Source of the DNA: Kiritimatiellia bacterium | Lineage (GTDB): Bacteria > Verrucomicrobiota > Kiritimatiellia > RFP12 > UBA3636 | Assembly (NCBI GenBank): GCA_050942875.1 | Contig: JBMNOD010000001.1 | Span: 16,597-80,596 of the forward strand | DNA: 64,000 nt | Reading direction: 5' to 3' | In this document: positions 1 through 64,000 of the stretch, piece after piece | Layout of the letters: each line of letters starts with the position of its first letter | Numbering within the stretch: the first letter of the stretch is position 1 | Translations under genes and position numbers: made by a program | The notes under the pieces: model-generated | Told to the model about the DNA's origin: nothing | The model's input: the letters and a program-made list of their open reading frames with translations, nothing else | The model's database searches: none

Positions 1-162
1 AGGGTGTTCCCGAGAATCTGTAGGCTCCCACACGCCCGGCCTTTTGCCGGGGCCTATCTCTGAACGGCGGGCGCGGCATTGTCCGCGCCGTCGTTCTCGT
101 CCATTTTCCCGCGGCGCGGGTTTTGCGCCGAAAACCATGGAACTGCGAGGCAGTTGATAATT

Positions 163-1398
163 ATGAAGCGTACAGTCATCACCGGCATGGGCGTTGTTTC
201 CCCATTGGGCTCTGATCTCGACACGTTCTGGTCCCGTCTTGTCGCCGGCACCAACGGCGTCGGCAAGATCACGCACTTCGACGCCTCGAACTTCCCCGTC
301 CAGATCGCCGCTGAAGTGAAGGAATTCAACGTCAATGACTTCATTGATCCGAAGTCCCAGCGCCGCATGGACACGTTTACTCATTTCGCCATTGCGGCTT
401 CCGCCTTGGCCGTCAAGGATTCCGGCATCGATTTCGCCGCCAACGACCCTTACCGGTGTGGTTGCATCGTCTCCTCGGGCGTTGGCGGCATTGGCACCAC
501 GGAAGTCGAAGTTCTCCGGATGCAGGAGCGGGGTCCCACGCGCGTCTCCCCCTTTTGCATTCCACAGATCATCGTCAACATCGCTTCCGGCATGGTCGCC
601 ATTGAGCATGGGCTCAAGGGGCCGAACTTCGCTGTCGTCTCCGCCTGTGCCTCGGGTCTGCACAGCTTGGGCAGCGCCATGCGAATCATCGAGCGCGGCG
701 AGGCGGACGTCATGCTTGCCGGCGGCGCCGAAGCCGCGGTCAGCCCCGTTTCCATCGCCGGCTTCGCGGCGCTCCATGCGCTTTCCCGCCGCAACGACGA
801 CCCTGCCACGGCTTCCCGTCCGTTCGACAAGGATCGCGACGGCTTCATCATGGGCGAAGGCGGCGCCGTGCTCGTCCTTGAGGAATACGAGCACGCCCGC
901 AAGCGCGGCGCCCGCATCTACGCCGAGGTCACTGGCTTCGGTCAGACGTGCGACGCCTTCCACATGACGGCGCCGGCCGACGACGGTCAAGGCTTCACCC
1001 GCGCCATGACCAACGCCATGAAGGAGGCCGGCGTCACGGGCGATCAGGTTGACTACGTCAATGCCCACGGGACTTCCACGCCGCTGAACGACCGCATCGA
1101 GACCGCCGCGATCAAGGCCGCCTTTGGAGAAGAAGCCGCCCGGCGCGTCATGGTCTCGTCCTCGAAGTCCATGACCGGCCACATGCTCGGCGCCGCCGGC
1201 GCCATCGAGTCGGTCGTCTGCGCGCTCGCCATCCACAACGGCGTCGTGCCGCCGACGATCAACTACACCACGCCCGATCCCGACTGCGATCTCGACTACG
1301 TGCCGAACACGGCCCGCGAGGCGAAGGTCGACGTCTGCGTGAACAATTCGCTTGGCTTTGGCGGCCACAACGCGTGCGCCATCTTCAAGAGGGTCTAG
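163..1398 (+). CDS. fabF: beta-ketoacyl-ACP synthase II
   Basis: ORF 79..1398; likely start ATG 163 (MKRTVITGMGVVSPLG). KAS II motifs VVSACASG (active Cys), MTGHMLGAAG and NSLGFGGHNA are present. Confidence 0.9.
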   Translation: MKRTVITGMGVVSPLGSDLDTFWSRLVAGTNGVGKITHFDASNFPVQIAAEVKEFNVNDFIDPKSQRRMDTFTHFAIAASALAVKDSGIDFAANDPYRCGCIVSSGVGGIGTTEVEVLRMQERGPTRVSPFCIPQIIVNIASGMVAIEHGLKGPNFAVVSACASGLHSLGSAMRIIERGEADVMLAGGAEAAVSPVSIAGFAALHALSRRNDDPATASRPFDKDRDGFIMGEGGAVLVLEEYEHARKRGARIYAEVTGFGQTCDAFHMTAPADDGQGFTRAMTNAMKEAGVTGDQVDYVNAHGTSTPLNDRIETAAIKAAFGEEAARRVMVSSSKSMTGHMLGAAGAIESVVCALAIHNGVVPPTINYTTPDPDCDLDYVPNTAREAKVDVCVNNSLGFGGHNACAIFKRV

Positions 1399-1423
1399 CC
1401 GAACCCTGAACCCTAGACCCCGG

Positions 1424-2494
1424 CTAGGCGTGCGGCGACTCTGTTGCCGCGCGCCGATGGCGCAACTGCCCGCAGCTCGCGTTGACGCCGCGCCCCTTGG
1501 AGCGGCGGAGCGTGGTGTTGATGCCGCGTCGCTCCAGGAAGGCCAGGAACGCCTCGCAGTCGCGAGGATCGGGCGCTTCGCCCGAAAACTCCTTCACGGA
1601 ATTCAAGGGGATGAGGTTGACGCGGCACTTGAAGCCGCGCAGCAGCGCCACGAGCAATCGGGCATGCTCTGGGCGATCGTTGAACCCCGCCACGAGCGTG
1701 TACTCGAACGTGATGATCCGGTTCGTCTGCGCCGTGTAGTCGCGACACGCCGCGATCAGCGCATCGATGTCCCACTGCGAGGCCACGGGCATGAGCTTTT
1801 GGCGGAGCGCCTGTGTCGGGGCGTGCAGGGAGACGGACAGCTCGAACTGCGTCCCCTCCGTTGCCAGGCGTTCGACGCCAGGCACCACGCCGCAGGTGCT
1901 GATCGTGATTTTGCGGGCTCCGACGCCCAGCCCCTGCGGATCGTTCATGAGGCGCGCCGCCTTCAGCACGGCGTCGTAGTTGGCGAAAGGCTCGCCGATG
2001 CCCATGAACACGATGTTGTCCGGCCGCCGCCCGATGCGCTGCGCGGCGCGGACGACTTGCGCCACGATCTCGCCGGGGGAGAGGCTCCGCGTCACGCCGC
2101 GAAGCCCGCTTGCGCAGAATGCGCAGCGGAAGGCGCAGCCCACTTGGCTCGACACGCAGACGGTGTTGCGATCGCGTGCGGGAATGACGACGGTCTCGAT
2201 CATCTCGCCGTCGTGCAGCTTGAGCAGCAGCTTGGTCGTCGCGCCGCCTTCGGACGCCGCTTCCTGCACCTGCGCCGTGCCGTCGAGGTCGCGGAGCCGG
2301 CCGGACAGCGCCTGCCGCAACGCGGCGGGCATGTTGGTCATCTCGTCCCAGCGTTCCGCCTGGCCGCCGTACAGCCATTGCAGCGCCTGCCTGGCGCGCC
2401 ACGGCTTCTCGCCGCAGGCTTCGATCGCCGCCGCCAGTTCGTCGGGCGTCAGCGAATAGGCGGAATCCACCGGCTGGATGACGTCGGATGCCAT
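1424..2494 (-). CDS. rlmN: 23S rRNA/tRNA adenine-C2 methyltransferase, radical SAM (RlmN/Cfr family)
   Basis: 356 aa with CAFRCAFC (Cx3Cx2C) radical-SAM cluster, GIGEP and C-terminal NASCGQL, all typical of RlmN. Confidence 0.87.
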   Translation of the reverse strand: MASDVIQPVDSAYSLTPDELAAAIEACGEKPWRARQALQWLYGGQAERWDEMTNMPAALRQALSGRLRDLDGTAQVQEAASEGGATTKLLLKLHDGEMIETVVIPARDRNTVCVSSQVGCAFRCAFCASGLRGVTRSLSPGEIVAQVVRAAQRIGRRPDNIVFMGIGEPFANYDAVLKAARLMNDPQGLGVGARKITISTCGVVPGVERLATEGTQFELSVSLHAPTQALRQKLMPVASQWDIDALIAACRDYTAQTNRIITFEYTLVAGFNDRPEHARLLVALLRGFKCRVNLIPLNSVKEFSGEAPDPRDCEAFLAFLERRGINTTLRRSKGRGVNASCGQLRHRRAATESPHA

Positions 2495-2497
2495 GCC

Positions 2498-3535
2498 CTA
2501 CCGCCCCTCCTGAAAGTATTCGGCGAAGTCGCCGGCCGGGATCGCAACCCGCGCGCCTGCGTCATCGAGGGTGACGAACAGCGCGCCGATGGCCTGCCGC
2601 TTTTCGAGCAGCTCGGCGCCCGCTTCCGGCCCCAGGACGAAGCAGGCGGTCGAGAGGGCGTCCGCCTCGGCGGCGGTGCGCGCAACGACCGTCACCTGCG
2701 CCATGCCGCCGACGGGCCGCCCCGTGCGGGGGTCGAGGATGTGGGTGTAGCGGCGTCCATCCCGCTCGAAGAACTGTTCGTAGTCGCCGGAAGTCGAAAC
2801 GGCCAAGCCGTCCTTGAGCTTCAGCGTCCCCAGGGCGTTGCCGTCCAGCTCGCCTCGCGGATTCCGCACGGCGACCTTCCAATGCGAACCGTCCAAGCGC
2901 GTGCCGCCACAGCGCATGTTGCCGCCGATGTTCACGATGACGTTCGTGAATCCTGCCGCCAGCAGCCGATCGAATGCGACATCGACGGCATAGCCCTTGG
3001 CGATCGCCCCGAAATCGAGACGCATGCCGCAGTGATTGAGCCGCGCCGCGCCGTCGGCGCGGACTTCGGCTTGCGCGAAATCGCAAAGCGCCAGCGCGTC
3101 GGCGATCGACGCCTCGGACGGCGGGAATTCCTTTTTGCTGCCGCCTCGGAAAAAGCCCCACGCCTCCACCAGCGGCCCCACGGCGGGGTTGAAGGCGCCG
3201 CCGCTGGCGTCGTGGCACTGTCGCGACATCGCCATGATGGCTTGGAAATGGAACCCGGTCTGGACGAATTCGCCGCTCCCCGTCCGGGCGTTGACCCGCG
3301 AGACGTCGCTTGTCGACCGAAAGGCGGAAAGGGCGGCTTCCACGTCCTCGAAGGCTTGCCGGGCGATCGCCATCGCTTCGTCGCCATTATCGCCACGCAC
3401 GACAAGACTGCCATACGTCCCCATCGTCGGCCATTGATACTCCCGCACGGCAGGCGCATCGGCATCACGCTTGCACCCCGCTGTTGCGACGATTGCCACA
3501 GCGACGACAAGGATCGTTCGGACGCATCTCTTCAT
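2498..3535 (-). CDS. apbE: FAD:protein FMN transferase (ApbE family) lipoprotein
   Basis: ORF 2498..3613 with ApbE-like sequence. Start placed at MKRCVRTILVVAVAIVATAGC (lipobox) at 3535; the start is uncertain and could be 3577 or 3613. Confidence 0.78.
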   Translation of the reverse strand: MKRCVRTILVVAVAIVATAGCKRDADAPAVREYQWPTMGTYGSLVVRGDNGDEAMAIARQAFEDVEAALSAFRSTSDVSRVNARTGSGEFVQTGFHFQAIMAMSRQCHDASGGAFNPAVGPLVEAWGFFRGGSKKEFPPSEASIADALALCDFAQAEVRADGAARLNHCGMRLDFGAIAKGYAVDVAFDRLLAAGFTNVIVNIGGNMRCGGTRLDGSHWKVAVRNPRGELDGNALGTLKLKDGLAVSTSGDYEQFFERDGRRYTHILDPRTGRPVGGMAQVTVVARTAAEADALSTACFVLGPEAGAELLEKRQAIGALFVTLDDAGARVAIPAGDFAEYFQEGR

Positions 3536-3671
3536 CCCTTTCGGACTGTCTTCTCGCTGTTTAATCCGTTCCTTCATCTTCAACTCTACACGCCATTGCG
3601 CATTGCCTGCCATTGTCGCACAATCCCCTTGCTCGTGCGAGAAAATACGACTAAGGCAAGCTTAAGGGAAG

Positions 3672-4574
3672 TCAGTCGATGGCGTGGGGGTCGTCGCCGC
3701 CGGGTTCGTGGAGGTGGGGAGGCGGGACGATGGCGGGGTTTTTGGCGACGCGCTGGCGGACGGCTTCGTAGAGGAGGATGGTCGTGGCGGAGGCGACGTT
3801 GAGCGAGTCGCATTGGCCGAGCATGGGGATGCGGACGGGCAGGATGGCGTCGCGTTTCAGCCAGGCGTCGCTGAGGCCGTATTGCTCCGCGCCGACGACG
3901 ATGGCGGTGGGGCCGGTGAGGTCGTAGTCGGTGTAGAGCGCCGTGGCGTGCGGGGTCGCCGCGAGGATGCGGAAGCCGCGTTCCCGGAGGTAGGCGATCG
4001 CCTCGGTGGAGGTGGTGTCCACCACGGGCAGGGCGAACAGCGTGCCGATGCTGGCGCGGACGACGTTGGGATTCTGGATGTCGGTGCAGGCGTCGCAGAC
4101 GATCACCGCGGCGGCGCCGGCGGAATCGGCGGAGCGGAGGATGGTGCCGAGGTTGCCGGGCTTTTCGATCGCTTCCGCGACGATGACGAGCGCGTCCGGC
4201 GGGAGCGCGAGGTCGGCGAGGGCCGTGTGGAGCTGCGGCCCGATGGCGATCAGTCCGTCGGGACGGTCGCGCGCGGAGATTTTCTCGAAGACGGGCGGGG
4301 TGCAAATGAGGACGTCGGCGCCGACGGCTGTGCAACGTTCGACGAGCCGGGGCTCGTGCGTGCCCATGTAGAGAGCGGGGCAGACGACGATCTGCCGGGG
4401 CTTGTAGCCGTTGTCGAGCGCGCGCTTGATTTCGCGGTATCCTTCGACGAGCAGCGCGCCCGCCGCATCGCGGTGGGAGCGCTGGCGGAGCTTGGCGATT
4501 TCCTTGATCTTCGGGTTCGCCGGACTGGTGATTTCAAGTGGGGGGCGTGGGGGTGTCATTTGCGTCTTTATCAA
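3672..4574 (-). CDS. SpoU/TrmH-family RNA 2'-O-methyltransferase
   Basis: 300 aa with SPOUT-type C-terminal region (GNLGTILRSADSAG, QCDSLNVASATTILLYE). Confidence 0.78.
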   Translation of the reverse strand: MIKTQMTPPRPPLEITSPANPKIKEIAKLRQRSHRDAAGALLVEGYREIKRALDNGYKPRQIVVCPALYMGTHEPRLVERCTAVGADVLICTPPVFEKISARDRPDGLIAIGPQLHTALADLALPPDALVIVAEAIEKPGNLGTILRSADSAGAAAVIVCDACTDIQNPNVVRASIGTLFALPVVDTTSTEAIAYLRERGFRILAATPHATALYTDYDLTGPTAIVVGAEQYGLSDAWLKRDAILPVRIPMLGQCDSLNVASATTILLYEAVRQRVAKNPAIVPPPHLHEPGGDDPHAID

Positions 4575-4625
4575 AGTCGTCCGATAAGTTATACTGGACG
4601 GCTCACACTGTCAAGGAAGGACCTG

Positions 4626-5627
4626 ATGATCGTCAAGGCTTTAAAAAGGATTGTCGCGGCATTGTTCGCATTTGTTTTCGCGTCGTTGGCGCGGGGTGCC
4701 GAGGCGTCGGCGGCAGGGAACGACCCGATGGACGGGGTTGTGGATGGCGTCGCGGCATTCGTCAACGACGAGGCGGTAACGATTCGCGACGTCATGGTTG
4801 GCGTGCCGGCTCAGCTCAAGGCAATGGCCGAGCAGCCCGGGTTTTGGGACAAGACGCGAAGCGAGGCATTCGCCGCCGCTTATCAGGCTTCGCTCGACAT
4901 GGCAATCGAACGGTGTCTTGTCTTGCAGGCCTATCAGGCCGGCACGGAGCGCATTTCAGAAAAGGCCCTGGCGCAGTTTCTGCACGAAACGATCGAGTCG
5001 CGCTACGATGGCAGTGTCGCGAAGCTCCAGGAAGATCTGGCGAAGTCGCGCATGACTTACGACGACTGGAAGCGGATCATGGAGGAAAACATCGTCGTGC
5101 GCTCCATGCGTCAGTCCTTTGTTACTGGCAACGTCCATGTTTCGCCCAACGCGATTGCGGCTGAATATGAAGCTCGCAAGGAGGATCTCAAGAAGCCGGC
5201 CACGGTCAATGTGTTCGTTTTCGCCTTGCCGGACGACGATGATTTCGCGGCGGGCCATGCCGCCTTCACGAACCGCCTTGCTTCTGGCGAGGCGTTTGAA
5301 ACGCTTGCCCGAGAGCTTTCCGTGGACGTCATGGCGGATGTGGGCGGGGATTACGGTTTCATCGTCCCGGAGGTCGTGTTGGCGCCGGCTCTGGCGGAGG
5401 CCGTCAACAAACTGAAGGATGGCGAGGTGTCCGAGCCTGTTCCGCTCGGCTCCCGGCGCTATGTCCTCTTCCGGAAGGCGTCGACGCCTGAGAAAGATGC
5501 GACCCTGCGTGACGTCCGCGAGCAGATCGAGGCCGAGCTTCATGCCCAAGAAGCCGATCGCCTCTACACGCGATGGATCGCGCGGCTTCGCGAGGCGGCG
5601 GTCATCCGCACCTTCGATTTGAAGTGA
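4626..5627 (+). CDS. SurA-N-like periplasmic chaperone / putative peptidyl-prolyl isomerase
   Basis: Real start MIVKALKRIVAALFAFVFASLA (signal peptide) at ATG 4626, inside spurious ORF 3684..5627. Architecture resembles SurA/PpiD-family chaperones. Confidence 0.6.
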   Translation: MIVKALKRIVAALFAFVFASLARGAEASAAGNDPMDGVVDGVAAFVNDEAVTIRDVMVGVPAQLKAMAEQPGFWDKTRSEAFAAAYQASLDMAIERCLVLQAYQAGTERISEKALAQFLHETIESRYDGSVAKLQEDLAKSRMTYDDWKRIMEENIVVRSMRQSFVTGNVHVSPNAIAAEYEARKEDLKKPATVNVFVFALPDDDDFAAGHAAFTNRLASGEAFETLARELSVDVMADVGGDYGFIVPEVVLAPALAEAVNKLKDGEVSEPVPLGSRRYVLFRKASTPEKDATLRDVREQIEAELHAQEADRLYTRWIARLREAAVIRTFDLK

Positions 5628-5637
5628 GCGCCGGAGC

Positions 5638-6501
5638 GTGAGGCCGATGAATCTCACGAGTCCCCGGGACGTGGTGGCGCTGTTGGAATCCGGCGGCATT
5701 CGCCCCAACAAGACGCTGGGGCAGAATTTCTTGATCGACCGCAACATCCTCGATGCGATCGTCGCCGCCGCCGACCTTTCGCCCGACGATGTCGTCGTCG
5801 AAGTCGGCCCGGGGCTGGGGGCGCTCACCGAGGCGCTGATGGCGCGTTGCGCCAAGGTCGTCGCCATCGAGAAGGATGCGGGTCTCCACCAGATGCTCAA
5901 GGAGCGGTGGGGCGGCGACCCGCGCCTGGAGCTGATCCATGCGGATGCGCTCGACGTCGATCTGGCGGCTCGCTTCGCGACCGATGCGACGCGGCTCGTC
6001 TCGAACCTCCCGTATGCCGTGGGCGCGCGCGTCGTGGTGGACGCGGCGACATGCGAGGCCGCCCCGGAGACGATCGTGGTGCTGCTCCAGAAGGAGGTGG
6101 GGGGGCGGTTCATCGCCGCGCCGGGGACGCCCGATCGCGGCGCCTCCAGCATCTGGCTGCAGCAGCGCTACGACATTTCGCTCGTCAAGACCGTGAAGCC
6201 GTCGTGCTTCCATCCCCGCCCCCAGGTCGTCTCGTCGGTGGTCAAGCTCGTGCGGCATGACCGCTTTCCGCTCGATGCCGAGGCTCGTGCGGCCTTGCAG
6301 GCGCTCACGAAGACGGCGTTTTTGCATCGCCGCAAGCAGCTTGCGGCGAGCCTGCGCGACGCGCCCGGCGGGCTCGCGCGCGAGCCCGCGTTCACGCGCC
6401 GGGCGCTCGCGGCTTGCGGCGCGGCCGAGACGGCCCGCCCCGAGGAGCTTTCCGTGGAGCAGTGGATTGCGCTGTCGGCGGCTTGGCGTGCGCCGACATA
6501 G
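5638..6501 (+). CDS. rsmA: 16S rRNA (adenine1518/1519-N6)-dimethyltransferase
   Basis: KsgA hallmarks: GQNFLID, VVEVGPGLGALT SAM motif, and NLPY in LVSNLPYAV. Confidence 0.88.
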   Translation: MRPMNLTSPRDVVALLESGGIRPNKTLGQNFLIDRNILDAIVAAADLSPDDVVVEVGPGLGALTEALMARCAKVVAIEKDAGLHQMLKERWGGDPRLELIHADALDVDLAARFATDATRLVSNLPYAVGARVVVDAATCEAAPETIVVLLQKEVGGRFIAAPGTPDRGASSIWLQQRYDISLVKTVKPSCFHPRPQVVSSVVKLVRHDRFPLDAEARAALQALTKTAFLHRRKQLAASLRDAPGGLAREPAFTRRALAACGAAETARPEELSVEQWIALSAAWRAPT

Positions 6502-6620
6502 TCCAAGGGCGGGAACAATGCGCTGGACAGGCGAGGCGGCGGCAGGGTAGAATTTGGCGCAGTCGGTGCCGTTCGATGATGAAGCGTCGGGCACTTGCAT
6601 AGAATCAGGAGAATTGTAGC

Positions 6621-7505
6621 ATGAAAGTACGCAAGGCGGTGATTCCCGCCGCAGGGTTTGGGACGCGGTTTCTTCCGGCGACGAAGTCGCAGCCGAAGGA
6701 GATGCTGACGGTCGTGGACACGCCGGTGATCCAGTACGTCGTGGAGGAGGCGGTGGCCTCGGGGCTGACGGACATCCTGATCATCGTCAGCCGGGGCAAG
6801 CGCACGTTGGAGGACCATTTCGACTACAGCGTCGAGCTGGAGGCCGCGCTGGAGGCGAAGCACAAGACGGCGGAGCTGGAGCAGCTCCGCCGCATTTCGG
6901 ACATGGCCCAGATCCACTATGTGCGGCAGAAGGAGCTGCGCGGGCTGGGCGATGCGATCTTGCAGGCGCGGAACCATGTCGGCAACGAGCCTTTCGCCAT
7001 TCTGCTGGGGGATACGCTGATGCAATCCTCGACCGAGACGCCGGTGACGCGGCAGCTTCTCGATGTGTTTGAACGGCACCAAGGCGCCTGTGTGGCGCTC
7101 GAGGCGGTGTCGCAGGATCGCGTGAGCCGCTACGGGATCGTGGACGGCGCGCCGGTGGCGGACGACGTGGTGCGGATTCGCGACCTGGTGGAAAAGCCGT
7201 CGCCCGAGGAGGCGCCATCGAATCTGGCGATCGCTTCGCGCTATGTCTTGACGCCCGAGGTTTTCGACTTCCTGGCGCAGGTCCGCCCCGGCAAGAACGG
7301 GGAGATCCAGCTCACGGATGCGTTGCGCATGCTCGCCGCCGTCCAGCCGATGTTCGGGCTGAAGTTCGCGGGGCGGCGGCACGACGCGGGCAACAAGCTC
7401 GATTTCATCAAGACGAACGTCCTTTACGCGCTTCAGCGTCCGGATCTCCGCGACAAGCTTGCCGACTTCATTTTGGAGACGGCGGAGCGGCTCAGGACGA
7501 CGTGA
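6621..7505 (+). CDS. galU: UTP--glucose-1-phosphate uridylyltransferase
   Basis: N-terminus KAVIPAAGFGTRFLPATKSQPKEML and VEKP motif; 294 aa. Confidence 0.88.
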   Translation: MKVRKAVIPAAGFGTRFLPATKSQPKEMLTVVDTPVIQYVVEEAVASGLTDILIIVSRGKRTLEDHFDYSVELEAALEAKHKTAELEQLRRISDMAQIHYVRQKELRGLGDAILQARNHVGNEPFAILLGDTLMQSSTETPVTRQLLDVFERHQGACVALEAVSQDRVSRYGIVDGAPVADDVVRIRDLVEKPSPEEAPSNLAIASRYVLTPEVFDFLAQVRPGKNGEIQLTDALRMLAAVQPMFGLKFAGRRHDAGNKLDFIKTNVLYALQRPDLRDKLADFILETAERLRTT

Positions 7506-7528
7506 TATCGTCTCGGCAAGGAGGCGGG

Positions 7529-8188
7529 ATGGCAATGAAGCGAGGTCGAATCGGTTTGTTTGGCGGGAGTTTCGACCCCGTCCACAACGGCCACTTGGCG
7601 GCGGCGCGCAAGGCGCGGGAGGCCGGCGGCCTGGACGAAGTCGTCTTCATCCCCGCCGCGACGTCGCCGCTCAAGATCGGGCACATGGTTGCGTCCGATG
7701 CGGATCGCCTCGCGATGCTGCGCCTGGCGCTTGCGGGCGAGGCGGCGTTTTCGGTCTCGGATTACGAGCTTGCAAAGTCGGGCGTATCGTACACGATCGA
7801 CACGGTGCGGCATTTTACGTCGGCCTGGCCTGAGGCTCGCATCGTCCTGATTCTTGGGGCGGACTCGCTGGCGACGCTTTTTCAGTGGCGCGAGGCGCAG
7901 GCGCTCGTGGATTCCTGCGAGATTCTGACGCTGGCGCGTCCGGGGTGGCCGGTCGATCGCGTTTCGGAGTTCGATGGAAAGACGACGGCTCGGCTGCTGT
8001 CCGGCGTCGTGGCCGACTTTTCGCAACCTGTTTCGTCCTCGGAGGTTCGGCATCGTCTCGAAACAGGCCATCCGGTTGCGGGGCTTGTCCCAGCGCCTGT
8101 GGCCGATTACATTCAGGATCGCGGGCTTTACCGTCGATCATTCGACATGAAACCAGAAAAGAATTCAGAAAGCAGTTTTTCCAGTTGA
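7529..8188 (+). CDS. nadD: nicotinate-nucleotide adenylyltransferase
   Basis: GLFGGSFDPVHNGH (H/TxGH motif) and SSSEVR (ISSTxxR-like). AAGGAGG Shine-Dalgarno 5 nt before ATG 7529; the ORF track starts at GTG 7502. Confidence 0.85.
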   Translation: MAMKRGRIGLFGGSFDPVHNGHLAAARKAREAGGLDEVVFIPAATSPLKIGHMVASDADRLAMLRLALAGEAAFSVSDYELAKSGVSYTIDTVRHFTSAWPEARIVLILGADSLATLFQWREAQALVDSCEILTLARPGWPVDRVSEFDGKTTARLLSGVVADFSQPVSSSEVRHRLETGHPVAGLVPAPVADYIQDRGLYRRSFDMKPEKNSESSFSS

Positions 8189-8275
8189 GCGTCTGTGCGC
8201 AGTGTGGTAGAATTCCCGTATCAAATGAGATGTGGGGCAGGGCGATGAACGCCCGTCGAATTCAGTGGAGTCCTA

Positions 8276-11200
8276 TGATGAAAACAATCAAATCATTTTC
8301 CATGAAGTCTTTAGCATGTGCCATGGCGGCACTTGTCGCTTCGGCGACACTTGTTGGGGCGGAGTTGACCGCCCCGCAGATTGATCCGGGAAGCGGCTTT
8401 GTCGCGGCCGGACAGGGAACGGCTTGCACTGTGGACTCGCCGCCTGTGATTTCTGTGGGGGCTTCCGGGTATGACGCCGTCTGGGTCAACTTCCGGTATC
8501 AGGGTGCGACGTGGCGGCTTCCCATGACGAACGGCGTGACATCGTATTGTCTGAACATGCCGGTCATCCCTGCTGGGACGATTGAGTACCGCATCGAGGC
8601 CGGAACGGCCTTTGATCCGTATTCCTCCACGAACACCGTGGACTCCCTGCCTGTCTCCGGCTATTATAGCTACGAAAACACGGCGACGCTGAGCAACGCG
8701 CGAAAACCTAATCTGGTGACGTGGTATGACAACAAGTTTTACCCGGGAGGCTATCTCAACAATGAAGAAACTTACAGCGGTTTGATTGATAATGATTGGC
8801 GTGCTATTGAGCTTAGCATGAACCCCCATTATCTTATCTTGTCGGGCTACGAGGAATCACAAGGACAGTCTTATGTCGATCCTGCGCTTAGATCCCAGGC
8901 CTCCCTGTTGGTTGGAAGCATCTGGTTCAAAGCTCGATACAAAGGCAACGAAGGAAGCGGCACCCTCGTTATTGAGCGTTCTGCTCTTCCAAGTTTCAGG
9001 TCTTCCCACGCTGAGGTTGAGACCATCCAAGTGCCGGCGACGACGGGCTGGGTTCAGTACCGAATTGATCTAAATGACGTTTCCGGCTTCTACTACCGGG
9101 TTCGTCATCCGTCTGGTGCGGAGTATGGTGATGCAAACATCGACATCAAGGACATTGTGTTCTCTCCGCCTGTTCCCGACGTGGTGATCACGAAGTCGAT
9201 GATGGAGCACGTCCCTGGCTATCCTTCCCGCAGCGATCCGGTGACGTTCACCATTTCCGTTACCAATGTCTTCGCCGCCGTACCGGCCTTGAACATCTCC
9301 CCCAAGCTCGTCTGGCGCCTGAACAAGGGGTTGACGCCGGGTGTCTGGAACACCACGCCGATGTCGCCGATCGGCGGCGACCAATACCAGGTCACGTTGC
9401 CGCCTCTCGATCCCGGCGACTTCCAGTACTACTATCGCGCCGACTTCACCGGCTATGCCTACACGGGCAGGATTTACGGCCCCGACACCGGCTCCACGCA
9501 AGATGAAATCGTCAATCTCGACGAATTCTCCAAGTGGATCGACAACAACGACAACATTGCCGAGACGCGCTTCCCGGCCTACTATCCCGATTTCACGGAC
9601 AGCCAGCTCTACGACCTCGGCGTCGATCCCCCGGTTTGCAACAACGACGGTTCCGTGCTGGACAAGGTTTTCGAGCCTTTCAGCCATCTGGGCTTCACGG
9701 TCCGGCGTTTCCGTTCCAAGCATAATGAAGTCACGCTGAACATCCAGGACATGTCTGGCAACGGCCTGACGATTGATCCGATGTACAGCATGGAGCAGGT
9801 TGGCGACTATATTTGGCAGTCGGTGATCTACATGACGAATGCCGCTGCTGAAGGCATCAACGTCGATGTCGGCATCGCCGTGCAGGGAACCGACCGCTAC
9901 GAGGCCCCCAACACGTGGTACGAGGCCGAGCCGTACAATTGGCTTGCGATCGGGCAGGAAGACACGGCATGGAACCCGCCGATGGCAGGGGTTCTGAACG
10001 ATGACGCACCCGGCGGCACACCGCGTCTTCGCGTCCAGATCGACTACGACGGCTTCATGATGTTCCGCTTCTGCACGACAAACGGCAATTACGAGATCCG
10101 TCGCGCCGCTTGGCAGGACTTCAACACATGGCAGGCGCTGGACTCCCAGGACGCCGGATTCACCCGAAGCTTCGGTCTCTATGAGACAACGTCCTTCGAG
10201 TCCGATCTCGACGACTTCCCGGAATCGACAATGGGCTCGGCCGGCTTCACGCCCTTTGAACTCGGGACGACCGTGTCCGACGACATGCTCTTGTCAACTT
10301 ATCTCAACGGCATCACGGTCGATAAAGCCTGGGTGATTGCGGATCGCGAACGCCCGCCCATACCCATGCCTGACAGGACTGCCCCGAACCGCGCACTCAA
10401 GCTCTCGGCCCATCCGGCTCTGCTCGGCTCCATCGAGACGACGTCGAGAACTCGCACAGACGGGCGCGACACCTTGACGTTCCGCGTCCGCGCGTCGGTG
10501 GACGACGACCACCGGAGCTACTACCGCCGAGGTGATGCGTTTGAGAACTACATCTTCGAAGCCAAGGCGACGACGACGTCGATGTCCGATGGCAATGCGT
10601 CCATCTCCGTCTTCGGCTACTATCAGGATGAATTGAACTACATTGAGGGTCGTCTGACCCAGACCACGACCCTTCGTACGACTTCGCCTGACTATTACGT
10701 GTTGAGAATGGACTTGATCCACATGAAGGAAGGCCGCGAAACGTTGCTTGGAACGACGACTCATGGGAACAACATGAGGCTGACCGGCACGTGGACTCTG
10801 AAGCTGAAGGTTGTTTCCTCCGGAGGGAACCAAGGCACGGCAAGCTTCATTTTGAACAACGGGACCACAGACGTCAAGTCGATTCTTGACAAGGCTTTTA
10901 CGGTCGACTCATTGATTCCGATGGGTGGCACGGTGGGCGTGAACGCCAGCGATGCGGCCACGGCATTCGAGGTGAGCATGACCGACAGCGCCAGCCAACC
11001 TTTTTCGCCTGATATTTCCAAGTCGACGGCCCTGAACTGGTATCTGGGAGGCAGACTTGATGCCGATTCCCCCAGTCGCTGGACGTTTACGTCGCCGTCA
11101 TCGAAGGCGACACTCACCCGTGCCATCCCTGCTGTGAAGTACCGCGTCAACGTCTATCGCGACGGCACGGAAACAAACAACGTCGTGGCGCCGGTGCCCA

Positions 11201-13794
11201 CGGACACCGAGGATTGGGATCAGGACTGGGACGAGTTTGGCACCGAGGATCGCGAGCGCCAGACCCAGTCGCTGGCCTGGCAGACGGTGTCCGTCCCCAT
11301 GCATCTCTGGGACAACGTCTTCATCCAGATCAAGCCCACAGGCTCCGACGGCGCCCTCGTCGTGGACGACCTGGACGTCAACGCCTGGCAAGGCCATACT
11401 TTGTACGACGAAGCGCTTCTCGAGAACGACCCGCACGAAGAACTTCCCTGGAAGGCGACCTACGCTGTCAGGTCAAAAGTCAACAACAACATCTTGTACG
11501 AACTGAACCGGACGCGGGCGAACCCTGTCGAGAACCAGATGATCGTCTCCCCGCTGCTCGTGAACGGCATCGGCGACCTGCTCTTCAACTACCGCGTCGA
11601 CAAGGGCAACGTGACATTCTCAGTCCAGACGCTGCTGATCAACGGCGCCGTCGACCAGACGCTGCTCACGACGAACGTCGTGGCCGGATCGACGATCGAG
11701 CGCATGTACGTCGCCGCCCTGACCAACATGACCGGGCGCTTCCGCATCATCATCGATCCTCTCGAGAGCTCTCGCGATGGCATCCTCTATATCGACAATC
11801 TCAAGGCGACCGACTATCCCGCCGTCGGCGATACGTCGTGGGCGGCCTACAACCTCCTGATCTCCACCTACCCTTGGGATCCGGAGTGCAAGTTCGACGG
11901 CGCGGCCAACACCGACTACCGCAGCGCCACGATCAACGACGGCTATGCGAACAACACGCCGCTTGGGGTCGCCTACGATGAAGACGAGCCCTACCTCCAG
12001 TCGCCGAGGATCGAGACCGGCATTGGCGAGGTCAGCTTCTGGTACCGTCGCTATCCCGGTGCGACGAAGCCCGGCAAAGTGTACTTGAAGGCGGCCAAAA
12101 ACGTTCAGGACTTCGACAACAACCCTGGCGCCGTCCTCACGCTGGGTGTGGTGGATCTCAATCCGGATTCGGAAACTTTGGATTCTCAGATCGCCTGTCT
12201 TGAAAACATCACCAACGTTACAACCGACGTCTGGACCTACTTCAGCGTCGAGTTCTACAAGGCCGACTACAAAATCCTGCGTCTGTATGGCGACACGGAG
12301 ACCGCCGGACGCGTGATGGTCGACAACATCATCGTGACGGAGCCGGTTCGGTCGTCGATCGACATCGAGTCCGTCGAGCTGATTCCCGAGATTCCGCTCT
12401 CCACCGACAAAGTCGGCGCTCGCGTGAAGCTTGTGAATCCGCGCATGAATCCGACCGGCATTGAAGTCTATCTGCTCTACACCATTGGCACCAACCAATG
12501 GGGGCGTGAAAACTGGTCGCCCAGCGCGGCTTCCGTTAAGCTTGATCCGGTGCCCGGCAAGCCCTACGAATACGTTGTCGCCGATGCCATCCCGCAGCTG
12601 CCGGTCGACACGGTCGTCCAATACACCGTGGAGGTCGTTTACCAAGGCACCTTTGCATCACCCGTCTATTACGACGAGGCGTTCGTCAACCCGTCTTGGT
12701 ACGCCCCCATCGATTTGAACGAACAGTATGCCGACGCCGGAAAATCACCCTACTACTATGTCTTCTCGGTCGGAACCAACGTTGTGTTCATCAATGAGTT
12801 CCTGCCCTACGCCTATTCGTACGGCGCCTATCTCGGACTTGATGAACAGTATGTGGAGCTGGTCGGCATAGACAAGGGGAATGTTGCAGGCTGGAAGCTT
12901 GAGCATGTCAATGTGGAGGCCAGCGCCTATGAAGACGTCGTCAAGTGGACGAATGTGTTGAAGCCCGGCGCCAAATTCGAGTCGCGCTTTGTCGCCGGCT
13001 CGCAGGAGCCGAAGGACAAGGGCTGGGGCTTCTACACCCTCGCTTGCTCCGGAGTCAACAGCGAGAATCCCAACTTCTCCGTCGTTTCCCCGAATGAGAT
13101 TGTTGTGGATCAGGAGCTCTTCCCGCGACACTTCTACAATGAAAACCACACTGGTTTTGCGCCAGGATTTGAAGGCCGTGGCATGGGCGTCCCTGGGGCG
13201 CTCTGCCTGCGACGCAGCATGGGCGCCTATGTCCAACGGATTGCTTGGGGCTCGGACACGGCGGTGGCCCAGCTTCTGCAGCGAGGCTATGAGTACGCCG
13301 GAGACCGAGGCACTGGAGCCAACCGCCGTCGGCGCGTTTTCATGTGGGCCGACAATGGCGCCTTGGAACCAGAGCTTGCCTGGGTGTTGCTGTCCGAGTC
13401 TCTCTACTCGCCAGGCTACTACAACGATGGCCAGGCCGAGCTGATCTGGAAGATCGATCCCGCCGAAGAAGGAGAACCGACGACCAAGCCGGAAATCGGA
13501 CAGCCCAGGATCACGTCGATCGCCCTTGGCGCGACCTCGGCGACGCTCGAATTCGACGTCTGGACGGTCAACGGGGTCGAGCTGGCGAACGACAACTTCA
13601 CCTGGTACGTCGAGACGTCCGAGGATCCGGCCTTCGCCAATCCCACAGCCCATCCGATTAATGCGGGAACCGCTCCTACTCCCATTACCGCGCCTTCGGA
13701 CGGCACGCCCAGTTCCTACTCGGTCGACGTTGACTTCGGCGCCCCGGTCTCGCAGAGTCTGTTCTATCGGATCAAGGCAGTCCCCAGACCTTGA
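8276..13794 (+). CDS. giant secreted protein (1839 aa), function unknown, with lamin-tail-like segment
   Basis: GGAG Shine-Dalgarno then ATGATG at 8276; signal peptide MMKTIKSFSMKSLACAMAALVASATLVGA. Long beta-rich Thr/Asn/Tyr/Trp-rich sequence. Near aa ~1490, NVVFINEFLPYAYS...DEQYVELVG...NVAGWKLE resembles a lamin-tail domain. No catalytic motif recognised. Confidence 0.7.
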
Positions 13795-13823
13795 TTGATC
13801 CCCAGGCGTCTTGACAAGCGACA

Positions 13824-13866
13824 GGCGCGCGTCCCGAATGGGGTCGCGCGCCCTTTCGCTCAATTT
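13824..13866 (+). terminator. putative intrinsic terminator after giant gene
   Basis: GC hairpin GGCGCGCG-(13 nt loop)-CGCGCGCC followed by CTTTCGCTCAATTT, immediately 3' of the 13794 stop. Confidence 0.35.
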
Positions 13867-13887
13867 AGGAAACCAGGAGATTGTCGA

Positions 13888-14292
13888 ATGAACCCGAAAC
13901 TGGCTCAATGGGAGGCCAAGCTCCACAAGCTCCTTCGCAAGATCGACCACCATCTCGAGGATCGATACGGGGACGCTTTGCCTCTGCACCCCTCGCGTCC
14001 CGGGCGCGGCACGGCCGCCAACCCGCAATACGACGGCCTCTTTCGCGTGACGGCGGCTTTTTCCGCGGGCTATGGATCGCGCCTCGGCCCCGGATACATC
14101 TTCCAAGTCGAAATCGTCACGCTCTCCCAGGTGCCTTCGGAAGTCCGCGAGAAAATCGAGCGGGAAGCCGCCGACATGCTGCGGGCGAAACTCCCCGAGG
14201 CCTTCCCCGACCGGGAGCTTTTCGTGGAGCGCGACGGCCCCGTCTTCAAGATCCACGGCGATCTTTCCCTGGACGGCGAACCGAGACATTGA
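13888..14292 (+). CDS. hypothetical small protein (134 aa)
   Basis: Strong AGGAGA Shine-Dalgarno 7 nt upstream of ATG 13888, inside track ORF 13795..14292. No recognisable family. Confidence 0.5.
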   Translation: MNPKLAQWEAKLHKLLRKIDHHLEDRYGDALPLHPSRPGRGTAANPQYDGLFRVTAAFSAGYGSRLGPGYIFQVEIVTLSQVPSEVREKIEREAADMLRAKLPEAFPDRELFVERDGPVFKIHGDLSLDGEPRH

Positions 14293-14304
14293 ATCCGCCT
14301 AGTT

Positions 14305-15387
14305 TCAGACCTCAGGGTCTGGATAGAAGACCGGTTCGCCTCGGCTGTTGACGAGGAGCGTCCCCTCGGCGCGCGTTTCCAGAATGCCTTCGGGAAGCAG
14401 CTCGATTTTGCCGCCCGCCCCCGGCGTGTCCACGGCGAAGTTCGGAATCGCCATGCCGCTCAGGCGTCCGCGCAAATGCTTCATGATGCGAAGCCCCGTG
14501 GCAAGCGGCGTGCGGAGATGCTCGATGCCGTTCACGAGATCGCACTGGAAGAGGTAGTAGGGGCGGATGCGGTTGTGGAAGAGCTTTCGGCAGAGCGCTT
14601 CGACTACCGCCTCGGAGTCGTTGACGCCCCGCAGCAGCACGGTTTGGTTGGATACGGGGATGCCGGCGTCGACGAGGCGGCTCGCCGCGGCGATGGCCCG
14701 GGGCGTGAGTTCGACGGGATGGTTGAAGTGCGTGTTGACGAAGAGGGGGGCGTGGTTTCGGAGCATGGCCACGACGTCGGGCGTGAAGCGCATCGGAAGG
14801 TTCACAAGCGTGCGCGTGGCGACGCGAATCGCCTTGACGGAGGGAACGGCGCGAATCCGGCCGAGGATGTGGTCGAGGCGGTCGTCGTCGAGCAGCATCG
14901 GGTCGCCGCCGGAGACAAGGACGTCGTCGATCTCGGGATGCGCCGCAAGATAGGCGGCGCAGGCGTCGAGCGCATCGTCCGTGATCGCGGTGTCGGGCGT
15001 CGAGGAGACGCGCTTGCGCGTGCAATGGCGGCAATAGGTGGCGCAGGCCGAGGTGGAGACGATGAGCGCCCGGTCGGGGTAGCGATGCACGAGGCACGGC
15101 ACGGGCGAGCAGGTTTGCTCGTGCAACGGATCGCTGGAGAGCCAGGACGGCGTGTGCAGCTCCCGTCCGTCCGGCACGCATTGCGCGAAAATCGGGTCGC
15201 CGAAGTCCGGGCGCTCGATCAGGCTTGCATAATAAGGCGTGACCGACATCAGGAAGAGGTCTGCGGCCCGCCGCATGGCGTCGGTGACGACCATCGCCGG
15301 GAATCGGCGTTGCATCGCATCGAGCGAGCGGATGCTGTTGGCGAGCTCGCGCTTCCATTCCGGCGGCTCGTGGCTGTTCTGCGTCAT
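14305..15387 (-). CDS. KamA-family radical SAM protein (lysine 2,3-aminomutase-like, possibly EpmB)
   Basis: CATYCRHCTRKR (Cx3Cx2C) plus KamA-family regions (VSGGDPM, IRPYYLFQCD). Confidence 0.8.
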   Translation of the reverse strand: MTQNSHEPPEWKRELANSIRSLDAMQRRFPAMVVTDAMRRAADLFLMSVTPYYASLIERPDFGDPIFAQCVPDGRELHTPSWLSSDPLHEQTCSPVPCLVHRYPDRALIVSTSACATYCRHCTRKRVSSTPDTAITDDALDACAAYLAAHPEIDDVLVSGGDPMLLDDDRLDHILGRIRAVPSVKAIRVATRTLVNLPMRFTPDVVAMLRNHAPLFVNTHFNHPVELTPRAIAAASRLVDAGIPVSNQTVLLRGVNDSEAVVEALCRKLFHNRIRPYYLFQCDLVNGIEHLRTPLATGLRIMKHLRGRLSGMAIPNFAVDTPGAGGKIELLPEGILETRAEGTLLVNSRGEPVFYPDPEV

Positions 15388-15492
15388 GAATGACTCCTGT
15401 GGGGTGAACTTGCGTTCGACGACCCAGCCGACGCGCCTGGGCCTGGTCGCTTTTTTTGGAAGCGCATTCTATCATGAATGACGACCGATTGC

Positions 15493-15522
15493 CATTGCAT
15501 CCATGGTGTGCTTCGCGGTATA
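15493..15522 (+). promoter_or_regulatory. sigma70-like promoter for cellobiose phosphorylase gene
   Basis: TTGCAT - 18 bp spacer - TATAAT about 100 bp upstream of ATG 15624. AGGAGA Shine-Dalgarno precedes the start. Confidence 0.4.
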
Positions 15523-15623
15523 ATCTGCACCGTCGATGTTGGAGCATGCCGGCTCGTGGAGCCTTCTTCAGTCGGTTGAGGAAAACGGTCGGCATCAAGA
15601 GAACGTGAAACAGGAGAAGACAA

Positions 15624-18091
15624 TGAAATTCGGAAGATTCGACGACGCCAATCGCGAGTATGTGATCGACACCCCGCAGACCCCCTATCCCTGGATCAAC
15701 TACCTGGGCAACGAGAAGTTCTTCTCGCTCGTCTCCAACACCGCCGGCGGGTACGCCTTCTACACGGACGCCCGCCTGCGGCGGTTGACGCGCTACCGCT
15801 ACAACGACATCCCCCTCGACAACAACGGCCGCTACTTCTACATCAAGGACGGGCGAACGCTCTGGAGCCCGAGCTGGAAGCCCGCCAAGACGCCGCTCGA
15901 TTCCTACTCCTGCCGCCACGGCTTCGGCTACACGAAGTTCGACGCGTCCAAGAACGGCCTCCGGGCGAAGACGCTCTTCTTCGTGCCCAACGGCGAGAAC
16001 GCCGAAGTCCAGATGCTCACGCTCGTCAACGAGTCGAAGAAGGCCAAGCGCGTCACGCTCGTCTCCTTCGTTGAATGGTGCCTCTGGAACGCGCTCGACG
16101 ACTGCACGAACTTCCAGCGCAACCTCTCCATCGGCGAGGTCGAAATCCTCGGCGGCGCCATCTACCACAAGACCGAATACCGCGAGCGCCGCAACCACTA
16201 CGCCTTCTATTCCGTCAACGCGCAGCCCGTCGGCTTCGACACGGATCGCGAGACGTTCCTGGGCCTCTACGAGAACCTCGACGCCCCGCGCACCATCGCC
16301 GCCGGCGCCAGCGGCAACTCCGTCGCCGACGGCTGGTCGCCGATCGCGAGCCATCGCCTGAGCGTGACGCTCCAGCCGGGCGAGTCGAAGACGTACATCT
16401 TCGTCCTCGGCTACGTCGAGAACGACGACGACGAGAAGTTCGTCGACACGCCCGAGCCCGGCCTCTTGCAGACGAACCCCGCCATGCGCGCGATCAACAA
16501 GTCCAAGGCGATCGCCATGCAGGCGCGCTACGCCACGCCCGGGCAGGTCGAGGCGGCCTTCGACGATCTGCGCGCCAGTTGGGACGCGCTGCTCGCCAAC
16601 TTCACGCTCGAGACCGGCGACGCGAAGCTCGACCGCATGGCCGTGTGGAACCAGTACCAATGCATCGTGACCTACAACTTCGCCCGCTCGGCCAGCTACT
16701 TCGAGAGCGGCATCGGGCGCGGCATCGGCTTCCGCGACACGAGCCAGGACATGCTCGGCGTGGTGCACCAGATTCCCGAACGCGCCCGCGAGCGCCTCTT
16801 CGACGTCGCCTCGACGCAGTTCGAGGACGGCAGCGCCTACCACCAGTTCCAGCCGCTGACGAAGCGCGGCAACGCCGACATCGGCTCGAACTTCAACGAC
16901 GATCCGCTGTGGCTCATCCTCGGCGTCGCCGGCTACATCCGCGAGACGGGCGACAAGGCCTTCCTCAAGACGATGGTGCCGTTCGACAACGACGAGTCGA
17001 ACCAGGCGACGCTCTTCGAGCACCTCAAGCGCTCGTTCCGCTTCATCACCAAGAACATCGGCCCGCACGGGCTCCCGCTCATCGGCCGCGCCGACTGGAA
17101 CGACTGCCTCAACCTCAACTGCTTCAGCCGCGACCCCAACGAGTCCTTCCAGACCTGCACGAACAAGGACGGCAGGAACGCGGAGTCGGTGATGATCGCG
17201 CAGATGTTCGTCTACGTCGCCCCGGAATACGCAGCGCTGTGCCGGATGATGGGCTTCGAGACCGAGGCGAAATTCGCCGAGAGGCAGGCCGCCAAGATGG
17301 CCCGCCAGATTTGCAAGGTCGGATGGGACGGCGAGTGGTTCCTGCGCGCCTACGACGACTTCGGCAACAAGGTCGGCTCGTCCGAATGCGAGGACGGCAA
17401 GATCTTCATCGAAACGCAGGGCTTCGGCTCGATGGCCCGGATCGGCGCGGACAAGGGGCATCCCATCAAGGCGCTCGACAGCGTGAAGCGCCACCTCGAC
17501 ACGCCGCACGGCATCGTGCTGCTCGATCCGCCGTATCGCGACTACCACGTCGAACTTGGCGAAGTTTCCTCCTATCCGCCGGGCTACAAGGAGAATGCCG
17601 GCGTCTTCTGCCACAACAACCCGTGGGTGGTCATCGGCGAAGTCATGTCCGGCCGTCCGCAGAACGCCTGGGAGTACTACCGCAAGATCGCCCCCGCCTA
17701 CCGCGAGGAAATCAGCGAAGTCCATCGCCTCGAGCCGTATGTGTATGCGCAGATGATCGCCGGCAAGGGAGCCCGCCGCCACGGCGAGGCCAAGAACAGC
17801 TGGCTCACCGGAACGGCCGCGTGGAACTTCGTGGCGCTCTCGCAGTGGATCTGCGGGATCCGCGCCGAGCACGAGGGGCTGCGCGTCGAGCCGCGCCTGC
17901 CCGGGCATGTGAAGAAGGCGCGGATCACGCGCCGCTTCCGCGGCTGCGAGTACGTGATCGACGTCGTGAACAACAAGCCCGACGGCGAGGTCGTCCTCGA
18001 GATCGCAGACGGCAAGGCCAGGCTCGTCGGCACGCGCGTCAAGGCGGCGCGCGGCGTGAAGACGGTGCGCCTCGCCGCGACGGTCGGCTGA
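15624..18091 (+). CDS. cellobiose/cellodextrin phosphorylase (GH94)
   Basis: Real start [29 protein letters not shown], the canonical GH94 N-terminus. About 822 aa, inside track ORF 15536..18091. Confidence 0.85.
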
Positions 18092-18101
18092 GCCATGGGC
18101 T

Positions 18102-18845
18102 GTGGACGATAGACGACCAACGGATCCCTGTCTTTCGGGTGCCGGACTTTCTCCTGCGCGAACCCGCTGGCGCGTCGCGCTTGCGCTGGTCTTGCTGGTG
18201 CCGGCGCCCAGCGTGGGCGTGCTGTCGGCGATGATCCTGCAGCCCGGCCATCCGTTGAGCCGGGTGGTTTTCGTGCTGTCCAAGATCTGGCTCTTCGCCC
18301 TGCCGGTCGTGTGGCTGCTGGTCGTGGAACGCGGGCGGCCGAGCTTTTCGCCGTTGCGACGCGGCGGGATGCTGGCGGGTCTGTTGAGCGGCGTCGTGCT
18401 TTCGGCCGGTATCCTGGCGGCTTATGGGCTGCTGGGCGAGCGGATGATCCCGCGCGACGCGTTTGTCGCCAAGCTGACGGCGGTCGGGTTGGCGGATTGG
18501 CGGGCGTACTTGGCCGGCGCGCTCTATTGGGTGCTTGTGAACTCCGTGCTCGAAGAGTACGTCTGGCGGTGGTTCTGCACGGAGCAGTTCGGACGGCTGA
18601 TGCGCCCGCGGGCGGCGATCGTGGCGTCGGCGCTGTGCTTCACGCTCCACCATGCGCTTGCGCTCCATTCGTATTTCCCCGAAGCCCCCATCGTGACGGC
18701 GGCCTGTTCGGCGGGCGTGTTCGTGGGCGGTGTGACGTGGTCGGCGCTGTATGTGCGCACCCGTTCGGTCTGGCCGGGCTATTTCAGCCATGCCATCGTC
18801 GATATTGCGGTGTTCGGCCTCGGCGCGGCGATGTTGTTTGGCTAG
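18102..18845 (+). CDS. CPBP (CAAX protease/Abi) family intramembrane metalloprotease
   Basis: Multi-TM with EEYVWRWF (EExxxR), FTLHHA (FxxxH) and HAIVD (HxxxN/D) motifs. The start may be further downstream (e.g. 18231). Confidence 0.7.
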   Translation: MDDRRPTDPCLSGAGLSPARTRWRVALALVLLVPAPSVGVLSAMILQPGHPLSRVVFVLSKIWLFALPVVWLLVVERGRPSFSPLRRGGMLAGLLSGVVLSAGILAAYGLLGERMIPRDAFVAKLTAVGLADWRAYLAGALYWVLVNSVLEEYVWRWFCTEQFGRLMRPRAAIVASALCFTLHHALALHSYFPEAPIVTAACSAGVFVGGVTWSALYVRTRSVWPGYFSHAIVDIAVFGLGAAMLFG

Positions 18846-19334
18846 AGTTCACGGAAGAGCCGAAGTGGTGGATGAAGAGCGATGAAGCGCCCCCCCTTCG
18901 GAGACTTGGTCGCTTTATTGGGTTTTTGGATCCGTCGGATTGGGCGGATCCGTCGGATCGGACGGATCGTTTGACGACGAAACCGACGCCCTGCACAAGC
19001 TGCAGTGCCAGCGGCGACCGCAGTTTCCAGCGGCACGGCCCGTGATGGGCGAACCAGAAGCCGGAACGCTGGAGCCCGCAAAACGTTTGTAGTGGGCCCG
19101 TAAGGGTCTCTTGCGCAAGGACGACGAATGAAGCGCCCTTCGGGTTTTCATTCGCAAGCCCTTGTTTCTCCATGCGCCGCAGCGCCTCACGGCGCCACTA
19201 CGAACCTTGAACCCCTGTGGACGCGGCGTCCCCGCCGCGTGTCGTTCCACGCGCTGCGCGTGGCAGGATGTCCACTCTGGGGTTTTTGGAGTCAGAGGAC
19301 GGGGCGAGGGCAAAACTTTGGGTGGGCGCACGGC

Positions 19335-19360
19335 GCCCGCCCACGGAAGGGGGGGCGGGC
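19335..19360 (-). terminator. putative terminator hairpin 3' of phosphatase gene
   Basis: GCCCGCCC-ACGGAAGGG-GGGCGGGC hairpin directly after stop 19362..19364 on the minus strand, with a weak U-run. Confidence 0.3.
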
Positions 19361-19361
19361 T

Positions 19362-20123
19362 TCAGCGGGGGGCGGCGGCGGGGGCGAGGGTCGCCAGGAA
19401 CTGGCGCTGGGCGTGGCGGAGCTTCACGCCGGGGCGGGCGGCGGCGACGAGGGCTTCGGCTTCGGCCGGCGTGGCCGCAAGGCCGCGGCGGAGGAGCAGG
19501 GCGCAGGCGAAGAAGCCGGTGCGGCCGTGGCCTTGCGCGCAGTGGATGTAGAGGCCTTTCGCCGGCAAGGCGTCGATGCAGGCGCGCAAGTCGTCCGCCG
19601 AGCGGATGGAGGCTTCGAGGATGGGGAAGGACACGTAGCGTCCGTCCCAGCTTTGCAGAAAGCGCGCGGCGGGGAGCTCCGCCGCGAGGTCGATGCAGAC
19701 GGCCGTGCCGTCGGGCAGGTCGTCCGGGCGTTCGGGGCGGCGGCCGATCCAGATGCCGTCGACGAGTTTGTCGTGGCGGTTTTCCCTTGAGAAGCGGGTG
19801 AGGGCGAACTGGCGGATCCAGAGCGGCGCGGCGTAGGGCAGGCAGCCGATGGTGAAGAGCAGGGGCATTCGCCCGTCCGCTTCCTTGCCGAAGGCGTCGG
19901 TGTCGTTGTCCTCGTAGGCGCGGGCGACGAGCGCCGCGCAGGCCGTGACCCAGAGTCCGGCGAGCGTGGCGGGGTGCCAGACGCCGCCGCGGTGGTAGGC
20001 GCGGAAGAGCAGGACGATCGTCGCCGCCGCGAGGGCGGCGGCGAGCAGGCCGTAGGCGCGGGCGAGGTGGGCGGCGCCCGTGGCGGCGGCGCCGCCGGCG
20101 GCGTTGTCGCGTTCGGGGCTCAC
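19362..20123 (-). CDS. membrane-anchored Cys-based protein (Tyr/dual-specificity) phosphatase
   Basis: C-terminal part of track ORF 19362..21188 carries the CX5R signature HCAQGHGRTG, and the N-terminal region has hydrophobic TM segments. Start proposed at GTG 20121..20123, overlapping the lysS stop as GTGA; an alternative start is the internal ATG (MPLLF). Confidence 0.6.
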   Translation of the reverse strand: MSPERDNAAGGAAATGAAHLARAYGLLAAALAAATIVLLFRAYHRGGVWHPATLAGLWVTACAALVARAYEDNDTDAFGKEADGRMPLLFTIGCLPYAAPLWIRQFALTRFSRENRHDKLVDGIWIGRRPERPDDLPDGTAVCIDLAAELPAARFLQSWDGRYVSFPILEASIRSADDLRACIDALPAKGLYIHCAQGHGRTGFFACALLLRRGLAATPAEAEALVAAARPGVKLRHAQRQFLATLAPAAAPR

Positions 20124-21583
20124 GCCTTGGGCTTGAGCTGGGGGAAGAGGATGACGTCGCGGATGGCGTCGGCGCCGGTGAGCATCATGACGAACCGGTC
20201 GATGCCGAGGCCGAGGCCGCCGGCGGGCGGCATGCCGGCTTCGAGGGCGGCGATGAAGTCTTCGTCGATCTTCTCGACTTCGTCGCCCGCCTGGTTGGCG
20301 AAGGCTTCGCGCTGGGCGAGGGGGTCGTTCTGCTCCGTGTAGCCGGGGCAGAGTTCGCGCCCCGCCACGACGAACTCGAAGACGTCCGCCAGCGCGGGGT
20401 CGTCGGCGCAGGCTTTGGCGAGCGGGATGAACTGGCGCGGGACGCGGGTGACGAAGGTCGGCTGGAAGAGGGTTTTTTCGATGAGCTTGTCGTAGACTTC
20501 GTGCGTGACGAGGAGGTGGTCCCAGGCGGGGTCGCAGTCCACGCCGGCGGCTTCGGCGGCGGCGCGGGCGTCGTCGGCCGGGCGTTCGAACCAGTCGGCG
20601 CCCATGTGCTCGCGGACGAGGTCGTGGTAGGCCACTTCGCGGTAGGGCGGGGTGAAGTCGAGGACGCCGTCGCCCAGGGGGATCTGGCGCGTGCCCAGGA
20701 CCTTGTCGCAGACGTGCGGGATCATCCCTTCGAGGATGGCCTTCATGGAGAGGCGGTCGCCGTAGGCTTCGTAGATTTCGAGGACGGTGAATTCGGGGTT
20801 GTGGGTGCGGTCGAGGCCTTCGTTGCGGAAGTTGCGGTTCATCTCGAAGATCTTGTCGAAGCCGCCGACGAGCAGGCGCTTGAGGTAGAGCTCCGGGGCG
20901 ATGCGCATGTACATCGTGCAGTCGAGGGCGTTGTAGTGCGTCATGAACGGCCGCGCGGCGGCGCCGCCCGGCTGGGGCTGCATCATCGGCGTCTCGACTT
21001 CCTGGAAGCCGAGGCCGTCGAGGTAGTTGCGGATTTCGCGGACGATGGCGATGCGCTTGTTGAAGCGGTCGCGCGATTCGGGGTTGGAGACGAGGTCGAA
21101 GTGGCGCTGGCGGTAGCGGTCTTCGACGTCCTGGAGGCCGTGGAACTTCTCGGGCGGCTGCTGGAGCGCCTTGGCGAGGAGGGTCCATTTCTCCACGCGG
21201 ATGCTCGGTTCGCCGGTGCGGGTGGTGAACAGCTCGCCTTCGACGCCGACGTGGTCGCCGAGGTCGATGAACTTGAAGGCGTCGAAGCCTTCGTCGCCGA
21301 GGTGGTTCTTGTTGATGAAGAGCTGGATGCGGCCGGTGCCGTCGCGCAGGTCGGCGAAGACGGTCTTGCCCATGTTGCGGACGGACATGACGCGGCCGGC
21401 GGCGCGCACCGCCTGGTGTTCGGCGAAGGCGGCGTGGATGTCGGCGACGCTGCCGGTGCGCTTGAAGGCGGCGCCGAAGGGCTTGTGGCCGCGGGCTTCG
21501 AGCTCGGCGAGGTTGGCGAGGCGCTGCTGGCGGTATTCGTTGGGGGAGGGGCGCGCTTCGGCGGGGGCGGGGGATTCGGGCAT
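20120..21583 (-). CDS. lysS: lysine--tRNA ligase (class II)
   Basis: 487 aa from MPESPAPA (ATG 21583) inside track ORF 20120..22540. Class II motifs (FRNEG, GGLGLGIDR) and OB anticodon-binding domain. Confidence 0.9.
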   Translation of the reverse strand: MPESPAPAEARPSPNEYRQQRLANLAELEARGHKPFGAAFKRTGSVADIHAAFAEHQAVRAAGRVMSVRNMGKTVFADLRDGTGRIQLFINKNHLGDEGFDAFKFIDLGDHVGVEGELFTTRTGEPSIRVEKWTLLAKALQQPPEKFHGLQDVEDRYRQRHFDLVSNPESRDRFNKRIAIVREIRNYLDGLGFQEVETPMMQPQPGGAAARPFMTHYNALDCTMYMRIAPELYLKRLLVGGFDKIFEMNRNFRNEGLDRTHNPEFTVLEIYEAYGDRLSMKAILEGMIPHVCDKVLGTRQIPLGDGVLDFTPPYREVAYHDLVREHMGADWFERPADDARAAAEAAGVDCDPAWDHLLVTHEVYDKLIEKTLFQPTFVTRVPRQFIPLAKACADDPALADVFEFVVAGRELCPGYTEQNDPLAQREAFANQAGDEVEKIDEDFIAALEAGMPPAGGLGLGIDRFVMMLTGADAIRDVILFPQLKPKA

Positions 21584-21615
21584 GGCGGGTTGGCTTTCTC
21601 GCGGGATCGGCGCGT

Positions 21616-23862
21616 TTAGAGGATGTCGCACTTGCCGCCGCCGCAGGCGACGGTCTGGGTGAGGGTGGTGTTGTCCTGGAACTCCTCCATGAACATGTAG
21701 TCCACCCGGGTGTTGGTGCGGTGGATGTCGTCCCAGAGCTTGCAGTTGTTGACGCGCTTGAGGCAGCGCGTCATCTTGAGCAGGTCGCCGCCGAAGTAGT
21801 TGGCGGCGAACTTGCGGGCGCGCTCCATCCAGGCGTGCTTGGCGGCGAATTCGTCGATCATGGCGCGGGCGACCTTGGCGCTGGTGCCGGCCGGGATTTC
21901 GGGCGACTGGCTGAAGTCGGCGGCGGCGCGGCCGAGGATGGCGTCGCAGGCGGTCCAGAGGTTGCCGTCGAAGGCTTCGATGGCCTGCTCGATGATGCCG
22001 GAGGCGTACATCGCGCCGTCGCCGTAGTGCTCGATGAGCTCGGCGGTGGTGGGGACGGAGCAGAACGGCGCCTGCGGGTAGTCGAGGTCGCCGCCGTCGG
22101 GCAGCAGCGAGATGCCGGCGAAGGCGTCGCGGTTGTCGTAGATGTACTGCTCCACGACGTCCCACTCGCTGTCGCGCACGTTGATGGTGTTGGAGACGTT
22201 GTGGCTGAGCCAGGGCCGGGCGCAGCGCTCGGGGACCTTGCCGGCGTCGATCCAGTTGTTCTTGGTGACCTTGACGTGTTCGAGGAGTTCGATGGCGTCG
22301 ATGTCGTTCTTGGTGATGGCGTCGGGGCCGGGCTCGATGCAGAAGATGAGCGAGACGTCGGTGCCGTTGGGGTTCCAGACGGACTTCTCGACGGAGAGCG
22401 GGTTCTGCGCGCGGTAGAACTCCACCATCAGCTCGTCCTCGTTGGCCTGGGCGCGGCGGAAGTAGCGGCGGGCGTGGTGCGGGTGGATGCCGGAGCTGGT
22501 GCCGAGGATGCAGGAGGTGGAGCCGGCGGGCTTGACGCACGTGGCGCGGGCGCAGGGGTTGATGCCGATGCGCGCGGCGACGGCCTCGTTCGTCTCGAGG
22601 ATGACCCTGGCGGCCTGGCGCTGGAGCTCGGGGTCGAAGGCGATGGCGGGGTGCTCCATCATGCCGGTCATCGAGACGCCCAGCAGCGCCTCGCGCCTGG
22701 CGATTCGCTCGCTGACGGGGCCGAGGTAGTCGAAGCGGGTGTAGTCGGCCTGGAGGGTGCCGAGGATGGCGGCGAGGCGGGCGGCGTTCATGAACTTCTC
22801 GGGCGTGGTCGCCTTGCCCATGTTGATTTCGCAGAGGTTGCAGAAGGCGAAGCCGCTGACGCCGTCGATCTGCGGGTAGAGGCCGATTTCGACGCAGGGG
22901 TTGAACGTGGCCTCGAGGTCGTCGGTCCAGACGAACCCCGGCTCGCCGAACTCCTTGACGGACTTCATGAGCCTGGCGAACTGCTCGCGGGTCGTGCCGT
23001 CGCGCAGGAGCATGGCGGAGTTGTTGGAGCGGGCGCGCTGCGGGTTTTCGATGAACCAGTTGCCCGTCTTCGCCGTGGCCATCAGCTCGTCGTCCGGCGA
23101 GAAGAGGCAGATGCAGGCGCTGCGCCGGACGCCGCCGGAGAGCACGGCGTCCGAGGCGTGCATGAGGATGTCGTAGGCGTCGATGGAGCGCATCTGGACC
23201 GGCTCGGGCGCGTCGGTGAGCTTGTCGAGCAGTTGGCGGATGACCTCGAGGCTGCGCTTGAGCGGCTCGGGGCCGGGGGCGCGGCCCATGCCGGAGGAGA
23301 TCGGCGCGCCCTTGGGGCGGACGAGCGAATAGTCGAAGGTCACGAACTTGCCGGCGTACTCGGGGAACGGCTGGCCTTCGACGAAGTAGGCGGAGAGCAG
23401 CACCCCGAGCGAGTCGGCCCAGCCTTCGATGGTGTCGGGAATCTTGAAGACGACCTCCTCGCCATGCGGGCGGGCGATTTTGGGCAGCTTGGCGATGTGG
23501 TGCGTCTGCACCGAGAAGCCCACGCCCGCGCCGCAGAGCAGCAGCCAGAGCGACTCCTGGAAGAAGCGGGGGCGGTCGCAGTACGACGTCGTGCAGTTGT
23601 ACATGCGCGCGTTCTTCTTGAGGATGGGGTCGCCGCCGAACTGCATGGCGCGCTGGCTCCCGAGCATCAGCCGCTGGCGCATGCCCTCGCGCACCTCGGC
23701 GAGCAGGTCTTCGACGTCGATCCCCTTCGCCTGGAAGTGGCGGCGATGCATGTCGATGACGCGGTCCACGGCTTCCTCGTAGGTCTCCCGGCGGTTTTTT
23801 TGTGGAAGATAGCGGCTGTATTTGGACGTGAAGACATAATCCTGAAGCGCTTCGATGCTCAT
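21616..23862 (-). CDS. nrdJ: adenosylcobalamin-dependent ribonucleoside-diphosphate/triphosphate reductase (class II)
   Basis: 748 aa from MSIEALQDYVFTSKYSRY (ATG 23862) in track ORF 21616..24393. Class II RNR regions NPCVEIGL and CNLCEIN, plus C-terminal Cys pair. Confidence 0.85.
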   Translation of the reverse strand: MSIEALQDYVFTSKYSRYLPQKNRRETYEEAVDRVIDMHRRHFQAKGIDVEDLLAEVREGMRQRLMLGSQRAMQFGGDPILKKNARMYNCTTSYCDRPRFFQESLWLLLCGAGVGFSVQTHHIAKLPKIARPHGEEVVFKIPDTIEGWADSLGVLLSAYFVEGQPFPEYAGKFVTFDYSLVRPKGAPISSGMGRAPGPEPLKRSLEVIRQLLDKLTDAPEPVQMRSIDAYDILMHASDAVLSGGVRRSACICLFSPDDELMATAKTGNWFIENPQRARSNNSAMLLRDGTTREQFARLMKSVKEFGEPGFVWTDDLEATFNPCVEIGLYPQIDGVSGFAFCNLCEINMGKATTPEKFMNAARLAAILGTLQADYTRFDYLGPVSERIARREALLGVSMTGMMEHPAIAFDPELQRQAARVILETNEAVAARIGINPCARATCVKPAGSTSCILGTSSGIHPHHARRYFRRAQANEDELMVEFYRAQNPLSVEKSVWNPNGTDVSLIFCIEPGPDAITKNDIDAIELLEHVKVTKNNWIDAGKVPERCARPWLSHNVSNTINVRDSEWDVVEQYIYDNRDAFAGISLLPDGGDLDYPQAPFCSVPTTAELIEHYGDGAMYASGIIEQAIEAFDGNLWTACDAILGRAAADFSQSPEIPAGTSAKVARAMIDEFAAKHAWMERARKFAANYFGGDLLKMTRCLKRVNNCKLWDDIHRTNTRVDYMFMEEFQDNTTLTQTVACGGGKCDIL

Positions 23863-24015
23863 GATGTTCCTGTGGGCTTCTTGATTTTCGATGGGAAATA
23901 AAGTGTGGGTGGGCGCGCGGCTGCTTCCAGGTTCCCCGCGCTCGGTTCGAGGGCGCTGGAGCCGGAGGGTGGAACCTCGTCCGAACGCCATGTTCGGGAG
24001 AAAGGGTTTCGACCG

Positions 24016-24040
24016 CACAACCCCTATATATAGCGTATTC
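24016..24040 (-). promoter_or_regulatory. palindromic CTATATATAG box in nrdJ leader (NrdR-box-like or -10 region)
   Basis: Perfect 10-bp AT palindrome in an otherwise GC-rich 380-nt leader, ~160 bp upstream of the nrdJ start. Confidence 0.25.
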
Positions 24041-24240
24041 GCCCGCGCAAGTCCACTACAAACATGCATTTTCCGGAAGATTTTTCCTAACTCACGCTGG
24101 GGCAACGTCCTGCAATTTCTGTTGTTGCAAGGTGGAAGACGCGTTGTGTTTTGCATTTCCTGCTTGCGGACCATGCAGGGATGGAGTAATCTAACCTCAA
24201 CTCCATCACGAACGCAACGCAATGCTGTGGCACACCATCC

Positions 24241-25275
24241 ATGCACCTCGAAAACATCCTTGTCATCAGTCCAAACTGGCTTGGCGACGCCGTCATGGCG
24301 ATGCCGGCCGTGCAGCGGTTGAAAAAGAGCCGCCCGGACAGTCGCCTGGCCGTGCTTGCCAAGCCCGGCGTCGCCCCGCTCTGGTCGATGCACGAGGCCG
24401 CAGATCAGGTGGTCGTCCTGCCCAAGGGCACGGCGGCGACATTCCGAATGGCAGCGCGGCTTCGGCAGCAGCGTTTTTCAACGTGCTTCATCCTGCCCAA
24501 CTCCTTTCGCTCGGCGCTCATCCCCTTTCTCGCCGGCATTCCAGTGCGGCGAGGCACGGCATTCCACGGACGGCGGGCCATGGTCAACCAACGCGTTCGC
24601 CTGCCTGATGTCGATTCGCAGGGGGAGACCCTTCATCAGGCACGAGAGTACTTGACCTTGCTTTGCGGCACACCGGAGGGCGACCTTGCCGACACGGGCT
24701 TCCATCCACCCTCGCCTCGTCTCCTTGATGATCTGCCCCAAACTGAGGGGCCGATGATCGGCGTCGTTCCGGGCGCGGCCCGAGGCGAGTCGAAGCGCTG
24801 GAAGGGATTTGCGGAAGCCATCAAGATTGTCCTGCGCAGCCTGCCCGCCAGCCGGGTTGTCGTCGCAGGCGCCCCAAATGAAATGGCGCTCTGCGCCGAT
24901 GTGGCAGAGTCCATCGGCCCGGCGGCGATCAACGTCGCCGGGCGCACGTCGCTCCCGGAATTCGCATCCCTGCTCGGGAGCTGCCGGCTCGTGCTCTGCA
25001 ACGACAGCGGGGGCATGCACCTCGCGTCGGCGGCCGGCGTGCCGGTCGTCGCCATCTACGGGCTGACCGATCCCGACAAAACGGGCCCGATCGGCTCCAA
25101 CGCCGTCGTGATCCGTGCCAAAGGCGTCCGACCTTCGCGACAGATTGCCCGCGAATGTCCCGTTGCCATTGCCGCTCTCGCGTCGATCCAACCAGAGGAA
25201 GTTGCGAAAGCCTGCCTTGAACGACTGAAAACGCCTCGCACGGGTGAAGCGCCTCCATCCGAACCCGAAGCCTGA
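24241..25275 (+). CDS. glycosyltransferase family 9 (ADP-heptose:LPS heptosyltransferase-like)
   Basis: N-terminus ILVISPNWLGDAVMAMPAVQRLK and C-terminal CNDSGGMHLA, typical of WaaC/WaaF family. Confidence 0.8.
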   Translation: MHLENILVISPNWLGDAVMAMPAVQRLKKSRPDSRLAVLAKPGVAPLWSMHEAADQVVVLPKGTAATFRMAARLRQQRFSTCFILPNSFRSALIPFLAGIPVRRGTAFHGRRAMVNQRVRLPDVDSQGETLHQAREYLTLLCGTPEGDLADTGFHPPSPRLLDDLPQTEGPMIGVVPGAARGESKRWKGFAEAIKIVLRSLPASRVVVAGAPNEMALCADVAESIGPAAINVAGRTSLPEFASLLGSCRLVLCNDSGGMHLASAAGVPVVAIYGLTDPDKTGPIGSNAVVIRAKGVRPSRQIARECPVAIAALASIQPEEVAKACLERLKTPRTGEAPPSEPEA

Positions 25276-25278
25276 GCC

Positions 25279-25890
25279 ATGAAAAAGATCCTCCTTCACG
25301 CCTGTTGCGGCCCCTGCTCGACCCACTGCGTCGCCACTCTTCGCGATGCAGGATACGAACCGACGCTGTTCTATTCGAACAGCAACATCATGCCCCAAGC
25401 GGAATACGACGTGCGGCTTGACTCGCTGCGTCGCTTCGCCCAGATCGCAAATGTGGCGCTCGTGGAGGATGTCCATGACAACGCTCGCTGGCTCGCTTGC
25501 ATCAAAGGCCTGGAAAACGAACCGGAAAAAGGCGCACGTTGCCGCCTCTGCTACGGCTTCAATCTCCGTCGCGCCGCTGCGTTCGCTCTCGAAAACGCCT
25601 TTGCCGAGTTCACGACGACCCTGACCGTGAGCCCCCACAAGCCCAGCCCCCTCGTTTTCGCCGCGGGCGACGCTGCCGCCGCCGAGACGACGGGTCTGTT
25701 CAAGCCGACATTCCGCCATTTCGATTTCAAGAAAAAAGACGGTTTTCTTGACAGCGTCCGCCTCGCCAAAGAATACGGTCTCTATCGCCAATCCTATTGC
25801 GGTTGTCTTTTGTCACAAAAGATGTCACAAAAGATTTTTCGATCTGGCTTTTCATTGTCTGGGGTTTGTGGTAGACTGCAAGGCAATTGA
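25279..25890 (+). CDS. queH: epoxyqueuosine reductase QueH (DUF208)
   Basis: LLHACCGPCS and CRLCY/YCGC cysteine clusters characteristic of QueH. Confidence 0.8.
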   Translation: MKKILLHACCGPCSTHCVATLRDAGYEPTLFYSNSNIMPQAEYDVRLDSLRRFAQIANVALVEDVHDNARWLACIKGLENEPEKGARCRLCYGFNLRRAAAFALENAFAEFTTTLTVSPHKPSPLVFAAGDAAAAETTGLFKPTFRHFDFKKKDGFLDSVRLAKEYGLYRQSYCGCLLSQKMSQKIFRSGFSLSGVCGRLQGN

Positions 25891-25923
25891 ACCCGCGTCA
25901 CGCGTCAAGGAGGCACTCCAATC

Positions 25924-27114
25924 ATGAGCTATATCGATTTCAGAAAAATCGTCTCGCTGGCCGTTGCAGGCCTTCTCGCGTGCATGGCTCTTGCACAAGG
26001 CCTCATCATCTGCCCCGACTGCTCGCATGAAGCCACAGGCGGAAACTTCTGCCAGCACTGCGGCGCAAGCCTCAAGAAGACCGAAGCCACGGCTTCCGAT
26101 CGCTCCGTGGCAACGCCTGCTGCACCCGAAGCCGTTCCGGAGACGGCTCCCGAAGCACCCGGCGCCGCAGCAGCCGCACGTCTCGTCCGCGAAGATCTGC
26201 GCACCGCTGCCGCCAGCTCCCCCACGACACCTGAAGGCGCCGCGCTTGCGCTCGCGGCGCTGACAAACGCCAAAGCCGTCTTCGCCGCCTTCCCCTCCCC
26301 CGACCTGACCGAGACGGAGCGCCGTAGCATCCATGCCGGAATCGCCGCCGCGCGCAACGCACTTTTCTCGACCCGCATTTCCTGCCCACGCTGCAAGGGC
26401 TTGGGACAAGAGGACGACATCCGGGAGATCGCCGCGCTCGACGGCAAGTCGGTCACCATGAAAGCCGGTCGCATCGCCTGCCGCCGCTGTCGCGGTGCTG
26501 GAATGATCGTCAAAGTCCGCCCCGTCTCCGAATTGCGTGCGATCATCGCTGCAGGGCGCCAACGTTTCGCCGACGCCTCACTCCTCGCCGGGCGCGTCAA
26601 AAACGGCAATGCCTGGATCGTCCCCGAATTGGAAGCCTTGGCCACTGTAAAGCAACAGGCTTTGCTCCGGCGCAACAGCGCCGACCCCTGCGCGGAGTGC
26701 GCCGGCTACGGTCGAAACGAATGCCGCAATTGCCGCGGCGCGAGCGTCGTGGAATGCAGCAACCGCAACTGCCGAAACGGACGCATTGAAAACAAGCCCC
26801 AGCCGCGTACAGGCACGAACCAGGGACGCATCGAAGCGGCTGAAGGCTTGCGCTTCACGATCTGTCCGGACTGCAAGGGCCTCGGTGGAATTGCATGCGA
26901 AACCTGCGGCGGTTCCGGCGCTGAAGCCTGTTCGTCCTGCAAAGGTTCCGGCGAACGCAAGGCCTGTGCCAAGTGCCATGCCGAAGGCACGATCGCCTGC
27001 AGAACGTGCAGAGGAACAGGCAAGGACAAGGCAGGACGCGATTGCCCCGCGTGCGGCGCGCAAGGCCTCGTGATCTGCACAACCTGCGGCGGAGACGGCT
27101 ATGGAAGGCAATGA
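25924..27114 (+). CDS. membrane-anchored cysteine-rich protein with zinc-ribbon and repeated DnaJ-CR-like CxxCxGxG motifs
   Basis: AAGGAGG Shine-Dalgarno; N-terminal TM/signal segment, then CPDC..CQHC ribbon and a Pro/Ala linker. The C-terminal half has >=10 CxxC pairs (CPRCKGLG, CRRCRGAG, CPDCKGLGG, CETCGGSG, CSSCKGSG, CRTCRGTG, CPACGAQG, CTTCGGDG). Confidence 0.65.
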   Translation: MSYIDFRKIVSLAVAGLLACMALAQGLIICPDCSHEATGGNFCQHCGASLKKTEATASDRSVATPAAPEAVPETAPEAPGAAAAARLVREDLRTAAASSPTTPEGAALALAALTNAKAVFAAFPSPDLTETERRSIHAGIAAARNALFSTRISCPRCKGLGQEDDIREIAALDGKSVTMKAGRIACRRCRGAGMIVKVRPVSELRAIIAAGRQRFADASLLAGRVKNGNAWIVPELEALATVKQQALLRRNSADPCAECAGYGRNECRNCRGASVVECSNRNCRNGRIENKPQPRTGTNQGRIEAAEGLRFTICPDCKGLGGIACETCGGSGAEACSSCKGSGERKACAKCHAEGTIACRTCRGTGKDKAGRDCPACGAQGLVICTTCGGDGYGRQ

Positions 27115-28687
27115 CGCAGGCGGCATCAAGTTCGAGGGATACGACCAGCCCCAACGCATCGGGAAAGGCGGGATGGCCACGGTCTGGAAGGCGCGGCAGA
27201 TCTCGCTCGACCGCTGGGTCGCGATCAAGGTGCTCTCCCCCGAGCAATGCAATTCGGACGAGGACATCGACCGCTTCCAGGCGGAGGCCCGCGCCGCCGC
27301 GCGGATGAACCACCCGAGCATCGTCCAGGTCTACGACGCCTTCTACCGCAATGACCGCTTCTGCTTCGTGATGGAGTTCATCGACGGCCACACCGTCGCC
27401 GCCTGGATCGTCAAACGCGGCTACATTCCACAGGACGCCTGCCTCTTCGTGGCCGCCGGCGTCGCCGGCGCCCTCGGCTACGCGTGGGAACGCCAACGGC
27501 TCGTTCACTGCGACATCAAGCCCGACAACATCATGATCGACGTCGACGGCTCCGTGAAAGTGACCGACTTCGGCCTCTCCAAGAGCATGTTCACCTCGCA
27601 GGCCAGGCGCATGACGGAACAGGAGCACTTCGTCCTCGGAACACCGGCCTACATCTCGCCCGAACAGGCCGTCGGCTCCGAGGAACTGTTCATCCAGGCC
27701 GACATGTATTCCCTTGGCGCGACACTCTACCACATGTCTACCGGGCGCCGACTCTTCCACGACCAATCAGGCGCCGACATGATGGAGGCGCAGGTCAACC
27801 TCCAGGACACGGATCCCTTCGACCTCAATTCACAGCTCTCGCCGTGCTTCTGCGATTTCCTTGAACGTCTCCTTTGCAAAAACCCCGAGGATCGCTACGA
27901 CCGCTGGAGCGACGTCGTCGACGAAATCGAAAACCTCCGGCAGAATCGCCCGCTGAAACTGGGCGAAATCAATCCGAGCACCACCCGCAGCACATTGCGC
28001 CGCTCGCCGCTTCGCGATGCGGCGCGCGCAGAATTTCTCTCCCACGCCCAAGACGCCGCCGCGACATCGGCACCGGCAAGCACCCCAGAAGCCGTCCCCG
28101 CCATGCCCCTCGGCGCGCCCAGTCCCGCGACAACGGGCGTACTCTCATCGTTTTCAGCTTCCGACTCGCCTAAAGCGCCTGTTCCGCCCCTTGCGACCCG
28201 GTTCACCCCCCTCTTCTCGTCGAGGCCGTTCAAGGCCGTGTTCGCCGCCGCCGCCATCCTCTCCACGATTGCAGGCGCCGTCTGGATCGCCGTCAGCCAG
28301 CGCCGCGCATCAATCCAGCGCACGGCCCAGGCCACGGAGGCTGTCATGAGGGAGATCGAAAACCATCTCCGCATCAAGCCTGACGACTACACCGTAGCCA
28401 TCGCACGCTACCACGACCTGATGATCTCCCTTAAAAAACCGGCTCACGCCGACTTGCGGCAACAGATCAACAACCGCTATATGGAGCTGCGGAAAGATCG
28501 CGAACAACATATTGAACGCGTTCTGAGCGATTTGCGAAAGGAAATCCGCCCCTACATCGAAGAGCGCCAGTTTGTCCGGGCCGCGGAGATCGTCCGCTCC
28601 TACAACGGCCCCCTCGCCGAGGAGACGAAAAAAGACCGCGCCCAGATGGCGGACCAGCTCAACGAGCAGGCTCGGCGCTTCCGCTGA
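27101..28687 (+). CDS. Hanks-type serine/threonine protein kinase with TM segment and C-terminal domain
   Basis: GKGGMATVWKA...VAIK (Gly loop and Lys), HCDIKPDNIMID catalytic loop, DFG and TPAYISPE. Internal TM (AVFAAAAILSTIAGAVWIAV). Overlaps the upstream CxxC gene by 14 nt. Confidence 0.85.
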   Translation: MEGNDAGGIKFEGYDQPQRIGKGGMATVWKARQISLDRWVAIKVLSPEQCNSDEDIDRFQAEARAAARMNHPSIVQVYDAFYRNDRFCFVMEFIDGHTVAAWIVKRGYIPQDACLFVAAGVAGALGYAWERQRLVHCDIKPDNIMIDVDGSVKVTDFGLSKSMFTSQARRMTEQEHFVLGTPAYISPEQAVGSEELFIQADMYSLGATLYHMSTGRRLFHDQSGADMMEAQVNLQDTDPFDLNSQLSPCFCDFLERLLCKNPEDRYDRWSDVVDEIENLRQNRPLKLGEINPSTTRSTLRRSPLRDAARAEFLSHAQDAAATSAPASTPEAVPAMPLGAPSPATTGVLSSFSASDSPKAPVPPLATRFTPLFSSRPFKAVFAAAAILSTIAGAVWIAVSQRRASIQRTAQATEAVMREIENHLRIKPDDYTVAIARYHDLMISLKKPAHADLRQQINNRYMELRKDREQHIERVLSDLRKEIRPYIEERQFVRAAEIVRSYNGPLAEETKKDRAQMADQLNEQARRFR

Positions 28688-29308
28688 TCAGGACAGAATG
28701 CGGACGCGCCGTCCTTCGACGCGAAGGCGCCCCGCCGCCAGCAGCCGCAGCGCTTCGGGATACGCCTCGTGCTCCTGCTCCTGGATGCGGGCGTGGAGCG
28801 ACTCCGGCGTGTCGTCCTCGAACACCGGCACGGCGCGCTGGAGGATGATCGGCCCGGTGTCCGTCCCGGCGTCCACGAAATGAACCGTGCAGCCCGCGAC
28901 CTTGGCGCCGTAGTCGAGCGCCTGCTGCCATCCGGCGATCCCCGGGAACGCGGGCAGCAGCGCGGGATGGATGTTGAGCACGCGGTTGGGGAAGCGGGCG
29001 AGCAGCCGCGGCTTGACGATGCGCATGAAGCCCGCCAGCACGACGACCTCGGCGCCGCGCGCCTCGAGATGCTCGATCACGCGCAGCTCGGCCTCGCCGT
29101 CGAGCTTCGTCTTGAACGGCGCGGGGTCGATGTACGCCCCGTCCAGCCCATGCCGCTCGGCGCGGCGCAGGATGCCGGCGTCCGGCACGTCGGCGACGAC
29201 GCCGACGATCCGCGCGTCGAGCGCGCCCGCCTCGATCGCATCCTGGATGGATTGCATGTTCGAGCCGGAGCCGGAGCCGAGGACGGCGATTTTCAGCGTC
29301 TTGCTCAT
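28688..29308 (-). CDS. purN: phosphoribosylglycinamide formyltransferase
   Basis: 206 aa from MSKTLKIAVLGSGSGSN (ATG 29308); NIHPALLPAF motif. Confidence 0.88.
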   Translation of the reverse strand: MSKTLKIAVLGSGSGSNMQSIQDAIEAGALDARIVGVVADVPDAGILRRAERHGLDGAYIDPAPFKTKLDGEAELRVIEHLEARGAEVVVLAGFMRIVKPRLLARFPNRVLNIHPALLPAFPGIAGWQQALDYGAKVAGCTVHFVDAGTDTGPIILQRAVPVFEDDTPESLHARIQEQEHEAYPEALRLLAAGRLRVEGRRVRILS

Positions 29309-30591
29309 GCCTTCCGCGCCGCCTCCAGCGCCTGCTCGATGTCCGCGAAAATGTCGTCCGCGTCCTCGATTCCGACCGACAGCCGGATCAAGTCCGCCGG
29401 CACGCCCGCCTGCGCAAGCTGTTCCTCGGAAAGCTGCCGGTGCGTGTGGCTGGCGGGATGGAGGATGCAGGTGCGGGCGTCCGCGACGTGCGTGACGATC
29501 GCCACGAGCTTCAGCCGATCCATGAACGCCTCGGCGAACCGCCGGCCGCCCTTCAGGCCGAAGGCGATCACGCCGCACGTGCCGTCGGGCATGTACTTGC
29601 GGGCCAGCGCATGGTGCCTGGAGCCGGGGAGTCCGGGGTAGTTGACCCACGCCACGTCGGGATGCGCCTCCAGGCGCTCCGCGATCGTCTGCGCGTTCGC
29701 GCAGTGGCGCGCCATGCGCAAGTGGAGGGTTTCGAGACCCAGGTTGAGCAGAAAGGCGTTCATCGGCGCGGGGCTGACGCCGAGGTCGCGCATGAGCTGG
29801 GCGACGGCCTTGACGATGTAGCCGGACTTGCCGAAACGCTCGGCATAGACGATGCCGTGGTAGCTGTCGTCGGGCGTGCACAGGCCGGGGAAGCGGTCGG
29901 CATGGCGCATCCAGTCGAAATTGCCGCTGTCCACGATCGCGCCGCCCACCTGCACGGCGTGGCCGTCCATGTATTTCGTCGTCGAGTGCGTGACGATGTC
30001 CGCGCCGAACGCGAAGGGGCGGCAGTTGACCGGCGTCGCGAAGGTGTTGTCGACGATGAGCGGCACGCCGTGCGCATGCGCCAGGCGCGCGAACTTCTCG
30101 ATGTCGAGCACGACGAGCGAGGGGTTCGAGAGCGTTTCGGCGAACAGGGCCTTGGTGTTCGGGCGGAACGCCTGGGCAAGCTCGGCCTCCGGCAGGTCCG
30201 AATCGACGAGCGTGAACTCGATGCCCATCCGCTTCATCGTCACGGTGAAGAGGTTCGACGTGCCGCCGTAGAGCGCGGCGGAGGCCACGACGTGGTCCCC
30301 CGCCCCGGCGATGTTGAAGATGGCGAGGAAGTTCGCCGCCTGGCCGGAGGACGTCAGCATCGCGGCGACGCCGCCCTCCAGCTCGCAGATCTTCGCGGCG
30401 ACGGAGTCGCATGTCGGGTTCTGCAGGCGCGTGTAGAAGTAGCCGCTCTCCTCCAGGGCGAAAAGCCGTCCCATGTGCTCGCCGCTGTCGTATTTGAACG
30501 TCGTGCTCTGGATGATCGGCAGGACGCGGGGATCGCCCGTCTTCGGCTTCCAGCCGCCCTGCACGCAGCTCGTGTCAATGCTTGTCTTCAT
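29305..30591 (-). CDS. metY: O-acetylhomoserine/O-acetylserine sulfhydrylase (PLP, Cys/Met metabolism family)
   Basis: 428 aa with PLP-lysine region HSTTKYMDGH. Overlaps the purN start by 4 nt. Confidence 0.85.
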   Translation of the reverse strand: MKTSIDTSCVQGGWKPKTGDPRVLPIIQSTTFKYDSGEHMGRLFALEESGYFYTRLQNPTCDSVAAKICELEGGVAAMLTSSGQAANFLAIFNIAGAGDHVVASAALYGGTSNLFTVTMKRMGIEFTLVDSDLPEAELAQAFRPNTKALFAETLSNPSLVVLDIEKFARLAHAHGVPLIVDNTFATPVNCRPFAFGADIVTHSTTKYMDGHAVQVGGAIVDSGNFDWMRHADRFPGLCTPDDSYHGIVYAERFGKSGYIVKAVAQLMRDLGVSPAPMNAFLLNLGLETLHLRMARHCANAQTIAERLEAHPDVAWVNYPGLPGSRHHALARKYMPDGTCGVIAFGLKGGRRFAEAFMDRLKLVAIVTHVADARTCILHPASHTHRQLSEEQLAQAGVPADLIRLSVGIEDADDIFADIEQALEAARKA

Positions 30592-32599
30592 GATTCGTTT
30601 CCTCGGGGGGCGGCGCCTTCATCTCCTCGGCCAGCGCCTCGGCGGCGAGGCCGGTCCTGGCCTCCAACGTCTCGCGGACCGCGACGGCGTCCGCGAGATC
30701 CGTCATGACCGTGGGCGTCACGAAGATCAGGATGTTGGTCTTCGTCACCGCCTTTGAATTCCAGCGGAAGAGCCAGCCCAGCAGCGGGATGTCGCCCAGC
30801 AGCGGCACCTTCTTCTTGATTTCGCTCTCGTCGTTGCGCGTGAGGCCCGCGATGACGATCGTCTGCCCGTCGGGCACCGTCATCGTCGTCTTGACCATCC
30901 GCTTTGAAATGGTCGGCACGTACTGGTCCGAGCCGCCCGCGTCGGTCACGGCCTCGATGCTCGGTTCGAGCTCCACCTTCACCAGGCCGCCGGGGATGAT
31001 GCTGGGCGTCATGTTGACCTTGACGCCGACGTCCATGCGCTTGATGTTCTGGATGAAGTCGCGATCCGCGCCCGAGCCGCTCACGGTGGACTCCAGGACG
31101 CCGATGTTGTCGACGATCGCCACCTCGGCGGGGTGGTTGTTCTGGGCGCCGAGCGACGTGTCGGAGAGAATCTTGACCTTGCTGTTGCGGCGGATCATGT
31201 CGAGGTTGAAGATCGCGGGGTAGTCGGCGACGATGTTGCCCGAGGCGTCGCGATGCGACCCGTGCGCGATGCCGAAGGTGAGCCCTTCGCCGAAGACGCC
31301 CTTCGAGATCGCGCCGAGGATGCCGCCGGCCGAGGCCGGATCCGCATTGAGGCGCGAGGCGCCGGCGAAGGCCGTGTCGCCCACCGAGTCCGGCGCGTTG
31401 AGCGCCGTGATGCCCACGCCCAGGGTCTCCGCATCGGCGCTGGCGACTTCCGCGATGAGCACCGAGATGTGGACCTGCTGCGGCATGACGTCGAAGGACT
31501 CGACGAGGCGCTTGACCTGCTGGAAGTCCTCGGGCGCGGCATCGACGAGCAGCATGTTGTTCGCCGGCATCGCCTCGACCGAAAGATGGCGCTTGCCCGC
31601 CCCGGCCGTCTGCACGGCGGATTTTTCGAGGAGCGTCGTGAGGTTCTTGGCGACGTCCTCCGCCTTGAGGTAGTTGAGCGCGATCACATTGAGCGCGCTG
31701 CGCCCCGAAGGCGCCGCGATGTCCATCTGGCGGACCAGCCCGCGAATCTGCTCGATCTGCTTCGCCGTGCCTGTGACGATCAGCCGGTTGGCATGCTCGG
31801 CGGGGACGATCGTGGGGGCGCTCGCGGCGGCGCCGGCCGACGCCGTGCCGTCGGCGCCGGGGATGCGCGTCAGAAGTTGCTCGGCCCGGCTCTGCGTCTG
31901 CGCATAGGCCGCGCCGATCTGGCGCGCCAGCGCGACGGCGTCCGCATGCTCGAGCGGGACGACCTCGACGATCCGCGCCATGCCCGGCTTGTCGAGATGC
32001 TTCACGAGATCCTCGACGCGCTGCACCCCCTCGGCCGTGTCGGTGAAGATCAGGTGGTTCGTCTCGTCGAGCGCGCTCACGAAGTCCTTGCGCTGGAGGT
32101 GCGTCTCCAGCATCTTGCGCATCTCGCTCGCGTTCACGTGCTCGAGGTGCATGATGCGCGTGACGAGGCCGAACGTCGGCTTCTCGTCGCCGTCGGCGAC
32201 GATCGCGCCCATGCCCGCCTTGCGCTCGGGGAGCCGCACGATGCGGTCGATCTCGCCTTCGCGCTGCACGGTGAAGCCCGACGATTCCAGCACGCCCACG
32301 AAGAGCGGCCACGCCGTCTCGCGCGAGACCTTCGGCGACACGACGGTGATCTTGCCCGCCACGTCCTCGGCCACCACGAAGCGCCGCCCCGTGAAGGCGC
32401 CGACGATCTGCGTGAAGAGCCGGATGTCCACCTGCTCGAAATTGAACAGCAGGAAGTCTTCGCTCTCCCCCGTGCGCACCGGGGCGGGGGCAGGCGCCAC
32501 CCCGGCTCCGGTCGCGGCGGCGCCAGGCGCCTGCGCGAACGCGCCCGCCGCGACGGCGGCCGCGACGCAAGCAAAGGCGAAAGTTCGGAAAACGTTCAT
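30575..32599 (-). CDS. secretin family outer-membrane channel (GspD/PilQ-like)
   Basis: 674 aa from MNVFRTFAFACVAAAVAAGAFA (signal peptide, ATG 32599). Secretin C-domain with VPLLGDIPLLGWLFR and N-terminal secretin_N-like repeats. Sits between lpxA and metY. Confidence 0.8.
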   Translation of the reverse strand: MNVFRTFAFACVAAAVAAGAFAQAPGAAATGAGVAPAPAPVRTGESEDFLLFNFEQVDIRLFTQIVGAFTGRRFVVAEDVAGKITVVSPKVSRETAWPLFVGVLESSGFTVQREGEIDRIVRLPERKAGMGAIVADGDEKPTFGLVTRIMHLEHVNASEMRKMLETHLQRKDFVSALDETNHLIFTDTAEGVQRVEDLVKHLDKPGMARIVEVVPLEHADAVALARQIGAAYAQTQSRAEQLLTRIPGADGTASAGAAASAPTIVPAEHANRLIVTGTAKQIEQIRGLVRQMDIAAPSGRSALNVIALNYLKAEDVAKNLTTLLEKSAVQTAGAGKRHLSVEAMPANNMLLVDAAPEDFQQVKRLVESFDVMPQQVHISVLIAEVASADAETLGVGITALNAPDSVGDTAFAGASRLNADPASAGGILGAISKGVFGEGLTFGIAHGSHRDASGNIVADYPAIFNLDMIRRNSKVKILSDTSLGAQNNHPAEVAIVDNIGVLESTVSGSGADRDFIQNIKRMDVGVKVNMTPSIIPGGLVKVELEPSIEAVTDAGGSDQYVPTISKRMVKTTMTVPDGQTIVIAGLTRNDESEIKKKVPLLGDIPLLGWLFRWNSKAVTKTNILIFVTPTVMTDLADAVAVRETLEARTGLAAEALAEEMKAPPPEETNHEDKH

Positions 32600-33369
32600 C
32601 GGATCACACCGCGCTGGGTTGACTTGAAGAAATCGACGAGCGTCGCAACCTCCGGAGGCATGGGCTGCCGCTTCTCGATCTCGGCGATCGCGTCGCTCAC
32701 ATTCAGCCCCGAACGGCAGAGCAGCTTGTGCGCCGACTTCAGGGCGTTCCGCGTCTCTTCGGGAAAGCCCCGCCGCGTCAGGCCGACCAGGTTGATGCTG
32801 CGGGCCTCCGCCGGATTGCCGCCCGTGATGAGGTACGGCGCCGCATCCTGCACGATCAGCGACGACGCGCCGATCATCGCGTGGCACCCGATCCGGCAGA
32901 ACTGGTGAACCCCGCAGAGGCCGCTGATGACGGCATGGTCCCCCACCGTCACTTCGCCGGCGAACTGCGTGGCGTTCGAGACGATGACGTGGTCGCCGAA
33001 GACGCACCCGTGCGCGAGATGGACGTAGGCCATGAGCAGGCAGTCGCTGCCGACCCTGGTGACCTCCCCGTCCGACGTGCCGCAGTTGATCGTGACGTAC
33101 TCGCGCATCACCGTGCGCTCGCCGACGTCGACATGCGTGGTGCCGCCGGCGTACTTCAAGTCCTGGGTCTTGCCGCCGATGTGCGCGAAGGGATGCACTT
33201 CGCAGCCCGCCCCCAGCGTCGTGTGGCCGCTGACCATCGCGTGGGCGAAAATCTTGCAGCCGTCCCCGAGGACGACGTTCGGGCCGATGACGGCATAGGG
33301 GCCGACGACAACGCCGTTGCCAAGCTGTGCGCCATCCTCGATGACGGCCGTGGGATGAATCTGGGACAT
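32596..33369 (-). CDS. lpxA: acyl-ACP--UDP-N-acetylglucosamine O-acyltransferase
   Basis: Left-handed beta-helix hexapeptide repeats and LpxA C-terminal helical domain; 257 aa. Confidence 0.9.
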   Translation of the reverse strand: MSQIHPTAVIEDGAQLGNGVVVGPYAVIGPNVVLGDGCKIFAHAMVSGHTTLGAGCEVHPFAHIGGKTQDLKYAGGTTHVDVGERTVMREYVTINCGTSDGEVTRVGSDCLLMAYVHLAHGCVFGDHVIVSNATQFAGEVTVGDHAVISGLCGVHQFCRIGCHAMIGASSLIVQDAAPYLITGGNPAEARSINLVGLTRRGFPEETRNALKSAHKLLCRSGLNVSDAIAEIEKRQPMPPEVATLVDFFKSTQRGVIR

Positions 33370-33402
33370 GGCTTCCTCGCCTCTCTTTCTACGCTTTGCT
33401 TC

Positions 33403-33876
33403 TTACTTCGCTTCGGGTTTCTTCGCGCCCGAGCGCGCGGACTTGGGCTGGAGCATGAACATCATCGTCGCCTCCGCCGCGATTTCGCCATCGACGGTGA
33501 TCGTGCCCTGAATCTTGGCGATCATGCGGCGGTTGCTGACGAGCTTCGTCTCGATGCGAAGCTGGTCGCCCGGCTGGACGATCCGGCGAAACTTCGCGCT
33601 GTCCACGGAGAGCAGAATCGTGTCGAAGTCCGGCACCGTCTCCATGTTGCTGAGGATCATGAGCCCCGCCGCCTGGGCGATCGCCTCGATCTGAAGCACG
33701 CCGGGCATCACGGGATAGCCGGGGAAATGACCTTGGAAGAAAAGTTCGTTCATCGTGGCGTTCTTGATCGCCACCAGATGCGTGCCGCCCTCGGTTTCCA
33801 GCACGCGATCCACCAGCAAAAAAGGGTGGCGGTGCGGAAGGAGCTCCAGGATTTTGTCGATGCCAAATGATTTCAT
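33403..33876 (-). CDS. fabZ: 3-hydroxyacyl-ACP dehydratase
   Basis: 157 aa from MKSFGIDKILELLPHRHPFLLVD (ATG 33876); hot-dog fold with FxGHFP motif (FFQGHFPGYPVMPGVL). Confidence 0.88.
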   Translation of the reverse strand: MKSFGIDKILELLPHRHPFLLVDRVLETEGGTHLVAIKNATMNELFFQGHFPGYPVMPGVLQIEAIAQAAGLMILSNMETVPDFDTILLSVDSAKFRRIVQPGDQLRIETKLVSNRRMIAKIQGTITVDGEIAAEATMMFMLQPKSARSGAKKPEAK

Positions 33877-34004
33877 CTCGAGTTCTCGTTGCGATTGCAG
33901 CTTCCGGCGAAGCCCTCGTCGGGAATCCAACTGCTTTCGATTGGCGGCAATCATAGCAAAAACCACCCCTTCCAGCAAGGACACTTGTCACCCCCCTGCA
34001 AGCC

Positions 34005-34726
34005 GGGTGTGTGTCAGAAAAGTGACAAACAAATCCAGCATTGCCTATGTCATGCGTATTGAAAGGGTTTTTGTGTAGTGCTTTCGCTGCAATCGAACCG
34101 TGCCTTGCACCGTCGCTGTTTTCTCCTTTTCAGGAGGTGTGTTTTCATTGCCATGCCCCTCCCTGCACGCCTCTGTGCCTGTTTAGTGAGGAGTGAGAAG
34201 TGAGAAGAGCGTAGTTCAGGCCGGGGACACCCCAGACCCCGTTTTTAGACAGGGTTGCAGGATTTGCAGGATTAGGATTGGACTCCCCGGAATCTTGTCA
34301 ATCTTGTAATCTTGTCCAAGACTGCGCCACCTGCGCCGCGCCACCTACGATTTTTGTGGCTATGAAGGGAACTTGGAATTGGGGCGTGGCCGTGGCGGCT
34401 TCGCCGAGCGGGGAATGGCCACGAAAAACACAAAGACGCACAAAAAGTGGGTGGCGGTGGTGGGGGTTTGGACAAGATTACAAGATTGACAAGATTGCCT
34501 TGGTGGATGGAATCCTATCCAAAAAACGGGGTCTGGGGCGTCCCCGGCCTGAACTACGCTCTACGCTCTTCTCACTCCTCACTATGCGAAGGGCGACGCG
34601 GCGCAGGTGGAGGTTTTTGATCTAAAACAGGCACAGAGGGGGATTGGTTTTGAATTTGGCATCAGGAATGCCTCCATGTTTCATGGAAGCTCAAGGAACC
34701 ATGTTACGATTCTGACACACACCTTG
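34005..34726. mobile_element. MITE-like non-autonomous element, copy 1 (~722 bp), with giant internal foldback
   Basis: 15-bp terminal inverted repeats GGGTGTGTGTCAGAA (34005..34019) and TTCTGACACACACC (34713..34726). 8-bp direct repeat TGCAAGCC abuts both ends (33997..34004 and 34728..34735). The interior ~34165..34645 is a long near-perfect palindrome. Confidence 0.6.
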
Positions 34727-34916
34727 CAAGCCTGTTCTTGAAGTTAACAGGTTAACCTGTTTTTAATCACAAAACCAAATCAACAATTGGTATTATCCTC
34801 AGCGTAAGTGGATAAAGGGGTAGGACGGCATTCGACATCAAGGCAAACCCTTCCTTGCAAGCTGGAACAATCCCCTGCTGTATCAATGGTCGCAACGTGA
34901 AATCTGGAGGCTTCAC

Positions 34917-37704
34917 ATGAATTGGAACAAGCACATCAACGAAAATGCATCACGCCAGGAAACACGCCTGCATGGGATGCGGAGACTCGCCCTCGTCGCG
35001 TTATTGACGGCTTCCGGCGCCGCCGGCGCCCAAACGCTGTACTGGGGCGGCGGAACCACGGACATCGCCGACGACACGCCCCTTCCAACCGACGCGGCGC
35101 TGCTGAGCGGCACGTGGGACGCCACGACCCGGAACTGGACGACATCCCCCACGCCCGGCGCCTACACGTCGTTCATCGACGGCGCCGACGTGCAATTGGG
35201 GTGCTACACGAACATCAACGACGATGCGCTCGTCACGCTCGAAGCCAATCAAAGAATCGGCTCCCTGACCGCCTGCATGAGCCTGGCGAACAATTACAAT
35301 CGCGACTTCGGACTGACCGCCGCCGCGCCCGTGACCCTGACGGCCTCCGGCGCGAAATTCGTCGTCAACACCGTCGCGCCGCAAGTGACACGGCGCATCA
35401 CGCTCTACCGCAACGTGTCCCTCGCCGGAGACGTCCCGTTCGAAAAAACAGGGCGCGGCAGCTTCTACATCAACTCCGACAGCAGCGGCTACACCGGGAG
35501 CGTCCGCACCTCGATGGGGACTCTCTATCTCGAGGCCTCCGGCTCCCTGAGGGGCGTGCCCCGCTTCGTGTTGGCCGGAATCCCCATGAGCGCCATAGCG
35601 ACCAGCTACAGCGGAAACCCCTTCAGCACGGGAAACATGACGTTCTCCCCCCCCCTCGGGGGCAAACGACAAGCTGGACGACTCGGCCTTGATCGTCTTG
35701 AAGCGCGGCGCCTTCGAATTCCGCGGAGCGGGGGGCAGAACCGAAACCATCGGACGCATCGATGTCGAGACATGGGGCGTTCTCGGAGCCTGGGAGGGCA
35801 ACACGGACGGCATCCTCACCCTCTCGGATCCAACGGCCGGCCTGACGCGCGGGAGCACCGGCTCGGGCATGGCGATGGTTCACGTCAACGCCTCGGGCGC
35901 GCCCTTGGGCAACTTCAGCGTGCCCAACGGCATCGAGACGGACACGCTTCTGCCCTGGATCGCCACCAGCCGGGGAAGCTTCATGTATGTGGACAGCGCC
36001 GACAACAACACCCTGAAACAGGTCGCGGTGAGCGAAGCCGCAACCAACGTGACGACCTGGACGAGCCTCTACGACGCCACGAGCAACGTGCGGGTCGGCA
36101 ACGACTCAAGCGTCGCGCTCGCGGGGGCGCTGGACGGCTCCCTGACCCTGAAGTCCCTCGGCTTCTTCAACAACAGCGCCACGACGTTGGACCTCGGCGC
36201 CACCAACACCCTGACCCTGGCTTCCGGCGGCATCGCCTTCTACCCGGGAAGCTGGGGTGCGCATCAGACCCTGGCCAACGGCGCCCTTGCCTCCGGCTCC
36301 GGCACGCTCCATCTGCACAGCGGCGACTCGTCCATGTCGACGACGCTGATCCTCTCTTCGCCCATCGTCGGCGCCGACACGGACGTCGTCAAGGCGGGCG
36401 TCGGCCAGGTGGAGTTCCGGGGAACGAACAGCAACACCTACGGCGGAACGACGATCGTCAACGGCGGGAATCTGCTTCTGGACAAGACGGACGGCGCCAT
36501 TGCCATCCCCGGCCCCCTGGTCGTGCGCTACGGCGGCTCGGTCGACGCCCATGCCGGCAACATCAACCCGACAGCGGACGTGACGATCGAGTCCGGGGGG
36601 TTGATCTACGCCCAGAGCCAGACTTACAGCGGCGTCCTGAAACTGACGGGCGGAACCCTGCTCTTCCCCAATGCATGGATCACCTTGAACCACGCGACAA
36701 CGCCCGGCCTCGTCTTCAACGGCGGCTGGATCAACTACGACTCGAGCTGGTACGGCGGCATCCACCTCCAGACCGACGTGCGCTACGAAAGCACGGCCGA
36801 GACGCAGGCGCGCTTCGAACGCCTCGAATGGAACTACCCCAACGCTTCCTACAACATCAGGCTCAACGGCGGCAACCGCACCTTCGACATCGCCGACTCC
36901 GCCACGCTCCCCGCCGACGTTCCCGAAATGGTCGTCGACACGGCCATCGTCGACGGCTCCCCGGCCGGCGGCGCCCTGACCAAGACCGGCGCGGGCGTCT
37001 TGCAGCTCTCCTACACGAACAGCTACACCGGCGGCACGACGGTGAACGGCGGGACGCTGCGCGTCGCGAAAATCACCGCGCCCGCCCAAAGCGGACTCTC
37101 CGCCTACACCGTGGCCGGAATCGGATCGCACATCGTCACCTTCACCCAACCCGTCGCAAGGGACATGGTCGTCGGCCAGCAGATCACCGGATCGACGATC
37201 CCGACGAATCGCACGGTCACGGTCGCGCGCGTCCTCAACGACTGCGAAATCATGACGAACGGCGAAAACGTCAACGGCGCTTCCACGAACGTGGCCGTCG
37301 CCGCCGTGTCGCGCGCCGGCAGCCTCGGCACGGGCCCCGCGACCGTCAACAACGCCGCCACGCTCGAAATCGACGACGGCATCGCGCTGGCCAACGACGT
37401 CACCGTCAACGCGGGCGGCACCATCGCCGCCTCCGGCGCAGGCCTCGGCAGCCTCGTCGTCGATGGCGGGACCGTCTCGGCCCGACTGGCGAAGGGCCCC
37501 CTCGCCATGACCGGCGCCTTGAGCCTCGACGACGCGACGCTGGCCGTCGACTCGCTGCCCGGCGACGAGCCCGTGACGATCCTGTCGGCCGCCGGCGGCG
37601 TCACCGGGAAATTCACGAGCATCCCCGACAAAGTCACCGTGCGGTACCACCCCACCTCCGTCACGGTGAGCCGGCTCAAAGGCACGCTCGTCATGGTTCA
37701 ATAA
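34917..37704 (+). pseudogene. PATR-repeat autotransporter-like surface protein gene, frameshifted at a C9 homopolymer (phase-variable or pseudogene)
   Basis: GGAGG Shine-Dalgarno and ATG 34917; signal peptide MRRLALVALLTASGAAGA. N-terminal part reads in frame 3 through C9 at 35647..35655, and the PATR-repeat body (TKTGAGVLQLSYTNSYTGGTTVNGGTLRV etc.) continues in frame 1 (track ORF 35689..37704). Removing one C gives a continuous ...NMTFSPPSGANDKLDDSALIVLKRGAFEFRGAGG... reading. The track ORF tail 35700..38027 is Arg-rich nonsense. Confidence 0.7.
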
Positions 37705-37774
37705 GTAAGGAAGGCTCAGGGGTCAACGGCAAGACCCCTGAACCCCGCTCCTGCCCCCTTGGGGTGCGCGGCAA

Positions 37775-38815
37775 CTATGTTGACGCGCACCCTTTTTCTT
37801 TCTCCCCGTCCCGCCACACCAGGTTGACGGCCATCGTGGCCGGATGCGTCGGCAGCCCGCGCTCGCCGACGCGCAACAGCGAATCCAGCCACTCCACGGC
37901 GCGCCGCCCCACTTCGTCCGGGGAAAGACAAAGCCCGCTCCCGACTGCGGTCGGTTCGCTGATCCACAAGTTCGTAAAGCCCACCGCGTCGGGAACCGCC
38001 CATCCGGAATTCTTCAGCAGCCAGTAGAACGCGTTGTTGAAGCCGAGGACCATGTCCGGCTTGTGCTTGCGCATCCATTCATCCACAAGACGCTCGACAA
38101 CGGCTTGGGGAACGGCGTCCTTGTCCGCCGGACGGCCCTCTCTGATCCAGATTTTGATCTTCAGCACGGGAATGCGGCTGCGAACGGGAACCATCTGCTG
38201 CCGATCGAGAAAGGCCGCCTCGCGGTCATGCATGTCCAGCGCCGTCGGCATGTCCAACAGCATCATCCCGATCCGGCGACAGCCGGCGGCCCGGCATCGA
38301 TCCCAGGCTTCCTGCACGGCGCGGAAGTGGTTCGGCATCACCAGATTCACCGGCGGACACTCCACGCCCTTGCTGCACGCCACGGAGATGAAGCGGGACC
38401 AGTCGAACCTGGCGCAGAATCCCGGCGTGAAAATCTGGCCCACCAGCACGCCGACGATGCCGCGGTTGTAGAGCGTCTTCGACAATTTCCAGGGATCCGG
38501 ATGATCCGAGCACACGTACTTCTCCAACCGGTAGCCATAGGCCGCCGCCCGCTCCTCCATGCCGTCAAGCCCCTCCAGTTTGTCCCCGACAACCGCCAGC
38601 GTCTCCCCCCCGGCTTTCGGACGACGCTTCCAACGATGCGCCGCCAGCGCGGACAACATCGGATCCGGACGATAGCCCAGCTTCGCGGCGATCTTCCAGA
38701 TGCGCGCCCGGGTCTCGGATGAAATGCGCGTGCTCCCGCGCAACGCCAGCGAGACGGTTGCATTCGTGCATCCGGCTTCCTTCGCAATGTCCCTCAGTGT
38801 CGGCCGCTTGTCCAT
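37775..38815 (-). CDS. LacI-family transcriptional regulator
   Basis: N-terminal HTH PTLRDIAKEAGCTNATVSLALRG plus periplasmic-binding-like sugar-binding domain; 346 aa. Confidence 0.8.
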   Translation of the reverse strand: MDKRPTLRDIAKEAGCTNATVSLALRGSTRISSETRARIWKIAAKLGYRPDPMLSALAAHRWKRRPKAGGETLAVVGDKLEGLDGMEERAAAYGYRLEKYVCSDHPDPWKLSKTLYNRGIVGVLVGQIFTPGFCARFDWSRFISVACSKGVECPPVNLVMPNHFRAVQEAWDRCRAAGCRRIGMMLLDMPTALDMHDREAAFLDRQQMVPVRSRIPVLKIKIWIREGRPADKDAVPQAVVERLVDEWMRKHKPDMVLGFNNAFYWLLKNSGWAVPDAVGFTNLWISEPTAVGSGLCLSPDEVGRRAVEWLDSLLRVGERGLPTHPATMAVNLVWRDGEKEKGCAST

Positions 38816-38874
38816 GGCTTGATTATAGCAAATCGGTTTGTCCGGTTAAATGAAAAAAACGCCGGCGTTGGAAG

Positions 38875-39133
38875 TGGGTGTGTGTCAGAATCGTAACATG
38901 GTTCCTTGAGTTTCCATGAAACATGGAGGCTTTCTTGATGCCAACTTCAAAATCAACAGGCACACTGGACGTGGGAGCGGCATGGCAATGAAAACACGCT
39001 TCTGAAATCAAGAAGGGACGGCGACGATGCAAGGCACGGCTCGATTGCGGTGAAAGCACTGCACCAAATTCCCTTTCAATGCGCATGACATGGGCAATGC
39101 CGGATTTGTCTGTCACTTTTTTGACACACACCC
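38875..39133. mobile_element. MITE-like element, copy 2 (259 bp, inverted and internally deleted relative to copy 1)
   Basis: TIRs GGGTGTGTGTCAGAA (38875..38889) and TTTTGACACACACCC (39119..39133), with 8-bp TSD TTGGAAGT at 38867..38874 and 39134..39141. The two ends are ~90% identical to the two ends of copy 1 in reverse complement. Confidence 0.6.
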
Positions 39134-39380
39134 TTGGAAGTGTCTTGGGGACTCTTGCTCCGTTCAGGTTCGTCGCAGCACGGCCGAATTCCCCGACGGC
39201 AGGCTCGTCCTTCGAAAATCATGCCGTCTTGGGACAGGCTCTGTCTAGACTCTCCAGCGACTGGGAATCGGTCGAGTCAATCAACGACCTGGAATTGTCC
39301 GCCCTCTCCGATTGACTGATTACGCCTGATTGCGTTTTCATGTTGCACCTGCGCCGCCTTTCCTGCGATAATCCACCGGC

Positions 39381-40118
39381 ATGGAAGCTTACGACATCAC
39401 TTCTTTCGAACAGCGCCTCGACGGCATCCACGACCGGATCGCCGCTGCCGCCGCCCGCGCGGGGCGCTCGCCCGACGACATCCAGCTCGTGGCCGTCTCG
39501 AAGACCTTCCCGCCGGACGTCGTCGACGCCGCGCAGCGCGCCGACGTCTCCGTCTTCGGCGAAAGCCGCGTCCAGGAAGCGCTCGCCAAGGCCGCCGCCT
39601 GCGGCGCGGCCGAATGGCACTTCATCGGCCGCCTCCAGCGCAACAAAGTCCGCCACGCCCTCTCGCTCTTCACCACCATCCACAGCGTCGATTCCCTCCC
39701 GCTGCTCCACGACATCGCCCGCATCCAGGACGAAACGGGCGCGCGCCCGCGCCTCCTGCTCCAGGTCAACGTCGCCGGCGAAGCCTCGAAAATCGGCTTC
39801 AGCCCCGCGACCGTCCGCAGCGCCCTGCGCGAAGCCCTCGACATCGGCGGGATCGACATCGTCGGCCTCATGACCCTCCCGCCCTGGGTTCCGGATCCCG
39901 AATTGTCCCGCCCCCACTTCCAGACGTTGCGCACCCTGCGCGACGCGCTTCAGGACGACGTCGGCATCAGCCTCCCCGAGCTGTCGATGGGCATGTCCGG
40001 GGATTTCGAAGTCGCCATCGAAGAGGGCGCCACCTTCGTCCGCATCGGCACCGCCCTCTTCGGCAAGCGCGGGAGCTGGAAACCGCAACGTTCGCTCGAC
40101 ACCGATGATTTCGTTTGA
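39381..40118 (+). CDS. yggS: YggS-family pyridoxal-phosphate homeostasis protein
   Basis: 245 aa with alanine-racemase-N-like fold and conserved AVSK PLP-lysine region (LVAVSKTFP). Confidence 0.85.
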   Translation: MEAYDITSFEQRLDGIHDRIAAAAARAGRSPDDIQLVAVSKTFPPDVVDAAQRADVSVFGESRVQEALAKAAACGAAEWHFIGRLQRNKVRHALSLFTTIHSVDSLPLLHDIARIQDETGARPRLLLQVNVAGEASKIGFSPATVRSALREALDIGGIDIVGLMTLPPWVPDPELSRPHFQTLRTLRDALQDDVGISLPELSMGMSGDFEVAIEEGATFVRIGTALFGKRGSWKPQRSLDTDDFV

Positions 40119-40932
40119 TTCCCACGCCCACTTCCCCGGCGACGCCTTCGCCGAACACCGCGCCCAAATCGCCCGCGCCCGCGAAGCGGGGCTCTGCGGC
40201 ATCCTCGCCGTCGGCGGAAGCCCCGACCTCGACCCCGGCGCCATCGCCATGGCGCGCGAACACCCCGGCGACGTCCACCTCGCCCTCGGCTGCGACCGCG
40301 ACACCGCCCCCGCCCTGGCGCCCGACCCCGCCACGCTCGACGCCACCCTCCGGCGCCTCCGCGCCACCCTCGCCGACCTCGCCCGCGACGGCATCGCCGT
40401 CCGCGCCATCGGCGAAATCGGCCTCGACTTCTCGCGCAACCCCTCGGCAGCCGACAAGGCCGCGCAAATCGCCCTCTTCGACGCGCAGCTCGCGCTCGCC
40501 GACGAACTCGACCTCCCCTGCACCATCCACAGCCGCGACGCCGACGCCGAGACGCTCGCCTCCCTCGAACGCCACGCCTCGCCCTCCCGGCGGCGCACCG
40601 GCAGCGTCGGCGTCCTCCATTGCTTCACCCGGGAGGCGGATTTCGCCGCCGCGCTCATCGACCTCGGCCTCTGCATCGGCCTCAGCGGCATCCTCACCTT
40701 CCGCAACGCCGACCCCCTCCGCGCCGTCGCCGCCGGATTGCCGCACGAACGCATCCTCGTCGAGACCGACTGCCCCTACCTCACGCCCGTCCCCATGCGC
40801 GGCCGCCCCAACGAACCCGCCATGCTCCCGCACACCGTCCGCCGCCTCGCCAAGATCCTCGGCCTCGACGAAAGCGACGCCGCCGACCTCACCACCGCCA
40901 ACGCCCGCCGACTCTTCCAGATCGACCCATGA
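40105..40932 (+). CDS. tatD: TatD-family metal-dependent hydrolase/DNase
   Basis: HxH start (FDSHAHF), GEIGLD, CFT and ETDCPYL motifs. Confidence 0.85.
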   Translation: MISFDSHAHFPGDAFAEHRAQIARAREAGLCGILAVGGSPDLDPGAIAMAREHPGDVHLALGCDRDTAPALAPDPATLDATLRRLRATLADLARDGIAVRAIGEIGLDFSRNPSAADKAAQIALFDAQLALADELDLPCTIHSRDADAETLASLERHASPSRRRTGSVGVLHCFTREADFAAALIDLGLCIGLSGILTFRNADPLRAVAAGLPHERILVETDCPYLTPVPMRGRPNEPAMLPHTVRRLAKILGLDESDAADLTTANARRLFQIDP

Positions 40933-42647
40933 ACGCACGCACCGCCCTGCTGCTTGCGGCCCTGGCCGCAACGTCCCTCGCCGCCAGCGCGCAGACGACC
41001 CTGCGCCGCACGGTCGACCGGATGCCCTCCTTCGACCCCATCCAGTCCGAAAGCGTCGGCGCCATGCGCTGCGTGTCCCTCGTTTACGAAACGCTCCTCG
41101 AATACGACTACCTCGCCCGCCCCTACCGCCTCCGCGGCTGCATCGCAGAGGACCTGCCCGAAGTCTCCGCCGACGGCCGCACGCTGACCTTCCGCCTCCG
41201 CCGCGGCATCCATTTCGGCCCCGACATCTGCCTGAGTCCAGACCCCGCCACCGGCCGGCCCGGCATGCGCGACGTCGTCGCCGCCGACGTCGTCTATTCG
41301 TTCAAGCGCCTCGCCGACGCCAAGCTTTCATCGCCGGGCTACTGGACGGTCGAAGGCAAGATCGAAGGCATCGACGCCTTCCACCAGGCGTCGATGGGCG
41401 ACACCCCGACCGACTACTCGCTCGACATCGCCGGGCTGCGCGCCCTCGACGAGCGAACCGTCGAAATGCGCCTGACCGCGCCCGCCCCCGACTTCCTCTG
41501 GGTGCTCGCCATGCCCTACACCGCCATCGTGCCGCGCGAGGCCGTGGAGCACTACGGCGCCGGCTTCGAATCCGTCGACGTCGGCACGGGACCCTACCGC
41601 CTCGTCGCCTGGCGGCGCAACTACCGCTACGCCTTCGAACGACGCCCGGGGCGCGACATCGCGCGCGACGCCACACCGCTCCTCGACGACGCCCGGGACG
41701 CCGTGCCGATCGAACGCATCACCTACCTCGTCATGGAAGACCCCTCGACGCGCTGGCTCTCCTTCCTCAGCGGCGGCCTCGACGTCGCCGGCGACATCTC
41801 GCGCGACAACTGGGACGCCGTCGTCGGCCCCGACGGCGATCTGACCGAAGACATGAAGCGGCGCAACATCCGCCTCCTCGCCAAGCCCAGCCTCGACACG
41901 TTCTACATCGGATTCAATCTCGACGACCCCGTCCTCGGCGGCAACGTGAAGCTCCGCCAGGCCCTCTCCTGCGCCTCCGACCCCCGCCAGTGGGAAACGC
42001 TCAACGCCGGACGCGTCGTCGGCGCCAGCGGCCCCGTGCCCATCGGCATCGCCGGCCGCCTGGAAACGCCCTCCCCCTACGCCTTCGACATCGAGAAGGC
42101 CGAAGCGCTCCTCGCCGAGGCGGGCTACCCCGGCGGCGTCGATCCCGCCACGGGGCGCCGCCTCGCGCTCACGCTCGACCTCGGCCGCACCGACCAGGAA
42201 ATCCGCGAGACCGCCGAGCTCTTCGCCTCGTTCATGGATCGCATCGGCGTCGTCGTCAAGCTCCAGTACAACAACTGGCCGTCGTTCCTCAAGAAGATCG
42301 CCCGCCGCGAAGCGCAGATGTTCCTGATCGGCTGGATGGCGGACTACCCCTCGGCGCTCAATTTCATGCAGCTCTTCGTCGGGCGCAACGCCTCCCCCGG
42401 CCCCAACCGCAGCAACTACGCCAACGCCGACTACGACGCGCTCTACGACAAGGCCGACACGACGCTCGACGACGACGCCCGGCTCGCGCTCGTCGCGCAG
42501 ATGCAGGAAACCATCCGCGAGGCCTGCCCCTGGATCTTCCTCTACCACCGCAAGGCCAACCTGCTCGTCCATCCGCACGTCCGCAACGTCGTCATGCACG
42601 ACTTCCCCTACGGCGCCGAAAAGCATTGGCGGATGATGCCGAAATAG
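40929..42647 (+). CDS. ABC transporter substrate-binding protein, family 5 (peptide/nickel-type)
   Basis: ATG 40929 overlaps the tatD stop (ATGA). Signal peptide MNARTALLLAALAATSLAASA; SBP_bac_5-like length (572 aa) and sequence. Confidence 0.78.
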   Translation: MNARTALLLAALAATSLAASAQTTLRRTVDRMPSFDPIQSESVGAMRCVSLVYETLLEYDYLARPYRLRGCIAEDLPEVSADGRTLTFRLRRGIHFGPDICLSPDPATGRPGMRDVVAADVVYSFKRLADAKLSSPGYWTVEGKIEGIDAFHQASMGDTPTDYSLDIAGLRALDERTVEMRLTAPAPDFLWVLAMPYTAIVPREAVEHYGAGFESVDVGTGPYRLVAWRRNYRYAFERRPGRDIARDATPLLDDARDAVPIERITYLVMEDPSTRWLSFLSGGLDVAGDISRDNWDAVVGPDGDLTEDMKRRNIRLLAKPSLDTFYIGFNLDDPVLGGNVKLRQALSCASDPRQWETLNAGRVVGASGPVPIGIAGRLETPSPYAFDIEKAEALLAEAGYPGGVDPATGRRLALTLDLGRTDQEIRETAELFASFMDRIGVVVKLQYNNWPSFLKKIARREAQMFLIGWMADYPSALNFMQLFVGRNASPGPNRSNYANADYDALYDKADTTLDDDARLALVAQMQETIREACPWIFLYHRKANLLVHPHVRNVVMHDFPYGAEKHWRMMPK

Positions 42648-45371
42648 TCACTTCATCAGCAGAAGCGTGCCAAGCGAGGGCGAAAAGGCGTGCAGAACGA
42701 CCGTGTCCACCCACCAGCCTTCGCTGGCGATCCTGGAATCCGTGCTCAACCGCCAGCGGACGCGCAGCGTCGAACCGGCGTAGATCGCCGGATCAAGCGC
42801 CACGACGACCTCCGTGAACGCACTGCCGCTGTCGCCCGTCCAGGCAGGCTGGTCGGCAAGTTCGGCTGGCGTCCTGAACAACCATCCTCTGGCAATCGTC
42901 GTGCCACCGTAACCGCCCTTGACGAAGGACGCGCCGGAGCCTGCGGCGCCAATCGCCTTCCAGTTGCCTAAGCCACCCGGCGAAACCTCCAACACGCAGC
43001 CGTCGTAGATTTCCGTGTTGTATCGATGCCAGAACCGAAACCGGATGCCGGTGGCGTCCGACGGGATTTCATAGACGGGCGAGTTCAAATTGTCGGTGTT
43101 CCGGCTCGCAGGCCCGGATGCAAAACAGGCATGCGGCGGCGTGTGGCTCGCCGTCGTGACGCGCGTCCAGTATGTCGAACCGATGTTCGCATCCGACGTC
43201 CACCCCGAAGGCGCCGCCTCGAAAGGCGTCCGCGCCAGAATCCTGGCGACCGCCAGCGCGTTGGTCAGCTCCCCGACCTGTCCGTCCGCATTCGTCACGC
43301 GCACGTTCCAGAACCCCTGCCCCATTCGCGCAAGATCCGGCGTGCAGACAATCTCGGCAGACGTCGCGGCCTCCACGACCGCAGGCGCCTCGGGATCGCC
43401 CGAACGGAAGAAGGCCACGTCCGCGTCATCGTCGAAATGCGAGCCGAGCACCGAGACCGTGTTGCCTGCCTCGGCCACGAAGTCGGGATCGACGGCCTGC
43501 ACCATCGGCGGCATCCGTCGCGCCCCCGAGATAATCAACGCATAATCCTGAAGATTGCCGCTCAGCGTGCCAGCATACGTGACAACCGCCTTCCACAAAC
43601 CCGGCGTGGCGGGAGACGCCACCAATACCTGTTCGACGTTGTCGACGTTGTTGGTGCCGGTCGTTGCAGCGGCCGACATCGATTCTGGCGTCCACGTGCC
43701 GACGAACGGCATGACGAACGGCAGATGCGTCGTGCCGTCCGGCGCGACGAGACGCAGATTCAAGTCGTTGACCAATCTCACGTCGCGCGAATCATGCTCG
43801 TTGAGCATCACAGCGGCGCCCGGCGGATCGGTCCAGCAGATCGTGGCGCGGATCGGCGACACGCCATCCCAGTTGAACACCTGCTCGCGGACGGGGGCCG
43901 CCGTCGTGATCTGGCTTTCAATGATCGAAGGGACGGCCGGATTCGTCGCCGCCGTGCAAATCAGATCCGCCGCCGCCTTCGCGTTGACGAGACCCCAGCC
44001 GAACTTGTAATCGGGGCCGGGCGTGCCAAGGTCGTCGGCCGTGTGGATGAGCAGCGCCTTGAGCGTGCTCGCCCGCAGGTGCTCGCCGGGCTTCATCGAC
44101 GTGTAGAGGCCGAGCAAAAGCTGCGCCGTCCCCGTCGCGTTCGGCGCGGCCATGCTCGTGCCGCTCTTGTACCCATAGCTTGAGGGGGTGCCGGAGAGGG
44201 TCGAATACAGCATGTAGCCGTTGGCGACGAGATCGGGCTTGATGCGTCCGTCGTCCGTCGGCCCCCAGGAGGAAAAACTCGTCATCCCCGCCTTGGCGGG
44301 ATCGCGGACGCCGCTCGTGACGGCGTCGCCCACCGCCCCGACCGTCAATGTGTTCTTGGCGACGGCATAGAAGCCAAGCGTGTCGTACCCGTTTTTGTAC
44401 TTGCCGTCGCCGGGAGGATGCGAGGCGCTGTCATAGGCAACCGTCATCGTCGGGACGTCAGGATCCAAAGCCACCGTATCGCCATTCGCAGGATTGTCGC
44501 CGCGGTCATTGCCGGCCGCCCAGACGATCGTGTAGTAAGGCAGGCTTTGGAGGCGTCCGTCGATTTCCCTGGAATGGGAATTGTACTGCCCGAAGTGGGG
44601 GTCGTAGCTGTTCGTCGTGCCGCCGGAACCGAACCACGTCCATTTTGGAGCTGTCGTGTAAAGCCATCCCGCCTGGTAGGCGTAGCTGTGGTTGGACAGG
44701 TGGATCTTGCCCGGCTCGCCGCCATACGACGCGCCGCGCGATGCCGTTTCACTCGCGTCGTCGTCCCAGTCGTAGCTGTCGATCATCACGGCGGGCGCCA
44801 TGCCCATGACATCGGGCTTGACGCCCTTGGCGCCGATCGTGCCCGCCACGTGCGTGGAATGATCATTAAAGCTCGTAATTCCCTTGTCCTTGATCGTCAC
44901 GCGATCGCCAAATTCCACATGGTTCGTCCGCACGCCTCCGCCGTCCCACACGCCAACCGTCCAGCCCGCGCCATCCATGGCATGCGGCGCGGCGCGGACG
45001 AGATTGGCGCCCGTGCTGATCGCGGCGTTGGCGTTGACCGTCGTGTAGTAGAGCGGCTTGCCGTCGATCCAGTCCATCAATTCGATGAGGCTGCCATCCG
45101 CATGTTCCACTCGAATCGGCATGCCCCGCAAGCCGGCCTGCCGCACCGCCTCGGCCTTTCGCGCCCGGTGGATTTCCCGAAGACGCCCGACGACCTCGGC
45201 GCGTTGCGCCGGGTCGCGCATGTTCGCCGCCCCGCGCCAAACCTCGGCCGCCGCGCCTCGCGGCGGCGCATTCGTTCGCTGGGCGAAACCCGGAGCTTCC
45301 GCCAAAACCAGCGCGACCCCCAGTGCCAAGGTCAACACCCCGCCACGTGAACAGTCAAACCACCCTTTCAT
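42648..45371 (-). CDS. S8-family subtilisin-like serine peptidase with large C-terminal extension
   Basis: Catalytic triad regions VWDGG (Asp), HSTHVAGTIG (His) and GTSMAAP (Ser). Signal peptide; 907 aa. Confidence 0.85.
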   Translation of the reverse strand: MKGWFDCSRGGVLTLALGVALVLAEAPGFAQRTNAPPRGAAAEVWRGAANMRDPAQRAEVVGRLREIHRARKAEAVRQAGLRGMPIRVEHADGSLIELMDWIDGKPLYYTTVNANAAISTGANLVRAAPHAMDGAGWTVGVWDGGGVRTNHVEFGDRVTIKDKGITSFNDHSTHVAGTIGAKGVKPDVMGMAPAVMIDSYDWDDDASETASRGASYGGEPGKIHLSNHSYAYQAGWLYTTAPKWTWFGSGGTTNSYDPHFGQYNSHSREIDGRLQSLPYYTIVWAAGNDRGDNPANGDTVALDPDVPTMTVAYDSASHPPGDGKYKNGYDTLGFYAVAKNTLTVGAVGDAVTSGVRDPAKAGMTSFSSWGPTDDGRIKPDLVANGYMLYSTLSGTPSSYGYKSGTSMAAPNATGTAQLLLGLYTSMKPGEHLRASTLKALLIHTADDLGTPGPDYKFGWGLVNAKAAADLICTAATNPAVPSIIESQITTAAPVREQVFNWDGVSPIRATICWTDPPGAAVMLNEHDSRDVRLVNDLNLRLVAPDGTTHLPFVMPFVGTWTPESMSAAATTGTNNVDNVEQVLVASPATPGLWKAVVTYAGTLSGNLQDYALIISGARRMPPMVQAVDPDFVAEAGNTVSVLGSHFDDDADVAFFRSGDPEAPAVVEAATSAEIVCTPDLARMGQGFWNVRVTNADGQVGELTNALAVARILARTPFEAAPSGWTSDANIGSTYWTRVTTASHTPPHACFASGPASRNTDNLNSPVYEIPSDATGIRFRFWHRYNTEIYDGCVLEVSPGGLGNWKAIGAAGSGASFVKGGYGGTTIARGWLFRTPAELADQPAWTGDSGSAFTEVVVALDPAIYAGSTLRVRWRLSTDSRIASEGWWVDTVVLHAFSPSLGTLLLMK

Positions 45372-45401
45372 TCCCTACCTCCTCTCAAAGCAAAGGCCTG
45401 C

Positions 45402-48233
45402 TTAGGATCCATCGCTGTCCTTCGGCACGGGTGTCGCATCCGAAACCCGCAACGGCAGGATCATCCGGCGTTTCACGACGTCAAGGGACGTCGTCGGCTT
45501 GGCGCGCCGAGGCAGAAGCCCATACTCGGGAATGCCAAAGGCAAGGCGCAACGCGGCGCTCTCCGCATCTTCGGGGGCCGTGAAATGGAGAACCGTCTTG
45601 AACGCCGTTCCCAACCGACCGGGATGGACGTTCAAATCCGGGCAGAAAGGCTCATCGACCCGGCTGACAACGCGACCGGATGCATCAAGCACCTTCACCG
45701 AAAGCCCCAGGTTGTCGGGGAAGGCGAAATCCGGCTTCACATCCCAGACCATCTCAAGGGCGAACCGGGTGCCCGATGCGTCAAGGCGCTGCAACCCGGA
45801 AACGCCGCGCAGCACGAGGCCGCCATCATAAAACGACGCGCCCGATCCTTCAATGACGTCCGGCATGGGCGGCGGTCGATTGGCATGCAGCATCCCGCCA
45901 TAGAACATCAGATCGGCCGACCGCGCTCCTTCGGGACGCGGCGGCGCCAGCTTGAAGACGGTCATGCCGCCCACCGAGAACGCCTCGGCCTCCACCCCGG
46001 CGGCGCGAAGCGCCGCCCGCGTCGGCCCGGCCTCGGCGTCTTCCACGGCGACGGCCACGCCGTCAGCCGGCCCAATGTGCGAAACCGGCACGTCGTCCGC
46101 GACCTCGCGCGACGTCCACACCGCGCCGTCCGTCAGCCGGTGGATTTCCCGTGCATGCCAGCGATCCGCAAACACCCGATCGATTTCCTCGACCTGGATG
46201 CGCCGCGCCACCGCCGCCATGTCGAGATCCGCAGAGGACGATGAAGGCGTCATCACGTGCAAGGTCTCCAGAAAGATGCTCGGGCAGGAGGAATGGATCG
46301 ACATGCGCACACGCAGTTCGCTCACCTCGGCTGCCGGGAACGTCTTTTCAATGCGAAGGGCGCTGCCGAGGTAATGGAAACGCGGCCCGCTCCAATAATG
46401 CCCCGTCTCCTTGAAGAGACCGGAGAGGACGTGCCACTCGCCGCTCGCAGGGTCGCGGCCTTCGACCGACCAGGCCTCCATCGCGTGGCGGGGGCGGTTG
46501 ATCGCCCGAAGACCGCAAACCTTGACGGGCGCGGCGAAAGCGATGTGCAGCTCGCACTGGCGCGATCCGTCCAGATCGCGCAACTCCGCAAACGTCTCGC
46601 CATTGCAATCCGTCAGCTCCGCCCGCCAGTCCCTTCCGGCGCCATCCGTCATCGCCGTGATCGTCTCCGGCGGCAGGGCCGTGCGCGTCCCTGACGGAGG
46701 CAGAATGTCGTAATGGATGCGCATGCCGGGAATTTTAACGAACGTCGCGCGTCCACACGTGTTGGACAGGAAATGATCGAATCCACGGAAGTTCTCAAGC
46801 ACGCCCGGATGGTCCGCGTTTTCGAGCCGATCGAAAAACGGCGCGTAACGGTAGAGCTTCGGCGACACCGCGCAGACCGCCTCTTCGGTAGCCCAGTTGA
46901 CGCCATAGAGAATGAAGTCCGCGAAGAACTCCTTCGGCAAACCGGGATGCGCCGCCAGCGCAAGCGCCGTATCATGCCACCCGGCCTTGATGTTGCCGTG
47001 GTGCTTCAAATCCGGCAAGCGCGCCCCGACATCGAAAGCGACGAAAAGGATGCCGACGCCCGCCACCGCACGAAGGCGCCACGCGCGTTTGCGCGGGGCG
47101 GCGGCGGCCAATTGCATCAGCACCCCGATGCCGCTGCCGGCGAGCACCGCGAAGACCGGCACAAACGGCAGCAGGTAGCGCAACGAGTGGATTGCGCCAA
47201 AAGACGACAGCATGTACGCCGCCGCAAAGGCGCCGACGAACAGGAAGCACGCGCAAATCAAGCGCCGGAGCCGGCGCACGGGCGCGCCGCCGACGCGCAC
47301 CGGAAGCGCAGCGGCCGCAAGCGCCAAAACCAGAAAGGCAAGCAAGACGACCAGACCAAGCTGCGGCTTCCCGTCCGGAACGGCATACGCAAAAAGCGCC
47401 GGCAGCCGTTCCGTGAACAGAAGCACGCCCGAGCGAACCGTCTCCCGCACCCCCGGCGAGCCGCCGGCGGATTCAAGCGACTGCCAGCCGTTCCTCGCAT
47501 TCCAAATCCACCAAGGCGCACTGCCCGCGAAGAATCCAATCAAGCCGCAGACCAGGACAGACGGGCGAAAGAGCCGAAGGCGAAAACGCCACAACAGCAT
47601 GACGCAGACGACGGCCACGGCAGGCATCACGAGCCAGAAGTTCCAGAAGCCCAGGCCGACGAGGAAGCCCAGCAGCAAAAACCGCCGGGAACTCGCGTCC
47701 GGAACGGCGCCCTCGCCGCCTTCGTCGTCCGCCCCGAGGAACACCGCCTCGTGCAGCAGCAGCACGGTCAGCAGCAGCCCCAGCGCATAGCCGCCGCGCG
47801 GCGAGGCCATGTAATGGAAATAGCCGCTCGGCCCCACGAGGCAGAGTGCGGACGCCGCCACCGCCGCCACCGGGCCGCCGACCCGCCACGCCAGCCGATG
47901 GACGGCGAGGGCCATCGCAAAGGCCATCAGCCCCGTGCCCAGGCAGACCGCGAAGGGCGTCGGCCCGAGGAACAGCCCGAGCAGCGCGCTGAAGGCGGGC
48001 TCCAACGACCCCATGTAGGCCTGCCCGTAGAAAAAGACCGGAAAATCCACGCCCGCAAGCATGTGCCGGACCATCAGCACCACCACGGCATAATCCGGAT
48101 TGCCATGCAACGCATACCACTTCGCGCCGAGCACGCGCATGACCAGACAGGCGCCAAGGACGAGAACCGAAGCGGCGATCGCCAGCCCGCGCATCGTTGG
48201 GGTTCTGTTCTCGTGACTCGGGTTGCACTTCAT
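45402..48233 (-). CDS. large polytopic membrane protein (GT-C/ArnT/YfhO-like) with ~550-aa C-terminal extracytoplasmic domain
   Basis: 943 aa; ~11-13 predicted TM helices in the first ~400 aa, then a soluble domain. Start overlaps the stop of the upstream paralogue-like gene by 1 nt. Confidence 0.6.
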   Translation of the reverse strand: MKCNPSHENRTPTMRGLAIAASVLVLGACLVMRVLGAKWYALHGNPDYAVVVLMVRHMLAGVDFPVFFYGQAYMGSLEPAFSALLGLFLGPTPFAVCLGTGLMAFAMALAVHRLAWRVGGPVAAVAASALCLVGPSGYFHYMASPRGGYALGLLLTVLLLHEAVFLGADDEGGEGAVPDASSRRFLLLGFLVGLGFWNFWLVMPAVAVVCVMLLWRFRLRLFRPSVLVCGLIGFFAGSAPWWIWNARNGWQSLESAGGSPGVRETVRSGVLLFTERLPALFAYAVPDGKPQLGLVVLLAFLVLALAAAALPVRVGGAPVRRLRRLICACFLFVGAFAAAYMLSSFGAIHSLRYLLPFVPVFAVLAGSGIGVLMQLAAAAPRKRAWRLRAVAGVGILFVAFDVGARLPDLKHHGNIKAGWHDTALALAAHPGLPKEFFADFILYGVNWATEEAVCAVSPKLYRYAPFFDRLENADHPGVLENFRGFDHFLSNTCGRATFVKIPGMRIHYDILPPSGTRTALPPETITAMTDGAGRDWRAELTDCNGETFAELRDLDGSRQCELHIAFAAPVKVCGLRAINRPRHAMEAWSVEGRDPASGEWHVLSGLFKETGHYWSGPRFHYLGSALRIEKTFPAAEVSELRVRMSIHSSCPSIFLETLHVMTPSSSSADLDMAAVARRIQVEEIDRVFADRWHAREIHRLTDGAVWTSREVADDVPVSHIGPADGVAVAVEDAEAGPTRAALRAAGVEAEAFSVGGMTVFKLAPPRPEGARSADLMFYGGMLHANRPPPMPDVIEGSGASFYDGGLVLRGVSGLQRLDASGTRFALEMVWDVKPDFAFPDNLGLSVKVLDASGRVVSRVDEPFCPDLNVHPGRLGTAFKTVLHFTAPEDAESAALRLAFGIPEYGLLPRRAKPTTSLDVVKRRMILPLRVSDATPVPKDSDGS

Positions 48234-50476
48234 TAGAACCTGCTTTCGTAGCGGACGTCGACGCGCGACGCCCCATTCGGTCGAATGCCAATGAAGACGA
48301 CGCCGTCGCCGGCCTCGTGCGGAACCAGCTCGGCCGGCGGATCGACGCGGAGCCGGTCGTTCCAGTTGTAGCGGATCACCGCCTCCTCCGGCGGCGTCCC
48401 GCCGAAATCAACGCGGATGTGGTTGAAGTCTGCTTCAATGACGCCCTCGCCCTTGGCGAACCGTCCGCCGGAGTCCTTGACGGCGAAGACGACGAAATCG
48501 CGATTCGCGGATTCGTCTTGATCAACCAAGGTGGCGACTTCGCGGAAAAGCTCCGGATTCGCGCAGCAATGCTCAATGTGGTCGCGACGGAAGGAAATCA
48601 CATGCGTCACGCCGTGGAGCTTCGCAAATTCATGGTATCCGCCGGGCTTTTTCCGAAAGGCCTGCGGCGGATAGTTCATCTCCACCATCCCGCGGGGGAA
48701 GCCATAGTAGTCGCAGGACATCATCTCGCGCCCGGCGAGCTTGGGCAGGTAGGCGATGTGGCCGCGTCCATACGCATGCACCGCCGATCCCGCGAAGAGC
48801 AGCCGCCCGTCCTCGGGCACGTTGGCCTCGATCCAATCCGTGAGGTCGTGGACGATCCGGCGCGTCCCGACATAGGCGTCGTGCGTCCGCGCGCCGTAGT
48901 AGCGCATCGTGTTCTGAAGCGAGCACAGCACCAACGCCAGCACCACGGCCTGCAGGATCGGCGCGAACCGGGCGCGCGACACGAGCACCTTGCGCAAGAT
49001 GCAGGCGGCGGGCAGCGCCATCAAACAGGATGCCACGACACCCATCCGCACGAGCTGCATGTTGGGCAGGCAAACCGGCCCCATCGTGAACACGACGACG
49101 AGAAACAAAAACGGCGCCACCACCCAGCGCCGCAAACGCCGCCACGGCATGAACCACATCCCCGCCAGGCCGGCAAACAGCAGCAGCGGGTTCATGTCCG
49201 CGCAAATCGACATGAGCGTCGTCAGGAATTCACGGCGAAACGCACGGAGCCCAATGGCGTCGTCCGAAGGATTCTCCAGCACGTGCCCCAAAACTTCCTT
49301 GCCCAAAAACGAGCCCGCCACCGTCGGAATCAGCGCCGCAACCGTCACCGTCGCGGCCAGAAGAAATGCAACGCGACGCGACGACCGCCACCAATGCCGG
49401 GCGTGCCCCAGCACAAGCAATCCCAGCGGGAGGCCCAGCATCAGCATGGGCGGCCACTGGCCCATGAAGAAAATCGAGACGACCATCCCCACAAGCACCC
49501 AATGCGATGGACGCGGCCGCATCGCCGCCGCATGGAGAAACGCCAGCGCCGACGGCAGCATCGCCATCGACAACGACGCGCCGACCGTTCCAAACCGAAG
49601 CAGCCAGAGCATGAAAAGCGGCCCCTGCGCCAAGGCGAAGATCGCCCCGAGAAGCCCGCCGATCATCGAGAGACCCGCCGCGCGAAACCCCGCATGCGTC
49701 ATCCACGGCACAAAGAAGACAAAGGCGAAAAGGAAGACATAGGGCGACGCCACATGCGGCGGCAGCAGGAGCCAAAGCGGCGCGCCCAGAATCGCGTAGC
49801 CGGCGACGCCCGACGACGTGATCACGCTGTTGGCGACGCCCGCGTTCCAGTGCGGCACGTAGTTCTCGCGCCACGGAAACGCCCCGAAAAACTCCGAGAT
49901 TCGAAAGAGAAATGACGGATGGTCGTCCGAATACAACGCCCCGAAGCCCGTGTGACGGAGCAGCAGGCAGCAACACGCAACCTGGGTGGCCACAAGCCCC
50001 GCCGCCAGCACCTTCGGAAGCCATCGCCGCGGATCCCAGATCGTGAACAACGGCACCGCGCCAAAGGACAGCAGGACAAACCACATCTGCACCGCCTTGA
50101 AGCTCTGAAATGAAATCCCCGTCGTGATCGGCCAATTCGCAAAATAGTATTTCGGAATCCGTGCCACCGCTGAAAGCGCATAGACGGCCAGCGCCACAAG
50201 CAGCACCCACTCCAGCGGCGCCAGCCCTCGGACCGCCTTGGCGTCCGTGCCTGCATCGTCCACGCGCCCCAGCCGGCGCCGCAGCCGCTGCGAGACCCAA
50301 AACGACGCCGCCATGCCCAGCGCCCAAACGGCAAGAAACGCCAAATCACGAAGAAACCAGCCATGAATGAAGAAAATACGATCATTCGATCGAGCGGCCT
50401 GCCGAACGCACAGCGCGCAAAGGGCCATGTAGAGAAGAACCTTCAGAGCTTTGCGACTGTTCGACAGCTTAAACAT
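48233..50476 (-). CDS. large polytopic membrane protein (GT-C-like) with C-terminal soluble domain
   Basis: 747 aa; N-terminal ~520 aa highly hydrophobic multi-TM, C-terminal ~220 aa soluble. Confidence 0.6.
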   Translation of the reverse strand: MFKLSNSRKALKVLLYMALCALCVRQAARSNDRIFFIHGWFLRDLAFLAVWALGMAASFWVSQRLRRRLGRVDDAGTDAKAVRGLAPLEWVLLVALAVYALSAVARIPKYYFANWPITTGISFQSFKAVQMWFVLLSFGAVPLFTIWDPRRWLPKVLAAGLVATQVACCCLLLRHTGFGALYSDDHPSFLFRISEFFGAFPWRENYVPHWNAGVANSVITSSGVAGYAILGAPLWLLLPPHVASPYVFLFAFVFFVPWMTHAGFRAAGLSMIGGLLGAIFALAQGPLFMLWLLRFGTVGASLSMAMLPSALAFLHAAAMRPRPSHWVLVGMVVSIFFMGQWPPMLMLGLPLGLLVLGHARHWWRSSRRVAFLLAATVTVAALIPTVAGSFLGKEVLGHVLENPSDDAIGLRAFRREFLTTLMSICADMNPLLLFAGLAGMWFMPWRRLRRWVVAPFLFLVVVFTMGPVCLPNMQLVRMGVVASCLMALPAACILRKVLVSRARFAPILQAVVLALVLCSLQNTMRYYGARTHDAYVGTRRIVHDLTDWIEANVPEDGRLLFAGSAVHAYGRGHIAYLPKLAGREMMSCDYYGFPRGMVEMNYPPQAFRKKPGGYHEFAKLHGVTHVISFRRDHIEHCCANPELFREVATLVDQDESANRDFVVFAVKDSGGRFAKGEGVIEADFNHIRVDFGGTPPEEAVIRYNWNDRLRVDPPAELVPHEAGDGVVFIGIRPNGASRVDVRYESRF

Positions 50477-50517
50477 AAGTTTCCATTACCCAATAGAGGC
50501 CAAATCAAAACACGCGA

Positions 50518-50558
50518 TATGAATTTGCAATTTTAATATGAATTTGCAATTTTAATTG
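50518..50558. promoter_or_regulatory. tandem 20/21-bp direct repeat (TATGAATTTGCAATTTTAA x2), putative operator in divergent promoter region
   Basis: Perfect tandem duplication in an AT-rich island between the minus-strand membrane-protein operon and the plus-strand DUF4886 gene. Confidence 0.4.
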
Positions 50559-50731
50559 ATTTCAAGCGAGGAAGCAAACAAAAAGGAACCGATTACCGAT
50601 TGCTTTCGGCCCGCGTTCTATGCCATAATGAAAAGGCGTCGCCACAAGGAAGAAAGAAACCCTTCTTCATTCAAAAACACTCGGCCGGCAAGTCGTCGGC
50701 GCCGAGGGCGCACGATCCCAAGGAAAACACC

Positions 50732-51532
50732 ATGAAAATCCTGTCCGTCGGCAACAGCTTCTCCAACAACGCCCACACATACCTCAATGAAATCGCGCAG
50801 GCCATGGAGGTCGATCTCGTGCTCTTCAACGCCTACATCGGCGGCTGCACGCTCGAACGCCACATGCTCCACGCCGACGCCTACGACAAAAACCGAAACG
50901 ACCCCGAAGGCAGCCCCTACCCCATCTCCAAAGGCTGCCATATCAGCCTGCGGCAAGCCCTCAAGCTGAAAAACTGGGATGTCGTCACCATCCAGCAAGC
51001 CTCCCACGAGAGCTTCAAACCCGAAAGCTACCACCCCCACGGGGATCGTCTGGTCGCCTGCATCCGCCGACACGCGCCAAAAGCCGAAATCGTCGTCCAC
51101 CAAACCTGGGCCTACCGAGAAGACCGTCCCTTCCTGGCCGAGAACAACCTCACCACCGACCGGATGTACAAGGAGCTGAACAAGGCCTACGCCGACTTCT
51201 GCGCCGAAAACGACTTCCGCATGATCCCCTCCGGCAACGCCTTCCAAACGGCGCGACGCTCCAGGAAATGGGGCAAGCCGATCTTCCCCAAACGCAAGGG
51301 CTGCACCGTCAAGCGCTCCCTGCATGGCGACGACGCCTTCCACGCCAACGCCAACGGCAACTACCTGCTCGGCTGCGTCTGGTTCGACTTCTTCTTCGGC
51401 ATCGACGCCCGCAAAATCACGTTCACACCCGAGGAGGTCGCCTCTGCCGACGCCAAGATCCTGCGCGAAATCGCCCATGCCGTCGTTCTCAAGAACCGTG
51501 CCGCCATGCGCACGGCGGAACGCACGTCATGA
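50732..51532 (+). CDS. DUF4886-like (SGNH-hydrolase-like) protein
   Basis: Real start MKILSVGNSFSNNAHTYL at ATG 50732, inside track ORF 50600..51532. Confidence 0.6.
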   Translation: MKILSVGNSFSNNAHTYLNEIAQAMEVDLVLFNAYIGGCTLERHMLHADAYDKNRNDPEGSPYPISKGCHISLRQALKLKNWDVVTIQQASHESFKPESYHPHGDRLVACIRRHAPKAEIVVHQTWAYREDRPFLAENNLTTDRMYKELNKAYADFCAENDFRMIPSGNAFQTARRSRKWGKPIFPKRKGCTVKRSLHGDDAFHANANGNYLLGCVWFDFFFGIDARKITFTPEEVASADAKILREIAHAVVLKNRAAMRTAERTS

Positions 51533-53625
51533 AAGCATTCGCCAGCGTCCTTGCCCTGCTCGCCGCCTTCACGCCGATGACGTCCGCATTGGCGGCGTTC
51601 CCGGAGTTCGCCGACATCCCGGATCATGAGAAAATGCCGCCAGGAGCGACCGTCGCCTTCGGCGAAGGCGCAGTGCTCGTCAACGGCAAACCGCGCTTTC
51701 TCATCGGCGCGACGTTCTTCCAGGACGCCGAACGCGACGCCGAAGTCCGCACCACGGGCTACCCGCAAAGCCTGTCCTGGATCTACGAGAGCCTGCCGGA
51801 CTACGCGGACGCCCAGCGTCTCGGGCTCGACGCCTTCGGCGCCACACCCGCCCGGACGTGGCGGCGTCGCTACCGTCCCAGGCCCGTGCCGCGCCGCAAC
51901 ATGAACATCCTCGGCCGTCCCCTGAACGCCGGCGTTCCCATCCTCGCCGAACTGGCGATCGAACCCGGCACCCACGCCTGGATGACGTACATGGAAGGCG
52001 TCAACCCGCCGGAAGGCGCCTGGTTCGACGGCATGGCGCACGGCATCCCGTACAGCGTCGCCCACGTGCACGGCACCGCGCTTTGGAAAAGAATCTGGAG
52101 CTCCGACGCCGCCTACTACCGTCAAAACGGCGTCACCCCCTTCGCCTGGCGCCTCTTCGCGGGCGCAGACTTCTTCGACACCGACCGGCGCAACACCACC
52201 GCCTTCACCCAATGGCTCAACGCGCGCTGGAAAACACCCGCCGAATTCAACAAAGGCCTCGGCGCCTCGTTCAGCTCATTCCCCGTCGCAGCGCGTGCCG
52301 AAAAAAACGCCTCGAACCTCGGCTTGACGGTCGAGTACGTCAAATTCCTCGAAGACCGCTTCGCCCTGCTCTGCACCCAGGCGGTGGAAATCGTCCGCAG
52401 CGCCACCGGCGACCCCGCGCCAGGCGTCTGCTTCCAGCCGCTGCGCGCCGACGGCAAAGGCATCGACATCCTGCAAGCCGCCGCCAACCACCCCATCCTC
52501 TGCGCGCCCGCCAACCAGACCCAGCCGCGCTATGTTGCACTCTACATGCAGGCCGTCGCACAGGGGCGCCCCGTCTTCTCGCCGCCCGTCCGCCCCGCCA
52601 TCGACGCCGAAACAACCCGCGCCGACATCCTCTCGCAATTCGCCCGCGGCTACGCGCTCTGCTACCTGGAGAAATGGCGCCGCCACCCGCGGGAATGGGT
52701 CAAGTACACGCGCGACGACGGCCCCACGCGCCTCGACGAAGCGGCCACCGAAGCGGCGGGCCGACAACACGCCGCCGAAAACCCCGCCAACTTCATGAAC
52801 CCCTACGCCGTCCCGCCCGAGGCGCTCCTCGGCATCCGGCTCGCCAAGCAGGACGCACTCAAGGCGGCCGAACTCTTCACGCTCGCCAACCGCACCAACG
52901 GCGCCCACGTCGCCCTGCTGCATTCGCGCCCGTCCGTGCGCCTCGCGCACGCACGCGGCGACCCCAAGCCCCTCGACACCCTCCCGCAATACGCCGACGC
53001 CCTCGTCTTTGCGCAGTTCAAGACGGCCCTCGTCCTCGAAGAACAGCTTGCCGACCAAGACCTCTCGCGCTACGCCGCCATCGTCGTCCCCGACGCCTGC
53101 CGCGCCTCGTATCCCGAAACCCCCGCCGCCCTTCGCCGCTACGCCGAACGCGGCGGACGCCTCGTCGTCGCCGCCGGCGCGCTCTCCCAAAACGAGCACG
53201 GCGCCAACGCCACCAACGCCCTCGCCCTGGCCTCCGCCCAAAACGAGCCTCGCACCCAGCCCCTCGGCGGCGGCAGGGTCACCACCCTGCCACCCGGCTT
53301 CGCGGCGACAAACCTCGTCGCCTCCCTCGGCGCACTGCTCGACGGCCTCGACGTCCCCCGCGCGTGGCGGGGTCTCGACCCCGCCACAGGACAGACGCTC
53401 GCCGGCATCGAAGGCACCCATGCCCGGGCGCCAGACGGACGCCATGGCCTGATCCTCTTCAACCGCACCGACGCGCCCTTGCCGGCGCTCGTCAGCATCA
53501 CCGGCATCGCATCGCCAAAGGCCACCGACCTCCGCACCGGCAGCCCCCTCCCCAGCCGCGACGGCAAAGTCGAAATCACCCTCGCCCCCAACCGCGGCGA
53601 GATGATCCTGATCACCGCCAACTGA
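51529..53625 (+). CDS. secreted hypothetical protein (698 aa), possible glycoside-hydrolase-like
   Basis: ATG 51529 overlaps the upstream stop (ATGA). Signal peptide MKAFASVLALLAAFTPMTSALA; no definitive catalytic motif recognised. Confidence 0.55.
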   Translation: MKAFASVLALLAAFTPMTSALAAFPEFADIPDHEKMPPGATVAFGEGAVLVNGKPRFLIGATFFQDAERDAEVRTTGYPQSLSWIYESLPDYADAQRLGLDAFGATPARTWRRRYRPRPVPRRNMNILGRPLNAGVPILAELAIEPGTHAWMTYMEGVNPPEGAWFDGMAHGIPYSVAHVHGTALWKRIWSSDAAYYRQNGVTPFAWRLFAGADFFDTDRRNTTAFTQWLNARWKTPAEFNKGLGASFSSFPVAARAEKNASNLGLTVEYVKFLEDRFALLCTQAVEIVRSATGDPAPGVCFQPLRADGKGIDILQAAANHPILCAPANQTQPRYVALYMQAVAQGRPVFSPPVRPAIDAETTRADILSQFARGYALCYLEKWRRHPREWVKYTRDDGPTRLDEAATEAAGRQHAAENPANFMNPYAVPPEALLGIRLAKQDALKAAELFTLANRTNGAHVALLHSRPSVRLAHARGDPKPLDTLPQYADALVFAQFKTALVLEEQLADQDLSRYAAIVVPDACRASYPETPAALRRYAERGGRLVVAAGALSQNEHGANATNALALASAQNEPRTQPLGGGRVTTLPPGFAATNLVASLGALLDGLDVPRAWRGLDPATGQTLAGIEGTHARAPDGRHGLILFNRTDAPLPALVSITGIASPKATDLRTGSPLPSRDGKVEITLAPNRGEMILITAN

Positions 53626-53867
53626 CCCGCAAGTCTCGCCGCAAATGTTTTCGTGGTCAGTCAGATTGGCCGGATCAGGCCGATCAGCATTTCCGTACAG
53701 CAAAGTGGACGCGGCGTCCTCGCCGCGTGTCGCCGCCTGCGCCCCAGTCTCCACCCTGCCACACGCCCTCTTTCATCATGGCCACGAAAAACAAAGACCA
53801 CACAAAAAAAATCTGTGCTTTCTATGCTTTCTATGGATAAAAACCGCCAAGGACGCCAAGCAACTCT

Positions 53868-53947
53868 GTAATTCTGTAATCCATAATTCGTAATTCCACC
53901 ACCCTCGCCCATCCACCTTCTTTTTGCGTTTTTCGTGGCCATTCCCC
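53868..53947 (+). repeat. 80-bp direct repeat, left copy, flanking the R-M island
   Basis: GTAATTCTGTAATCCATAATTCGTAATTCCACCACCCTCGCCCATCCACCTTCTTTTTGCGTTTTTCGTGGCCATTCCCC; near-identical copy at 56354..56433. Confidence 0.7.
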
Positions 53948-54278
53948 ACCCACCCATGCCACCCTTTCACAGTTCGACAAAGTTCGCGACAAAGCGACAA
54001 AGCTGTCCTCCGGCAAATCACAAATCACAAATCACAAATCTAAAATCACTGGCGACAGGCATCGACTGGACAACAGGGGCTTGAAACACAGCCCTCCGGC
54101 CCAAATTTCAAGTTTCAAGTTTCAAACAACACAGAGAACCACAAGAAAAAATCTGTGCTTTCTTGTGGTGGTTCATGCGTTTGACCCACATTCAGTTGAA
54201 TGCTATACTTTCCGTCAGTCTTTCATGCTTTAATACGGGTCATACGGGTCTTGCCCTTTACTCACGGAAACGACAGAC

Positions 54279-54929
54279 ATGCCAATCCTAAACCGTCCCT
54301 TCAAACGCGAAGAGCACGTTTACGAAAACGAGCAGTTTTCGGAAATGCTCAAAGACGCGGTTCGATTTTTTCACGGCACACCAGTCTTCAACATTCCGCC
54401 TCCCGAGAAGTTTTCCGGCGCCGGTGTCTACGCCTTGTACTGCCTTTCACGATCGGGCATGTACAGCAAGTTTGGCAATGAAATTAACCGCACGGCGTAT
54501 TCTGTGCCGATTTATGTCGGAAAAGCCGTGCCAAGAGGATGGCGGCAGAACAGGATGCTGGATAAACAAGAGTCTGGGAACGTTCTCTTTTCAAGGTTGT
54601 CCGAACATGCGTCAAGCATTCAAGCTGGCAAGGGGCTTTCCATCGATGATTTTGCCTGTCGGTTTGTCATTTTCGAAGGAGAGTCCGCCGGCATGATTGG
54701 CGCAGTGGAAGCTGCAATCATCCGCGAACACAATCCACTCTGGAACAGTGTCATTGATGGCTTTGGAAATCACGATCCCGGCTCCAAGCGAGTGACAGGG
54801 CGAATGACGCAATGGGATGCACTCCATCCGGGAAGAGCCTGGGCGGCTCGCATGGAAGGCGAGAAACCGGACGCAAAAGATTTGCTCCGCCGGGTGAAGG
54901 ATTACATGGTGGGGTTGCGATGCAGATGA
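54279..54929 (+). CDS. GIY-YIG type II restriction endonuclease (Eco29kI/Cfr42I/NgoMIII family, CCGCGG-type)
   Basis: 216 aa with GIY-YIG elements GVYALY ... IYVGKA, then Arg, His and Glu and an Asn (REHNPLWN) in the canonical order. Gene order (R upstream, overlapping M by 10 nt) matches the Eco29kI operon. Confidence 0.7.
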   Translation: MPILNRPFKREEHVYENEQFSEMLKDAVRFFHGTPVFNIPPPEKFSGAGVYALYCLSRSGMYSKFGNEINRTAYSVPIYVGKAVPRGWRQNRMLDKQESGNVLFSRLSEHASSIQAGKGLSIDDFACRFVIFEGESAGMIGAVEAAIIREHNPLWNSVIDGFGNHDPGSKRVTGRMTQWDALHPGRAWAARMEGEKPDAKDLLRRVKDYMVGLRCR

Positions 54930-56056
54930 TCGAGCTTTTCACGGGTTGTGGAGGTCTTGCGAAAGGTATGGAACGGGCAGGATTCTCGCATGTGGCTTTC
55001 GTTGAAAACAATTCACACGCCTGCGAAACCTTGAGGTTGAATTTTCCGCCGGAAATCGTGCATGAAGTTGACATCCGGTCTTTTGATTTCTCTCGATTCG
55101 GATCGGTGGAAGCCATCGCAGGGGGTCCTCCATGCCAGCCTTTCTCGCTTGGAGGCCTCGCCAAGGCGCATAAAGACCATCGCGACATGTTTCCCGAGGC
55201 TACGCGCGCCATAACCGAGCTTGCGCCCCGGGGCTTTATTTTTGAAAATGTCAAAGGGCTTTTGCGACAAAGTTTTTCTGAGTATTTCCAGTACATCATC
55301 CTCCGCCTGACATACCCTACCTTCCACAAGGCTGATGGTGAACACTGGAAAGAGCATCTAGCCAGGCTGCAGTCCCTTTCCTATCAGAACTATACGGGGT
55401 TGAAATACCAGGTTCAATACAAATTGCTCAATTCCGCCGATTACGGTGTGCCTCAAGTGCGGGAACGCGTATTCATCGTTGGCCTTCGCGACGATGTCGC
55501 AACCCCTTGGAACTGGCCAAAACCGACACATGCGCGAAGCAATTGGAAGACCATTCGCGAGGCCTTGGCGGGGTTGCCAGATCCACAGGACAGGCGCAAC
55601 ACGTTGTCCGACCATGTTTTTGTTCCAGGAGCGAAGCCTTATCCCGGTCATGTGGGCAGCCCCATTGATCGTCCAAGCAAGACGATTAAAGCCGGGGCGC
55701 ATGGCGTTCCGGGTGGCGAGAACATGATTCTTTTCGAAGATGGAACCGTGCGGTATTTTACTGTTCATGAAGCGAAAATCATACAGACTTTCCCAAGCGA
55801 CTACTCGATTTCCGGCCCCTGGACCGAGGCGATGCGTCAGATTGGAAACGCCGTTCCGGTCAGGCTTGCCGAGATTCTAGGACGACAGCTTTTCAAGATT
55901 CTGTCCGCATCAACAACGGATTCGGAACCTATTCGATATCGCTCCGATTCCTCTGGCAATCTCCTGCTTGTCGAACGCTCCCGTAAGCATGCGCGGGATG
56001 CCTTTTATTCACATTCCGAAGCATCAACAGCATCCGATGTTTGTTCCAGCTACTAA
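54920..56056 (+). CDS. DNA (cytosine-5)-methyltransferase
   Basis: Start MQMIELFTGCGG (motif I), GGPPCQPFS (motif IV PCQ), ENVKGL (VI), QVRERVFIVG (VIII), GNAVPV (X). Track ORF 54812..56056. Confidence 0.9.
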   Translation: MQMIELFTGCGGLAKGMERAGFSHVAFVENNSHACETLRLNFPPEIVHEVDIRSFDFSRFGSVEAIAGGPPCQPFSLGGLAKAHKDHRDMFPEATRAITELAPRGFIFENVKGLLRQSFSEYFQYIILRLTYPTFHKADGEHWKEHLARLQSLSYQNYTGLKYQVQYKLLNSADYGVPQVRERVFIVGLRDDVATPWNWPKPTHARSNWKTIREALAGLPDPQDRRNTLSDHVFVPGAKPYPGHVGSPIDRPSKTIKAGAHGVPGGENMILFEDGTVRYFTVHEAKIIQTFPSDYSISGPWTEAMRQIGNAVPVRLAEILGRQLFKILSASTTDSEPIRYRSDSSGNLLLVERSRKHARDAFYSHSEASTASDVCSSY

Positions 56057-56353
56057 CCCGGCCACAAATAGCGTTGCGCACGGAGATTGAGGCATGGGAT
56101 CTGGAATTTGGCGTTGGAAAAGGGGCACGGACATTCCTGTCCGTGTTCGTCCACGGGTTGGAAAACCCGTGCCCCTGATTTGCAGCATGAATTATGGCCG
56201 GGTTAGTAGTTGGCTGGCAGACTTCACATGTCTTGGCTGCTGGTTGTCAGGAATTCCTGCGTCGGGTTGTTTGCCAATTTGGATTCCTCAGGCGAATCTT
56301 GCCAATCTTGCAATCTTGTCTAAAAAACCACTCGGCGAAGCCGCCACAGCCAA

Positions 56354-56433
56354 GTAATTCTGTAATCCATAATTCGTAATTCACCACCCTCGCCCATCCA
56401 CCTTCTTTTTGCGTTTTTCGTGGCCATTCCCCC
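56354..56433 (+). repeat. 80-bp direct repeat, right copy, flanking the R-M island
   Basis: Matches 53868..53947 except for one indel (TTCCACC vs TTCACC). Confidence 0.7.
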
Positions 56434-56584
56434 AACTCGGCGAAGCCGCCACAGCGCCACACCCCAGCTTCCAGTTTCAAGTGTCAAGTTTCCAACCAAT
56501 ATGCTATTCTTTCACCCATGCAACCATGCAGGACTCTAGACCATGGTCCATGGACTCTCGAAGTTTTTCCCATCGCCCACCACC

Positions 56585-56796
56585 CTTCGTCTAGTGAGGA
56601 GTGAGAAGTGAGAAGAGCGCAGTTCAGGCTGGGGACACCCCAGACCCCGTTAGGATCTACGTTTCTGTATCTTTCTGTTGTCTTCTGTGGACAAAACTTT
56701 TACCCCCACCCACCCCTCCGGTCAAACCGGGGTCTGGGGCAGCGCCCCAGCGGAAACTTCTCTCTCCTCTCTACGCTCTCCTCACTAAAACCAACC
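56585..56796. repeat. foldback (long inverted-repeat) element related to the core of MITE copy 1
   Basis: Left arm GTGAGGAGTGAGAAGTGAGAAGAGCGCAGTTCAGGCTGGGGACACCCCAGACCCCGTT and complementary right arm ...CCGGGGTCTGGGGCAGCGCCCC...CTCTCCTCAC. The same arms occur at 34186..34245 and 34525..34583. Confidence 0.6.
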
Positions 56797-56835
56797 CCTA
56801 GCCGCTAGCCGCTCAATTCGACAACGTTTCACCAC

Positions 56836-58227
56836 ATGACGCCTAAAAACCTCCGAAACATCCCGCAGACCGGCCGCATCCTGGAGACCGACGCGTTCGC
56901 CGCGCTGGCGGCCGCGTTCGGACGCGACCGCGCCGCCCAGGCGGTTCGCGAGGCCATCGAGGCGGCGCGAACCGCCATCCTCGACTCGCCGGCCGATCTC
57001 CCCGCGCCCACGGCCGACGCGCTGCTCGACGCCGCGCGCCGCGCCTTGGCAGCCGACGACGCCCCGGGCATCAAGCCCGCCGTCAACGCCACCGGCATCC
57101 TCCTCCACACCGGCCTCGGACGCGCGCCCATGCCCCAGGCCGCCCGCGACGCGGTCGCCCGCTGCATGGGCTGCTGCAACCTCCAAATGGACATGGGCGA
57201 CGGCTCGCGCATCCACCGCGAACACGCCATCCGCGACCTGGTCCGCTCCCTCGTCGGCGCCGAAGACGTCGTCCTCGTCAACAACAACGCCGCCGCCACG
57301 CTGCTCGTCCTCGCCGCCCTCGCCCCCGGCCGCGAGGTCGTCGTGTCGCGCGGCGAGCTGATCGAAATCGGCGGCTCGTTCCGCCTCCCCGACATCATGG
57401 CGCAAAGCGGCGCCAAACTCCGCGAAGTGGGCACGACCAACAAGACCCACCTCAAGGACTACGAGCAGGCCATCGGCCCCGAGACGGCCCTGCTCATGAA
57501 AGTCCACAAGAGCAACTACGACATGGTCGGCTTCACGAAGGAAGTCGGCATCGCCGACATCGCCGCCGTCGGCCGCGCCCGCGGCGTCGCCGTGATCGAC
57601 GACCTCGGGTGCGGCGCGATGGTGCCGCTGGAACGCTTCGGACTCCCGCACGAAATGACGCTCGCCGAAAGCCTCGCCGCCGGCGCGGACCTCGTGCTGT
57701 CCAGCACGGACAAGCTCGTCGGCGGCCCCCAAGGCGGCCTCGTGGCCGGCAAGGCCGCGCTCGTCGCCAAAATCCGCCGGCACCCCCTCTACCGCGCCTT
57801 CCGCATCTGCAAAATGACGCTCGCCGCGCTCGAAGCCACGCTCCGGCTCTTCAAAAGCCCGGAGACGATCGCCGAAACGCATCCGCTCTACGCCATGCTC
57901 GCGAAGCGCCCCGACGCGCTCCGCGCCCAGGCCGACGCCCTCGCCGAGCAGCTCCGCCCCCTCCTCGCGCCGACGCCGGTGGACGTCGTCGCGCACGAGG
58001 CCTTCCTCGGCGGGGGCGCCGTGCCGGCGCAGCCCCTCCCCTCGTTCGCCGTCGCCATCGCGACGACCCGGGCCGACGCCCTCGCGCGCGCCTTGCGCGC
58101 CTGCCGCGTGCCGGTCTGCCCGCGCATCCACGACAACGCGGTCTTTCTCGACATGCGCACCGTCTCCGAAGCGGAGGCGGCGCACATCGTCGACGCCTTC
58201 CGCGAAATCTCCGGGGGCGCCTCATGA
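56836..58227 (+). CDS. selA: L-seryl-tRNA(Sec) selenium transferase
   Basis: 463 aa with SelA regions VNATGILLHTGLGRAP and PLP-lysine region STDKLVGGPQGG. Confidence 0.85.
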   Translation: MTPKNLRNIPQTGRILETDAFAALAAAFGRDRAAQAVREAIEAARTAILDSPADLPAPTADALLDAARRALAADDAPGIKPAVNATGILLHTGLGRAPMPQAARDAVARCMGCCNLQMDMGDGSRIHREHAIRDLVRSLVGAEDVVLVNNNAAATLLVLAALAPGREVVVSRGELIEIGGSFRLPDIMAQSGAKLREVGTTNKTHLKDYEQAIGPETALLMKVHKSNYDMVGFTKEVGIADIAAVGRARGVAVIDDLGCGAMVPLERFGLPHEMTLAESLAAGADLVLSSTDKLVGGPQGGLVAGKAALVAKIRRHPLYRAFRICKMTLAALEATLRLFKSPETIAETHPLYAMLAKRPDALRAQADALAEQLRPLLAPTPVDVVAHEAFLGGGAVPAQPLPSFAVAIATTRADALARALRACRVPVCPRIHDNAVFLDMRTVSEAEAAHIVDAFREISGGAS

Positions 58228-60188
58228 CCCCCGCCCCCGCCACGCCAACGCCCGCGCGCGGCGTCCGGCTCACGCTCGGCACCGCCGGCCACATCGACCA
58301 CGGCAAGACCTCCATCGTCCAGTCCCTCACCGGAACCTGGTGCGCGCGCCTGCCCGAAGAAAAGGCGCGCGGCATGACCATCGACGTCGGCTTCGCCGCC
58401 TGGGACGACGGCGAAGGCCTGAACATCGGCATCGTGGACGTCCCGGGCCACGAGCGCTTCATCCACAACATGGTCGCCGGCGCCAGCGGCATCGACGTGG
58501 CGATGCTCGTCGTGGCGGCGGACGACGGCGTCATGCCGCAAACGCTCGAACACGTCCAGATCCTCCGCATGCTCGGCGTCCGCAAGGGACTCGTCGTCCT
58601 CAACAAATGCGACCTCGCCGACGAGGCGCGCCAGGCGCAGGTCGTCGCCGACATCCGCGCCTGCGTCAAGGACACGTTCCTCGAGAACGCCGCGTGCGTC
58701 CCGTTCTCGGCCAGGACGAACGCCGGGCTCGACGCCCTGAAGGCCGCCTTGCGCAAGGTCGTCTCCGAAACGGCCGAGCGCGACGTCTCGGGTCCCTTCC
58801 TGCTCCATGTCGAACGGGCGTTCCAGCTCAAGGGCTTCGGCACCATCCTCTCGGGCATCCCGCGCTCGGGCAGCGTGAAAATCGGCGACGAAGTCGAAAT
58901 GCTGCCGGACGGCACGCGCCACCGCGTCCGCGGCATCCAGGTCTACGGGCGGGACGTCGAGCAGGGCTTCGCCGGCGAATGCGCGGCGCTGCGCCTCTCC
59001 GACCTCTCGCGCGACGCCGCCGCGCGCGGCAAGGTCGTCGCGCTGCCCGGCTACTTCGGCGCGCACCGCTTCCTCAACGCCCGCTTCCTCCACCTCCCGC
59101 AGAACCTCAAGGCGCTGGAGCCCCGCACCGCCATCATGCTCCACGTCGGCACGTCGGAAACGCCCGGCCACCTCGTCCTCCCCACGCTCGACAAGCTCGC
59201 CCCCGGCGCGGAGTCCTACGTCCAAATCCAGCTCGAACGCCCCGTCGTCGCCGCCCCCGGCGACTTCTACCTCGTCCGCCGCCGCTCCCCCGCCCAGACC
59301 CTTGGCGGCGGCACGCTGATCGACTGCTCCGACACCAAACTTCGCCGCGGGCGCGGCGACTGGGCCCGGGCGCGCGCCGAGGCCGAGGCCGCCGCCGGCG
59401 ACGACGCCGAGAAGATGCGCCTCGCCCTCGAAAAGGCCGGGAACGATCCCGTCCACCTCGACAACTGGGCCCGCCTCGCCTCGGTCGCCCCCGACGCCGC
59501 CCGCGCCGCCGCCGACGCCCTGGCCGCCGTCGGCAAGGCCATCGCGCTGCCGGGCCTGCGCTACGTCGCCCCCGCCGCCCTCGACGCCGCCCGCGCCGCC
59601 GTCGTCGCGCGCCTCGACTCCCTCCACGCCGCGAACCCGCTCCATCGCGGCTTCGACCGGAAGACCCTCTGCCAGGGCCTCCCCGGCTCCCGCCTCCTCC
59701 TCGACCGCGTCTTCGACGCGCTCCTCGCCGACGGCGATCTCGTCCGGGAAGCCGACCGCTTCTTCCTCAAGGCCCGCGAACCCGTCCTCGACAAGCGCCA
59801 GACCGCCCTCGCCGACAACATCGCCGGCCTCTTCGAAAGCGCGCGCTACGAAACGCCGCGCCCCGATTCCCTGCCCGCCCGCCTGCACATCACGCAGGCC
59901 GAAGCCGACGCCCTCCTCGTCAACCTCTGCCACCGCGGCGTCCTCGTGCGCCTCTCCGACGTCGTCCTGCTCCACGCCGCCTGGGTGGCGGAGTCCGAAC
60001 GCCGCCTCCGCGAGCATCTCGACGCCCATGGACGCATCGACGCCGGCGCCTTCAAGGACTTGCTCAAGACCTCGCGCAAGTTCGCCATCCCCCTTCTCGA
60101 ACACTGGGACGCCGCCGGCCTCACCCGCCGGACTGGCGATTTCCGAGTCCTCCGCCAACCCGCCAACCAAACCCCAAGCCAGCCATGA
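58224..60188 (+). CDS. selB: selenocysteine-specific translation elongation factor
   Basis: Start MTPAPATP at ATG 58224, overlapping the selA stop. GTPase motifs GHIDHGKTS, DVPGHERF and NKCD, followed by a long C-terminal winged-helix region; 654 aa. Confidence 0.88.
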   Translation: MTPAPATPTPARGVRLTLGTAGHIDHGKTSIVQSLTGTWCARLPEEKARGMTIDVGFAAWDDGEGLNIGIVDVPGHERFIHNMVAGASGIDVAMLVVAADDGVMPQTLEHVQILRMLGVRKGLVVLNKCDLADEARQAQVVADIRACVKDTFLENAACVPFSARTNAGLDALKAALRKVVSETAERDVSGPFLLHVERAFQLKGFGTILSGIPRSGSVKIGDEVEMLPDGTRHRVRGIQVYGRDVEQGFAGECAALRLSDLSRDAAARGKVVALPGYFGAHRFLNARFLHLPQNLKALEPRTAIMLHVGTSETPGHLVLPTLDKLAPGAESYVQIQLERPVVAAPGDFYLVRRRSPAQTLGGGTLIDCSDTKLRRGRGDWARARAEAEAAAGDDAEKMRLALEKAGNDPVHLDNWARLASVAPDAARAAADALAAVGKAIALPGLRYVAPAALDAARAAVVARLDSLHAANPLHRGFDRKTLCQGLPGSRLLLDRVFDALLADGDLVREADRFFLKAREPVLDKRQTALADNIAGLFESARYETPRPDSLPARLHITQAEADALLVNLCHRGVLVRLSDVVLLHAAWVAESERRLREHLDAHGRIDAGAFKDLLKTSRKFAIPLLEHWDAAGLTRRTGDFRVLRQPANQTPSQP

Positions 60189-61381
60189 CACCCGAAGAAA
60201 TCCAGAAACGCAAACAAGTGATGGGCCGCTCGATCAAGCTCGGGCACTGCGTGTGCGACCCCGCCAAGCCCTGCCCCTGCCCCCTCTTCCAGGAGAGGAA
60301 CGTCTGCCTCTGCGCCGGCGAGCACCTCCCCGTGGACGACGCCGTGCCCGTCAACCTCACCGAACACGTCCGCAGCGCCGGCTGCGCCAGCAAGATCGGG
60401 CAGAAGGATCTCGACATCGTCCTCTCCAAGCTCCCGCAGACGACCGACCCCCGGCTCGTCGTCGGCGCCTCCACCGGCGACGACGCCGGCGTCTTCGAAA
60501 TCCGCCCCGGCCTCCTGCTCGTGCAGACGGTGGACGTCTTCACGCCCGGCGTGGACGACCCCTACACGTTCGGCCGCATCGCGGCCTGCAACTCCCTCAG
60601 CGACGTCTACGCCATGGGCGGCACGCCCGTGACGGCGCTCTCCATCATCGGCTTCCCCATCCACACCCTGCCGCACCGCGCCATGCGGGAAATCCTCAAG
60701 GGCGGCCTCGACACCCTCGCCGAAGCCGGCGCGCTCTGCGTCGGCGGCCACAGCGTCAACGACGAGGAAGTCAAGTTCGGCATGGCCGTCACCGGCGTCG
60801 TCGAACGCGACCGCCTCGCCACCAACGCCGGCGCCGAGGAAGGCGACGTGCTCATCCTCACCAAGGCGCTCGGCATCGGCATGATCGCCCTGGCCGGCCA
60901 GCTCGGCCGCGCGACCCCCGCGTCGCAGGCGGCGGCGGCGGAGTCCATGACCACCCTGAACCGCGCCGCCTCCGAAGCCATGATCCGCCATGGCGCGAAA
61001 GCCTGCACGGACGTCACCGGCTTCGGCCTCCTCGGCCACCTCACGCGCATGATGCTCGAAAGCGGCACGGGCGCCGAGATCGACTTCGACGCCCTGCCCC
61101 TGCTCCCCGACGTCATGGCCTACGCCGAAGCCGGCATCTACAGCGGCGCCAACGAACGCAACTCCGCCTTCGTCGAGCCCCACGTCGCCTTCGACCCCCG
61201 CCTGTCCCCCGCGCAGCAAGCCGTGCTCTACGACGCCCAGACCTCCGGCGGCCTCCTCATCCCCATCCGCGCCGACGCCGCCGACGCCCTCCTCCGCGAC
61301 CTCCACGCCACCGGCGTCCCCGCCGCCCGCGCCATCGGCCGCGTCACCGCCCCCGGCACCCCGCGCATCGTGGTGAAATGA
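60185..61381 (+). CDS. selD: selenide, water dikinase with N-terminal Cys-rich extension
   Basis: ATG 60185 overlaps the selB stop. SelD core has the Cys form of the active site, SAGCASKIG, and an AIR-synthase-like fold. It is preceded by a ~50-aa extension GHCVCDPAKPCPCPLFQERNVCLCAGEH absent from the E. coli SelD N-terminus. Confidence 0.85.
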   Translation: MTPEEIQKRKQVMGRSIKLGHCVCDPAKPCPCPLFQERNVCLCAGEHLPVDDAVPVNLTEHVRSAGCASKIGQKDLDIVLSKLPQTTDPRLVVGASTGDDAGVFEIRPGLLLVQTVDVFTPGVDDPYTFGRIAACNSLSDVYAMGGTPVTALSIIGFPIHTLPHRAMREILKGGLDTLAEAGALCVGGHSVNDEEVKFGMAVTGVVERDRLATNAGAEEGDVLILTKALGIGMIALAGQLGRATPASQAAAAESMTTLNRAASEAMIRHGAKACTDVTGFGLLGHLTRMMLESGTGAEIDFDALPLLPDVMAYAEAGIYSGANERNSAFVEPHVAFDPRLSPAQQAVLYDAQTSGGLLIPIRADAADALLRDLHATGVPAARAIGRVTAPGTPRIVVK

Positions 61382-61431
61382 GGCATAATGCCTCAAAAAC
61401 CTTTGTCGCGAACTTTGTCGCTAACCTTGTC

Positions 61432-61600
61432 GCCCCCCAATATCGTACGAGCACGGCTTCGTCCCCGCCCCGGGGCTTCGTCCCCCCCCAATATCGTACG
61501 CGCGCGGCTTCGCCCCCCAATATCGTACGCGCTCGGCTTCGCCCCCCAATATCGTACGGGCGGGGCTTCGTCCCCGCCCCGGGGCTTCGCCCCCGCCCAT
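61432..61600. repeat. tandem ~30-bp repeats (CCCCCCAATATCGTACG core, 4 copies)
   Basis: Direct repetition is visible in the sequence; a related copy lies at 62876..62915. Confidence 0.6.
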
Positions 61601-62227
61601 TCGACCCCGCCTCCCCTCTTGACTCGCGCCCTCTGCGGCGCGTACGCCTCACTCCGCTCCTTGCATCAGCCCCCACCCGAATCTTGAACCGCTTCAGCCT
61701 TTGTGCTCGGCATCGGTTCCGAAGCCGCCTGCGGAACAGCTTCCGAGCTTTCCTGTTTCTTCGGATTCAACAGCCAATTGGCGAGCCTCTTTAGATCGTC
61801 GTCGCCATCACTTGTTTTCTTCAGGCCCAGCACCGGATAGAAGCACTCCTTCGTGATCCAGATCAAAAAGAAAAGCGACGCCAAGGGGAACACAATGCCG
61901 TTGAGAAGTTTGATTGTCGCGAGTTTGGCGACCGAACTTGTCCACCTCTTTTCGTCGCGCCCTTTTCATCGTTTTCAACAGGTGTGTACCCCTTGCCATT
62001 CGCTTCCCTACTCGTTCACGTTCCCGTACACGTACCCGTACACGTTCACGGCTCTCCTCCGTCCATGTTTTTCGTGTACGCTGACGTTTACCGCTCCGCT
62101 GGGTGCGGGAACGACGCATGTCGAACACCCTGCCGGGACGGCGGGATCCAGCGTTCCGGCGTCTGGTTCGCCCGGCGTGGGGCGTGTCCCGCCGAGGACG
62201 GCGGTCTCCAGCGGTCTCCGCGGGCAA

Positions 62228-62570
62228 TGGCAAAGGGGCGCGGGTTTTCCAACCCGTGGCAAAGGGGCGCGGGTTTTCCAACCCGTGGCAAAGGGGCGCG
62301 GGTTTTCCAACCCGTGACAAAGGGGCACGGGTTTTCCAACCCGTGACAAAGGGGCGCGGGTTTTCCAACCCGTGGCAAAGGGGCGCGGGTTTTCCAACCC
62401 GTGACAAAGGGGCGCGGGTTTTCCAACCCGTGACAAAGGGGCGCGGGTTTTCCAACCCGTGACAAAGGGGCACGGGTTTTCCAACCCGTGACAAAGGGGC
62501 ACGGGTTTTCCAACCCGTGAATAGTTAAAGGCCAAACTCCAGGCACGGGTTTTCCAACCCGTGAACGACC
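62228..62570. repeat. spacerless tandem array of a 29-bp hairpin-forming unit (~10 full copies plus degenerate copies)
   Basis: Unit GT(G/A)GCAAAGGGGC(G/A)CGGGTTTTCCAACCC repeated head-to-tail with a strict 29-bp period. Each unit contains CGGGTT-TTCC-AACCCG. A reverse-complement copy of the unit lies at 56150..56180. Confidence 0.8.
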
Positions 62571-63083
62571 ACGGACAGGAATGTCCGTGCCCCTGGTTCT
62601 GCTGCGCCCCGCGCCTCGGCGCGGGCGAGCGGCGGCTCGCCGGGACGGCGTCGCCCCACCTCCGAAGCGCGCCCCGCGCCGGAGCGCGGGCGAATCGGCG
62701 AAGGCTATAAAACGCGGCGAGGACGCCGCGTCCACCGCGCGACGCGAAATCAATGATCCGTCCTATCCGTCCAAGCCGTCCGACCACCTTGCCGCAAGCC
62801 GTCCACTGCGTCCACCCAAACCCACCCAGAAAAAGGACGGCGCCTTTCTGTGTCGCCTTGTCGCATAAAGAGCTTTGTCGCCCCCCAATATCGTATGGGC
62901 GGGGCTTCGCCCCCCATTCAGAAGCCGCCCCAACGGGGCGTGGCATCTCGCTCTCGGTCGCCAGACGCACAGCGATGACGACAGGCAATTCTTCTCCCGT
63001 CTGTTCGCCGGCCTCCATTCCAGATCAAGCGCCTTCGTTGAAATAGACATGCAACCCGTCTTTGCCGGTTCGCCGCCGGCCTT

Positions 63084-63792
63084 TCATCTGCTCATGGCCG
63101 AGGCGACAAACGTGACGTTGCCCTCAAGCACCCCCAGGGGCAGGGGGCCGCCATGCCCCATGCCGGCCACCTCGACGTATTCAACATTCAACCGATGCTC
63201 ACGCATGGCAGCCACCATCTTGTCGCTGTGGTGGCGCTTGGACACGGCCTTGTCCTTGCCGCCATGGATGATCCGGTACGGAATGTCCGGCATGGCGGCC
63301 ACTTGCTGCAAAGGGGAATGCTCGGCAAGACAGCGGCTCATGCTCTCCGGATAGCCTCGGAACGCGTGCCACAGCGTTGGCGGCAGGTCCGGGCGCTCAT
63401 GGAAGTGATGCTTCAGGTCGCACACGGGGCAGTTGGCCAGACATGCGCTCACGGGGCGTTTCGCGTATCGGGTGTAGAGAAGGCTGCCTTGGCCGCCCAT
63501 GCTGCCTCCCGTGCAGACCAGGGGAATGCCGTCCGCCAGCCCATACGCGGAATAGACGGCATCCACCAATTCATCGATCATCGTTCGCGCTTGCCGGTTC
63601 ATCCAGGACCAGGGGCCGTAATACGGGTGGACGACCAGCCCCCCGGCGCGCCCCCACTCGAGCTCCTCCGTGCTGGGGCCGCTCTTCAGCCCGCCGCCCA
63701 ACCCGTGGAAGGCGAGGACCACCCCTTTGATCCTTCCCCCGACACAGTCCTCGCCCAGCCATGCGATTTCCTTGATGCGCTTCATGTTCATG
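63084..63792 (-). CDS. alpha/beta-hydrolase fold esterase/peptidase
   Basis: GGSMGG nucleophile elbow (GxSxG) and downstream His (AGMGHGG); start MNMKRIK at 63792 or 63786. Confidence 0.7.
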
Positions 63793-63801
63793 CGGCAAAG
63801 G

Positions 63802-64000
63802 CTCAATGCACGATGATGATGCCGCCCCACTCCGGCACAAACTCGTAGGCTCCGATGTCCGCAACCGCCGAGACCACGTCGGGGCGCGGGAACCCGCGGG
63901 CGTCGGTCGCCACGCCGGGCGTCGGCCCGCCGCGGTCGCGCAACACGCTCCCGAGGCCGAACGCCATCGTCTGCGGACGCGTGCCGTCGGGATGCGTCGT
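63802..64000 (-). CDS. 3' end of an unidentified gene running off the window
   Basis: Open frame ending ...AYEFVPEWGGIIIVH* with its stop at 63802..63804; the N-terminus lies beyond position 64000. Confidence 0.3.

Follow-up and report, generated by a model that had tools for sequence, protein, structure and literature searches.

The two short repeats that flank a PATR-repeat surface protein gene and a LacI-family regulator gene in this 64-kb stretch of Kiritimatiellia DNA (the window, 64,000 nucleotides in all) are in all likelihood MITEs of an ISKra4-like IS, which inserted independently of one another at the distance from host promoters that is characteristic of their family, the first of them, E1, having later been hit by a foldback repeat. 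The arrangement is as follows, with strands given where they apply.

33403..33876, minus strand: fabZ, 157 aa, N-terminus MKSFGIDKILELLPHRHPF; Pfam FabA match, E = 7e-32; NCBI calls the identical protein, from a Kiritimatiellia bacterium, FabZ
33950..33978, minus strand: candidate host fabZ promoter, TTGCTG-17-TATGAT, with its -35 box beginning 27 nt away from E1's left end
33997..34004: target-site duplication (TSD) of E1, left copy, TGCAAGCC, as read from the sequence; the same letters as 34725-34732
34005..34724, plus strand: MITE E1, 720 bp; an E2-like core (84-94% identity to E2) interrupted by a nested repeat
34005..34027, plus strand: left TIR of E1, GGGTGTGTGTCAGAAAAGTGACA; IRL-like, the family-wide 23-nt end
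34185..34583: nested foldback of a second, unrelated repeat family with ends AGTGAGGAGTGAGAAG... and ...CTCCTCACT; missing from E2
34584..34640: 57 bp without a counterpart in E2, terminating in an inverted copy of CCTCTGTGCCTGTTT (34170-34184 / 34625-34639)
34702..34724, minus strand: right TIR of E1, AGGTGTGTGTCAGAATCGTAACA in the minus-strand reading; IRR-like, terminal base mutated
34725..34732: right copy of the E1 TSD, TGCAAGCC
34917..37704, plus strand: gene for a PATR-repeat surface protein, broken in two by a frameshift at the C9 run 35647-35655
37775..38815, minus strand: LacI-family regulator gene; Pfam LacI and Peripla_BP_3
38822..38849, minus strand: predicted host LacI promoter, TTAACC-16-TGnTATAAT, from a promoter scan (10/12 matches), with its -35 box beginning 27 nt away from E2's left end
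38868..38875: left copy of the E2 TSD, TTGGAAGT
38876..39133, minus strand: MITE E2, 258 bp, in the opposite orientation to E1, with ends GGGTGTGTGTCAGAATCGTAACA and GGGTGTGTGTCAAAAAAGTGACA
39134..39141: right copy of the E2 TSD, TTGGAAGT
39381..40118, plus strand: yggS-like PLP-binding protein gene; Pfam Ala_racemase_N, E = 2e-21; divergent from the LacI gene across E2

E1 opens at 34005 with GGGTGTGTGTCAGAA and closes at 34724 with TTCTGACACACACCT, the final base being T and not C. The first-pass annotation had placed E1 at 34005..34726 (722 bp) and E2 at 38875..39133 (259 bp); the start of the former and the end of the latter stand, whereas E1 ends two bases earlier and E2 begins one base later. 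Its observation that the elements share TIRs and that each has an individual, perfect 8-bp TSD holds at both. Within an element the 23-nt ends are complementary to the extent of 83-86%, the first 12-15 nt being identical save for one base, and the 15-mer of the TIR occurs in the 64-kb window twice exactly and twice with one mismatch, only at the four ends of E1 and E2. The chance of an exact 8-bp match between the flanks is approximately 1.5e-5 per element.

E2 had been described as an inverted copy of E1 that retains ~115 bp of one end and ~65 bp of the other at ~90% identity. The inverted relationship is correct, but the homology is larger: the whole of E2 aligns to E1, over 179 nt at 84% identity (E1 1-179) and 80 nt at 94% (E1 640-719). 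The surplus in E1 is made up of some 456 internal bases (34185..34640) that include the foldback, a structure correctly reported as lacking from E2, and the 720-bp length of E1 is due only to this nested repeat of ~400 bp. The foldback family is represented elsewhere in the window by a copy at 56593-56786 and by pieces at 56290-56470 and 53778-53947; hairpin units related to it are also found at loci L023, L052, L078 and L082. This second, unrelated repeat would have struck E1 after the MITE had inserted. The insertions of both E1 and E2 are probably old, because the two elements are ~6-16% diverged and the terminal base of E1 has mutated.

The internal open reading frames at 34278-34625 and 38823-39131 have no Pfam match. 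A tblastn search with the cognate transposase (see below) gave no match between E1 and E2, where the absence of a transposase gene had already been remarked upon, nor elsewhere in the 64-kb window. The window holds two copies of the E1/E2 type, and no further copy of this sub-family was recovered outside it. E1 and E2 interrupt the short-read Logan contigs of this organism, as expected of repeats.

The ends themselves are widespread. Searching for the pattern GGTGTGTGTCARAANNGTRACA yielded 63 loci in JGI metagenomes and 24 in the representative genomes of GTDB. Of the latter, 21 belong to MAGs that carry the label Lentisphaerae, Lentisphaeraceae or Lentisphaerales, and many are situated at contig ends. 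The left TIR of E1 matches element ends at all 23 positions in 12 of the GTDB loci, one of these being the right end of the IS at locus L005. Altogether, the family ends were found at more than 100 unrelated junctions in Lentisphaerae and Kiritimatiellia MAGs and in metagenomes. The MITEs that they enclose measure 94-790 bp, in many cases have a perfect 8-bp TSD and fall into sub-families of ~100, ~215, 250-285 and 500-790 bp whose interiors are dissimilar while the 23-nt ends are kept. Ten complete copies have a perfect 8-bp TSD (L007, L010, L042, L047, L064, L067, L075, L090, L092 and L094), and in four the two flanks match at 7/8 positions (L008, L070, L074 and L085).

The same 23-nt ends delimit six full-length ISs of 1.74-1.77 kb: those at L005, L038, L058, L069 and L078, which are 1739-1767 bp long, and that at L103, which measures 1746 bp, lies within a 57.7-kb contig and is flanked by a perfect TSD, AACAACAA. 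A clear TSD is wanting in the other five. At L078, the contig stops at the IS, and the mismatched flanks at L005, L038, L058 and L069 are possibly chimeric flanks of metagenome assembly. Against the NCBIfam ISKra4 family, the encoded transposase gives E values of 1.6e-58 to 2e-59, the runner-up family, ISLre2, reaching 1e-19. We refer to the lineage as ISKra4-like because homology is clear but strict equivalog membership narrowly fails, the scores of 198.9-201.7 bits lying 3-6 bits below the curated ISKra4 threshold (NF033572, 205 bits). The coding region consists of an N-terminal DUF6788 ORF and an overlapping DDE ORF joined at an A9/A10 slippery run, and the transposase would be made from the two, probably by slippage at this run. 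In the databases, proteins of the lineage are annotated only as hypothetical proteins.

Similarity of E1 and E2 to these ISs extends beyond the TIR, reaching ~30-35 nt. The two ends of the elements mirror the two ends of the IS, with GTRACATGGTT at IRR and with GACAAATCC vs GATGAATCGG at IRL. The first-pass annotation had proposed looking elsewhere for further TIR copies with 8-bp TSDs and for a transposase with matching TIRs, and both exist in these related genomes and metagenomes. Since their ends are shared by MITEs and by transposase-encoding ISs alike, we conclude that E1 and E2 are non-autonomous ISKra4-type MITEs; the earlier description as MITE-like and non-autonomous was apt, given their TIRs, separate TSDs and want of similarity to a transposase. 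They would be internally deleted, non-coding derivatives of an IS of ~1.75 kb with an ISKra4-like (p-MULT 4) DDE transposase that would bind the 23-nt ends and cut the target with an 8-bp stagger. As the window has no transposase gene, the enzyme would have to come, in trans, from a complete copy at another place in the genome. The parent IS lineage is abundant in Kiritimatiellia and Lentisphaerae (PVC) bacteria.

The ISKra4 family corresponds to p-MULT 4 of the prokaryotic Mutator-like transposases (Guerillot et al. 2014, PMC3942029). Elements of the p-MULT class have IRs of 18-39 bp with a conserved terminal C and DRs of 8-9 bp, and the ends of the ISKra4 group read GGGTG.../...CACCC (PMC3942029). 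The elements of the window and their ISs are alike in all these respects, with GGGTG/CACCC ends, 23-nt IRs, a terminal C and an 8-bp TSD, and the cognate DDE transposase is homologous at E ~1e-58. They differ in that E1 and E2 are non-coding and measure only 720 and 258 bp, and in that the cognate ISs add the DUF6788 ORF, the A9/A10 junction and PVC hosts. A two-ORF layout with a -1 frameshift was reported for the ISMich2 group and not for the ISKra4 group, and the phylum list of 2014 includes no PVC hosts except Planctomycetes (PMC3942029).

ISKra4-group ISs are known to insert a short way upstream of sigmaA promoters, with the -35 box 13-17 nt from the IR (PMC3942029). The published distance is counted from the IR and includes the DR (Table S2, PMC3942029), the convention that we also follow. 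Insertion at a set distance upstream of sigma-70-type promoters, in either orientation where the IRs are near-symmetric, is a specificity of the same kind in the published group and in the present elements, whereas the distance itself is not shared, being 26-27 nt here against 13-17 nt. Another Mutator-like DDE group inserts upstream of sigmaA promoters and leaves the core promoter intact (PMC3942029); it differs in lying 15-17 nt from the -35 box, in a single orientation and mainly in Firmicutes, and its transposase is much less similar to the one described here (ISLre2, E = 1e-19).

The longer spacing is a property of the family. Of 115 unique junctions, 30 have a TTG whose first base is at position 27 or 28 counted from the IR, vs 2.2% per position elsewhere (binomial p = 1.4e-15), and the signal recurs when the loci are divided into those from genomes (10/32) and those from metagenomes (19/79). 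TAnnnT follows at a spacer of 16-19 nt in 16 of the 30 TTG-positive junctions vs 14 of the 85 others (Fisher p = 2e-4). The -35 consensus at the junctions is TTGAC, and no excess was seen at 13-17 nt from the IR. Judged from these junction sequences, the family inserts at a set distance upstream of predicted promoters, with the -35 box starting 27-28 nt from the element end.

E1 and E2 conform to this rule, the -35 box lying at position 27 from the left end in both cases, which is the family mode. E2 had been assigned to the promoter region of the LacI gene, and it does lie at the family spacing from the predicted LacI promoter. The corresponding assignment of E1 to the promoter region of the PATR gene does not hold, since E1 is spaced relative to the candidate fabZ promoter on its other side. 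The -35 box of the latter, TTGCTG, is a weak match to consensus; it is kept together with the -10 box in the MITE-free orthologues L100 and L101. The LacI promoter is likewise kept in the MITE-free orthologues L026, L027, L029 and L031. Although the orthologous fabZ and LacI promoters (71-89% protein identity) have no element, the sequence upstream is too diverged to define a precise empty site, and the exact 28-mer of the E2 empty site is absent from the JGI metagenomes. We envisage that E1 and E2 inserted separately, in each case ahead of a host sigma-70-type promoter whose -35 box lies ~18 nt (26 nt with the duplication) downstream of the element. The core promoters would have been left whole and would owe nothing to the elements. 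Both elements lie in divergent promoter regions and so seem to bracket the PATR and LacI genes because of the target geometry of their family.

The first-pass annotation had suggested that the elements may supply regulatory sequence. They could then persist as domesticated modules from which the PATR and LacI genes obtain promoters, operators or RNA structures, in keeping with their position in divergent promoter regions, with the inward promoter of the parent ISs (TTGC..-17-TATAAT, 40-70 nt from IRL) and with the long foldback of E1. Nevertheless, we consider this unlikely. The adjoining fabZ and LacI promoters are host DNA that is conserved where the MITEs are lacking, the IS-type internal promoter is degenerate in both E1 and E2, no Rfam family match rises above noise, and the family-wide target preference is sufficient to explain the promoter-side location of the elements. 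Correia elements of Neisseria are also small, non-coding intergenic repeats, bounded by TIRs, flanked by TSDs, mobilised in trans and often found near promoters. Those elements duplicate TA and can themselves create promoters or RNase III sites, whereas here the duplication is of 8 bp, the promoters are pre-existing ones of the host and proximity comes about through target choice.

The inverted arrangement of E1 and E2 had also been likened to an invertible cassette or a composite transposon, and neither comparison survives. In the first case, homologous recombination between the inverted copies would flip 34725..38875 and thereby make adhesin and regulator phase-variable. The copies do have 80 nt at 94% identity in common, including an identical run of ~31 nt, and the Logan contig L025 terminates in this run on both sides. 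However, the TSD halves on either side of each element match, which shows that the segment has undergone no net inversion since the elements arrived; had it been flipped, TGCAAGCC would be paired with ACTTCCAA. Moreover, no recombinase domain was found in the genes of the segment or beside it, and only the orientation of the window has been seen, in contigs too short to span the elements. Flipping would in any case switch nothing, because the segment contains the candidate PATR promoters as well as the LacI promoter. The locus may be phase-variable by another route, namely the C9 frameshift tract of the PATR gene; the Pfam PATR match lies in the 35689-37704 frame, and the GC3 phase switches near 35650. 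Overall, we give an invertible cassette very little chance of being right.

In a composite transposon, the inverted MITEs would form the ends of a 5.1-kb unit with PATR and LacI as its cargo. Two related inverted elements do flank a 4.1-kb segment of two genes, much as in Tn5 and Tn10, and the neighbours of the LacI gene vary among relatives, which means that rearrangement has taken place here at some point. Composite transposons of that kind have a single duplication around the unit and at least one autonomous IS, whereas each element here has a duplication of its own and neither encodes a transposase, there being none in the 64-kb window. Transposition of the unit would leave the opposite pattern to that observed, in which each TSD is intact and the left-hand outer flank, TGCAAGCC, differs from the right-hand one, TTGGAAGT; the 4.1-kb segment has therefore never moved as a unit. 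In addition, the G+C content of the segment, ~65%, equals that of its surroundings, the LacI promoter is the same as in MITE-free orthologues, and the copies, 6-16% apart and one with a nested insertion, are not a recent pair. A composite origin is scarcely credible.

There is practically no likelihood that the TIR-like motif represents a regulatory site conserved in the host instead of a transposon end. Although always near promoters, the motif occurs at more than 100 junctions beside unrelated genes in several genomes and forms inverted pairs enclosed by 8-bp duplications whose sequences are otherwise unrelated. It also ends transposase-encoding ISs and is missing from the orthologous fabZ and LacI promoters.

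Two separate MITE insertions drawn to promoters thus supersede the notion of a composite or invertible adhesin cassette. For annotation, E1 and E2 account for points at which short-read contigs of this organism break off. More broadly, the analysis brings to light a promoter-targeting ISKra4-like lineage with several MITE sub-families that is abundant, and unannotated, in PVC bacteria of digesters and wastewater. Promoter targeting by ISKra4-group elements is already published, and it is the spacing of 26-27 nt that differs here. We lean slightly towards regarding the E1/E2 family and its parent ISs as an unnamed PVC lineage of ISKra4-like elements that sets its members, autonomous and miniature alike, a further helical turn away from the promoter compared with every promoter-targeting transposon described so far. 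If so, the insertions would naturally mark sigma-70 promoters in Kiritimatiellia and Lentisphaerae that have not been cultured, and they would represent a second independent geometry for how Mutator-like transposases read promoter DNA or promoter-bound RNA polymerase. Insertion sites that mark likely promoters at a set offset unlike the published one could aid both the annotation of promoters in uncultured phyla and the study of the mechanism of promoter-directed transposition.

Direct reading of the window confirmed two elements, E1 and E2, that are bounded by shared TIRs and carry their own 8-bp target-site duplications. The first-pass annotation, which described them from the sequence alone, had most of their coordinates right, with two ends displaced by 1–2 bases. 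The elements and the surrounding genes, placed by GC3 phase and Pfam, are as follows.

33403..33876, minus strand, fabZ
33997-34004 and 34725-34732, target-site duplication of E1, TGCAAGCC
34005..34724, MITE E1, 720 bp, left end GGGTGTGTGTCAGAA, right end TTCTGACACACACCT
34185..34583, foldback nested in E1, ends AGTGAGGAGTGAGAAG... and ...CTCCTCACT
34584..34640, 57-bp part of E1, outside the E2-like core and the nested foldback
34917..37704, plus strand, PATR gene, interrupted by a frameshift in a C9 tract (35647-35655)
37775..38815, minus strand, LacI-family gene
38868-38875 and 39134-39141, target-site duplication of E2, TTGGAAGT
38876..39133, MITE E2, 258 bp
39381..40118, plus strand, yggS-like gene
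40105..40932, plus strand, tatD

Each element occupies the space between two divergent genes: for E1 these are fabZ and the PATR gene, for E2 the LacI-family gene and yggS. A 511-aa ORF beside E2 (39219-40754, minus strand) was rejected as a gene, since GC3 phase and Pfam assign this stretch to the plus-strand genes yggS and tatD. The NCBI source of a protein identical to the FabZ of the window is a Kiritimatiellia bacterium MAG. In the PATR surface-protein gene, the C9 run separates two frames that a C8 run would join in a single 928-aa ORF, and the GC3 phase changes exactly at this point. The tract could allow slipped-strand phase variation of the adhesin, mark a pseudogene or stem from a sequencing error in the homopolymer; C9 is also found in Logan contig L025, but this comes from the same sample as the window.

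Within the 64-kb window, the 15-mer of the ends is confined to the four ends of E1 and E2, the final base of the E1 right end being T in place of C. Over its entire length, E2 aligns to E1 as an inverted copy, with 84% identity across 179 nt and 94% across 80 nt, and E1 has some 456 extra internal bases (34185..34640), the bulk of which is the nested foldback. This foldback belongs to a repeat family distinct from the TIR family, that is, from the elements sharing the 23-nt ends of E1 and E2; the window has another copy at 56593..56786 and fragments at 56290-56470 and 53778-53947, and related hairpin units occur in TIR-family loci (L023 281-398, L052 7487-7733, L078 211-328, and L082 192-438 and near 1053). 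E1 is therefore an E2-like MITE with a later nested insertion. The 57-bp part ends with an inverted copy (34625-34639) of CCTCTGTGCCTGTTT, the 15 nt preceding the nested element (34170-34184). Members of the foldback family are intergenic, with purine-rich ends and a hairpin core, GGGGACACCCCAGACCCCG, and are mosaics of AATCTTG heptad runs and a GGCCACGAAAAACACAAAGAC module. The T...A that borders both window copies may represent a TA duplication. The only Rfam match, MIR839 on the nested foldback, was a sub-threshold chance hit, its 27.8 bits falling far short of the gathering score (200). The divergence of E1 from E2 is 6–16%, alongside which E1 has its mutated terminal base and nested insert; the two elements are probably old and possibly immobile.

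A scan with the pattern GGTGTGTGTCARAANNGTRACA identified 24 family loci in the GTDB representative genomes, 21 of them in MAGs labelled Lentisphaerae, Lentisphaeraceae or Lentisphaerales and many situated at contig ends, and 63 loci in the JGI metagenomes. The 23-nt end, GGGTGTGTGTCA[GA]AAAAGTGACA, is near-invariant, while the interiors vary, belonging to unrelated sub-families with sizes of roughly 100, 215, 250–285 and 500–790 bp. Perfect 8-bp duplications flank 10 more complete copies, and at 4 others the repeats match at 7 of 8 positions. No further copy of the E1/E2-type interior was found in either collection, the 23-nt ends alone recurring; the segment L007 1650..1933 is a relative, at 65–70% identity by a rough estimate made by eye.

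The matching-TIR transposase that the first-pass annotation proposed to seek elsewhere was found in six elements of 1739–1767 bp with the same ends as E1 and E2 (L005 475-2213, L038 287-2034, L058 39-1802, L069 924-2690, L078 408-2151 and L103 2583-4328). That in L103 lies inside a 57.7-kb contig and has a perfect duplication, AACAACAA. These parent ISs code for a DUF6788 ORF of about 113 aa and a DDE ORF of about 390 aa, the latter matching ISKra4 in NCBIfam with E = 1.6e-58 (the next match, ISLre2, has 1e-19). The overlap of the two ORFs falls on a conserved A9/A10 run, 380–400 nt from the left end of the IS. Because the addition of one A to this run (its removal in L038) yields fused proteins of 534–541 aa that can be aligned across the junction, the arrangement suggests programmed slippage, either transcriptional or translational. 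Some database homologues, of 527–540 aa, are already fused. The fused proteins score 199–202 bits against the curated ISKra4 model, just under its cut-off of 205, and we therefore term the lineage ISKra4-like. Close homologues in metagenomes form more than 160 clusters, nearly all on IS-sized contigs, and wherever the source names them it is as "hypothetical protein".

The interpretation of E1 and E2 as MITEs thus gains support and a link to this lineage. Beyond the TIR, their two dissimilar ends resemble the two dissimilar ends of the parent ISs, as would be expected of internal-deletion derivatives. The properties of the family and its parents agree with those of p-MULT elements, which have IRs of 18–39 bp with a terminal C and DRs of 8–9 bp, the ends of the ISKra4 group being GGGTG.../...CACCC (PMC3942029). 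A literature search yielded no description of ISKra4-derived MITEs. For the organism of the window, copy number and an active transposase are inferred.

Guerillot et al. reported that ISs of the ISKra4 group, like TnGBS and ISLre2, target sites that lie 13–17 nt upstream of a sigmaA −35 box, in either orientation where the IRs are symmetric (PMC3942029). Alignment of 115 unique outward-reading flanks of the TIR family revealed no excess at 13–17 nt. Instead, 30 of the 115 junctions have a TTG that begins at position 27 or 28 counted from the element end, against a rate of 2.2% at other positions (binomial p = 1.4e-15), and TTGAC is the −35 consensus. TAnnnT follows after a 16- to 19-nt spacer in 16 of these 30 junctions but in only 14 of the other 85 (Fisher p = 2e-4). 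The TTG signal is present at both end types and in separate sets (10/32 genome loci and 19/79 metagenome loci). Since the distances in Table S2 of PMC3942029 are measured from the IR and include the duplication, the family offset is truly about 10 nt larger. When the −35 criterion was relaxed to four or more matches out of six to TTGACA, 28 junctions qualified, where other positional windows averaged 13 and reached 24 at most; this was too unspecific to reveal the positional signal, and the analysis relied on the TTG-anchored and full-promoter criteria. In L103 (4329-4372), TTGCGC-17-TAAGGT has its −35 box starting 16 nt from the IR, the published ISKra4 spacing; set against the family mode of 27–28 nt, this lone case may be due to chance.

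By their predicted boxes, E1 and E2 both fit the family rule. Outward from the left end of E2, the 8-nt duplication and 18 nt are followed by TTAACC-16-TGnTATAAT (38849..38822), a candidate LacI promoter. Its −10 box ends 6 nt before the LacI ATG (within 38813-38849), so that the mRNA is probably leaderless. The region TTTAACCGGAYAAC...TGCTA is conserved in LacI orthologues and may include the operator. Outward from the left end of E1, 8 nt and 18 nt precede TTGCTG-17-TATGAT (33978..33950), a candidate promoter 74 nt upstream of fabZ. E1 had been assigned to the promoter region of the PATR gene; it does lie in the fabZ/PATR intergenic region, but is positioned relative to fabZ. For the PATR gene, candidate promoters can be proposed in the host DNA that separates it from E1 (TTGAAG-18-TTTAAT, 34738-34767; extended −10 TGgTATTAT, 34788-34796). 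The LacI promoter is conserved at four orthologous loci that lack an element (L026, L027, L029 and L031) and the fabZ promoter at two (L100 and L101). The predicted promoters are therefore native, the elements having been placed beside them, and the suggestion that the elements supply regulatory sequence is not supported. Their promoter function is predicted from sequence and conservation.

Neither of the arrangements first proposed for the bracketed PATR–LacI segment found support. Inversion of a cassette would be expected to leave swapped flank halves, which are absent, and no recombinase is encoded near the segment. As for a composite transposon, the outer flanks do not match and the duplications are individual to the elements, so the 5.1-kb block never transposed as a unit; the G+C content of the segment is that of its surroundings.

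Empty sites were reconstructed as CACCCCCCTGCAAGCCTGTTCTTGAAG (E1) and AACGCCGGCGTTGGAAGTGTCTTGGGGA (E2), the latter finding no match in the JGI metagenomes. When LacI, YggS and FabZ were looked up for exact matches, the only contigs retrieved were identical to the window and came from three runs (SRR31066179, SRR31066035 and SRR31061296); these contigs stop inside or beside the elements, so that neither empty sites nor inversion would be visible in them. Logan contigs L025, L033, L035 and L036 (SRR31066179 and SRR31066035) end within the MITE ends and also at 34168, immediately ahead of the nested repeat. Assembly thus breaks at the elements, and further genomic copies that share 31-mers probably exist. 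The LacI orthologues (71–80% identity) have different neighbours, Laminin_G_3 genes, and therefore offer promoter conservation and no precisely alignable empty site; the same holds at the fabZ loci. In the closest relative (L100 1-300; 89% FabZ identity), homology to the window upstream of fabZ gives way near the E1 insertion point to hairpin repeats rich in G+C. Insertion or rearrangement may thus have recurred at this promoter-proximal spot. In one metagenome, the Laminin_G_3 gene beside the LacI orthologue is truncated, with 649 versus 1161 aa (L029 5920-7065 compared with L027 5331-8816). Its place is taken by a 381-aa ORF with no Pfam match and no similarity to the ISKra4-like transposase, possibly another insertion element.

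Most simply, the bracketing arrangement would be a by-product of two promoter-directed insertions into neighbouring divergent promoter regions. The sole point of wider interest is the family-wide rule of promoter-proximal insertion, with a spacing that is unpublished.

Follow-up and report, generated by a model that had tools for sequence, protein, structure and literature searches.

Repeat modules folded back within a MITE: a nested palindromic locus in a Kiritimatiellia bacterium

A long foldback lies in the window (the whole 64-kb stretch of DNA analysed here) between fabZ (-) and a PATR-repeat gene (+), in a divergent intergenic region on the promoter side of both genes, and raises the question of what kind of DNA it is and how such a palindrome came to stand there. 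The foldback is enclosed in one of two MITE copies present in the window, and alignment of these copies delimited the following features.

33996-34004, no strand: left target-site duplication of MITE copy 1 (CTGCAAGCC), an 8/9 match to TTGCAAGCC at 34724-34732
34005-34183, plus strand: left part of MITE copy 1, with terminal inverted repeat GGGTGTGTGTCAGAAAAGTGACA, matching 39133-38955 at 84%
34184-34641, no strand: foldback insert, 458 bp, a gap when MITE copy 1 is aligned to copy 2
34642-34723, plus strand: right part of MITE copy 1, with terminal inverted repeat ...CATGTTACGATTCTGACACACACC, matching 38956-38877 at 94%
38877-39133, minus strand: MITE copy 2, the empty-site reference without the foldback, by alignment to copy 1

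Copy 2 aligned to 34005-34183 and 34644-34723 with nothing opposite 34184-34641, and the 9-bp duplication on either side of it was perfect (CACTTCCAA; 38868-38876 and 39134-39142). Without the insert the outer element measured 257-261 bp, and 100-nt relatives of it (L030, L046 and L049) likewise lacked the insert. Its terminal repeats were 92-96% identical to those of a 1762-bp insertion sequence (L044, 3808-5569), the transposase ORF of which matched NF033572 (ISKra4) with E = 2.7e-56 and 191.5 bits, under the curated cut-off of 205. Terminal repeats shared with an insertion sequence, 9-bp duplications, a non-coding nature and more than one copy show the outer element (34005-34723) to be a MITE of ISKra4 derivation. 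The likeness to the ISKra4 family (ISNCY group) was confined to the terminal repeats and 9-bp duplications of this outer element, and the insert shared nothing with it. An exact 24-mer of the outer MITE gave no match in metagenomes, and a degenerate version of it gave matches. The earlier note had not mentioned that, when compared with MITE copy 2, the foldback stands as an insertion.

The left boundary of the insert was set by the same comparison. The 15 nt on its left flank in copy 1 belong to the MITE, because copy 2 has TGTGCCTGTT at the equivalent place. An insert boundary at 34169/34170, suggested by a contig break at 34168, was rejected on that ground, and the break is better explained by another copy of the MITE elsewhere in the genome.

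Within and beyond the insert, the repeat modules were located as follows.

34182-34245, plus strand: type 1 A unit of the left arm (model R1, 72.9 bits, E = 1.4e-17; this unit was among the sequences used to build the model)
34291-34319, plus strand: module B, left copy (AATCTTGTC AATCTTGT AATCTTGTCCAA), identical to inverted 34468-34496
34380-34434, minus strand: module C (GTGGCGGCTTCGCCGAG...GGGGAATGGCCACGAAAAAC), the centre of the foldback, matching reversed 56466-56408 at 86%
34468-34496, minus strand: module B, right inverted copy, from repeat and alignment analysis
34523-34586, minus strand: type 1 A unit of the right arm, with loop ACG (model R1, 73.3 bits, E = 1.1e-17)
34587-34641, no strand: right tail, unpaired, 55 nt, with a left partner for its 15-mer alone
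56590-56789, no strand: second inverted A pair, type 1 at 56590-56653 (+) and type 2 at 56724-56789 (-)

The nested inverted repeats that the earlier note had placed here proved real, with pairs at 34184-34246/34522-34584 (63 nt, 94% identity), 34291-34331/34456-34496 (41 nt, 88%) and 34170-34184/34625-34639 (15 nt, 100%). Folded as single-stranded DNA, 34165-34645 reached -162.4 kcal/mol compared to -71.8 ± 4.8 kcal/mol for its shuffles (z = -18.8), and none of 100 shuffles folded as well. However, the description of the arms as a near-perfect, base-for-base mirror did not hold: the whole arms were 66% identical over 443 columns by BLAST, in a global alignment 175 of 308 columns were identical and several indels, 18-40 nt long, were needed, and pairing was limited to blocks. 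Four mirrored collinear blocks were found between the arms, and the spacers x/x' and y/y' were likewise mirrored and similar in part. In the right tail, 34592-34610 was an inverted copy of 34327-34345 (a 19-mer), and 34625-34639 was the exact reverse complement of 34170-34184, the MITE sequence flanking the left end of the insert. This flank-derived 15-mer occurred only twice in the window, the fetched loci gave only look-alikes with 2 mismatches, and we estimate the chance of such an inverted 15-mer at about 4e-8. The inverted copy of the foldback's own flank was likewise absent from the earlier account.

The outermost module of the foldback, the A unit, is 64 nt long and comprises four heptads in which every second position is G, a hairpin CTGGGG-ACA-CCCCAG and ACCCCGTT. 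In the left arm the heptads read AGTGAGG/AGTGAGA/AGTGAGA/AGAGCGT and are followed by AGTTCAGGCCGGGG-ACA-CCCCAGACCCCGTT; the right-arm unit was 91% identical to it over the unit, and the left-arm unit was also 95% identical to 56589-56651, at the type 1 unit of the second pair (56590-56653). Model R1 detected exactly four A units in the 64-kb window. The two of the second pair (76.8 and 73.8 bits, spacer 70 nt) sit 47 nt upstream of selA, in a second foldback (56575-56800) that folded weakly (z = -3.2). Across 44 aligned A units, CTGGGG...CCCCAG.CCCCG was invariant, with a loop of N3-7 and a G phase of 7 nt, and columns G30, A32, G33, T34 and T35, equivalent to GTAGTT, were at least 90% conserved. 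The distance from GTAGTT to the stem downstream of it was 6-7 nt, and each heptad junction repeated GTAG.

We then followed the A unit through related genomes. Two Lentisphaerae MAGs (JAAZAI01 and CAZKJH01) carried its 21-mer core in exact form, one on 16 contigs and the other on 8, and it was also present on a single Kiritimatiellia contig. Model R1 gave 67 matches in 269 kb of loci, the full-length ones only in Lentisphaerae and Kiritimatiellia, where the fetched MAG contigs held dozens of copies of the full unit. By crude GC3-based gene calling, no A unit lay inside a called gene; six arrays began -18 to +44 nt relative to the end of the upstream gene, and units often abutted stop codons. 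The arrays were tandem, inverted or 2+2 palindromic. The commonest arrangement was an inverted type 1/type 2 pair with a loop of 10-30 nt, and the canonical MAG element was an inverted A pair bounded by CAGTGAG...CTCACTG, at which no target duplications were found. Partner arms of A pairs in other genomes were 56-67% alike, and random pairs of units 69 ± 9%. Many MAG contigs terminated within A units. No record of the repeat motifs of the foldback was found in the literature or in Rfam, and the A family is an apparently new short repeat family, previously undescribed and spread through Lentisphaerae-type genomes.

Among the remaining modules, AATCTTGYCAATCTTGYAATCTTG occurred at 34291 (+), 34473 (-) and 56295 (+), and the left copy of module B was 90% identical to 56294-56323. 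GGCCACGAAAAAC was found at 34417, 53780, 53928 (-) and 56413 (-), and CTTTGTCGC at 53986/53994 (-), 61401/61413 and 62873. These positions, together with those of the A unit, agree with the claim of the earlier note that the modules recur in other intergenic regions of the window, and ORF analysis and the positions of the arrays relative to called genes confirmed that they are non-coding and extragenic. Its further claim of a dispersed family was borne out for the A unit and the CTTTGTCGCGAACTTTGTCG module, which were found on many contigs of other Lentisphaerae/Kiritimatiellia MAGs and in metagenomes, so that the refuting condition named in the note, confinement of the modules to the window, does not apply to these two. 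Modules B (AATCTTG...) and C (GGCCACGAAAAAC...) were seen in the window alone, neither being found in the other sequences searched, viral contigs included. The foldback gave no match in plasmids. The R-M island of the window is a low-GC insert between stretches of DNA rich in repeats, among them a direct repeat of 80 nt; this would suit the recombination hot spots suggested in the earlier note without proving them. Many modules in the window were triple tandem repeats of 7-9 nt. Period 7 predominated among the intergenic tandem repeats, with heptamers of several kinds (AGTGAGN, TCACAAA, TTTCAAG and GTAATTC).

To our knowledge, REPINs have not been described in the host phylum, whether in Lentisphaerae or in Kiritimatiellia. 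The REP/REPIN + RAYT system consists of short extragenic hairpin units present in many copies, in inverted doublets and tandem clusters, without target-site duplication and with a conserved GTAG-containing motif 5' of the hairpin (Bertels & Rainey 2011, PMC3116915). The A units resembled it in being extragenic hairpins (CTGGGG-N3-7-CCCCAG in 44/44), in their many copies (the 21-mer on 16 + 8 MAG contigs; four copies in 64 kb), in their tandem clusters and in the lack of duplication. The likeness was less clear-cut for their inverted doublets, with arms only 56-67% alike, and for the 5' GTAG. They differed in length and build (64 nt with four phased heptads, against 20-40 nt for REP) and in the position of GTAG(TT), which lies 6-7 nt from the stem whereas the classical REP GTAG abuts the hairpin; unlike those of REPINs, their partner arms fall into two distinct subtypes, and most copies form the long hairpin poorly. 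With E. coli RAYT and IS200 TnpA sequences as tblastn queries, no credible RAYT or IS200-like gene was found in the window and ~330 kb of loci, a tiny sample of genomes. One match (E = 0.04), in L026 next to the motif, turned out to be an ORF for a RelE-like toxin. The assignment to the REP/BIME kind made in the earlier note fitted the organisation of the modules (hairpin arrays in both orientations, mixed motifs, no duplication), and the A family is fairly described as REP/REPIN/BIME-like in organisation; with no RAYT found in the sequence covered, actual membership in REP/RAYT would be tentative.

Other repeat systems offered partial likenesses. The BIMEs of enterobacteria are mosaics of alternating palindromic units interleaved with other short conserved motifs. 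As in BIMEs, the order in which the modules of the foldback are combined varies from one intergenic site to the next; unlike BIMEs, they have other sequences and another module set, include many triple tandems of 7-9 nt, and in one cluster form a 458-bp palindrome within a MITE. Eukaryotic foldback (FB) transposons have long inverted arms that consist of short tandem subrepeats and enclose a centre without repeats; the likeness to them was one of shape alone, the present foldback belonging to another domain of life and having no transposase and no sign of mobility as a unit. Cyanobacterial STRR sequences are intergenic tandem repeats of heptamers. TAACTGA heptamer repeats occur in Beggiatoaceae, cyanobacteria and Bacteroidetes (MacGregor 2015, PMC4679880). 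The heptamers of the window resembled both in forming intergenic runs of 2-6 copies that include stops, three copies covering three frames, and differed from both in sequence, in being joined to hairpin modules and in not standing just upstream of start codons.

We next asked what the insert might encode. The longest ORF within the element was 115 aa (34278-34625; not recorded as a called gene), and no credible protein was found among the ORFs of the element, all short and of low complexity, which ruled out coding sequence. A known structured RNA was ruled out by the lack of any covariance-model match in Rfam, with 0 matches at the gathering score and 0 at E ≤ 1 in the whole window and 0 at the gathering score in eight related loci. 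No tRNA or tmRNA gene was present in the window. Across 33850-34950, a consensus scan found no promoter, and a terminator scan found none in the arms and two weak sites outside them, a count no higher than in shuffles; a GC-rich stem followed by a T-run downstream of a gene, as expected of an intrinsic terminator, was not seen in the foldback. The foldback is non-coding repeat DNA nested in another mobile element. It is selfish or structural repeat DNA, neither a gene nor a new system; nothing at the site spoke for a new biological system or a function, and the structure itself is probably without function there. Its likely consequences would be cruciform or hairpin formation, trouble for replication and assembly, and service as a substrate for rearrangement.

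As to origin, we lean, on balance, towards insertion of a repeat mosaic into the MITE followed by inverted duplication in situ through template switching, with no local function. The ~260-bp MITE of ISKra4 derivation, with its 9-bp duplications, sits between fabZ and the PATR gene. A mosaic of dispersed modules with the A unit outermost would then have entered MITE copy 1 at 34183/34184. The insert is present in one copy and absent from the other, and we infer the direction of change from these two; copy 2 may instead have lost the insert by deletion. Next, the half-structure A-x-B-y-C would have been copied inverted in situ as replication or repair switched strand or template; the copying would have continued for 15 nt into the MITE flank and then switched back, yielding the palindrome. 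Later indels, among them the loss of ~41 nt from the left arm between two microhomologous TAGs and the expansion of a 9-mer, may have made the arms unequal. In-situ inverted duplication is favoured because the A units of the two arms are 91% identical, against 56-67% elsewhere, and because the tail holds the inverted 15-mer of the flank; the template-switch argument depends on AAACAGGCACAGAGG not being standard at the equivalent site of MITE copies. The weakest step concerns the spread of the A unit itself, for which a single-strand mechanism of the Y1/HUH type (RAYT or IS200-like) may be suggested by two features, the missing target duplications and the GTAGTT conserved before the hairpin.

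Could the 458-bp element instead have transposed whole into the ISKra4 MITE, as a pre-formed foldback MITE with A-unit termini and with 56590-56789 as a shorter relative? Both loci in the window are inverted A pairs around different interiors, the canonical MAG element is such a bounded pair, and in one MAG several contigs (L012, L014, L018, L019, L021 and L022) end in near-identical palindromes of multiple units. However, whole transposition is unlikely: the A units do form inverted ends of the insert, but unequal ones, the left being a truncated unit and the right carrying 55 nt extra, no target-site duplication was found at 34184/34641 or at canonical pairs, a second copy of the whole foldback was absent from everything searched, and the inverted 15-mer of the flanking MITE is left unexplained. 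The same 15-mer, together with the 19-mer of the tail, also goes unexplained if the A pair, the B pair and C were inserted one after another into the centre or loop of their predecessors. Such serial nesting would agree with the A arrays of MAGs that lie within a further palindromic layer (CGGCGACCGCCCGATTAC ... GTAATCGGGCGGTCGCCG), with the nesting of the whole foldback in a MITE, and with insertion sequences that target REP hairpins, such as IS1397 and ISKpn1. We nevertheless regard it as improbable, given that module B at 56295 is single and not inverted, that the x/x' and y/y' spacers are mirrored as well, and that the arms are far more alike than the family background.

A functional RNA or DNA structure between fabZ and the PATR gene, whether a terminator, an insulator, an mRNA-stabilising hairpin or an sRNA, draws its appeal from A units elsewhere. 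In other genomes these adjoin gene 3' ends and lie between convergent genes; in 22 of the 44 units each of the three frames of the G-rich strand contains a stop, compared to ~4/44 in shuffles, and the complementary strand is free of stops in 36/44. A T-run also follows the two type 1 copies of the window, but it was not conserved across the A family. Here, by contrast, the foldback occupies the promoter side of divergent genes, with no transcription into it from either; the terminator scan was empty in the arms, Rfam gave no match, and a stem invariant across 44 units makes covariation uninformative, so that we give this explanation little credence. An assembly artefact, by chimeric or inverted joining or by repeat collapse in the contig, is very improbable. 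Independent short-read Logan contigs from two samples, 100% identical to the window, do end at 34168 and resume at 34694, which leaves the interior to the source contig alone. Yet the short Logan contigs of the source genome break at repeats, as de Bruijn assemblies are expected to do, and 34168 lies within the MITE, before the insert. Artefactual foldbacks are perfect palindromes, whereas the arms here have diverged, with several indels and an asymmetric tail, and between the A unit and the other copy in the window identity is 95% rather than 100%.

With in-situ inverted duplication as the preferred reading, the locus would serve as a natural example of palindrome formation, in which a filled and an empty MITE can be compared and the flank-derived 15-mer may be the footprint of the template switch. 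The A family itself adds a new repeat family to a poorly studied phylum, one that visibly fragments metagenome assemblies, and the 64-nt A model could be used to mask or bridge breaks in Lentisphaerae MAG assemblies and to seek the enzyme that spreads the unit. A bolder and doubtful proposal is that the A unit, with its phased heptads, three-frame stops on one strand and base-conserved core, represents an undescribed class of element, either a widely transferred hairpin or the recognition site of a broadly distributed enzyme. The hairpin core CTGGGGACACCCCAGACCCCG was found across unrelated phyla, in Lentisphaerae, Kiritimatiellia, Opitutales, Actinomycetes, Acidobacteria and one gammaproteobacterium, and also in frame within GC-rich phage genes, where it reads LGTPQTPG. 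If the proposal were true, Lentisphaerae and Kiritimatiellia would have elaborated this core into a bidirectional "stop translation and fold" cassette at gene ends.

Two divergent genes, fabZ and a large PATR-repeat protein gene, enclose the foldback, which sits within the first of two copies of a MITE-like element. The features of the region are listed below.

33403-33876, minus strand: fabZ, left neighbour; lpxA and a GspD-type secretin gene come after it
34005-34723: MITE copy 1, terminal inverted repeats GGGTGTGTGTCAG... and ...CTGACACACACC, flanked by 9-bp repeats CTGCAAGCC / TTGCAAGCC
34182-34245, plus strand: left unit A, first module of the insert, followed by the left spacer with two TTGCAGGAT repeats
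34291-34319: left module B, AATCTTGTC AATCTTGT AATCTTGTCC, followed by a CCACC-rich stretch
34380-34434: central module C, reverse complement of 56408-56466, carrying GGGGAATGGCCACGAAAAAC, followed by the mirror-image CCACC stretch
34468-34496: right module B, mirror image, followed by the right spacer, shorter than the left
34523-34586, minus strand: right unit A, mirror image
34587-34641: unpaired tail of 55 nt, right end of the insert
34917-38027, plus strand: PATR-repeat protein gene, right neighbour
38877-39133, strand opposite to copy 1: MITE copy 2, with a perfect 9-bp duplication CACTTCCAA

Copy 2 matched copy 1 at 34005-34183 (84%) and 34644-34723 (94%) and lacked a counterpart of 34184-34641; taking copy 2 as the reference, the foldback is thus an insert of 458 bp in copy 1. 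No stretch of the insert was coding-like, and it had no Rfam match, even at E <= 1.

The fold energy of 34165-34645 as single-stranded DNA was -162.4 kcal/mol, where dinucleotide shuffles gave -71.8 +/- 4.8 (z = -18.8), and the larger stretch 34000-34730 gave z = -14.6, so a long foldback is present, far above chance. Its inverted repeats are nested:

34184-34246 / 34522-34584: 63 nt, 94% complementary
34291-34331 / 34456-34496: 41 nt, 88%
34170-34184 / 34625-34639: 15 nt, 100%
34327-34345 / 34592-34610: 19 nt, 89%

The earlier note had called this foldback near-perfect and its arms mirrored base for base. BLAST self-comparison gave 66% identity over 443 columns, and global alignment of the left half with the reverse-complemented right half gave 175 identities in 308 columns, with indels of 18-40 nt between the well-matched blocks. 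The modules that it listed were found in place to within a few bases, and its second foldback was present (56575-56800) but weak (z = -3.2). The foldback structure is genuine, but it had been overstated.

A degenerate search of metagenome contigs for the right terminal repeat of the MITE yielded 13 loci. One contig (L044) carried a 1762-bp element (3808-5569) with the same terminal repeats, whose 394-aa ORF matched NF033572, a model of ISKra4-family transposases (E = 2.7e-56, a little under the curated cut-off), and miniature versions of 100 nt were found in L030, L046 and L049. These loci identify the element hosting the foldback as an ISKra4-derived MITE. In metagenome contigs L039-L041, L047 and L048, the ISKra4-type right terminal repeat was preceded by triple short-repeat modules (GATTACGATCAGGA..., CGACAAAGTTCGCGACAAAG) of the same kind as in the window's intergenic regions, and the left terminal repeat was not within reach; possibly they are MITEs, one-ended or composite, that ferry the modules.

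Four collinear blocks of the insert are mirrored (A, spacer, B and the CCACC stretch). Identity between the two A arms reaches 91% over the unit, and the B copies match each other completely, far above the family background; the left A arm and the copy at 56590 are 95% identical. At the end of the right tail, AAACAGGCACAGAGG repeats in inverted orientation, without a mismatch, the 15 nt directly left of the insert; these are MITE sequence, since TGTGCCTGTT stands at that position in copy 2. The mirrored blocks, the arm identity and the inverted 15-mer argue that the foldback was made in place by inverted duplication. Alternatively, a pre-formed foldback element could have transposed into the MITE, but the tail of a ready-made element would not hold the flank of its target in inverted form. 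Stepwise nesting of palindromic elements is another alternative, and a functional RNA or DNA structure a further one. No sign of a function emerged at the site: both neighbouring genes are transcribed away from the foldback, and no promoter-like signal, convincing terminator-like signal or known RNA was found. An assembly artefact was also considered. Independent short-read Logan contigs from two samples (SRR31066179, SRR31066035), 100% identical to the window, stop at 34168 and restart at 34694, and the interior lies outside them; the divergence of the arms speaks against an artefact. The ends of contigs L032, L033, L034 and L051 (34168, 34694, 38902, 56771) all fall within MITEs or an A unit, and the break at 34168, 16 nt ahead of the insert, implies more MITE copies elsewhere in the genome.

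The foldback is a mosaic of dispersed non-coding modules inserted in an ISKra4-derived MITE, and its palindrome was probably produced by template switching. The polymerase would have switched strands, copied back across the half-structure, run 15 nt past it and switched again, which would leave exactly the observed tail. The arm asymmetry would stem from later indels, including a proposed left-arm loss of TTAGATC...TTCGCA (41 nt) between two TAG microhomologies, whose removal gives the present left junction, CCTGTT joined to TAGTGAGG. The likely effects of the foldback are structural: it would form a hairpin or cruciform, make replication slip and serve as a substrate for rearrangement.

A scan of prokaryotic genomes, one for each species, with the core 21-mer of the A unit, GGGGACRCCCCAGACCCCGTT, yielded 31 loci. 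Matches occurred on 16 contigs of the Lentisphaerae MAG JAAZAI01, eight of the Lentisphaerales MAG CAZKJH01, one of Kiritimatiellia and one of Opitutales, and at seven loci in other phyla; many lie at contig ends, the expected effect of a repeat on short-read assemblies. Across 64 nt, 44 A units from the window and fetched loci aligned (consensus nnnAGTGAGTAGnGCGTAGnGnGTAGTGAGTAGTTnCGGCTGGGGACACCCCAGACCCCGTT), with CTGGGG...CCCCAG.CCCCG invariant, a variable hairpin loop of 3 to 7 nt and, 5' of the hairpin, four heptads with G at every second position (>=90%) and GT/AG at each junction. Two types were distinguished, type 1 (...GTGG/CAGG-CTGGGG-ACA-CCCCAGACCCCGTT) and type 2 (...TTTCCGCTGGGG-CTCTG-CCCCAGGCCCCGG), most commonly arranged as type 1, 10-30 nt and inverted type 2; tandem arrays (three units in L023) and 2+2 palindromes (L012) also occur. 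The covariance model of the unit, R1, found exactly four A units in the window, the two foldback arms plus 56590-56653 (plus strand) and 56724-56789 (minus strand), and 67 matches in 269 kb of fetched loci. Full-length matches there were confined to Lentisphaerae and Kiritimatiellia, and the hairpin core alone (model positions 35/40-64) matched in Opitutales, actinomycete, acidobacterial, gammaproteobacterial and viral loci. The repeat family defined by the arm unit belongs to Lentisphaerae and Kiritimatiellia; we found no description of it in the literature. In JAAZAI01, A-unit arrays (L012 400-900, L014, L016, L020, L030) were enclosed by a further inverted layer, CGGCGACCGCCCGATTAC ... GTAATCGGGCGGTCGCCG, and in several copies the first unit had TTAC directly on its 5' side, the tetranucleotide that IS608-type Y1 transposases target.

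By crude GC3-based gene calling, no A-unit array lay within a gene; six started -18 to +44 nt from the upstream gene's end, several lay between convergent genes, and in L030 and L005 the first heptads provided the gene's stop codon. The G-rich strand had stops in all three frames in 22/44 units (about 4/44 in mononucleotide shuffles) and in at least two in 42/44, and the complementary strand was free of stops in 36/44. With a period of 7 nt, a stop codon falls in each of the three frames in turn, and an inverted pair presents its stop-rich strand outward on both sides. Canonical pairs showed no target-site duplication, and partner arms (56-67% alike) were no closer than random unit pairs (69 +/- 9%), so conservation rests on the unit pattern and the small hairpin, not on the long one. 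In these properties the A family resembles REP/REPIN/BIME elements, which are extragenic, with a hairpin core, a GTAG-containing head, doublets and clusters and no duplications (PMC3116915). Its GTAG is set 6-7 nt off the stem, and a search of the little sequence available did not turn up the RAYT gene that defines REP/REPIN; for these two reasons we say that the family resembles REP/BIME in its workings and do not file it there.

The earlier note had also proposed that the modules are dispersed. This held for the A unit, CTTTGTCGCGAACTTTGTCG (on many contigs of related genomes), CTAGCCGCTAGCCGCT (also common to them), the hairpin CGGGTTGGAAAACCCG (also in Opitutales) and a 28-mer from 62633-62660 (also in related genomes), but modules B and C had no match outside the window among fetched loci, plasmids and viral contigs. 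Period 7 prevailed among short tandem repeats of the repeat-rich intergenic regions, recalling cyanobacterial STRR and TAACTGA heptamer repeats (PMC4679880), and multiples of 3 in coding regions. At 62231-62520, a 29-bp unit with hairpin CGGGTTTTCCAACCCG forms ten tandem copies, 97% alike; a single relative lies at 56121-56176 with a second hairpin, GCACGGACATTCCTGTCCGTGC, and in an Opitutales genome (L017 5194-5210) the same hairpin adjoins the core motif. Another 29-bp tandem repeat, CCCCCCAATATCGTACGCGCGCGGCTTCG, occurs in 3.2 copies at 61484-61575, just past a selD-like gene, and again at 62883, 1.3 kb off. A separate REP-like palindrome, GTGGACGCGGCGTCCTCGCCGCGT, occurs three times in the window (19217-19244, 53702-53732, 62711-62735) and in related MAG and metagenome loci (L008, L011, L042, L044).

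Repeat-rich DNA also borders both sides of the R-M genes, a low-GC block (0.46-0.55 vs about 0.70 in the flanks) in the island 53626-56835:

54279-54929: Eco29kI-type restriction endonuclease
54812-56056: C5 cytosine methylase

The two sides share an 80-nt direct repeat (53868-53947 and 56354-56432, 98.75%). These data agree with the earlier note's remark that the R-M island abuts repeats which may act as recombination hot spots. An exact 21-nt direct repeat, ACTCGGCGAAGCCGCCACAGC (56330-56350 and 56435-56455), flanks an 84-nt segment that is a near-identical copy of 53868-53947; the pair reflects either partial tandem duplication or, at an insertion, a duplication of unusual length.

The most unusual loose end is a base-perfect hairpin core that occurs across phyla and inside phage genes. 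The core CTGGGGACACCCCAGACCCCGTT was found base for base in Actinomycetes, Acidobacteriaceae, Streptosporangiaceae, an AT-rich gammaproteobacterial contig and an Opitutales chromosome (L004 731-754, L006, L010 with two tandem copies, L028, L024, L026 6695-6722, L017 5160-5190). Every site had the stem-completing 5' CT and none had the heptad tract; at least five independent contexts were seen against an estimated chance expectation of about 2. In GC-rich viral contigs (IMG/VR, GC 0.68-0.69), the 21-mer lies in frame within ORFs and encodes LGTPQTPG (L035 3639-3659; L036 3659-3679 and 7481-7501; L037 263-283), in one contig in two different genes. It follows another hairpin, GGCGGGGGACAAGCCCCCGCC, encoding GGGGQAPA, at 30-90 nt, and looks like an in-frame palindromic insert comparable to the Rickettsia palindromic elements.

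Follow-up and report, generated by a model that had tools for sequence, protein, structure and literature searches.

The poly-C tract of Bordetella bvgS is an example of homopolymer phase variation. In systems of this kind, which include the poly-G tracts of Campylobacter and the C7 tract of Mycobacterium tuberculosis glpK, a change of one base toggles a gene between a full-length and a frameshifted state while the rest of the gene stays intact (PMC6321876; for glpK, PMC6667613). In C. jejuni NCTC 11168, every tract that reaches a length of 8 is variable (PMC6321876). Reversible homopolymer frameshifts are described for glpK in the high-GC M. tuberculosis (PMC6667613, PMC10334774), and the C9 tract analysed here likewise lies in a high-GC genome, that of a Kiritimatiellia bacterium. 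The Kiritimatiellia gene has in common with these systems the one-base toggle and an otherwise intact coding sequence. However, no length polymorphism was observed here, relatives lack the tract, and no repertoire of tracts is seen; moreover, the organism is an uncultured Kiritimatiellia bacterium, whereas the phase-variable comparators are host-restricted pathogens. Chlamydiae share the PVC superphylum with Kiritimatiellia, and the Chlamydia pmp proteins resemble the Kiritimatiellia protein in being beta-helical repeat proteins with a signal peptide, which in the Kiritimatiellia case is a putative one. At the pmp homopolymers, the frame differs between sequencing efforts, and whether this reflects artefact or slippage has been raised as a question (PMC3323650). 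The pmp proteins have the C-terminal barrel of genuine autotransporters together with GGA(I/L/V)/FxxN motifs, whereas PATR is the only Pfam hit of the Kiritimatiellia protein, which has no barrel. The pmp tracts also recur across paralogues and species, in contrast to the Kiritimatiellia C9, which is unique to one lineage. A further comparison is with the passengers of type Va autotransporters (Hbp, SepA, Hap, IcsA, fusolisin), which share with the Kiritimatiellia protein PATR repeats (PF12951/TIGR02601) and, going by the model of an orthologue, an all-beta solenoid.

The window, that is, the whole 64-kb stretch of DNA that was analysed, carries a PATR gene that changes frame at a run of nine C (35647-35655; forward strand, as for the other features of this gene) followed by TCGGGGG. 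No homopolymer in the window is longer, the runners-up being C8 at 61482 and A8 at 53804. It occupies codons 244-246 of 928 and stands in the local sequence ACGTTCT-CCCCCCCCC-TCGGGGGC. The gene starts at ATG 34917, six nucleotides after a Shine-Dalgarno GGAGG (34906-34910), which bears out the good ribosome-binding site noted in an initial reading of this DNA from its letters (hereafter the sequence-only reading). Its N-terminal part (34917-35655) is in frame 0 and comprises a putative signal peptide and about 245 codons, with homology to the orthologues as far as ...GNMTFSP(P). The C-terminal 683 codons (35656-37704) are in the +1 frame, where homology runs from SGANDK through VMVQ to the stop at 37704 with no further lesion. 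Past GNMTFSP, frame 0 encodes arginine-rich nonsense and meets no stop before 38025-38027, whereas the +1 frame is interrupted by a TGA at 35638-35640 and is then open from 35641 to the stop at 37704. This TGA, together with the limits of homology, confines the shift to 35641-35658, i.e., to the tract, exactly where the sequence-only reading had placed the frame switch.

Removal of one C fuses the frame starting at 34917 to the frame ending at 37704 and yields a product of 928 aa that is colinear, without gaps, with intact orthologues of 912-928 aa. In an alignment with 15 homologues, the junction ...GNMTFSPP-SGANDKLDDSAL... matches ...GNMTLSPV-AGPNDKLGDSAL... column by column with 0 gaps, in agreement with the initial proposal that deletion of a single C restores the reading. 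Between them, the two frames give tblastn coverage of residues 1-928, and the gene has no lesion other than the extra C. With eight C the tract reads TCC CCC CCC TCG, encoding S-P-P-S. In silico, the frame toggles between C8, which gives the full-length 928-aa protein, and C9, which gives 246 correct codons and is out of frame thereafter. The gene is mis-called in the NCBI annotation, which lists only a 671-aa ORF from TTG 35689 without a signal peptide (MGI5867852.1, 'MAG: autotransporter-associated beta strand repeat-containing protein [Kiritimatiellia bacterium]', from a 113,193-bp contig that is also in IMG).

The three closest orthologues (65-68% identical) have CTCTCGCCCGTCGCC, CCTACGCTCAACGCC, and CCCGGCCTCCAATCC at the site of the tract, and none of nine homologous genes contains a G/C run of at least 7, either at this site or elsewhere. 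By this comparison the poly-C tract is lineage-specific, and the fixed in-frame tract that the sequence-only reading had suggested looking for in orthologues was not found among these nine. Alleles with C8 or C10 are absent from a 5.8-billion-protein database and from JGI metagenome contigs; the JGI contigs were scanned for a tract of variable length between exact flanks and for at least seven C followed by the right flank, with 0 matches each time. When the 671-aa ORF and the neighbouring LacI regulator were looked up as exact sequences, only run SRR31066179 and the MAG itself came back. The organism is thus known from one run, in which a mixed C8/C9 population would give the same consensus; a literature search found no paper mentioning SRR31066179.

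The gene retains the marks of normal constraint on both sides of the tract. Identity to the orthologues is 68-72% after the shift versus 59-60% before it, and the ratio of PATR to LacI divergence is 1.24-1.41 for the window versus 1.14-2.28 among intact orthologues. By these two measures there is neither decay 3′ of the shift nor acceleration of the lineage. The absence of acceleration, taken with the intact remainder, indicates that the gene has been under normal constraint for nearly all its history and that the lesion is young. The frameshift would then be very recent, reversible, or not real. An ordinary young pseudogene produced by a homopolymer indel would look similar: the one frameshift falls where the gene is most mutable, and the 977-aa partner gene found in related loci has been lost as well. 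However, there is no second lesion and no faster divergence here, and the regulator and the upstream motif are intact; if this is a pseudogene, it would have to be a very recent one.

Expectation for such a run depends on the null. Dinucleotide shuffling predicts 1.16 C9/G9 runs per window, and on this null the C9 by itself is unremarkable. This test was not significant; synonymous-codon shuffling was used in its place. Against it, the 33 other genes of the window (50.3 kb) have no G/C run of at least 8, where 2.7 are expected, and two of at least 7, where 8.8 are expected; Pro-Pro is encoded as CCCCCC in one of 51 cases. The tract is an outlier relative to the genome's own coding sequence, as represented by these 33 genes. 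The purging of G/C runs from genes suggests that slippage is a real liability in this genome, and the avoidance measured in the window provides a usable baseline for judging such tracts.

The gene product is predicted to be an exported beta-solenoid with PATR repeats rather than a classical autotransporter. As read from the sequence, its N-terminus, MRRLALVALLTASGAAGA|Q, is signal-peptide-like, and it is conserved among homologues. Pfam detects PATR (PF12951) in two stretches (E=1.6e-10) and no other domain, NCBIfam assigns TIGR02601, and a profile search against PDB sequences matches the PATR stretch only (fusolisin, IcsA, and a serine-protease autotransporter). An AlphaFold2 model of orthologue P0002 (68% identical; 19 aligned sequences) is an all-beta solenoid with a pLDDT of 87.8 and a pTM of 0.87 that extends to about 10 residues from the C-terminus. 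The description of the body as made of PATR repeats therefore holds for the two stretches detected, the rest being a long beta-solenoid. The top PDB folds for the model are the passengers of Hbp, SepA, and Hap, with TM-scores of only ~0.17, and neither Pfam nor NCBIfam finds a C-terminal beta-barrel translocator (PF03797). Members of the family instead have a short conserved motif at the C-terminus, G-x-x-[VIL]-x-[VI]-[RKQ], except for one that carries PEP-CTERM. A classical autotransporter adhesin was ruled out by the absence of the barrel from the Pfam, NCBIfam, and PDB profile searches and from the P0002 model; the genes beside members of this family, which encode LacI, CBM-like, and LamG proteins, also set it apart from type Va autotransporters. 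The surface adhesin proposed in the sequence-only reading is not borne out, given the missing translocator and the CBM-like and LamG neighbours of relatives. At the tract itself, the equivalent residues of P0002 (241-243) form a turn between two strands in the model, and the alignment shows a stretch of four to five residues that is different in every orthologue. Pro-Pro at such a variable inter-strand turn could have a neutral origin.

The loci of the three closest orthologues (L011-L017, in three distinct versions) contain the PATR gene, a gene for a CBM_4_9-like protein of 885-977 aa, and a convergent LacI gene, followed by a divergent LamG protein gene where the contig extends far enough. 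The window has the PATR and LacI genes, but the CBM-like and LamG partners are missing; the 977-aa partner gene of the closest orthologous loci fetched (L011-L017, and also L004) has been lost. The LacI-family regulator (37775-38815, reverse strand) is intact and is 76% identical to the LacI of L011. A GC-rich hairpin with a 14-bp stem in the convergent gap between the two genes (37711-37746) is likely a terminator. Upstream of the PATR gene, the motif GTTAACAGGTTAAC (34743-34756), a candidate operator or promoter element, lies ~165 nt 5′ of the ATG, as it does in L011-L017, and occurs once in the window versus 0.01 expected. This shared position indicates that the regulatory region has been retained. 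The neighbouring genes in relatives suggest a role in glycan use rather than in host interaction.

Our preferred reading, to which we give about an even chance, is that the C9 is a real but incidental null allele, produced recently by slippage from C8 and able to revert. Replication slippage would have lengthened a lineage-specific C8 (S-P-P-S) to C9, recently knocking out a conserved, LacI-linked, putatively Sec-exported beta-solenoid with PATR repeats. In the C9 state, ribosomes would leave the correct frame after codon 246 and then meet no stop for ~790 codons, running past the hairpin at 37711-37746. The outcome would be an aberrant 1036-aa junk product or a non-stop complex, with no functional protein apart from a small leak. 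Such a leak could arise if tRNA-Pro slipped by +1 from CCC 35652-35654 to CCC 35653-35655, which gives exactly the authentic sequence; CCC-N is a known type of frameshifting site. At a length above the G/C cut-off of 7, the tract is physically expected to slip both ways and would be long enough to return to C8 at some rate. Nothing indicates that selection has made it an on/off switch. Should the C9 be real, a single slippage event has silenced a conserved exported protein in an environmental bacterium, and the case at most adds to an already known kind of homopolymer frameshift.

The slip site also raises the idea that the C9 form is functional, with the full-length protein made by programmed recoding, through efficient +1 ribosomal frameshifting on CCC-C or through transcriptional slippage. 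On CCC CCC C, tRNA-Pro can make a cognate-to-cognate +1 slip, and a slip on the last CCC yields exactly F-S-P-P-S-G-A-N-D. The site is, however, conserved in no orthologue, its A-site codon is CTC rather than a stop or an obviously slow codon, and no Shine-Dalgarno-like stimulator is seen upstream. With frame 0 open to 38027, most ribosomes would make junk, and we regard recoding as very improbable. That the organism instead has C8 and an intact gene, the extra C being a miscall of the homopolymer in the consensus, is unlikely but deserves more weight. The source is a MAG; the C9, as the longest homopolymer in the window, is where indel errors cluster; and the gene is otherwise perfect and is repaired by exactly one base. 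However, a contig from an independent Logan assembly of run SRR31066179 (SRR31066179_344714, 4,209 nt) is identical to window positions 34694-38902, C9 included. The two assemblies come from different assemblers, probably working on the same reads, and both give C9. The Logan contig ends ~30 nt into each flanking MITE and breaks only at repeat borders, as if it came from a clean k=31 de Bruijn graph assembly and not from error-rich reads. The expected error types also fit poorly: nanopore errors mostly shorten homopolymers and seldom make them longer, and an Illumina consensus is rarely wrong at a 9-mer. A generally indel-prone assembly was rejected in that no other gene in the 64 kb is broken at a homopolymer, including those with runs of 6-7. 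The coding runs of at least 7 that were checked elsewhere in the window are in frame (C7 in LacI, T7 in a ribonucleotide reductase gene, and A7 at 52301). No other unexplained frame change emerged when the window was scanned for GC3 phase; the two same-strand candidates are the gene borders lysS/next gene and selB/selD, and the three ORFs that share a frame at 24241-27114 are separate, ordinary genes. The agreement of two assemblies on C9 and the lack of any other homopolymer-broken gene make a real majority allele likelier than an error, and the caveat of a sequencing error in the sequence-only reading carries less weight accordingly. An ambiguity like this one is on record for the poly-G tracts of Chlamydia psittaci pmp genes (PMC3323650).

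The sequence-only reading had favoured a contingency locus. If the tract had evolved as such a switch, selection would maintain it, the population would always hold ON (C8) and OFF (C7, C9, and C10) cells, and the MAG consensus would have caught an OFF majority; such variation might serve, perhaps, in escape from a phage or predator that uses the exported protein as a receptor. The tract exceeds the G/C cut-off of 7 for phase-variable genes (PMC6321876) and lies in the 5′ quarter of a gene for an exported protein, at a variable inter-strand turn that tolerates any residues. It is also the only coding G/C run of at least 8 in a genome otherwise depleted of them, judging by the window genes, which could mean selection for mutability. 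The rest of the gene, the upstream motif, and the regulator are all intact, and the Chlamydia pmp poly-G tracts, whose frame varies between sequencing efforts, provide a precedent from the same superphylum (PMC3323650). Nevertheless, the tract is missing from all nine homologous genes, no second tract-bearing gene is seen in the 64 kb, and the protein database and JGI metagenomes contain no other tract length. A run of at least 8 arises in 20% of neutral synonymous shuffles of the PATR gene, and the genomic context points away from host interaction. The cut-offs, moreover, derive from AT-rich Campylobacter, which lacks mismatch repair and in which G/C runs are rarer by chance than at 64% GC. 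Among the features of contingency genes, a tract of sufficient length and a frame toggle are present here, but conservation or enrichment of the tract is not. With a lineage-specific tract and no length variant in the collections searched, selection for switching seems improbable to us. Its more elaborate form, in which a C8/C9 switch controls a LacI-regulated exported beta-solenoid in a probably free-living, non-chlamydial member of the PVC superphylum, perhaps for phage evasion, with the OFF product cleared as a non-stop complex, is a shade more doubtful still. In a limited search of the literature, no paper dealt with phase variation in Kiritimatiellota, and a true switch might therefore be the first example of simple-sequence-repeat phase variation in this group, extending homopolymer phase variation from pathogens to Kiritimatiellia. 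As a general caution, a lone homopolymer frameshift in a MAG is readable as phase variation only with read-level data.

The proposed ON/OFF cassette had also drawn on the LacI gene and on the MITEs that flank the pair. The PATR and LacI genes sit between the fabZ/lpxA/secretin genes and the yggS/tatD genes, and their pairing is old and syntenic, being found in the orthologous loci as well. The pair is indeed bracketed by MITE copies in inverted orientation, M1 (34005-34724, with a nested palindromic element at 34184-34584) and M2 (38876-39133, 258 nt). However, M1 and M2 are flanked by separate perfect 8-bp target duplications, TGCAAGCC and TTGGAAGT, respectively. These indicate two independent intergenic insertions rather than the two ends of a mobile or invertible cassette, so the MITEs flank the gene but do not bound a cassette. 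A composite transposon or an invertible segment was rejected on the same grounds, and the promoter lies inside the segment.

The genes of the window strongly avoid G/C homopolymers. Across 50 kb of coding sequence, there are two G/C runs of at least 7 nt and none of at least 8 nt, while synonymous shuffling of the same genes predicts 8.8 and 2.7, respectively. In Pro-Pro pairs, CCG is used as the first codon in 38 of 51 cases; the commonest proline codon overall in these coding sequences is CCC.

The DNA 5' of the PATR gene, which encodes a probably exported beta-solenoid protein (window 34917..37704), contains GTTAACAGGTTAAC approximately 160-170 nt upstream of the gene. This motif is found at 34743-34756 in the window and at the orthologous loci L011 (5845-5858), L014 (250-263), and L017 (318-331), and it is kept although the upstream DNA around it has diverged. 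We regard GTTAACAGGTTAAC as a candidate operator, perhaps used by the adjacent LacI-family regulator. On the minus strand, a sigma-70-like promoter with an extended TG, TTAACC-16-TATAAT, is located at 38822-38849. The start codon of the LacI gene lies only ~7 nt past the end of this promoter, suggesting that the LacI mRNA is leaderless or near-leaderless. The MITE family in the window is 258 nt in length, with terminal inverted repeats GGGTGTGTGTCA and target duplications of 8 bp, and its copies occupy 34005-34724 and 38876-39133. Nested inside the former is a palindromic element of ~400 nt (34184-34584), relatives of which occur at 53780-53950 and 56290-56790.

The PATR-protein family shares a conserved short C-terminal motif, ...V-x-V-x-Y...G-x-x-[VIL]-x-[VI]-[RKQ], present at window 37600-37704 and in homologues P0002-P0019. 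One homologue, P0013, carries a PEP-CTERM tail in its place. It is possible that the short motif serves as an alternative sorting signal. The orthologue at L004 (5977-6699; Lentisphaeraceae MAG CAYLUN010000004.1) is just 240 aa long, with its N-terminal ~200 residues joined in frame to the last ~45 and the entire central solenoid missing. The partner gene, of 975 aa, is still present after it. Either a genuine deletion or a collapse of the assembly could account for this short form.

Elsewhere in the window are two very large ORFs, of 1,986 aa (7834-13794) and 1,001 aa (45402-48407). Both have a coding-like GC3 signature, and neither contains a Pfam domain at E<=0.001. The selB and selD genes (58250-61381) overlap by a few bases; the organism therefore probably uses selenocysteine. 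Located 3' of selD, at 61415-61600, are approximately four tandem units of ~30 nt each, GGCTTCG-Cn-AATATCGTACGNGC, with C tracts of 6, 8, 6, and 6 nt, the second being the only other C8 of the window.

Follow-up and report, generated by a model that had tools for sequence, protein, structure and literature searches.

An intact-looking Eco29kI-type restriction-modification gene pair in repeat-rich intergenic DNA of a Kiritimatiellia bacterium

The window, i.e., the whole stretch of 64,000 nucleotides that was analyzed, contains a two-gene restriction-modification (R-M) locus between a gene for a hypothetical secreted protein (ORF785) and selA. The coding cassette spans about 54.28-56.06 kb and consists of an endonuclease gene (R) followed by a methyltransferase gene (M) on the same strand (Table 1). 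The locus is an intact-looking R-M system of the Eco29kI type and ordinary for its kind. Identical proteins are recorded in GenBank from a Kiritimatiellia MAG (MGI5867863.1 and MGI5867864.1), where they are correctly named "Eco29kI family restriction endonuclease" and "DNA cytosine methyltransferase", and homologues of the pair number in the thousands.

Table 1. Genes, repeats and putative signals of the R-M locus and the related repeat copy elsewhere in the window.
Feature	Position	Strand	Basis
R, Eco29kI family (GIY-YIG) endonuclease, 216 aa	54279..54929	+	PF09517, PDB, PADLOC, pECO29 comparison
M, C5-cytosine DNA methyltransferase, 378 aa (alternative start 54926)	54920..56056	+	PF00145, TIGR00675, M.Eco29kI comparison, PADLOC
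Candidate promoter of the R-M operon (TTGACC, 17 nt, TG-TATACT)	54181..54209	+	consensus scan
DR1, direct repeat, 80 nt	53868..53947		self-comparison of window
DR2, direct repeat, 79 nt, 98.75% identical to DR1	56354..56432		self-comparison of window
Full-length host repeat element holding DR2, roughly 180 nt	56295..56476		nhmmer, alignment A2
Diverged third copy of the element that contains the DR sequence	34370..34496	-	nhmmer, alignment A2
Palindromic element directly 3' of M, 168 nt	56046..56213		inverted repeat I3, RNA fold
Element with terminal inverted repeats just 5' of selA, 196 bp	56592..56787		inverted repeat I1

The R product had been described from its motif layout as a GIY-YIG restriction endonuclease of the Eco29kI type, and the profile, structure and alignment comparisons all agreed with this. 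The protein matched Pfam family PF09517 over the complete profile (positions 1-164 of 164; E-value 2.9e-60) with 203.3 bits, far above the curated threshold of 30.8 bits. Residues 5-210 matched the structures of R.Eco29kI (PDB 3mx1/3nic; E-value 5e-69), the PADLOC model REase_II was matched at 4.6e-79, and R.Eco29kI of pECO29 was 50% identical over the full length. The motifs GVYALY and IYVGKA can be read in the protein. Its predicted active site consists of Y51, Y79, R106, H110, E144 and N156, with Y49, Y76, R104, H108, E142 and N154 as the counterparts in R.Eco29kI, and these six catalytic positions were unchanged across 21 homologues. Mutagenesis of R.Eco29kI showed a role in cleavage for five of the six active-site residues and yielded no Y76 mutant (PMC1952068).

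The M product matched PF00145 (7e-60), TIGR00675 (4.4e-52) and the PADLOC model MTase_II (1.1e-136), and was 51% identical to M.Eco29kI over 371 aa. The motifs by which it had been recognized as a canonical C5-cytosine methyltransferase (FTGCGG, PCQ, ENV, QVRERVFIVG and GNAVPV) were all found. Motifs I, IV, VI, VIII and X stand in canonical order and were invariant in the alignment (A1) at F7/G9/G11/G12, P71-C72-Q73, E109-N110-V111, Q179/R181/R183 and G309-P313, respectively. The catalytic nucleophile is Cys72 of the PCQ motif. The TRD block PGA.PYPGH.GS.ID.PSKT.KAGAHGVPGGENMI..EDGTVRYFTV is strongly conserved with M.Eco29kI, a likeness that is no proof of specificity.

With the ATG at 54920 as the start of M, which is the GenBank call, the stop codon of R overlaps M by 10 nt, as the preliminary description had it; a second ATG at 54926, chosen in the Logan gene call, gives a classic 4-nt ATGA overlap. 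The same order with a stop/start overlap is found on pECO29 (PMC3039593, PMC3113576). With R in first place and its stop codon running into the M start, M may be translated by coupling from a transcript common to both genes. A candidate promoter with an extended -10 element lies ∼70 nt 5' of the R start and matches 10 of 12 positions of the sigma-70 consensus, a pattern match to a consensus that may not be that of the host. In E. coli, Eco29kI has a separate M promoter and antisense promoters, all inside R (PMC3113576). No counterpart of these was recognized within R by the sigma-70 consensus scan, and one antisense site within M reached 9 of 12 matches; again the consensus may not be the one used by the host. 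No genes for a C protein, Vsr or a recombinase were found, and the small ORFs in both flanks had no Pfam match. Neither integrase nor transposase families were detected in the flanks or in the neighbors examined, there were no tRNA genes in the window, and no Rfam families were found in the island or elsewhere in the window.

The closest well-described relative is Eco29kI itself (pECO29, NC_001537; PDB 3mx1, 3mx4 and 3nic), which has identical active-site residues, a C5-methyltransferase, R before M with an overlap and no C protein. Eco29kI is carried on a small enterobacterial plasmid, whereas the locus described here is chromosomal; its gene overlap is 1 nt instead of 10 or 4 nt. Compared to M.Eco29kI, a segment of 42 aa that follows motif VIII is missing from the M protein, and a C-terminal tail of ∼45 aa is present. 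A chromosomal R homologue of the NgoMIII kind from Neisseria gonorrhoeae is 50% identical to R and belongs to the same Pfam family, as do the Cfr42I/SacII-type enzymes that act on CCGCGG. Cfr42I is a tetramer, while Eco29kI monomers dimerize on DNA. The recognition sequence given for Cfr42I is CCGC/GG (PMC2241918). The DraR1-type system of Deinococcus radiodurans (PMC10855626) also has an Eco29kI-family endonuclease (34% identity) and a CCGCGG target, but its R is paired with an N4-cytosine methyltransferase, whereas the M described here belongs, like that of Eco29kI, to the C5 enzymes. Taken together, the locus is very probably a chromosomal Type IIP R-M system of the Eco29kI/NgoMIII/Cfr42I kind in a Kiritimatiellia bacterium with GC-rich DNA.

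From the family relationships of both proteins, we infer that the pair is specific for CCGCGG. M would use SAM to methylate this sequence at C5 of cytosine, most likely on both strands, and the GIY-YIG nuclease would most likely dimerize on unmethylated CCGCGG and cut it as CCGC^GG. Such cleavage would destroy incoming unmodified DNA and penalize loss of the gene pair. CCGCGG sites had been reported around the island, and 31 were counted in the window, with none between 53598 and 57578. Markov models of order 1, 2 and 4 predicted 90, 70 and 58 sites, respectively, so that the observed number was 0.34-0.53 of expectation. This depletion is a hint of specificity that is not unique to CCGCGG: by ratio CAGCTG, GGGCCC and GTGCAC were depleted more strongly, and most palindromes were below expectation in the window. 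The pooled loci of relatives gave no clear signal of CCGCGG depletion.

The composition of the two genes supports horizontal acquisition of the cassette. GC3 was 0.58 for R and 0.54 for M compared to 0.8-0.93 for host genes, which marks both as foreign, and GC in the R-M region was 0.50-0.55 against about 0.7. Homologous cassettes in other Kiritimatiellia, which lie at different sites and are likewise low in GC for their hosts, point to the same origin, with DNA homology to them limited to 54296-55883. The AT-richer, repeat-laden flanks had also been put forward as a sign of foreign origin, and this part of the argument did not hold. The whole 53.64-56.83 kb spacer has a GC content of 0.46-0.55 compared to 0.65-0.77 outside, but AT-rich spacers filled with tandem repeats are also present at 34.0-34.9, 50.3-50.7 and 61.4-62.6 kb. 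They are a trait of the host and not of the island; being typical of host intergenic DNA, the flanks are no evidence of foreign origin. The coding cassette was probably acquired horizontally, and repeat-rich intergenic DNA that belongs to the host surrounds it.

Self-comparison of the window showed that the 80-bp near-identical direct repeats previously noted are real, although the second ends at 56432 and not at 56433. DR1 and DR2 are identical at 79 of 80 positions and differ by one 1-nt indel, which divides them into exact blocks of 29 nt (53868-53896 = 56354-56382) and 51 nt (53897-53947 = 56382-56432). They are spaced 2,486 bp apart, and a comparable match was found in none of 100 shuffles. 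Immediately left of DR1 (53836-53867, some 30 nt) the similarity weakens to about 70%, and the homology of DR1 to DR2 and to the third copy ends sharply at 53947. The repeats enclose R and M as described, but they are not clean borders of a 2.5-kb block, as DR2 lies within a longer host element. In this element the AATCTTGCC tandem repeats come first, then a 21-nt unit (56330-56350) and then DR2, after which the 21-nt unit recurs (56435-56455) as a perfect repeat. The element was aligned by nhmmer with the minus-strand copy at 34.4 kb (E-value 2.9e-9), which sits within an element of ∼400 bp whose terminal inverted repeats measure 60 nt (34184-34243 and 34525-34584). The element just 5' of selA has termini in common with the 34184-34593 element (56592-56651 vs 34184-34243, 96.7%). 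The palindromic element 3' of M has an inverted repeat of 22 nt with 91% complementarity, contains the M stop codon within its left arm and gave a predicted RNA fold of -84.7 kcal/mol (z -6.0). The hairpin unit that makes up the 62.2-62.6 kb tandem array recurs as its core (56121-56173 vs 62542-62594, 96%), and a further host-type repeat inside the block (53975-53994) matches 61401-61420. The 80-bp repeats are therefore real but members of a low-copy host intergenic repeat family. Short 'MATKN...' reading frames over the repeat copies were ruled out as coding, as the copies differ by frame-breaking indels.

The near-identity of DR1 and DR2 could stem from recombination at insertion or from later gene conversion. 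In the reading that we place first, and judge to be about evenly balanced between right and wrong, they are two resident members of the dispersed repeat family and unconnected with the entry of the R-M genes. Either the cassette came to lie between them by chance, or local gene conversion or spread of the family took place afterwards and homogenized or multiplied the copies. The third, diverged copy and the full-length element around DR2 argue for this, as do the modules that the right flank has in common with the spacer at 34 kb (the 21-nt unit, AATCTTGYC, TTTCAAG and the terminal inverted repeats) and the repeat-rich, AT-rich spacers throughout the window; chance insertion between repeated sequences is, moreover, a recognized class (PMC2853133). 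Less easily accommodated is that DR1 and DR2 are 99% identical for exactly 80 nt, compared to about 70% in the adjoining sequence and 60-90% to the third copy. Such a pattern calls for an event that was recent and affected this segment alone, for which gene conversion is a candidate only.

Residence of both repeats before the R-M genes arrived has a tentative rival, in which DR1 and DR2 are the footprint of that arrival. The R-M unit may have been inserted with a long target duplication (the class of Nobusato and of Furuta with Kobayashi), or a circular donor may have integrated by a single homologous crossover with a resident repeat copy (Campbell-type integration). By both routes, the mobile unit would be the repeat-bounded block of 2.4-2.5 kb, which could excise again as a circle. 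The high identity of the repeats and their sharp borders fit an arrival footprint, and the enclosed genes are compositionally foreign. The left flank of DR1 and the right flank of DR2 resemble the flanks of the 34.4-kb copy and the right flank of DR1 does not, which is the pattern expected if an insert between two target copies is framed by native sequence on both sides. As in the insertions described by Furuta et al. (2010; PMC2853133), a small block (<20 kb) of foreign composition between direct repeats of >30 bp contains R and M and no mobility gene. In that class the repeat stands outside multi-copy families; here it is non-unique in the genome, with a third copy and with DR2 in a longer element, and the block contains the host-type repeats that match 61401-61420 and the 62-kb array. 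Furthermore, the left flank of DR2 (56295-56353) is host-type and collinear with the 34.4-kb copy, so that DR2 looks like an intact resident element and not like a junction of insert and target.

The relatives bear on the same question. Cassettes in other Kiritimatiellia (P0002, P0006, P0013, P0074 and others) have R proteins of 60-79% aa identity, the same R-M overlap and an M that likewise lacks the 42-aa segment and has the C-terminal tail. Their GC content is ∼50% in hosts of 60-68% GC, and they occupy different sites, wedged between housekeeping genes (lpxI/lpxB, ProRS/purE) or placed after a GATase gene, with spacers of merely 20-100 bp. In contrast, the spacers around the pair described here are 650 and 780 bp long and carry the 80-bp repeats. 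Long direct repeats were absent around the homologous cassettes of three such loci (L007, L008 and L009), and DNA homology to the relatives' cassettes is restricted to 54296-55883 and ends within the coding region; both findings speak against an arrival footprint. A comparison of relatives for presence or absence of the block yielded related cassettes at other sites and no empty site, the latter having been sought with ORF785 homologues, exact-protein look-ups and repeat-pattern scans. These searches turned up no sufficiently close relative. The best ORF785 homologues were 73% and 64% identical and had selA adjacent in neither case, the relative with the former carrying an Eco29kI-type pair of its own 6 kb away. 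A contig scan with the upstream protein returned one relative (44% identity) without synteny, and exact-protein look-ups with R, selA and ORF785 returned only short same-strain contigs broken at repeats. The repeat-derived DNA pattern gave nothing in a first metagenome scan; two matches in a second were inside membrane-protein genes and were dismissed as chance. DR1 and DR2 could support a RecA-type deletion of the 2,486-bp segment. Excision by recombination between them, as had been suggested, and insertion by the same route are possible but unproven.

It is improbable that the pair no longer works, with R inactivated outside its catalytic residues or silent and M effectively a solitary methyltransferase. 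Chromosomal R-M systems often decay, but R is full length without frameshift or premature stop, keeps 59 invariant family positions in addition to the six active-site residues, and was assembled as an identical protein independently in three data sets. An assembly artefact, in which a small separate circle sharing the repeat with the chromosome was threaded into the contig at that repeat, is hardly credible. Eco29kI systems are typically found on 2-5-kb plasmids, a range that includes the repeat-to-repeat length, and no assembly other than that of the window covers the right junction (56078-56770). However, the indel keeps the longest exact words shared by DR1 and DR2 (51 and 29 nt) shorter than the last k used by common metagenome assemblers, and no replication gene or origin is evident at the locus. 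In addition, L002, a JGI contig of independent origin, is 100% identical over a stretch that begins in the left flank, crosses DR1 and reaches R.

The gain from this locus is mainly one of cataloguing: the Kiritimatiellia, which have been little studied, are shown to have a GIY-YIG restriction system that is probably specific for CCGCGG. The locus is also one further possible case of an R-M gene pair between long direct repeats, which is a form of R-M mobility already on record, and the homologous cassettes at various sites within one class may provide a small data set on how two-gene R-M systems move without mobility genes. It is a long shot that the 2.49-kb segment represents a recombinase-free mobile form of R-M system, which enters and leaves chromosomes by recombination at a lineage-specific dispersed intergenic repeat; if true, this would explain why Eco29kI-type cassettes of ∼50% GC are found at different chromosomal sites in Kiritimatiellia that are GC-rich. 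It is more speculative still that the spread of the cassette is promoted, in a homing-like manner, by its own GIY-YIG nuclease. In practice, knowledge of the system may be of use for the transformation and cultivation of these bacteria and for reading their methylomes, in which m5C at CCGCGG is to be expected.

The 216-aa product of R, taken in the preliminary description for an Eco29kI-type GIY-YIG restriction endonuclease, was confirmed as such by profile search, in which it matched the whole Pfam RE_Eco29kI profile with 203 bits (cut-off 30.8). It also matched the PADLOC Type II REase model (4.6e-79) and, over residues 5-210, the solved R.Eco29kI structures (E 5e-69), and it was 50% identical to R.Eco29kI of pECO29. 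The active-site residues of R.Eco29kI are Y49, Y76, R104, H108, E142 and N154, five of the six having been tested by mutagenesis (PMC1952068). They align with Y51, Y79, R106, H110, E144 and N156 of the window enzyme, and these positions were invariant across 21 homologues, the E. coli and Neisseria enzymes included. The product of M was a C5-cytosine methyltransferase by PF00145 (7e-60) and TIGR00675, as its canonical motifs had indicated, and showed 51% identity to M.Eco29kI with strong conservation of the target-recognition block. In contrast to M.Eco29kI, it was devoid of 42 residues after motif VIII and had a C-terminal tail of ~45 residues. Both features were common to all Kiritimatiellia M proteins of protein alignment A1, the tails of which have the conserved motif D..GN(L/F).(I/V)(I/V)E.R. 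The window tail stops at Y378, the relatives run three residues further, and a 168-nt palindrome starts exactly there.

The 3.2-kb region between the secreted-protein gene and selA had a GC content of 46-55%, compared to 65-77% in the genome, and held two ORFs, both on one strand. M starting at ATG 54920 (GenBank and the preliminary description) overlaps R by 10 nt, the R stop codon TGA (54927-54929) overlapping the M start; an alternative ATG at 54926, used by the Logan gene call, gives an ATGA overlap. The proposed order of R upstream of an overlapping M therefore held, and it resembles that of pECO29, where R also precedes M with overlapping stop and start (PMC3039593; PMC3113576). None of the small ORFs in the two flanks had a family match, so that no controller protein, Vsr or recombinase was present, and no tRNA gene was found in the window. 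Identical proteins are already in GenBank as MGI5867863.1 (R) and MGI5867864.1 (M, "DNA cytosine methyltransferase"), both on one 113-kb contig. In a protein search, 3,141 homologues were retrieved, and all named ones among the best 120 were from Kiritimatiellia. The R-M system of the window thus adds an uncharacterised new member to a family that is well known and has thousands of others, and its GenBank naming is correct.

Features of the R-M region, related repeats and homologous cassettes (window positions unless a locus of a relative is given)
Feature	Position	Description
Hypothetical secreted protein	ends 53625	698 aa; left neighbour of R-M region
DR1	53868-53947	left direct repeat
R	54279..54929	216 aa; GVYALY, IYVGKA
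M	54920..56056	378 aa; FTGCGG, PCQ, ENV, QVRERVFIVG, GNAVPV
DR2	56354-56432	right direct repeat
selA	starts 56836	PF03841; right neighbour of R-M region
34-kb copy	34370-34496 (-)	third, diverged repeat copy
Tandem array	62231-62594	ten head-to-tail copies of 29-nt unit CAAAGGGGCGCGGGTTTTCCAACCCGTGA, 97% matches
Homologous cassette	L007, L008	between lpxI and lpxB
Homologous cassette	L009-L012	between class II tRNA synthetase and purE
Homologous cassette	L013	after GATase gene

The R-M gene pair is of foreign origin, with a GC3 of 0.58 in R and 0.54 in M vs 0.78-0.95 in the frames listed as host-like. The earlier proposal of horizontal acquisition was supported by these values, but not by the AT-rich tandem-repeat flanks that had been read as a mark of an island, as the same kind of spacer also occurs at 34.0-34.9, 50.3-50.7 and 61.4-62.6 kb, and the R-M flanks are composed of modules recurring there. 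Homologous Eco29kI-type cassettes (R identity 60-79%) were found at differing chromosomal positions in other Kiritimatiellia, in which such R-M pairs are common. The GC content of these cassettes was always ~50%, that of their hosts 60-68%; the cassettes were surrounded by spacers of only 20-100 bp, with no mobility genes and no long flanking direct repeats. DNA similarity between the window and the relatives' cassettes was restricted to 54296-55883, within coding sequence, and the transferable unit is thus essentially the two genes.

The 80-bp direct repeats are real: DR1 and DR2 were identical at 79/80 positions with a 1-nt indel, their starts lie 2,486 bp apart, and nothing comparable was obtained in 100 shuffles; only the right end of DR2 shifted, from 56433 to 56432. 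DR2 together with ~60 nt to its left and 45 nt to its right (56295-56476) was collinear with the inverted 34-kb copy (nhmmer E 2.9e-9; DNA alignment A2), and a perfect 21-nt repeat brackets it (56330-56350 and 56435-56455). DR1 abruptly loses its similarity to both other copies at 53947; on its left side, the adjoining 30 nt are only ~70% similar to the left flank of DR2. The flanking repeats characterise the unusual intergenic DNA of this genome no less than the island, and any role in mobility is putative.

Direct repeats around R-M genes fall into three classes, arising by site-specific recombination, by insertion that duplicates a long target, or by chance insertion between repeated sequences (Furuta et al., PMC2853133). 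DR1 and DR2 may well be resident repeats homogenised by local conversion, as the left flank of DR2 is also host-type, host repeats lie within the DR-bounded block (53975-53994 matches 61401-61420) and a third copy exists. We more tentatively consider an insertion footprint, left by target duplication or by one crossover with a circular donor that carried a member of the repeat family; this is favoured by the sharp borders, the 99% identity and the resemblance of the left flank of DR1 and the right flank of DR2 to the paralogous 34-kb copy. No empty site was found among relatives, in same-strain contigs or in two DNA pattern scans of metagenomes, both unproductive; for the upstream gene, the best relatives were 73% and 64% identical and had lost selA synteny, and the same-strain contigs break at the repeats. 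Site-specific recombination is unlikely because there is neither an integrase nor a tRNA. An assembly artefact is also unlikely, given that the longest exact words common to DR1 and DR2 are 51 and 29 nt and that an independent JGI contig, 100% identical, extends over DR1 with the left flank and R on either side.

Further elements were observed in the intergenic DNA. The 34-kb copy sits within a ~400-bp element (34184-34593), located between divergent genes, and a 196-bp element directly upstream of selA (56592-56787) has the same ends; they form a MITE-like family with ~60-nt terminal inverted repeats (TAGTGAGGAGTGAGAAGTGAGAAGAGCG...) and no transposase in the window. Each unit of the tandem array can form an 8-bp hairpin and two further hairpins then follow; with neither spacers nor an Rfam match, the array does not resemble CRISPR. 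Directly after M, inside the DR-bounded block, lies one inverted copy of the array's terminal double hairpin (56121-56176, with 56121-56173 matching the array end), as the core of the 168-nt palindrome (56046-56213; -84.7 kcal/mol, z -6), whose left arm includes the M stop codon. Another 29-nt unit, CCCCCCAATATCGTACGCGCGCGGCTTCG, was tandem and dispersed at 61430-61600 and 62875-62915, where the spacer that follows selD holds 3.2 copies (61484-61575) and a further copy lies ~1.3 kb off. In nearly every window spacer, units of 7-9 nt (CAAATCA, TTTCAAG, AATCTTGYC, GTAATTC, AGTGAGA) were repeated 2-5 times in a row, for example at 53812-54250, 56295-56320, 34185-34569 and 50517-50556. In a distant Lentisphaerales MAG (L006, 2880-2975), AATTCGTAATTCATAATTCGTAATTCA lies 20 nt before a start codon and has the same heptamer as the 80-bp repeat, which could be a motif of regulatory or structural function throughout the lineage. 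A GC hairpin of 24-28 nt, GTGGACGCGGCGTCCTCGCCGCGT, recurs after at least three genes (53705-53732, 19217-19244, 62712-62735); it probably represents an element of terminator-like or REP-like type that these genes share, and Logan contigs are interrupted there.

Among the other genes, that of the selenophosphate synthetase, selD (~60340-61381, in ORF 58340..61381), appears from the ORF translation to have a Cys-rich N-terminal extension (…GHCVCDPAKPCPCPLFQERNVCLCAGE…) before the usual GC.SK motif. A very strong AT skew (+0.5) at normal GC extends over ~3 kb of coding sequence at 47000-50000, the long ORFs of which had no Pfam match. The 1,969-aa ORF at 7885-13794 has a GC of 0.52-0.62, distinctly below its surroundings; it could have been acquired as well, or could encode a surface protein of repetitive sequence.

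As previously noted, CCGCGG sites occur around the locus; 31 were counted in the window, so that R could be active only together with an active M. With order-1, order-2 and order-4 models, the observed/expected ratio was 0.34, 0.44 and 0.53 (z about -3.6). This is consistent with a long history of exposure to an enzyme of this kind but is not specific, as the depletion of several other palindromes is as strong or stronger; relatives gave no clear signal. A candidate sigma-70-like site (54181-54209, 10/12 with TG) lies ~70 nt upstream of R. In E. coli, Eco29kI is regulated by an intragenic M promoter and antisense promoters (PMC3113576); their counterparts were not recognisable at the window locus, a negative that says little, as the promoters of this host may be of another type. 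We infer the CCGCGG specificity, activity and regulation of the system: M would most likely methylate CCGCGG at C5 and R would most likely cut unmethylated CCGC^GG, so that foreign DNA would be restricted and loss of the R-M pair would be costly.
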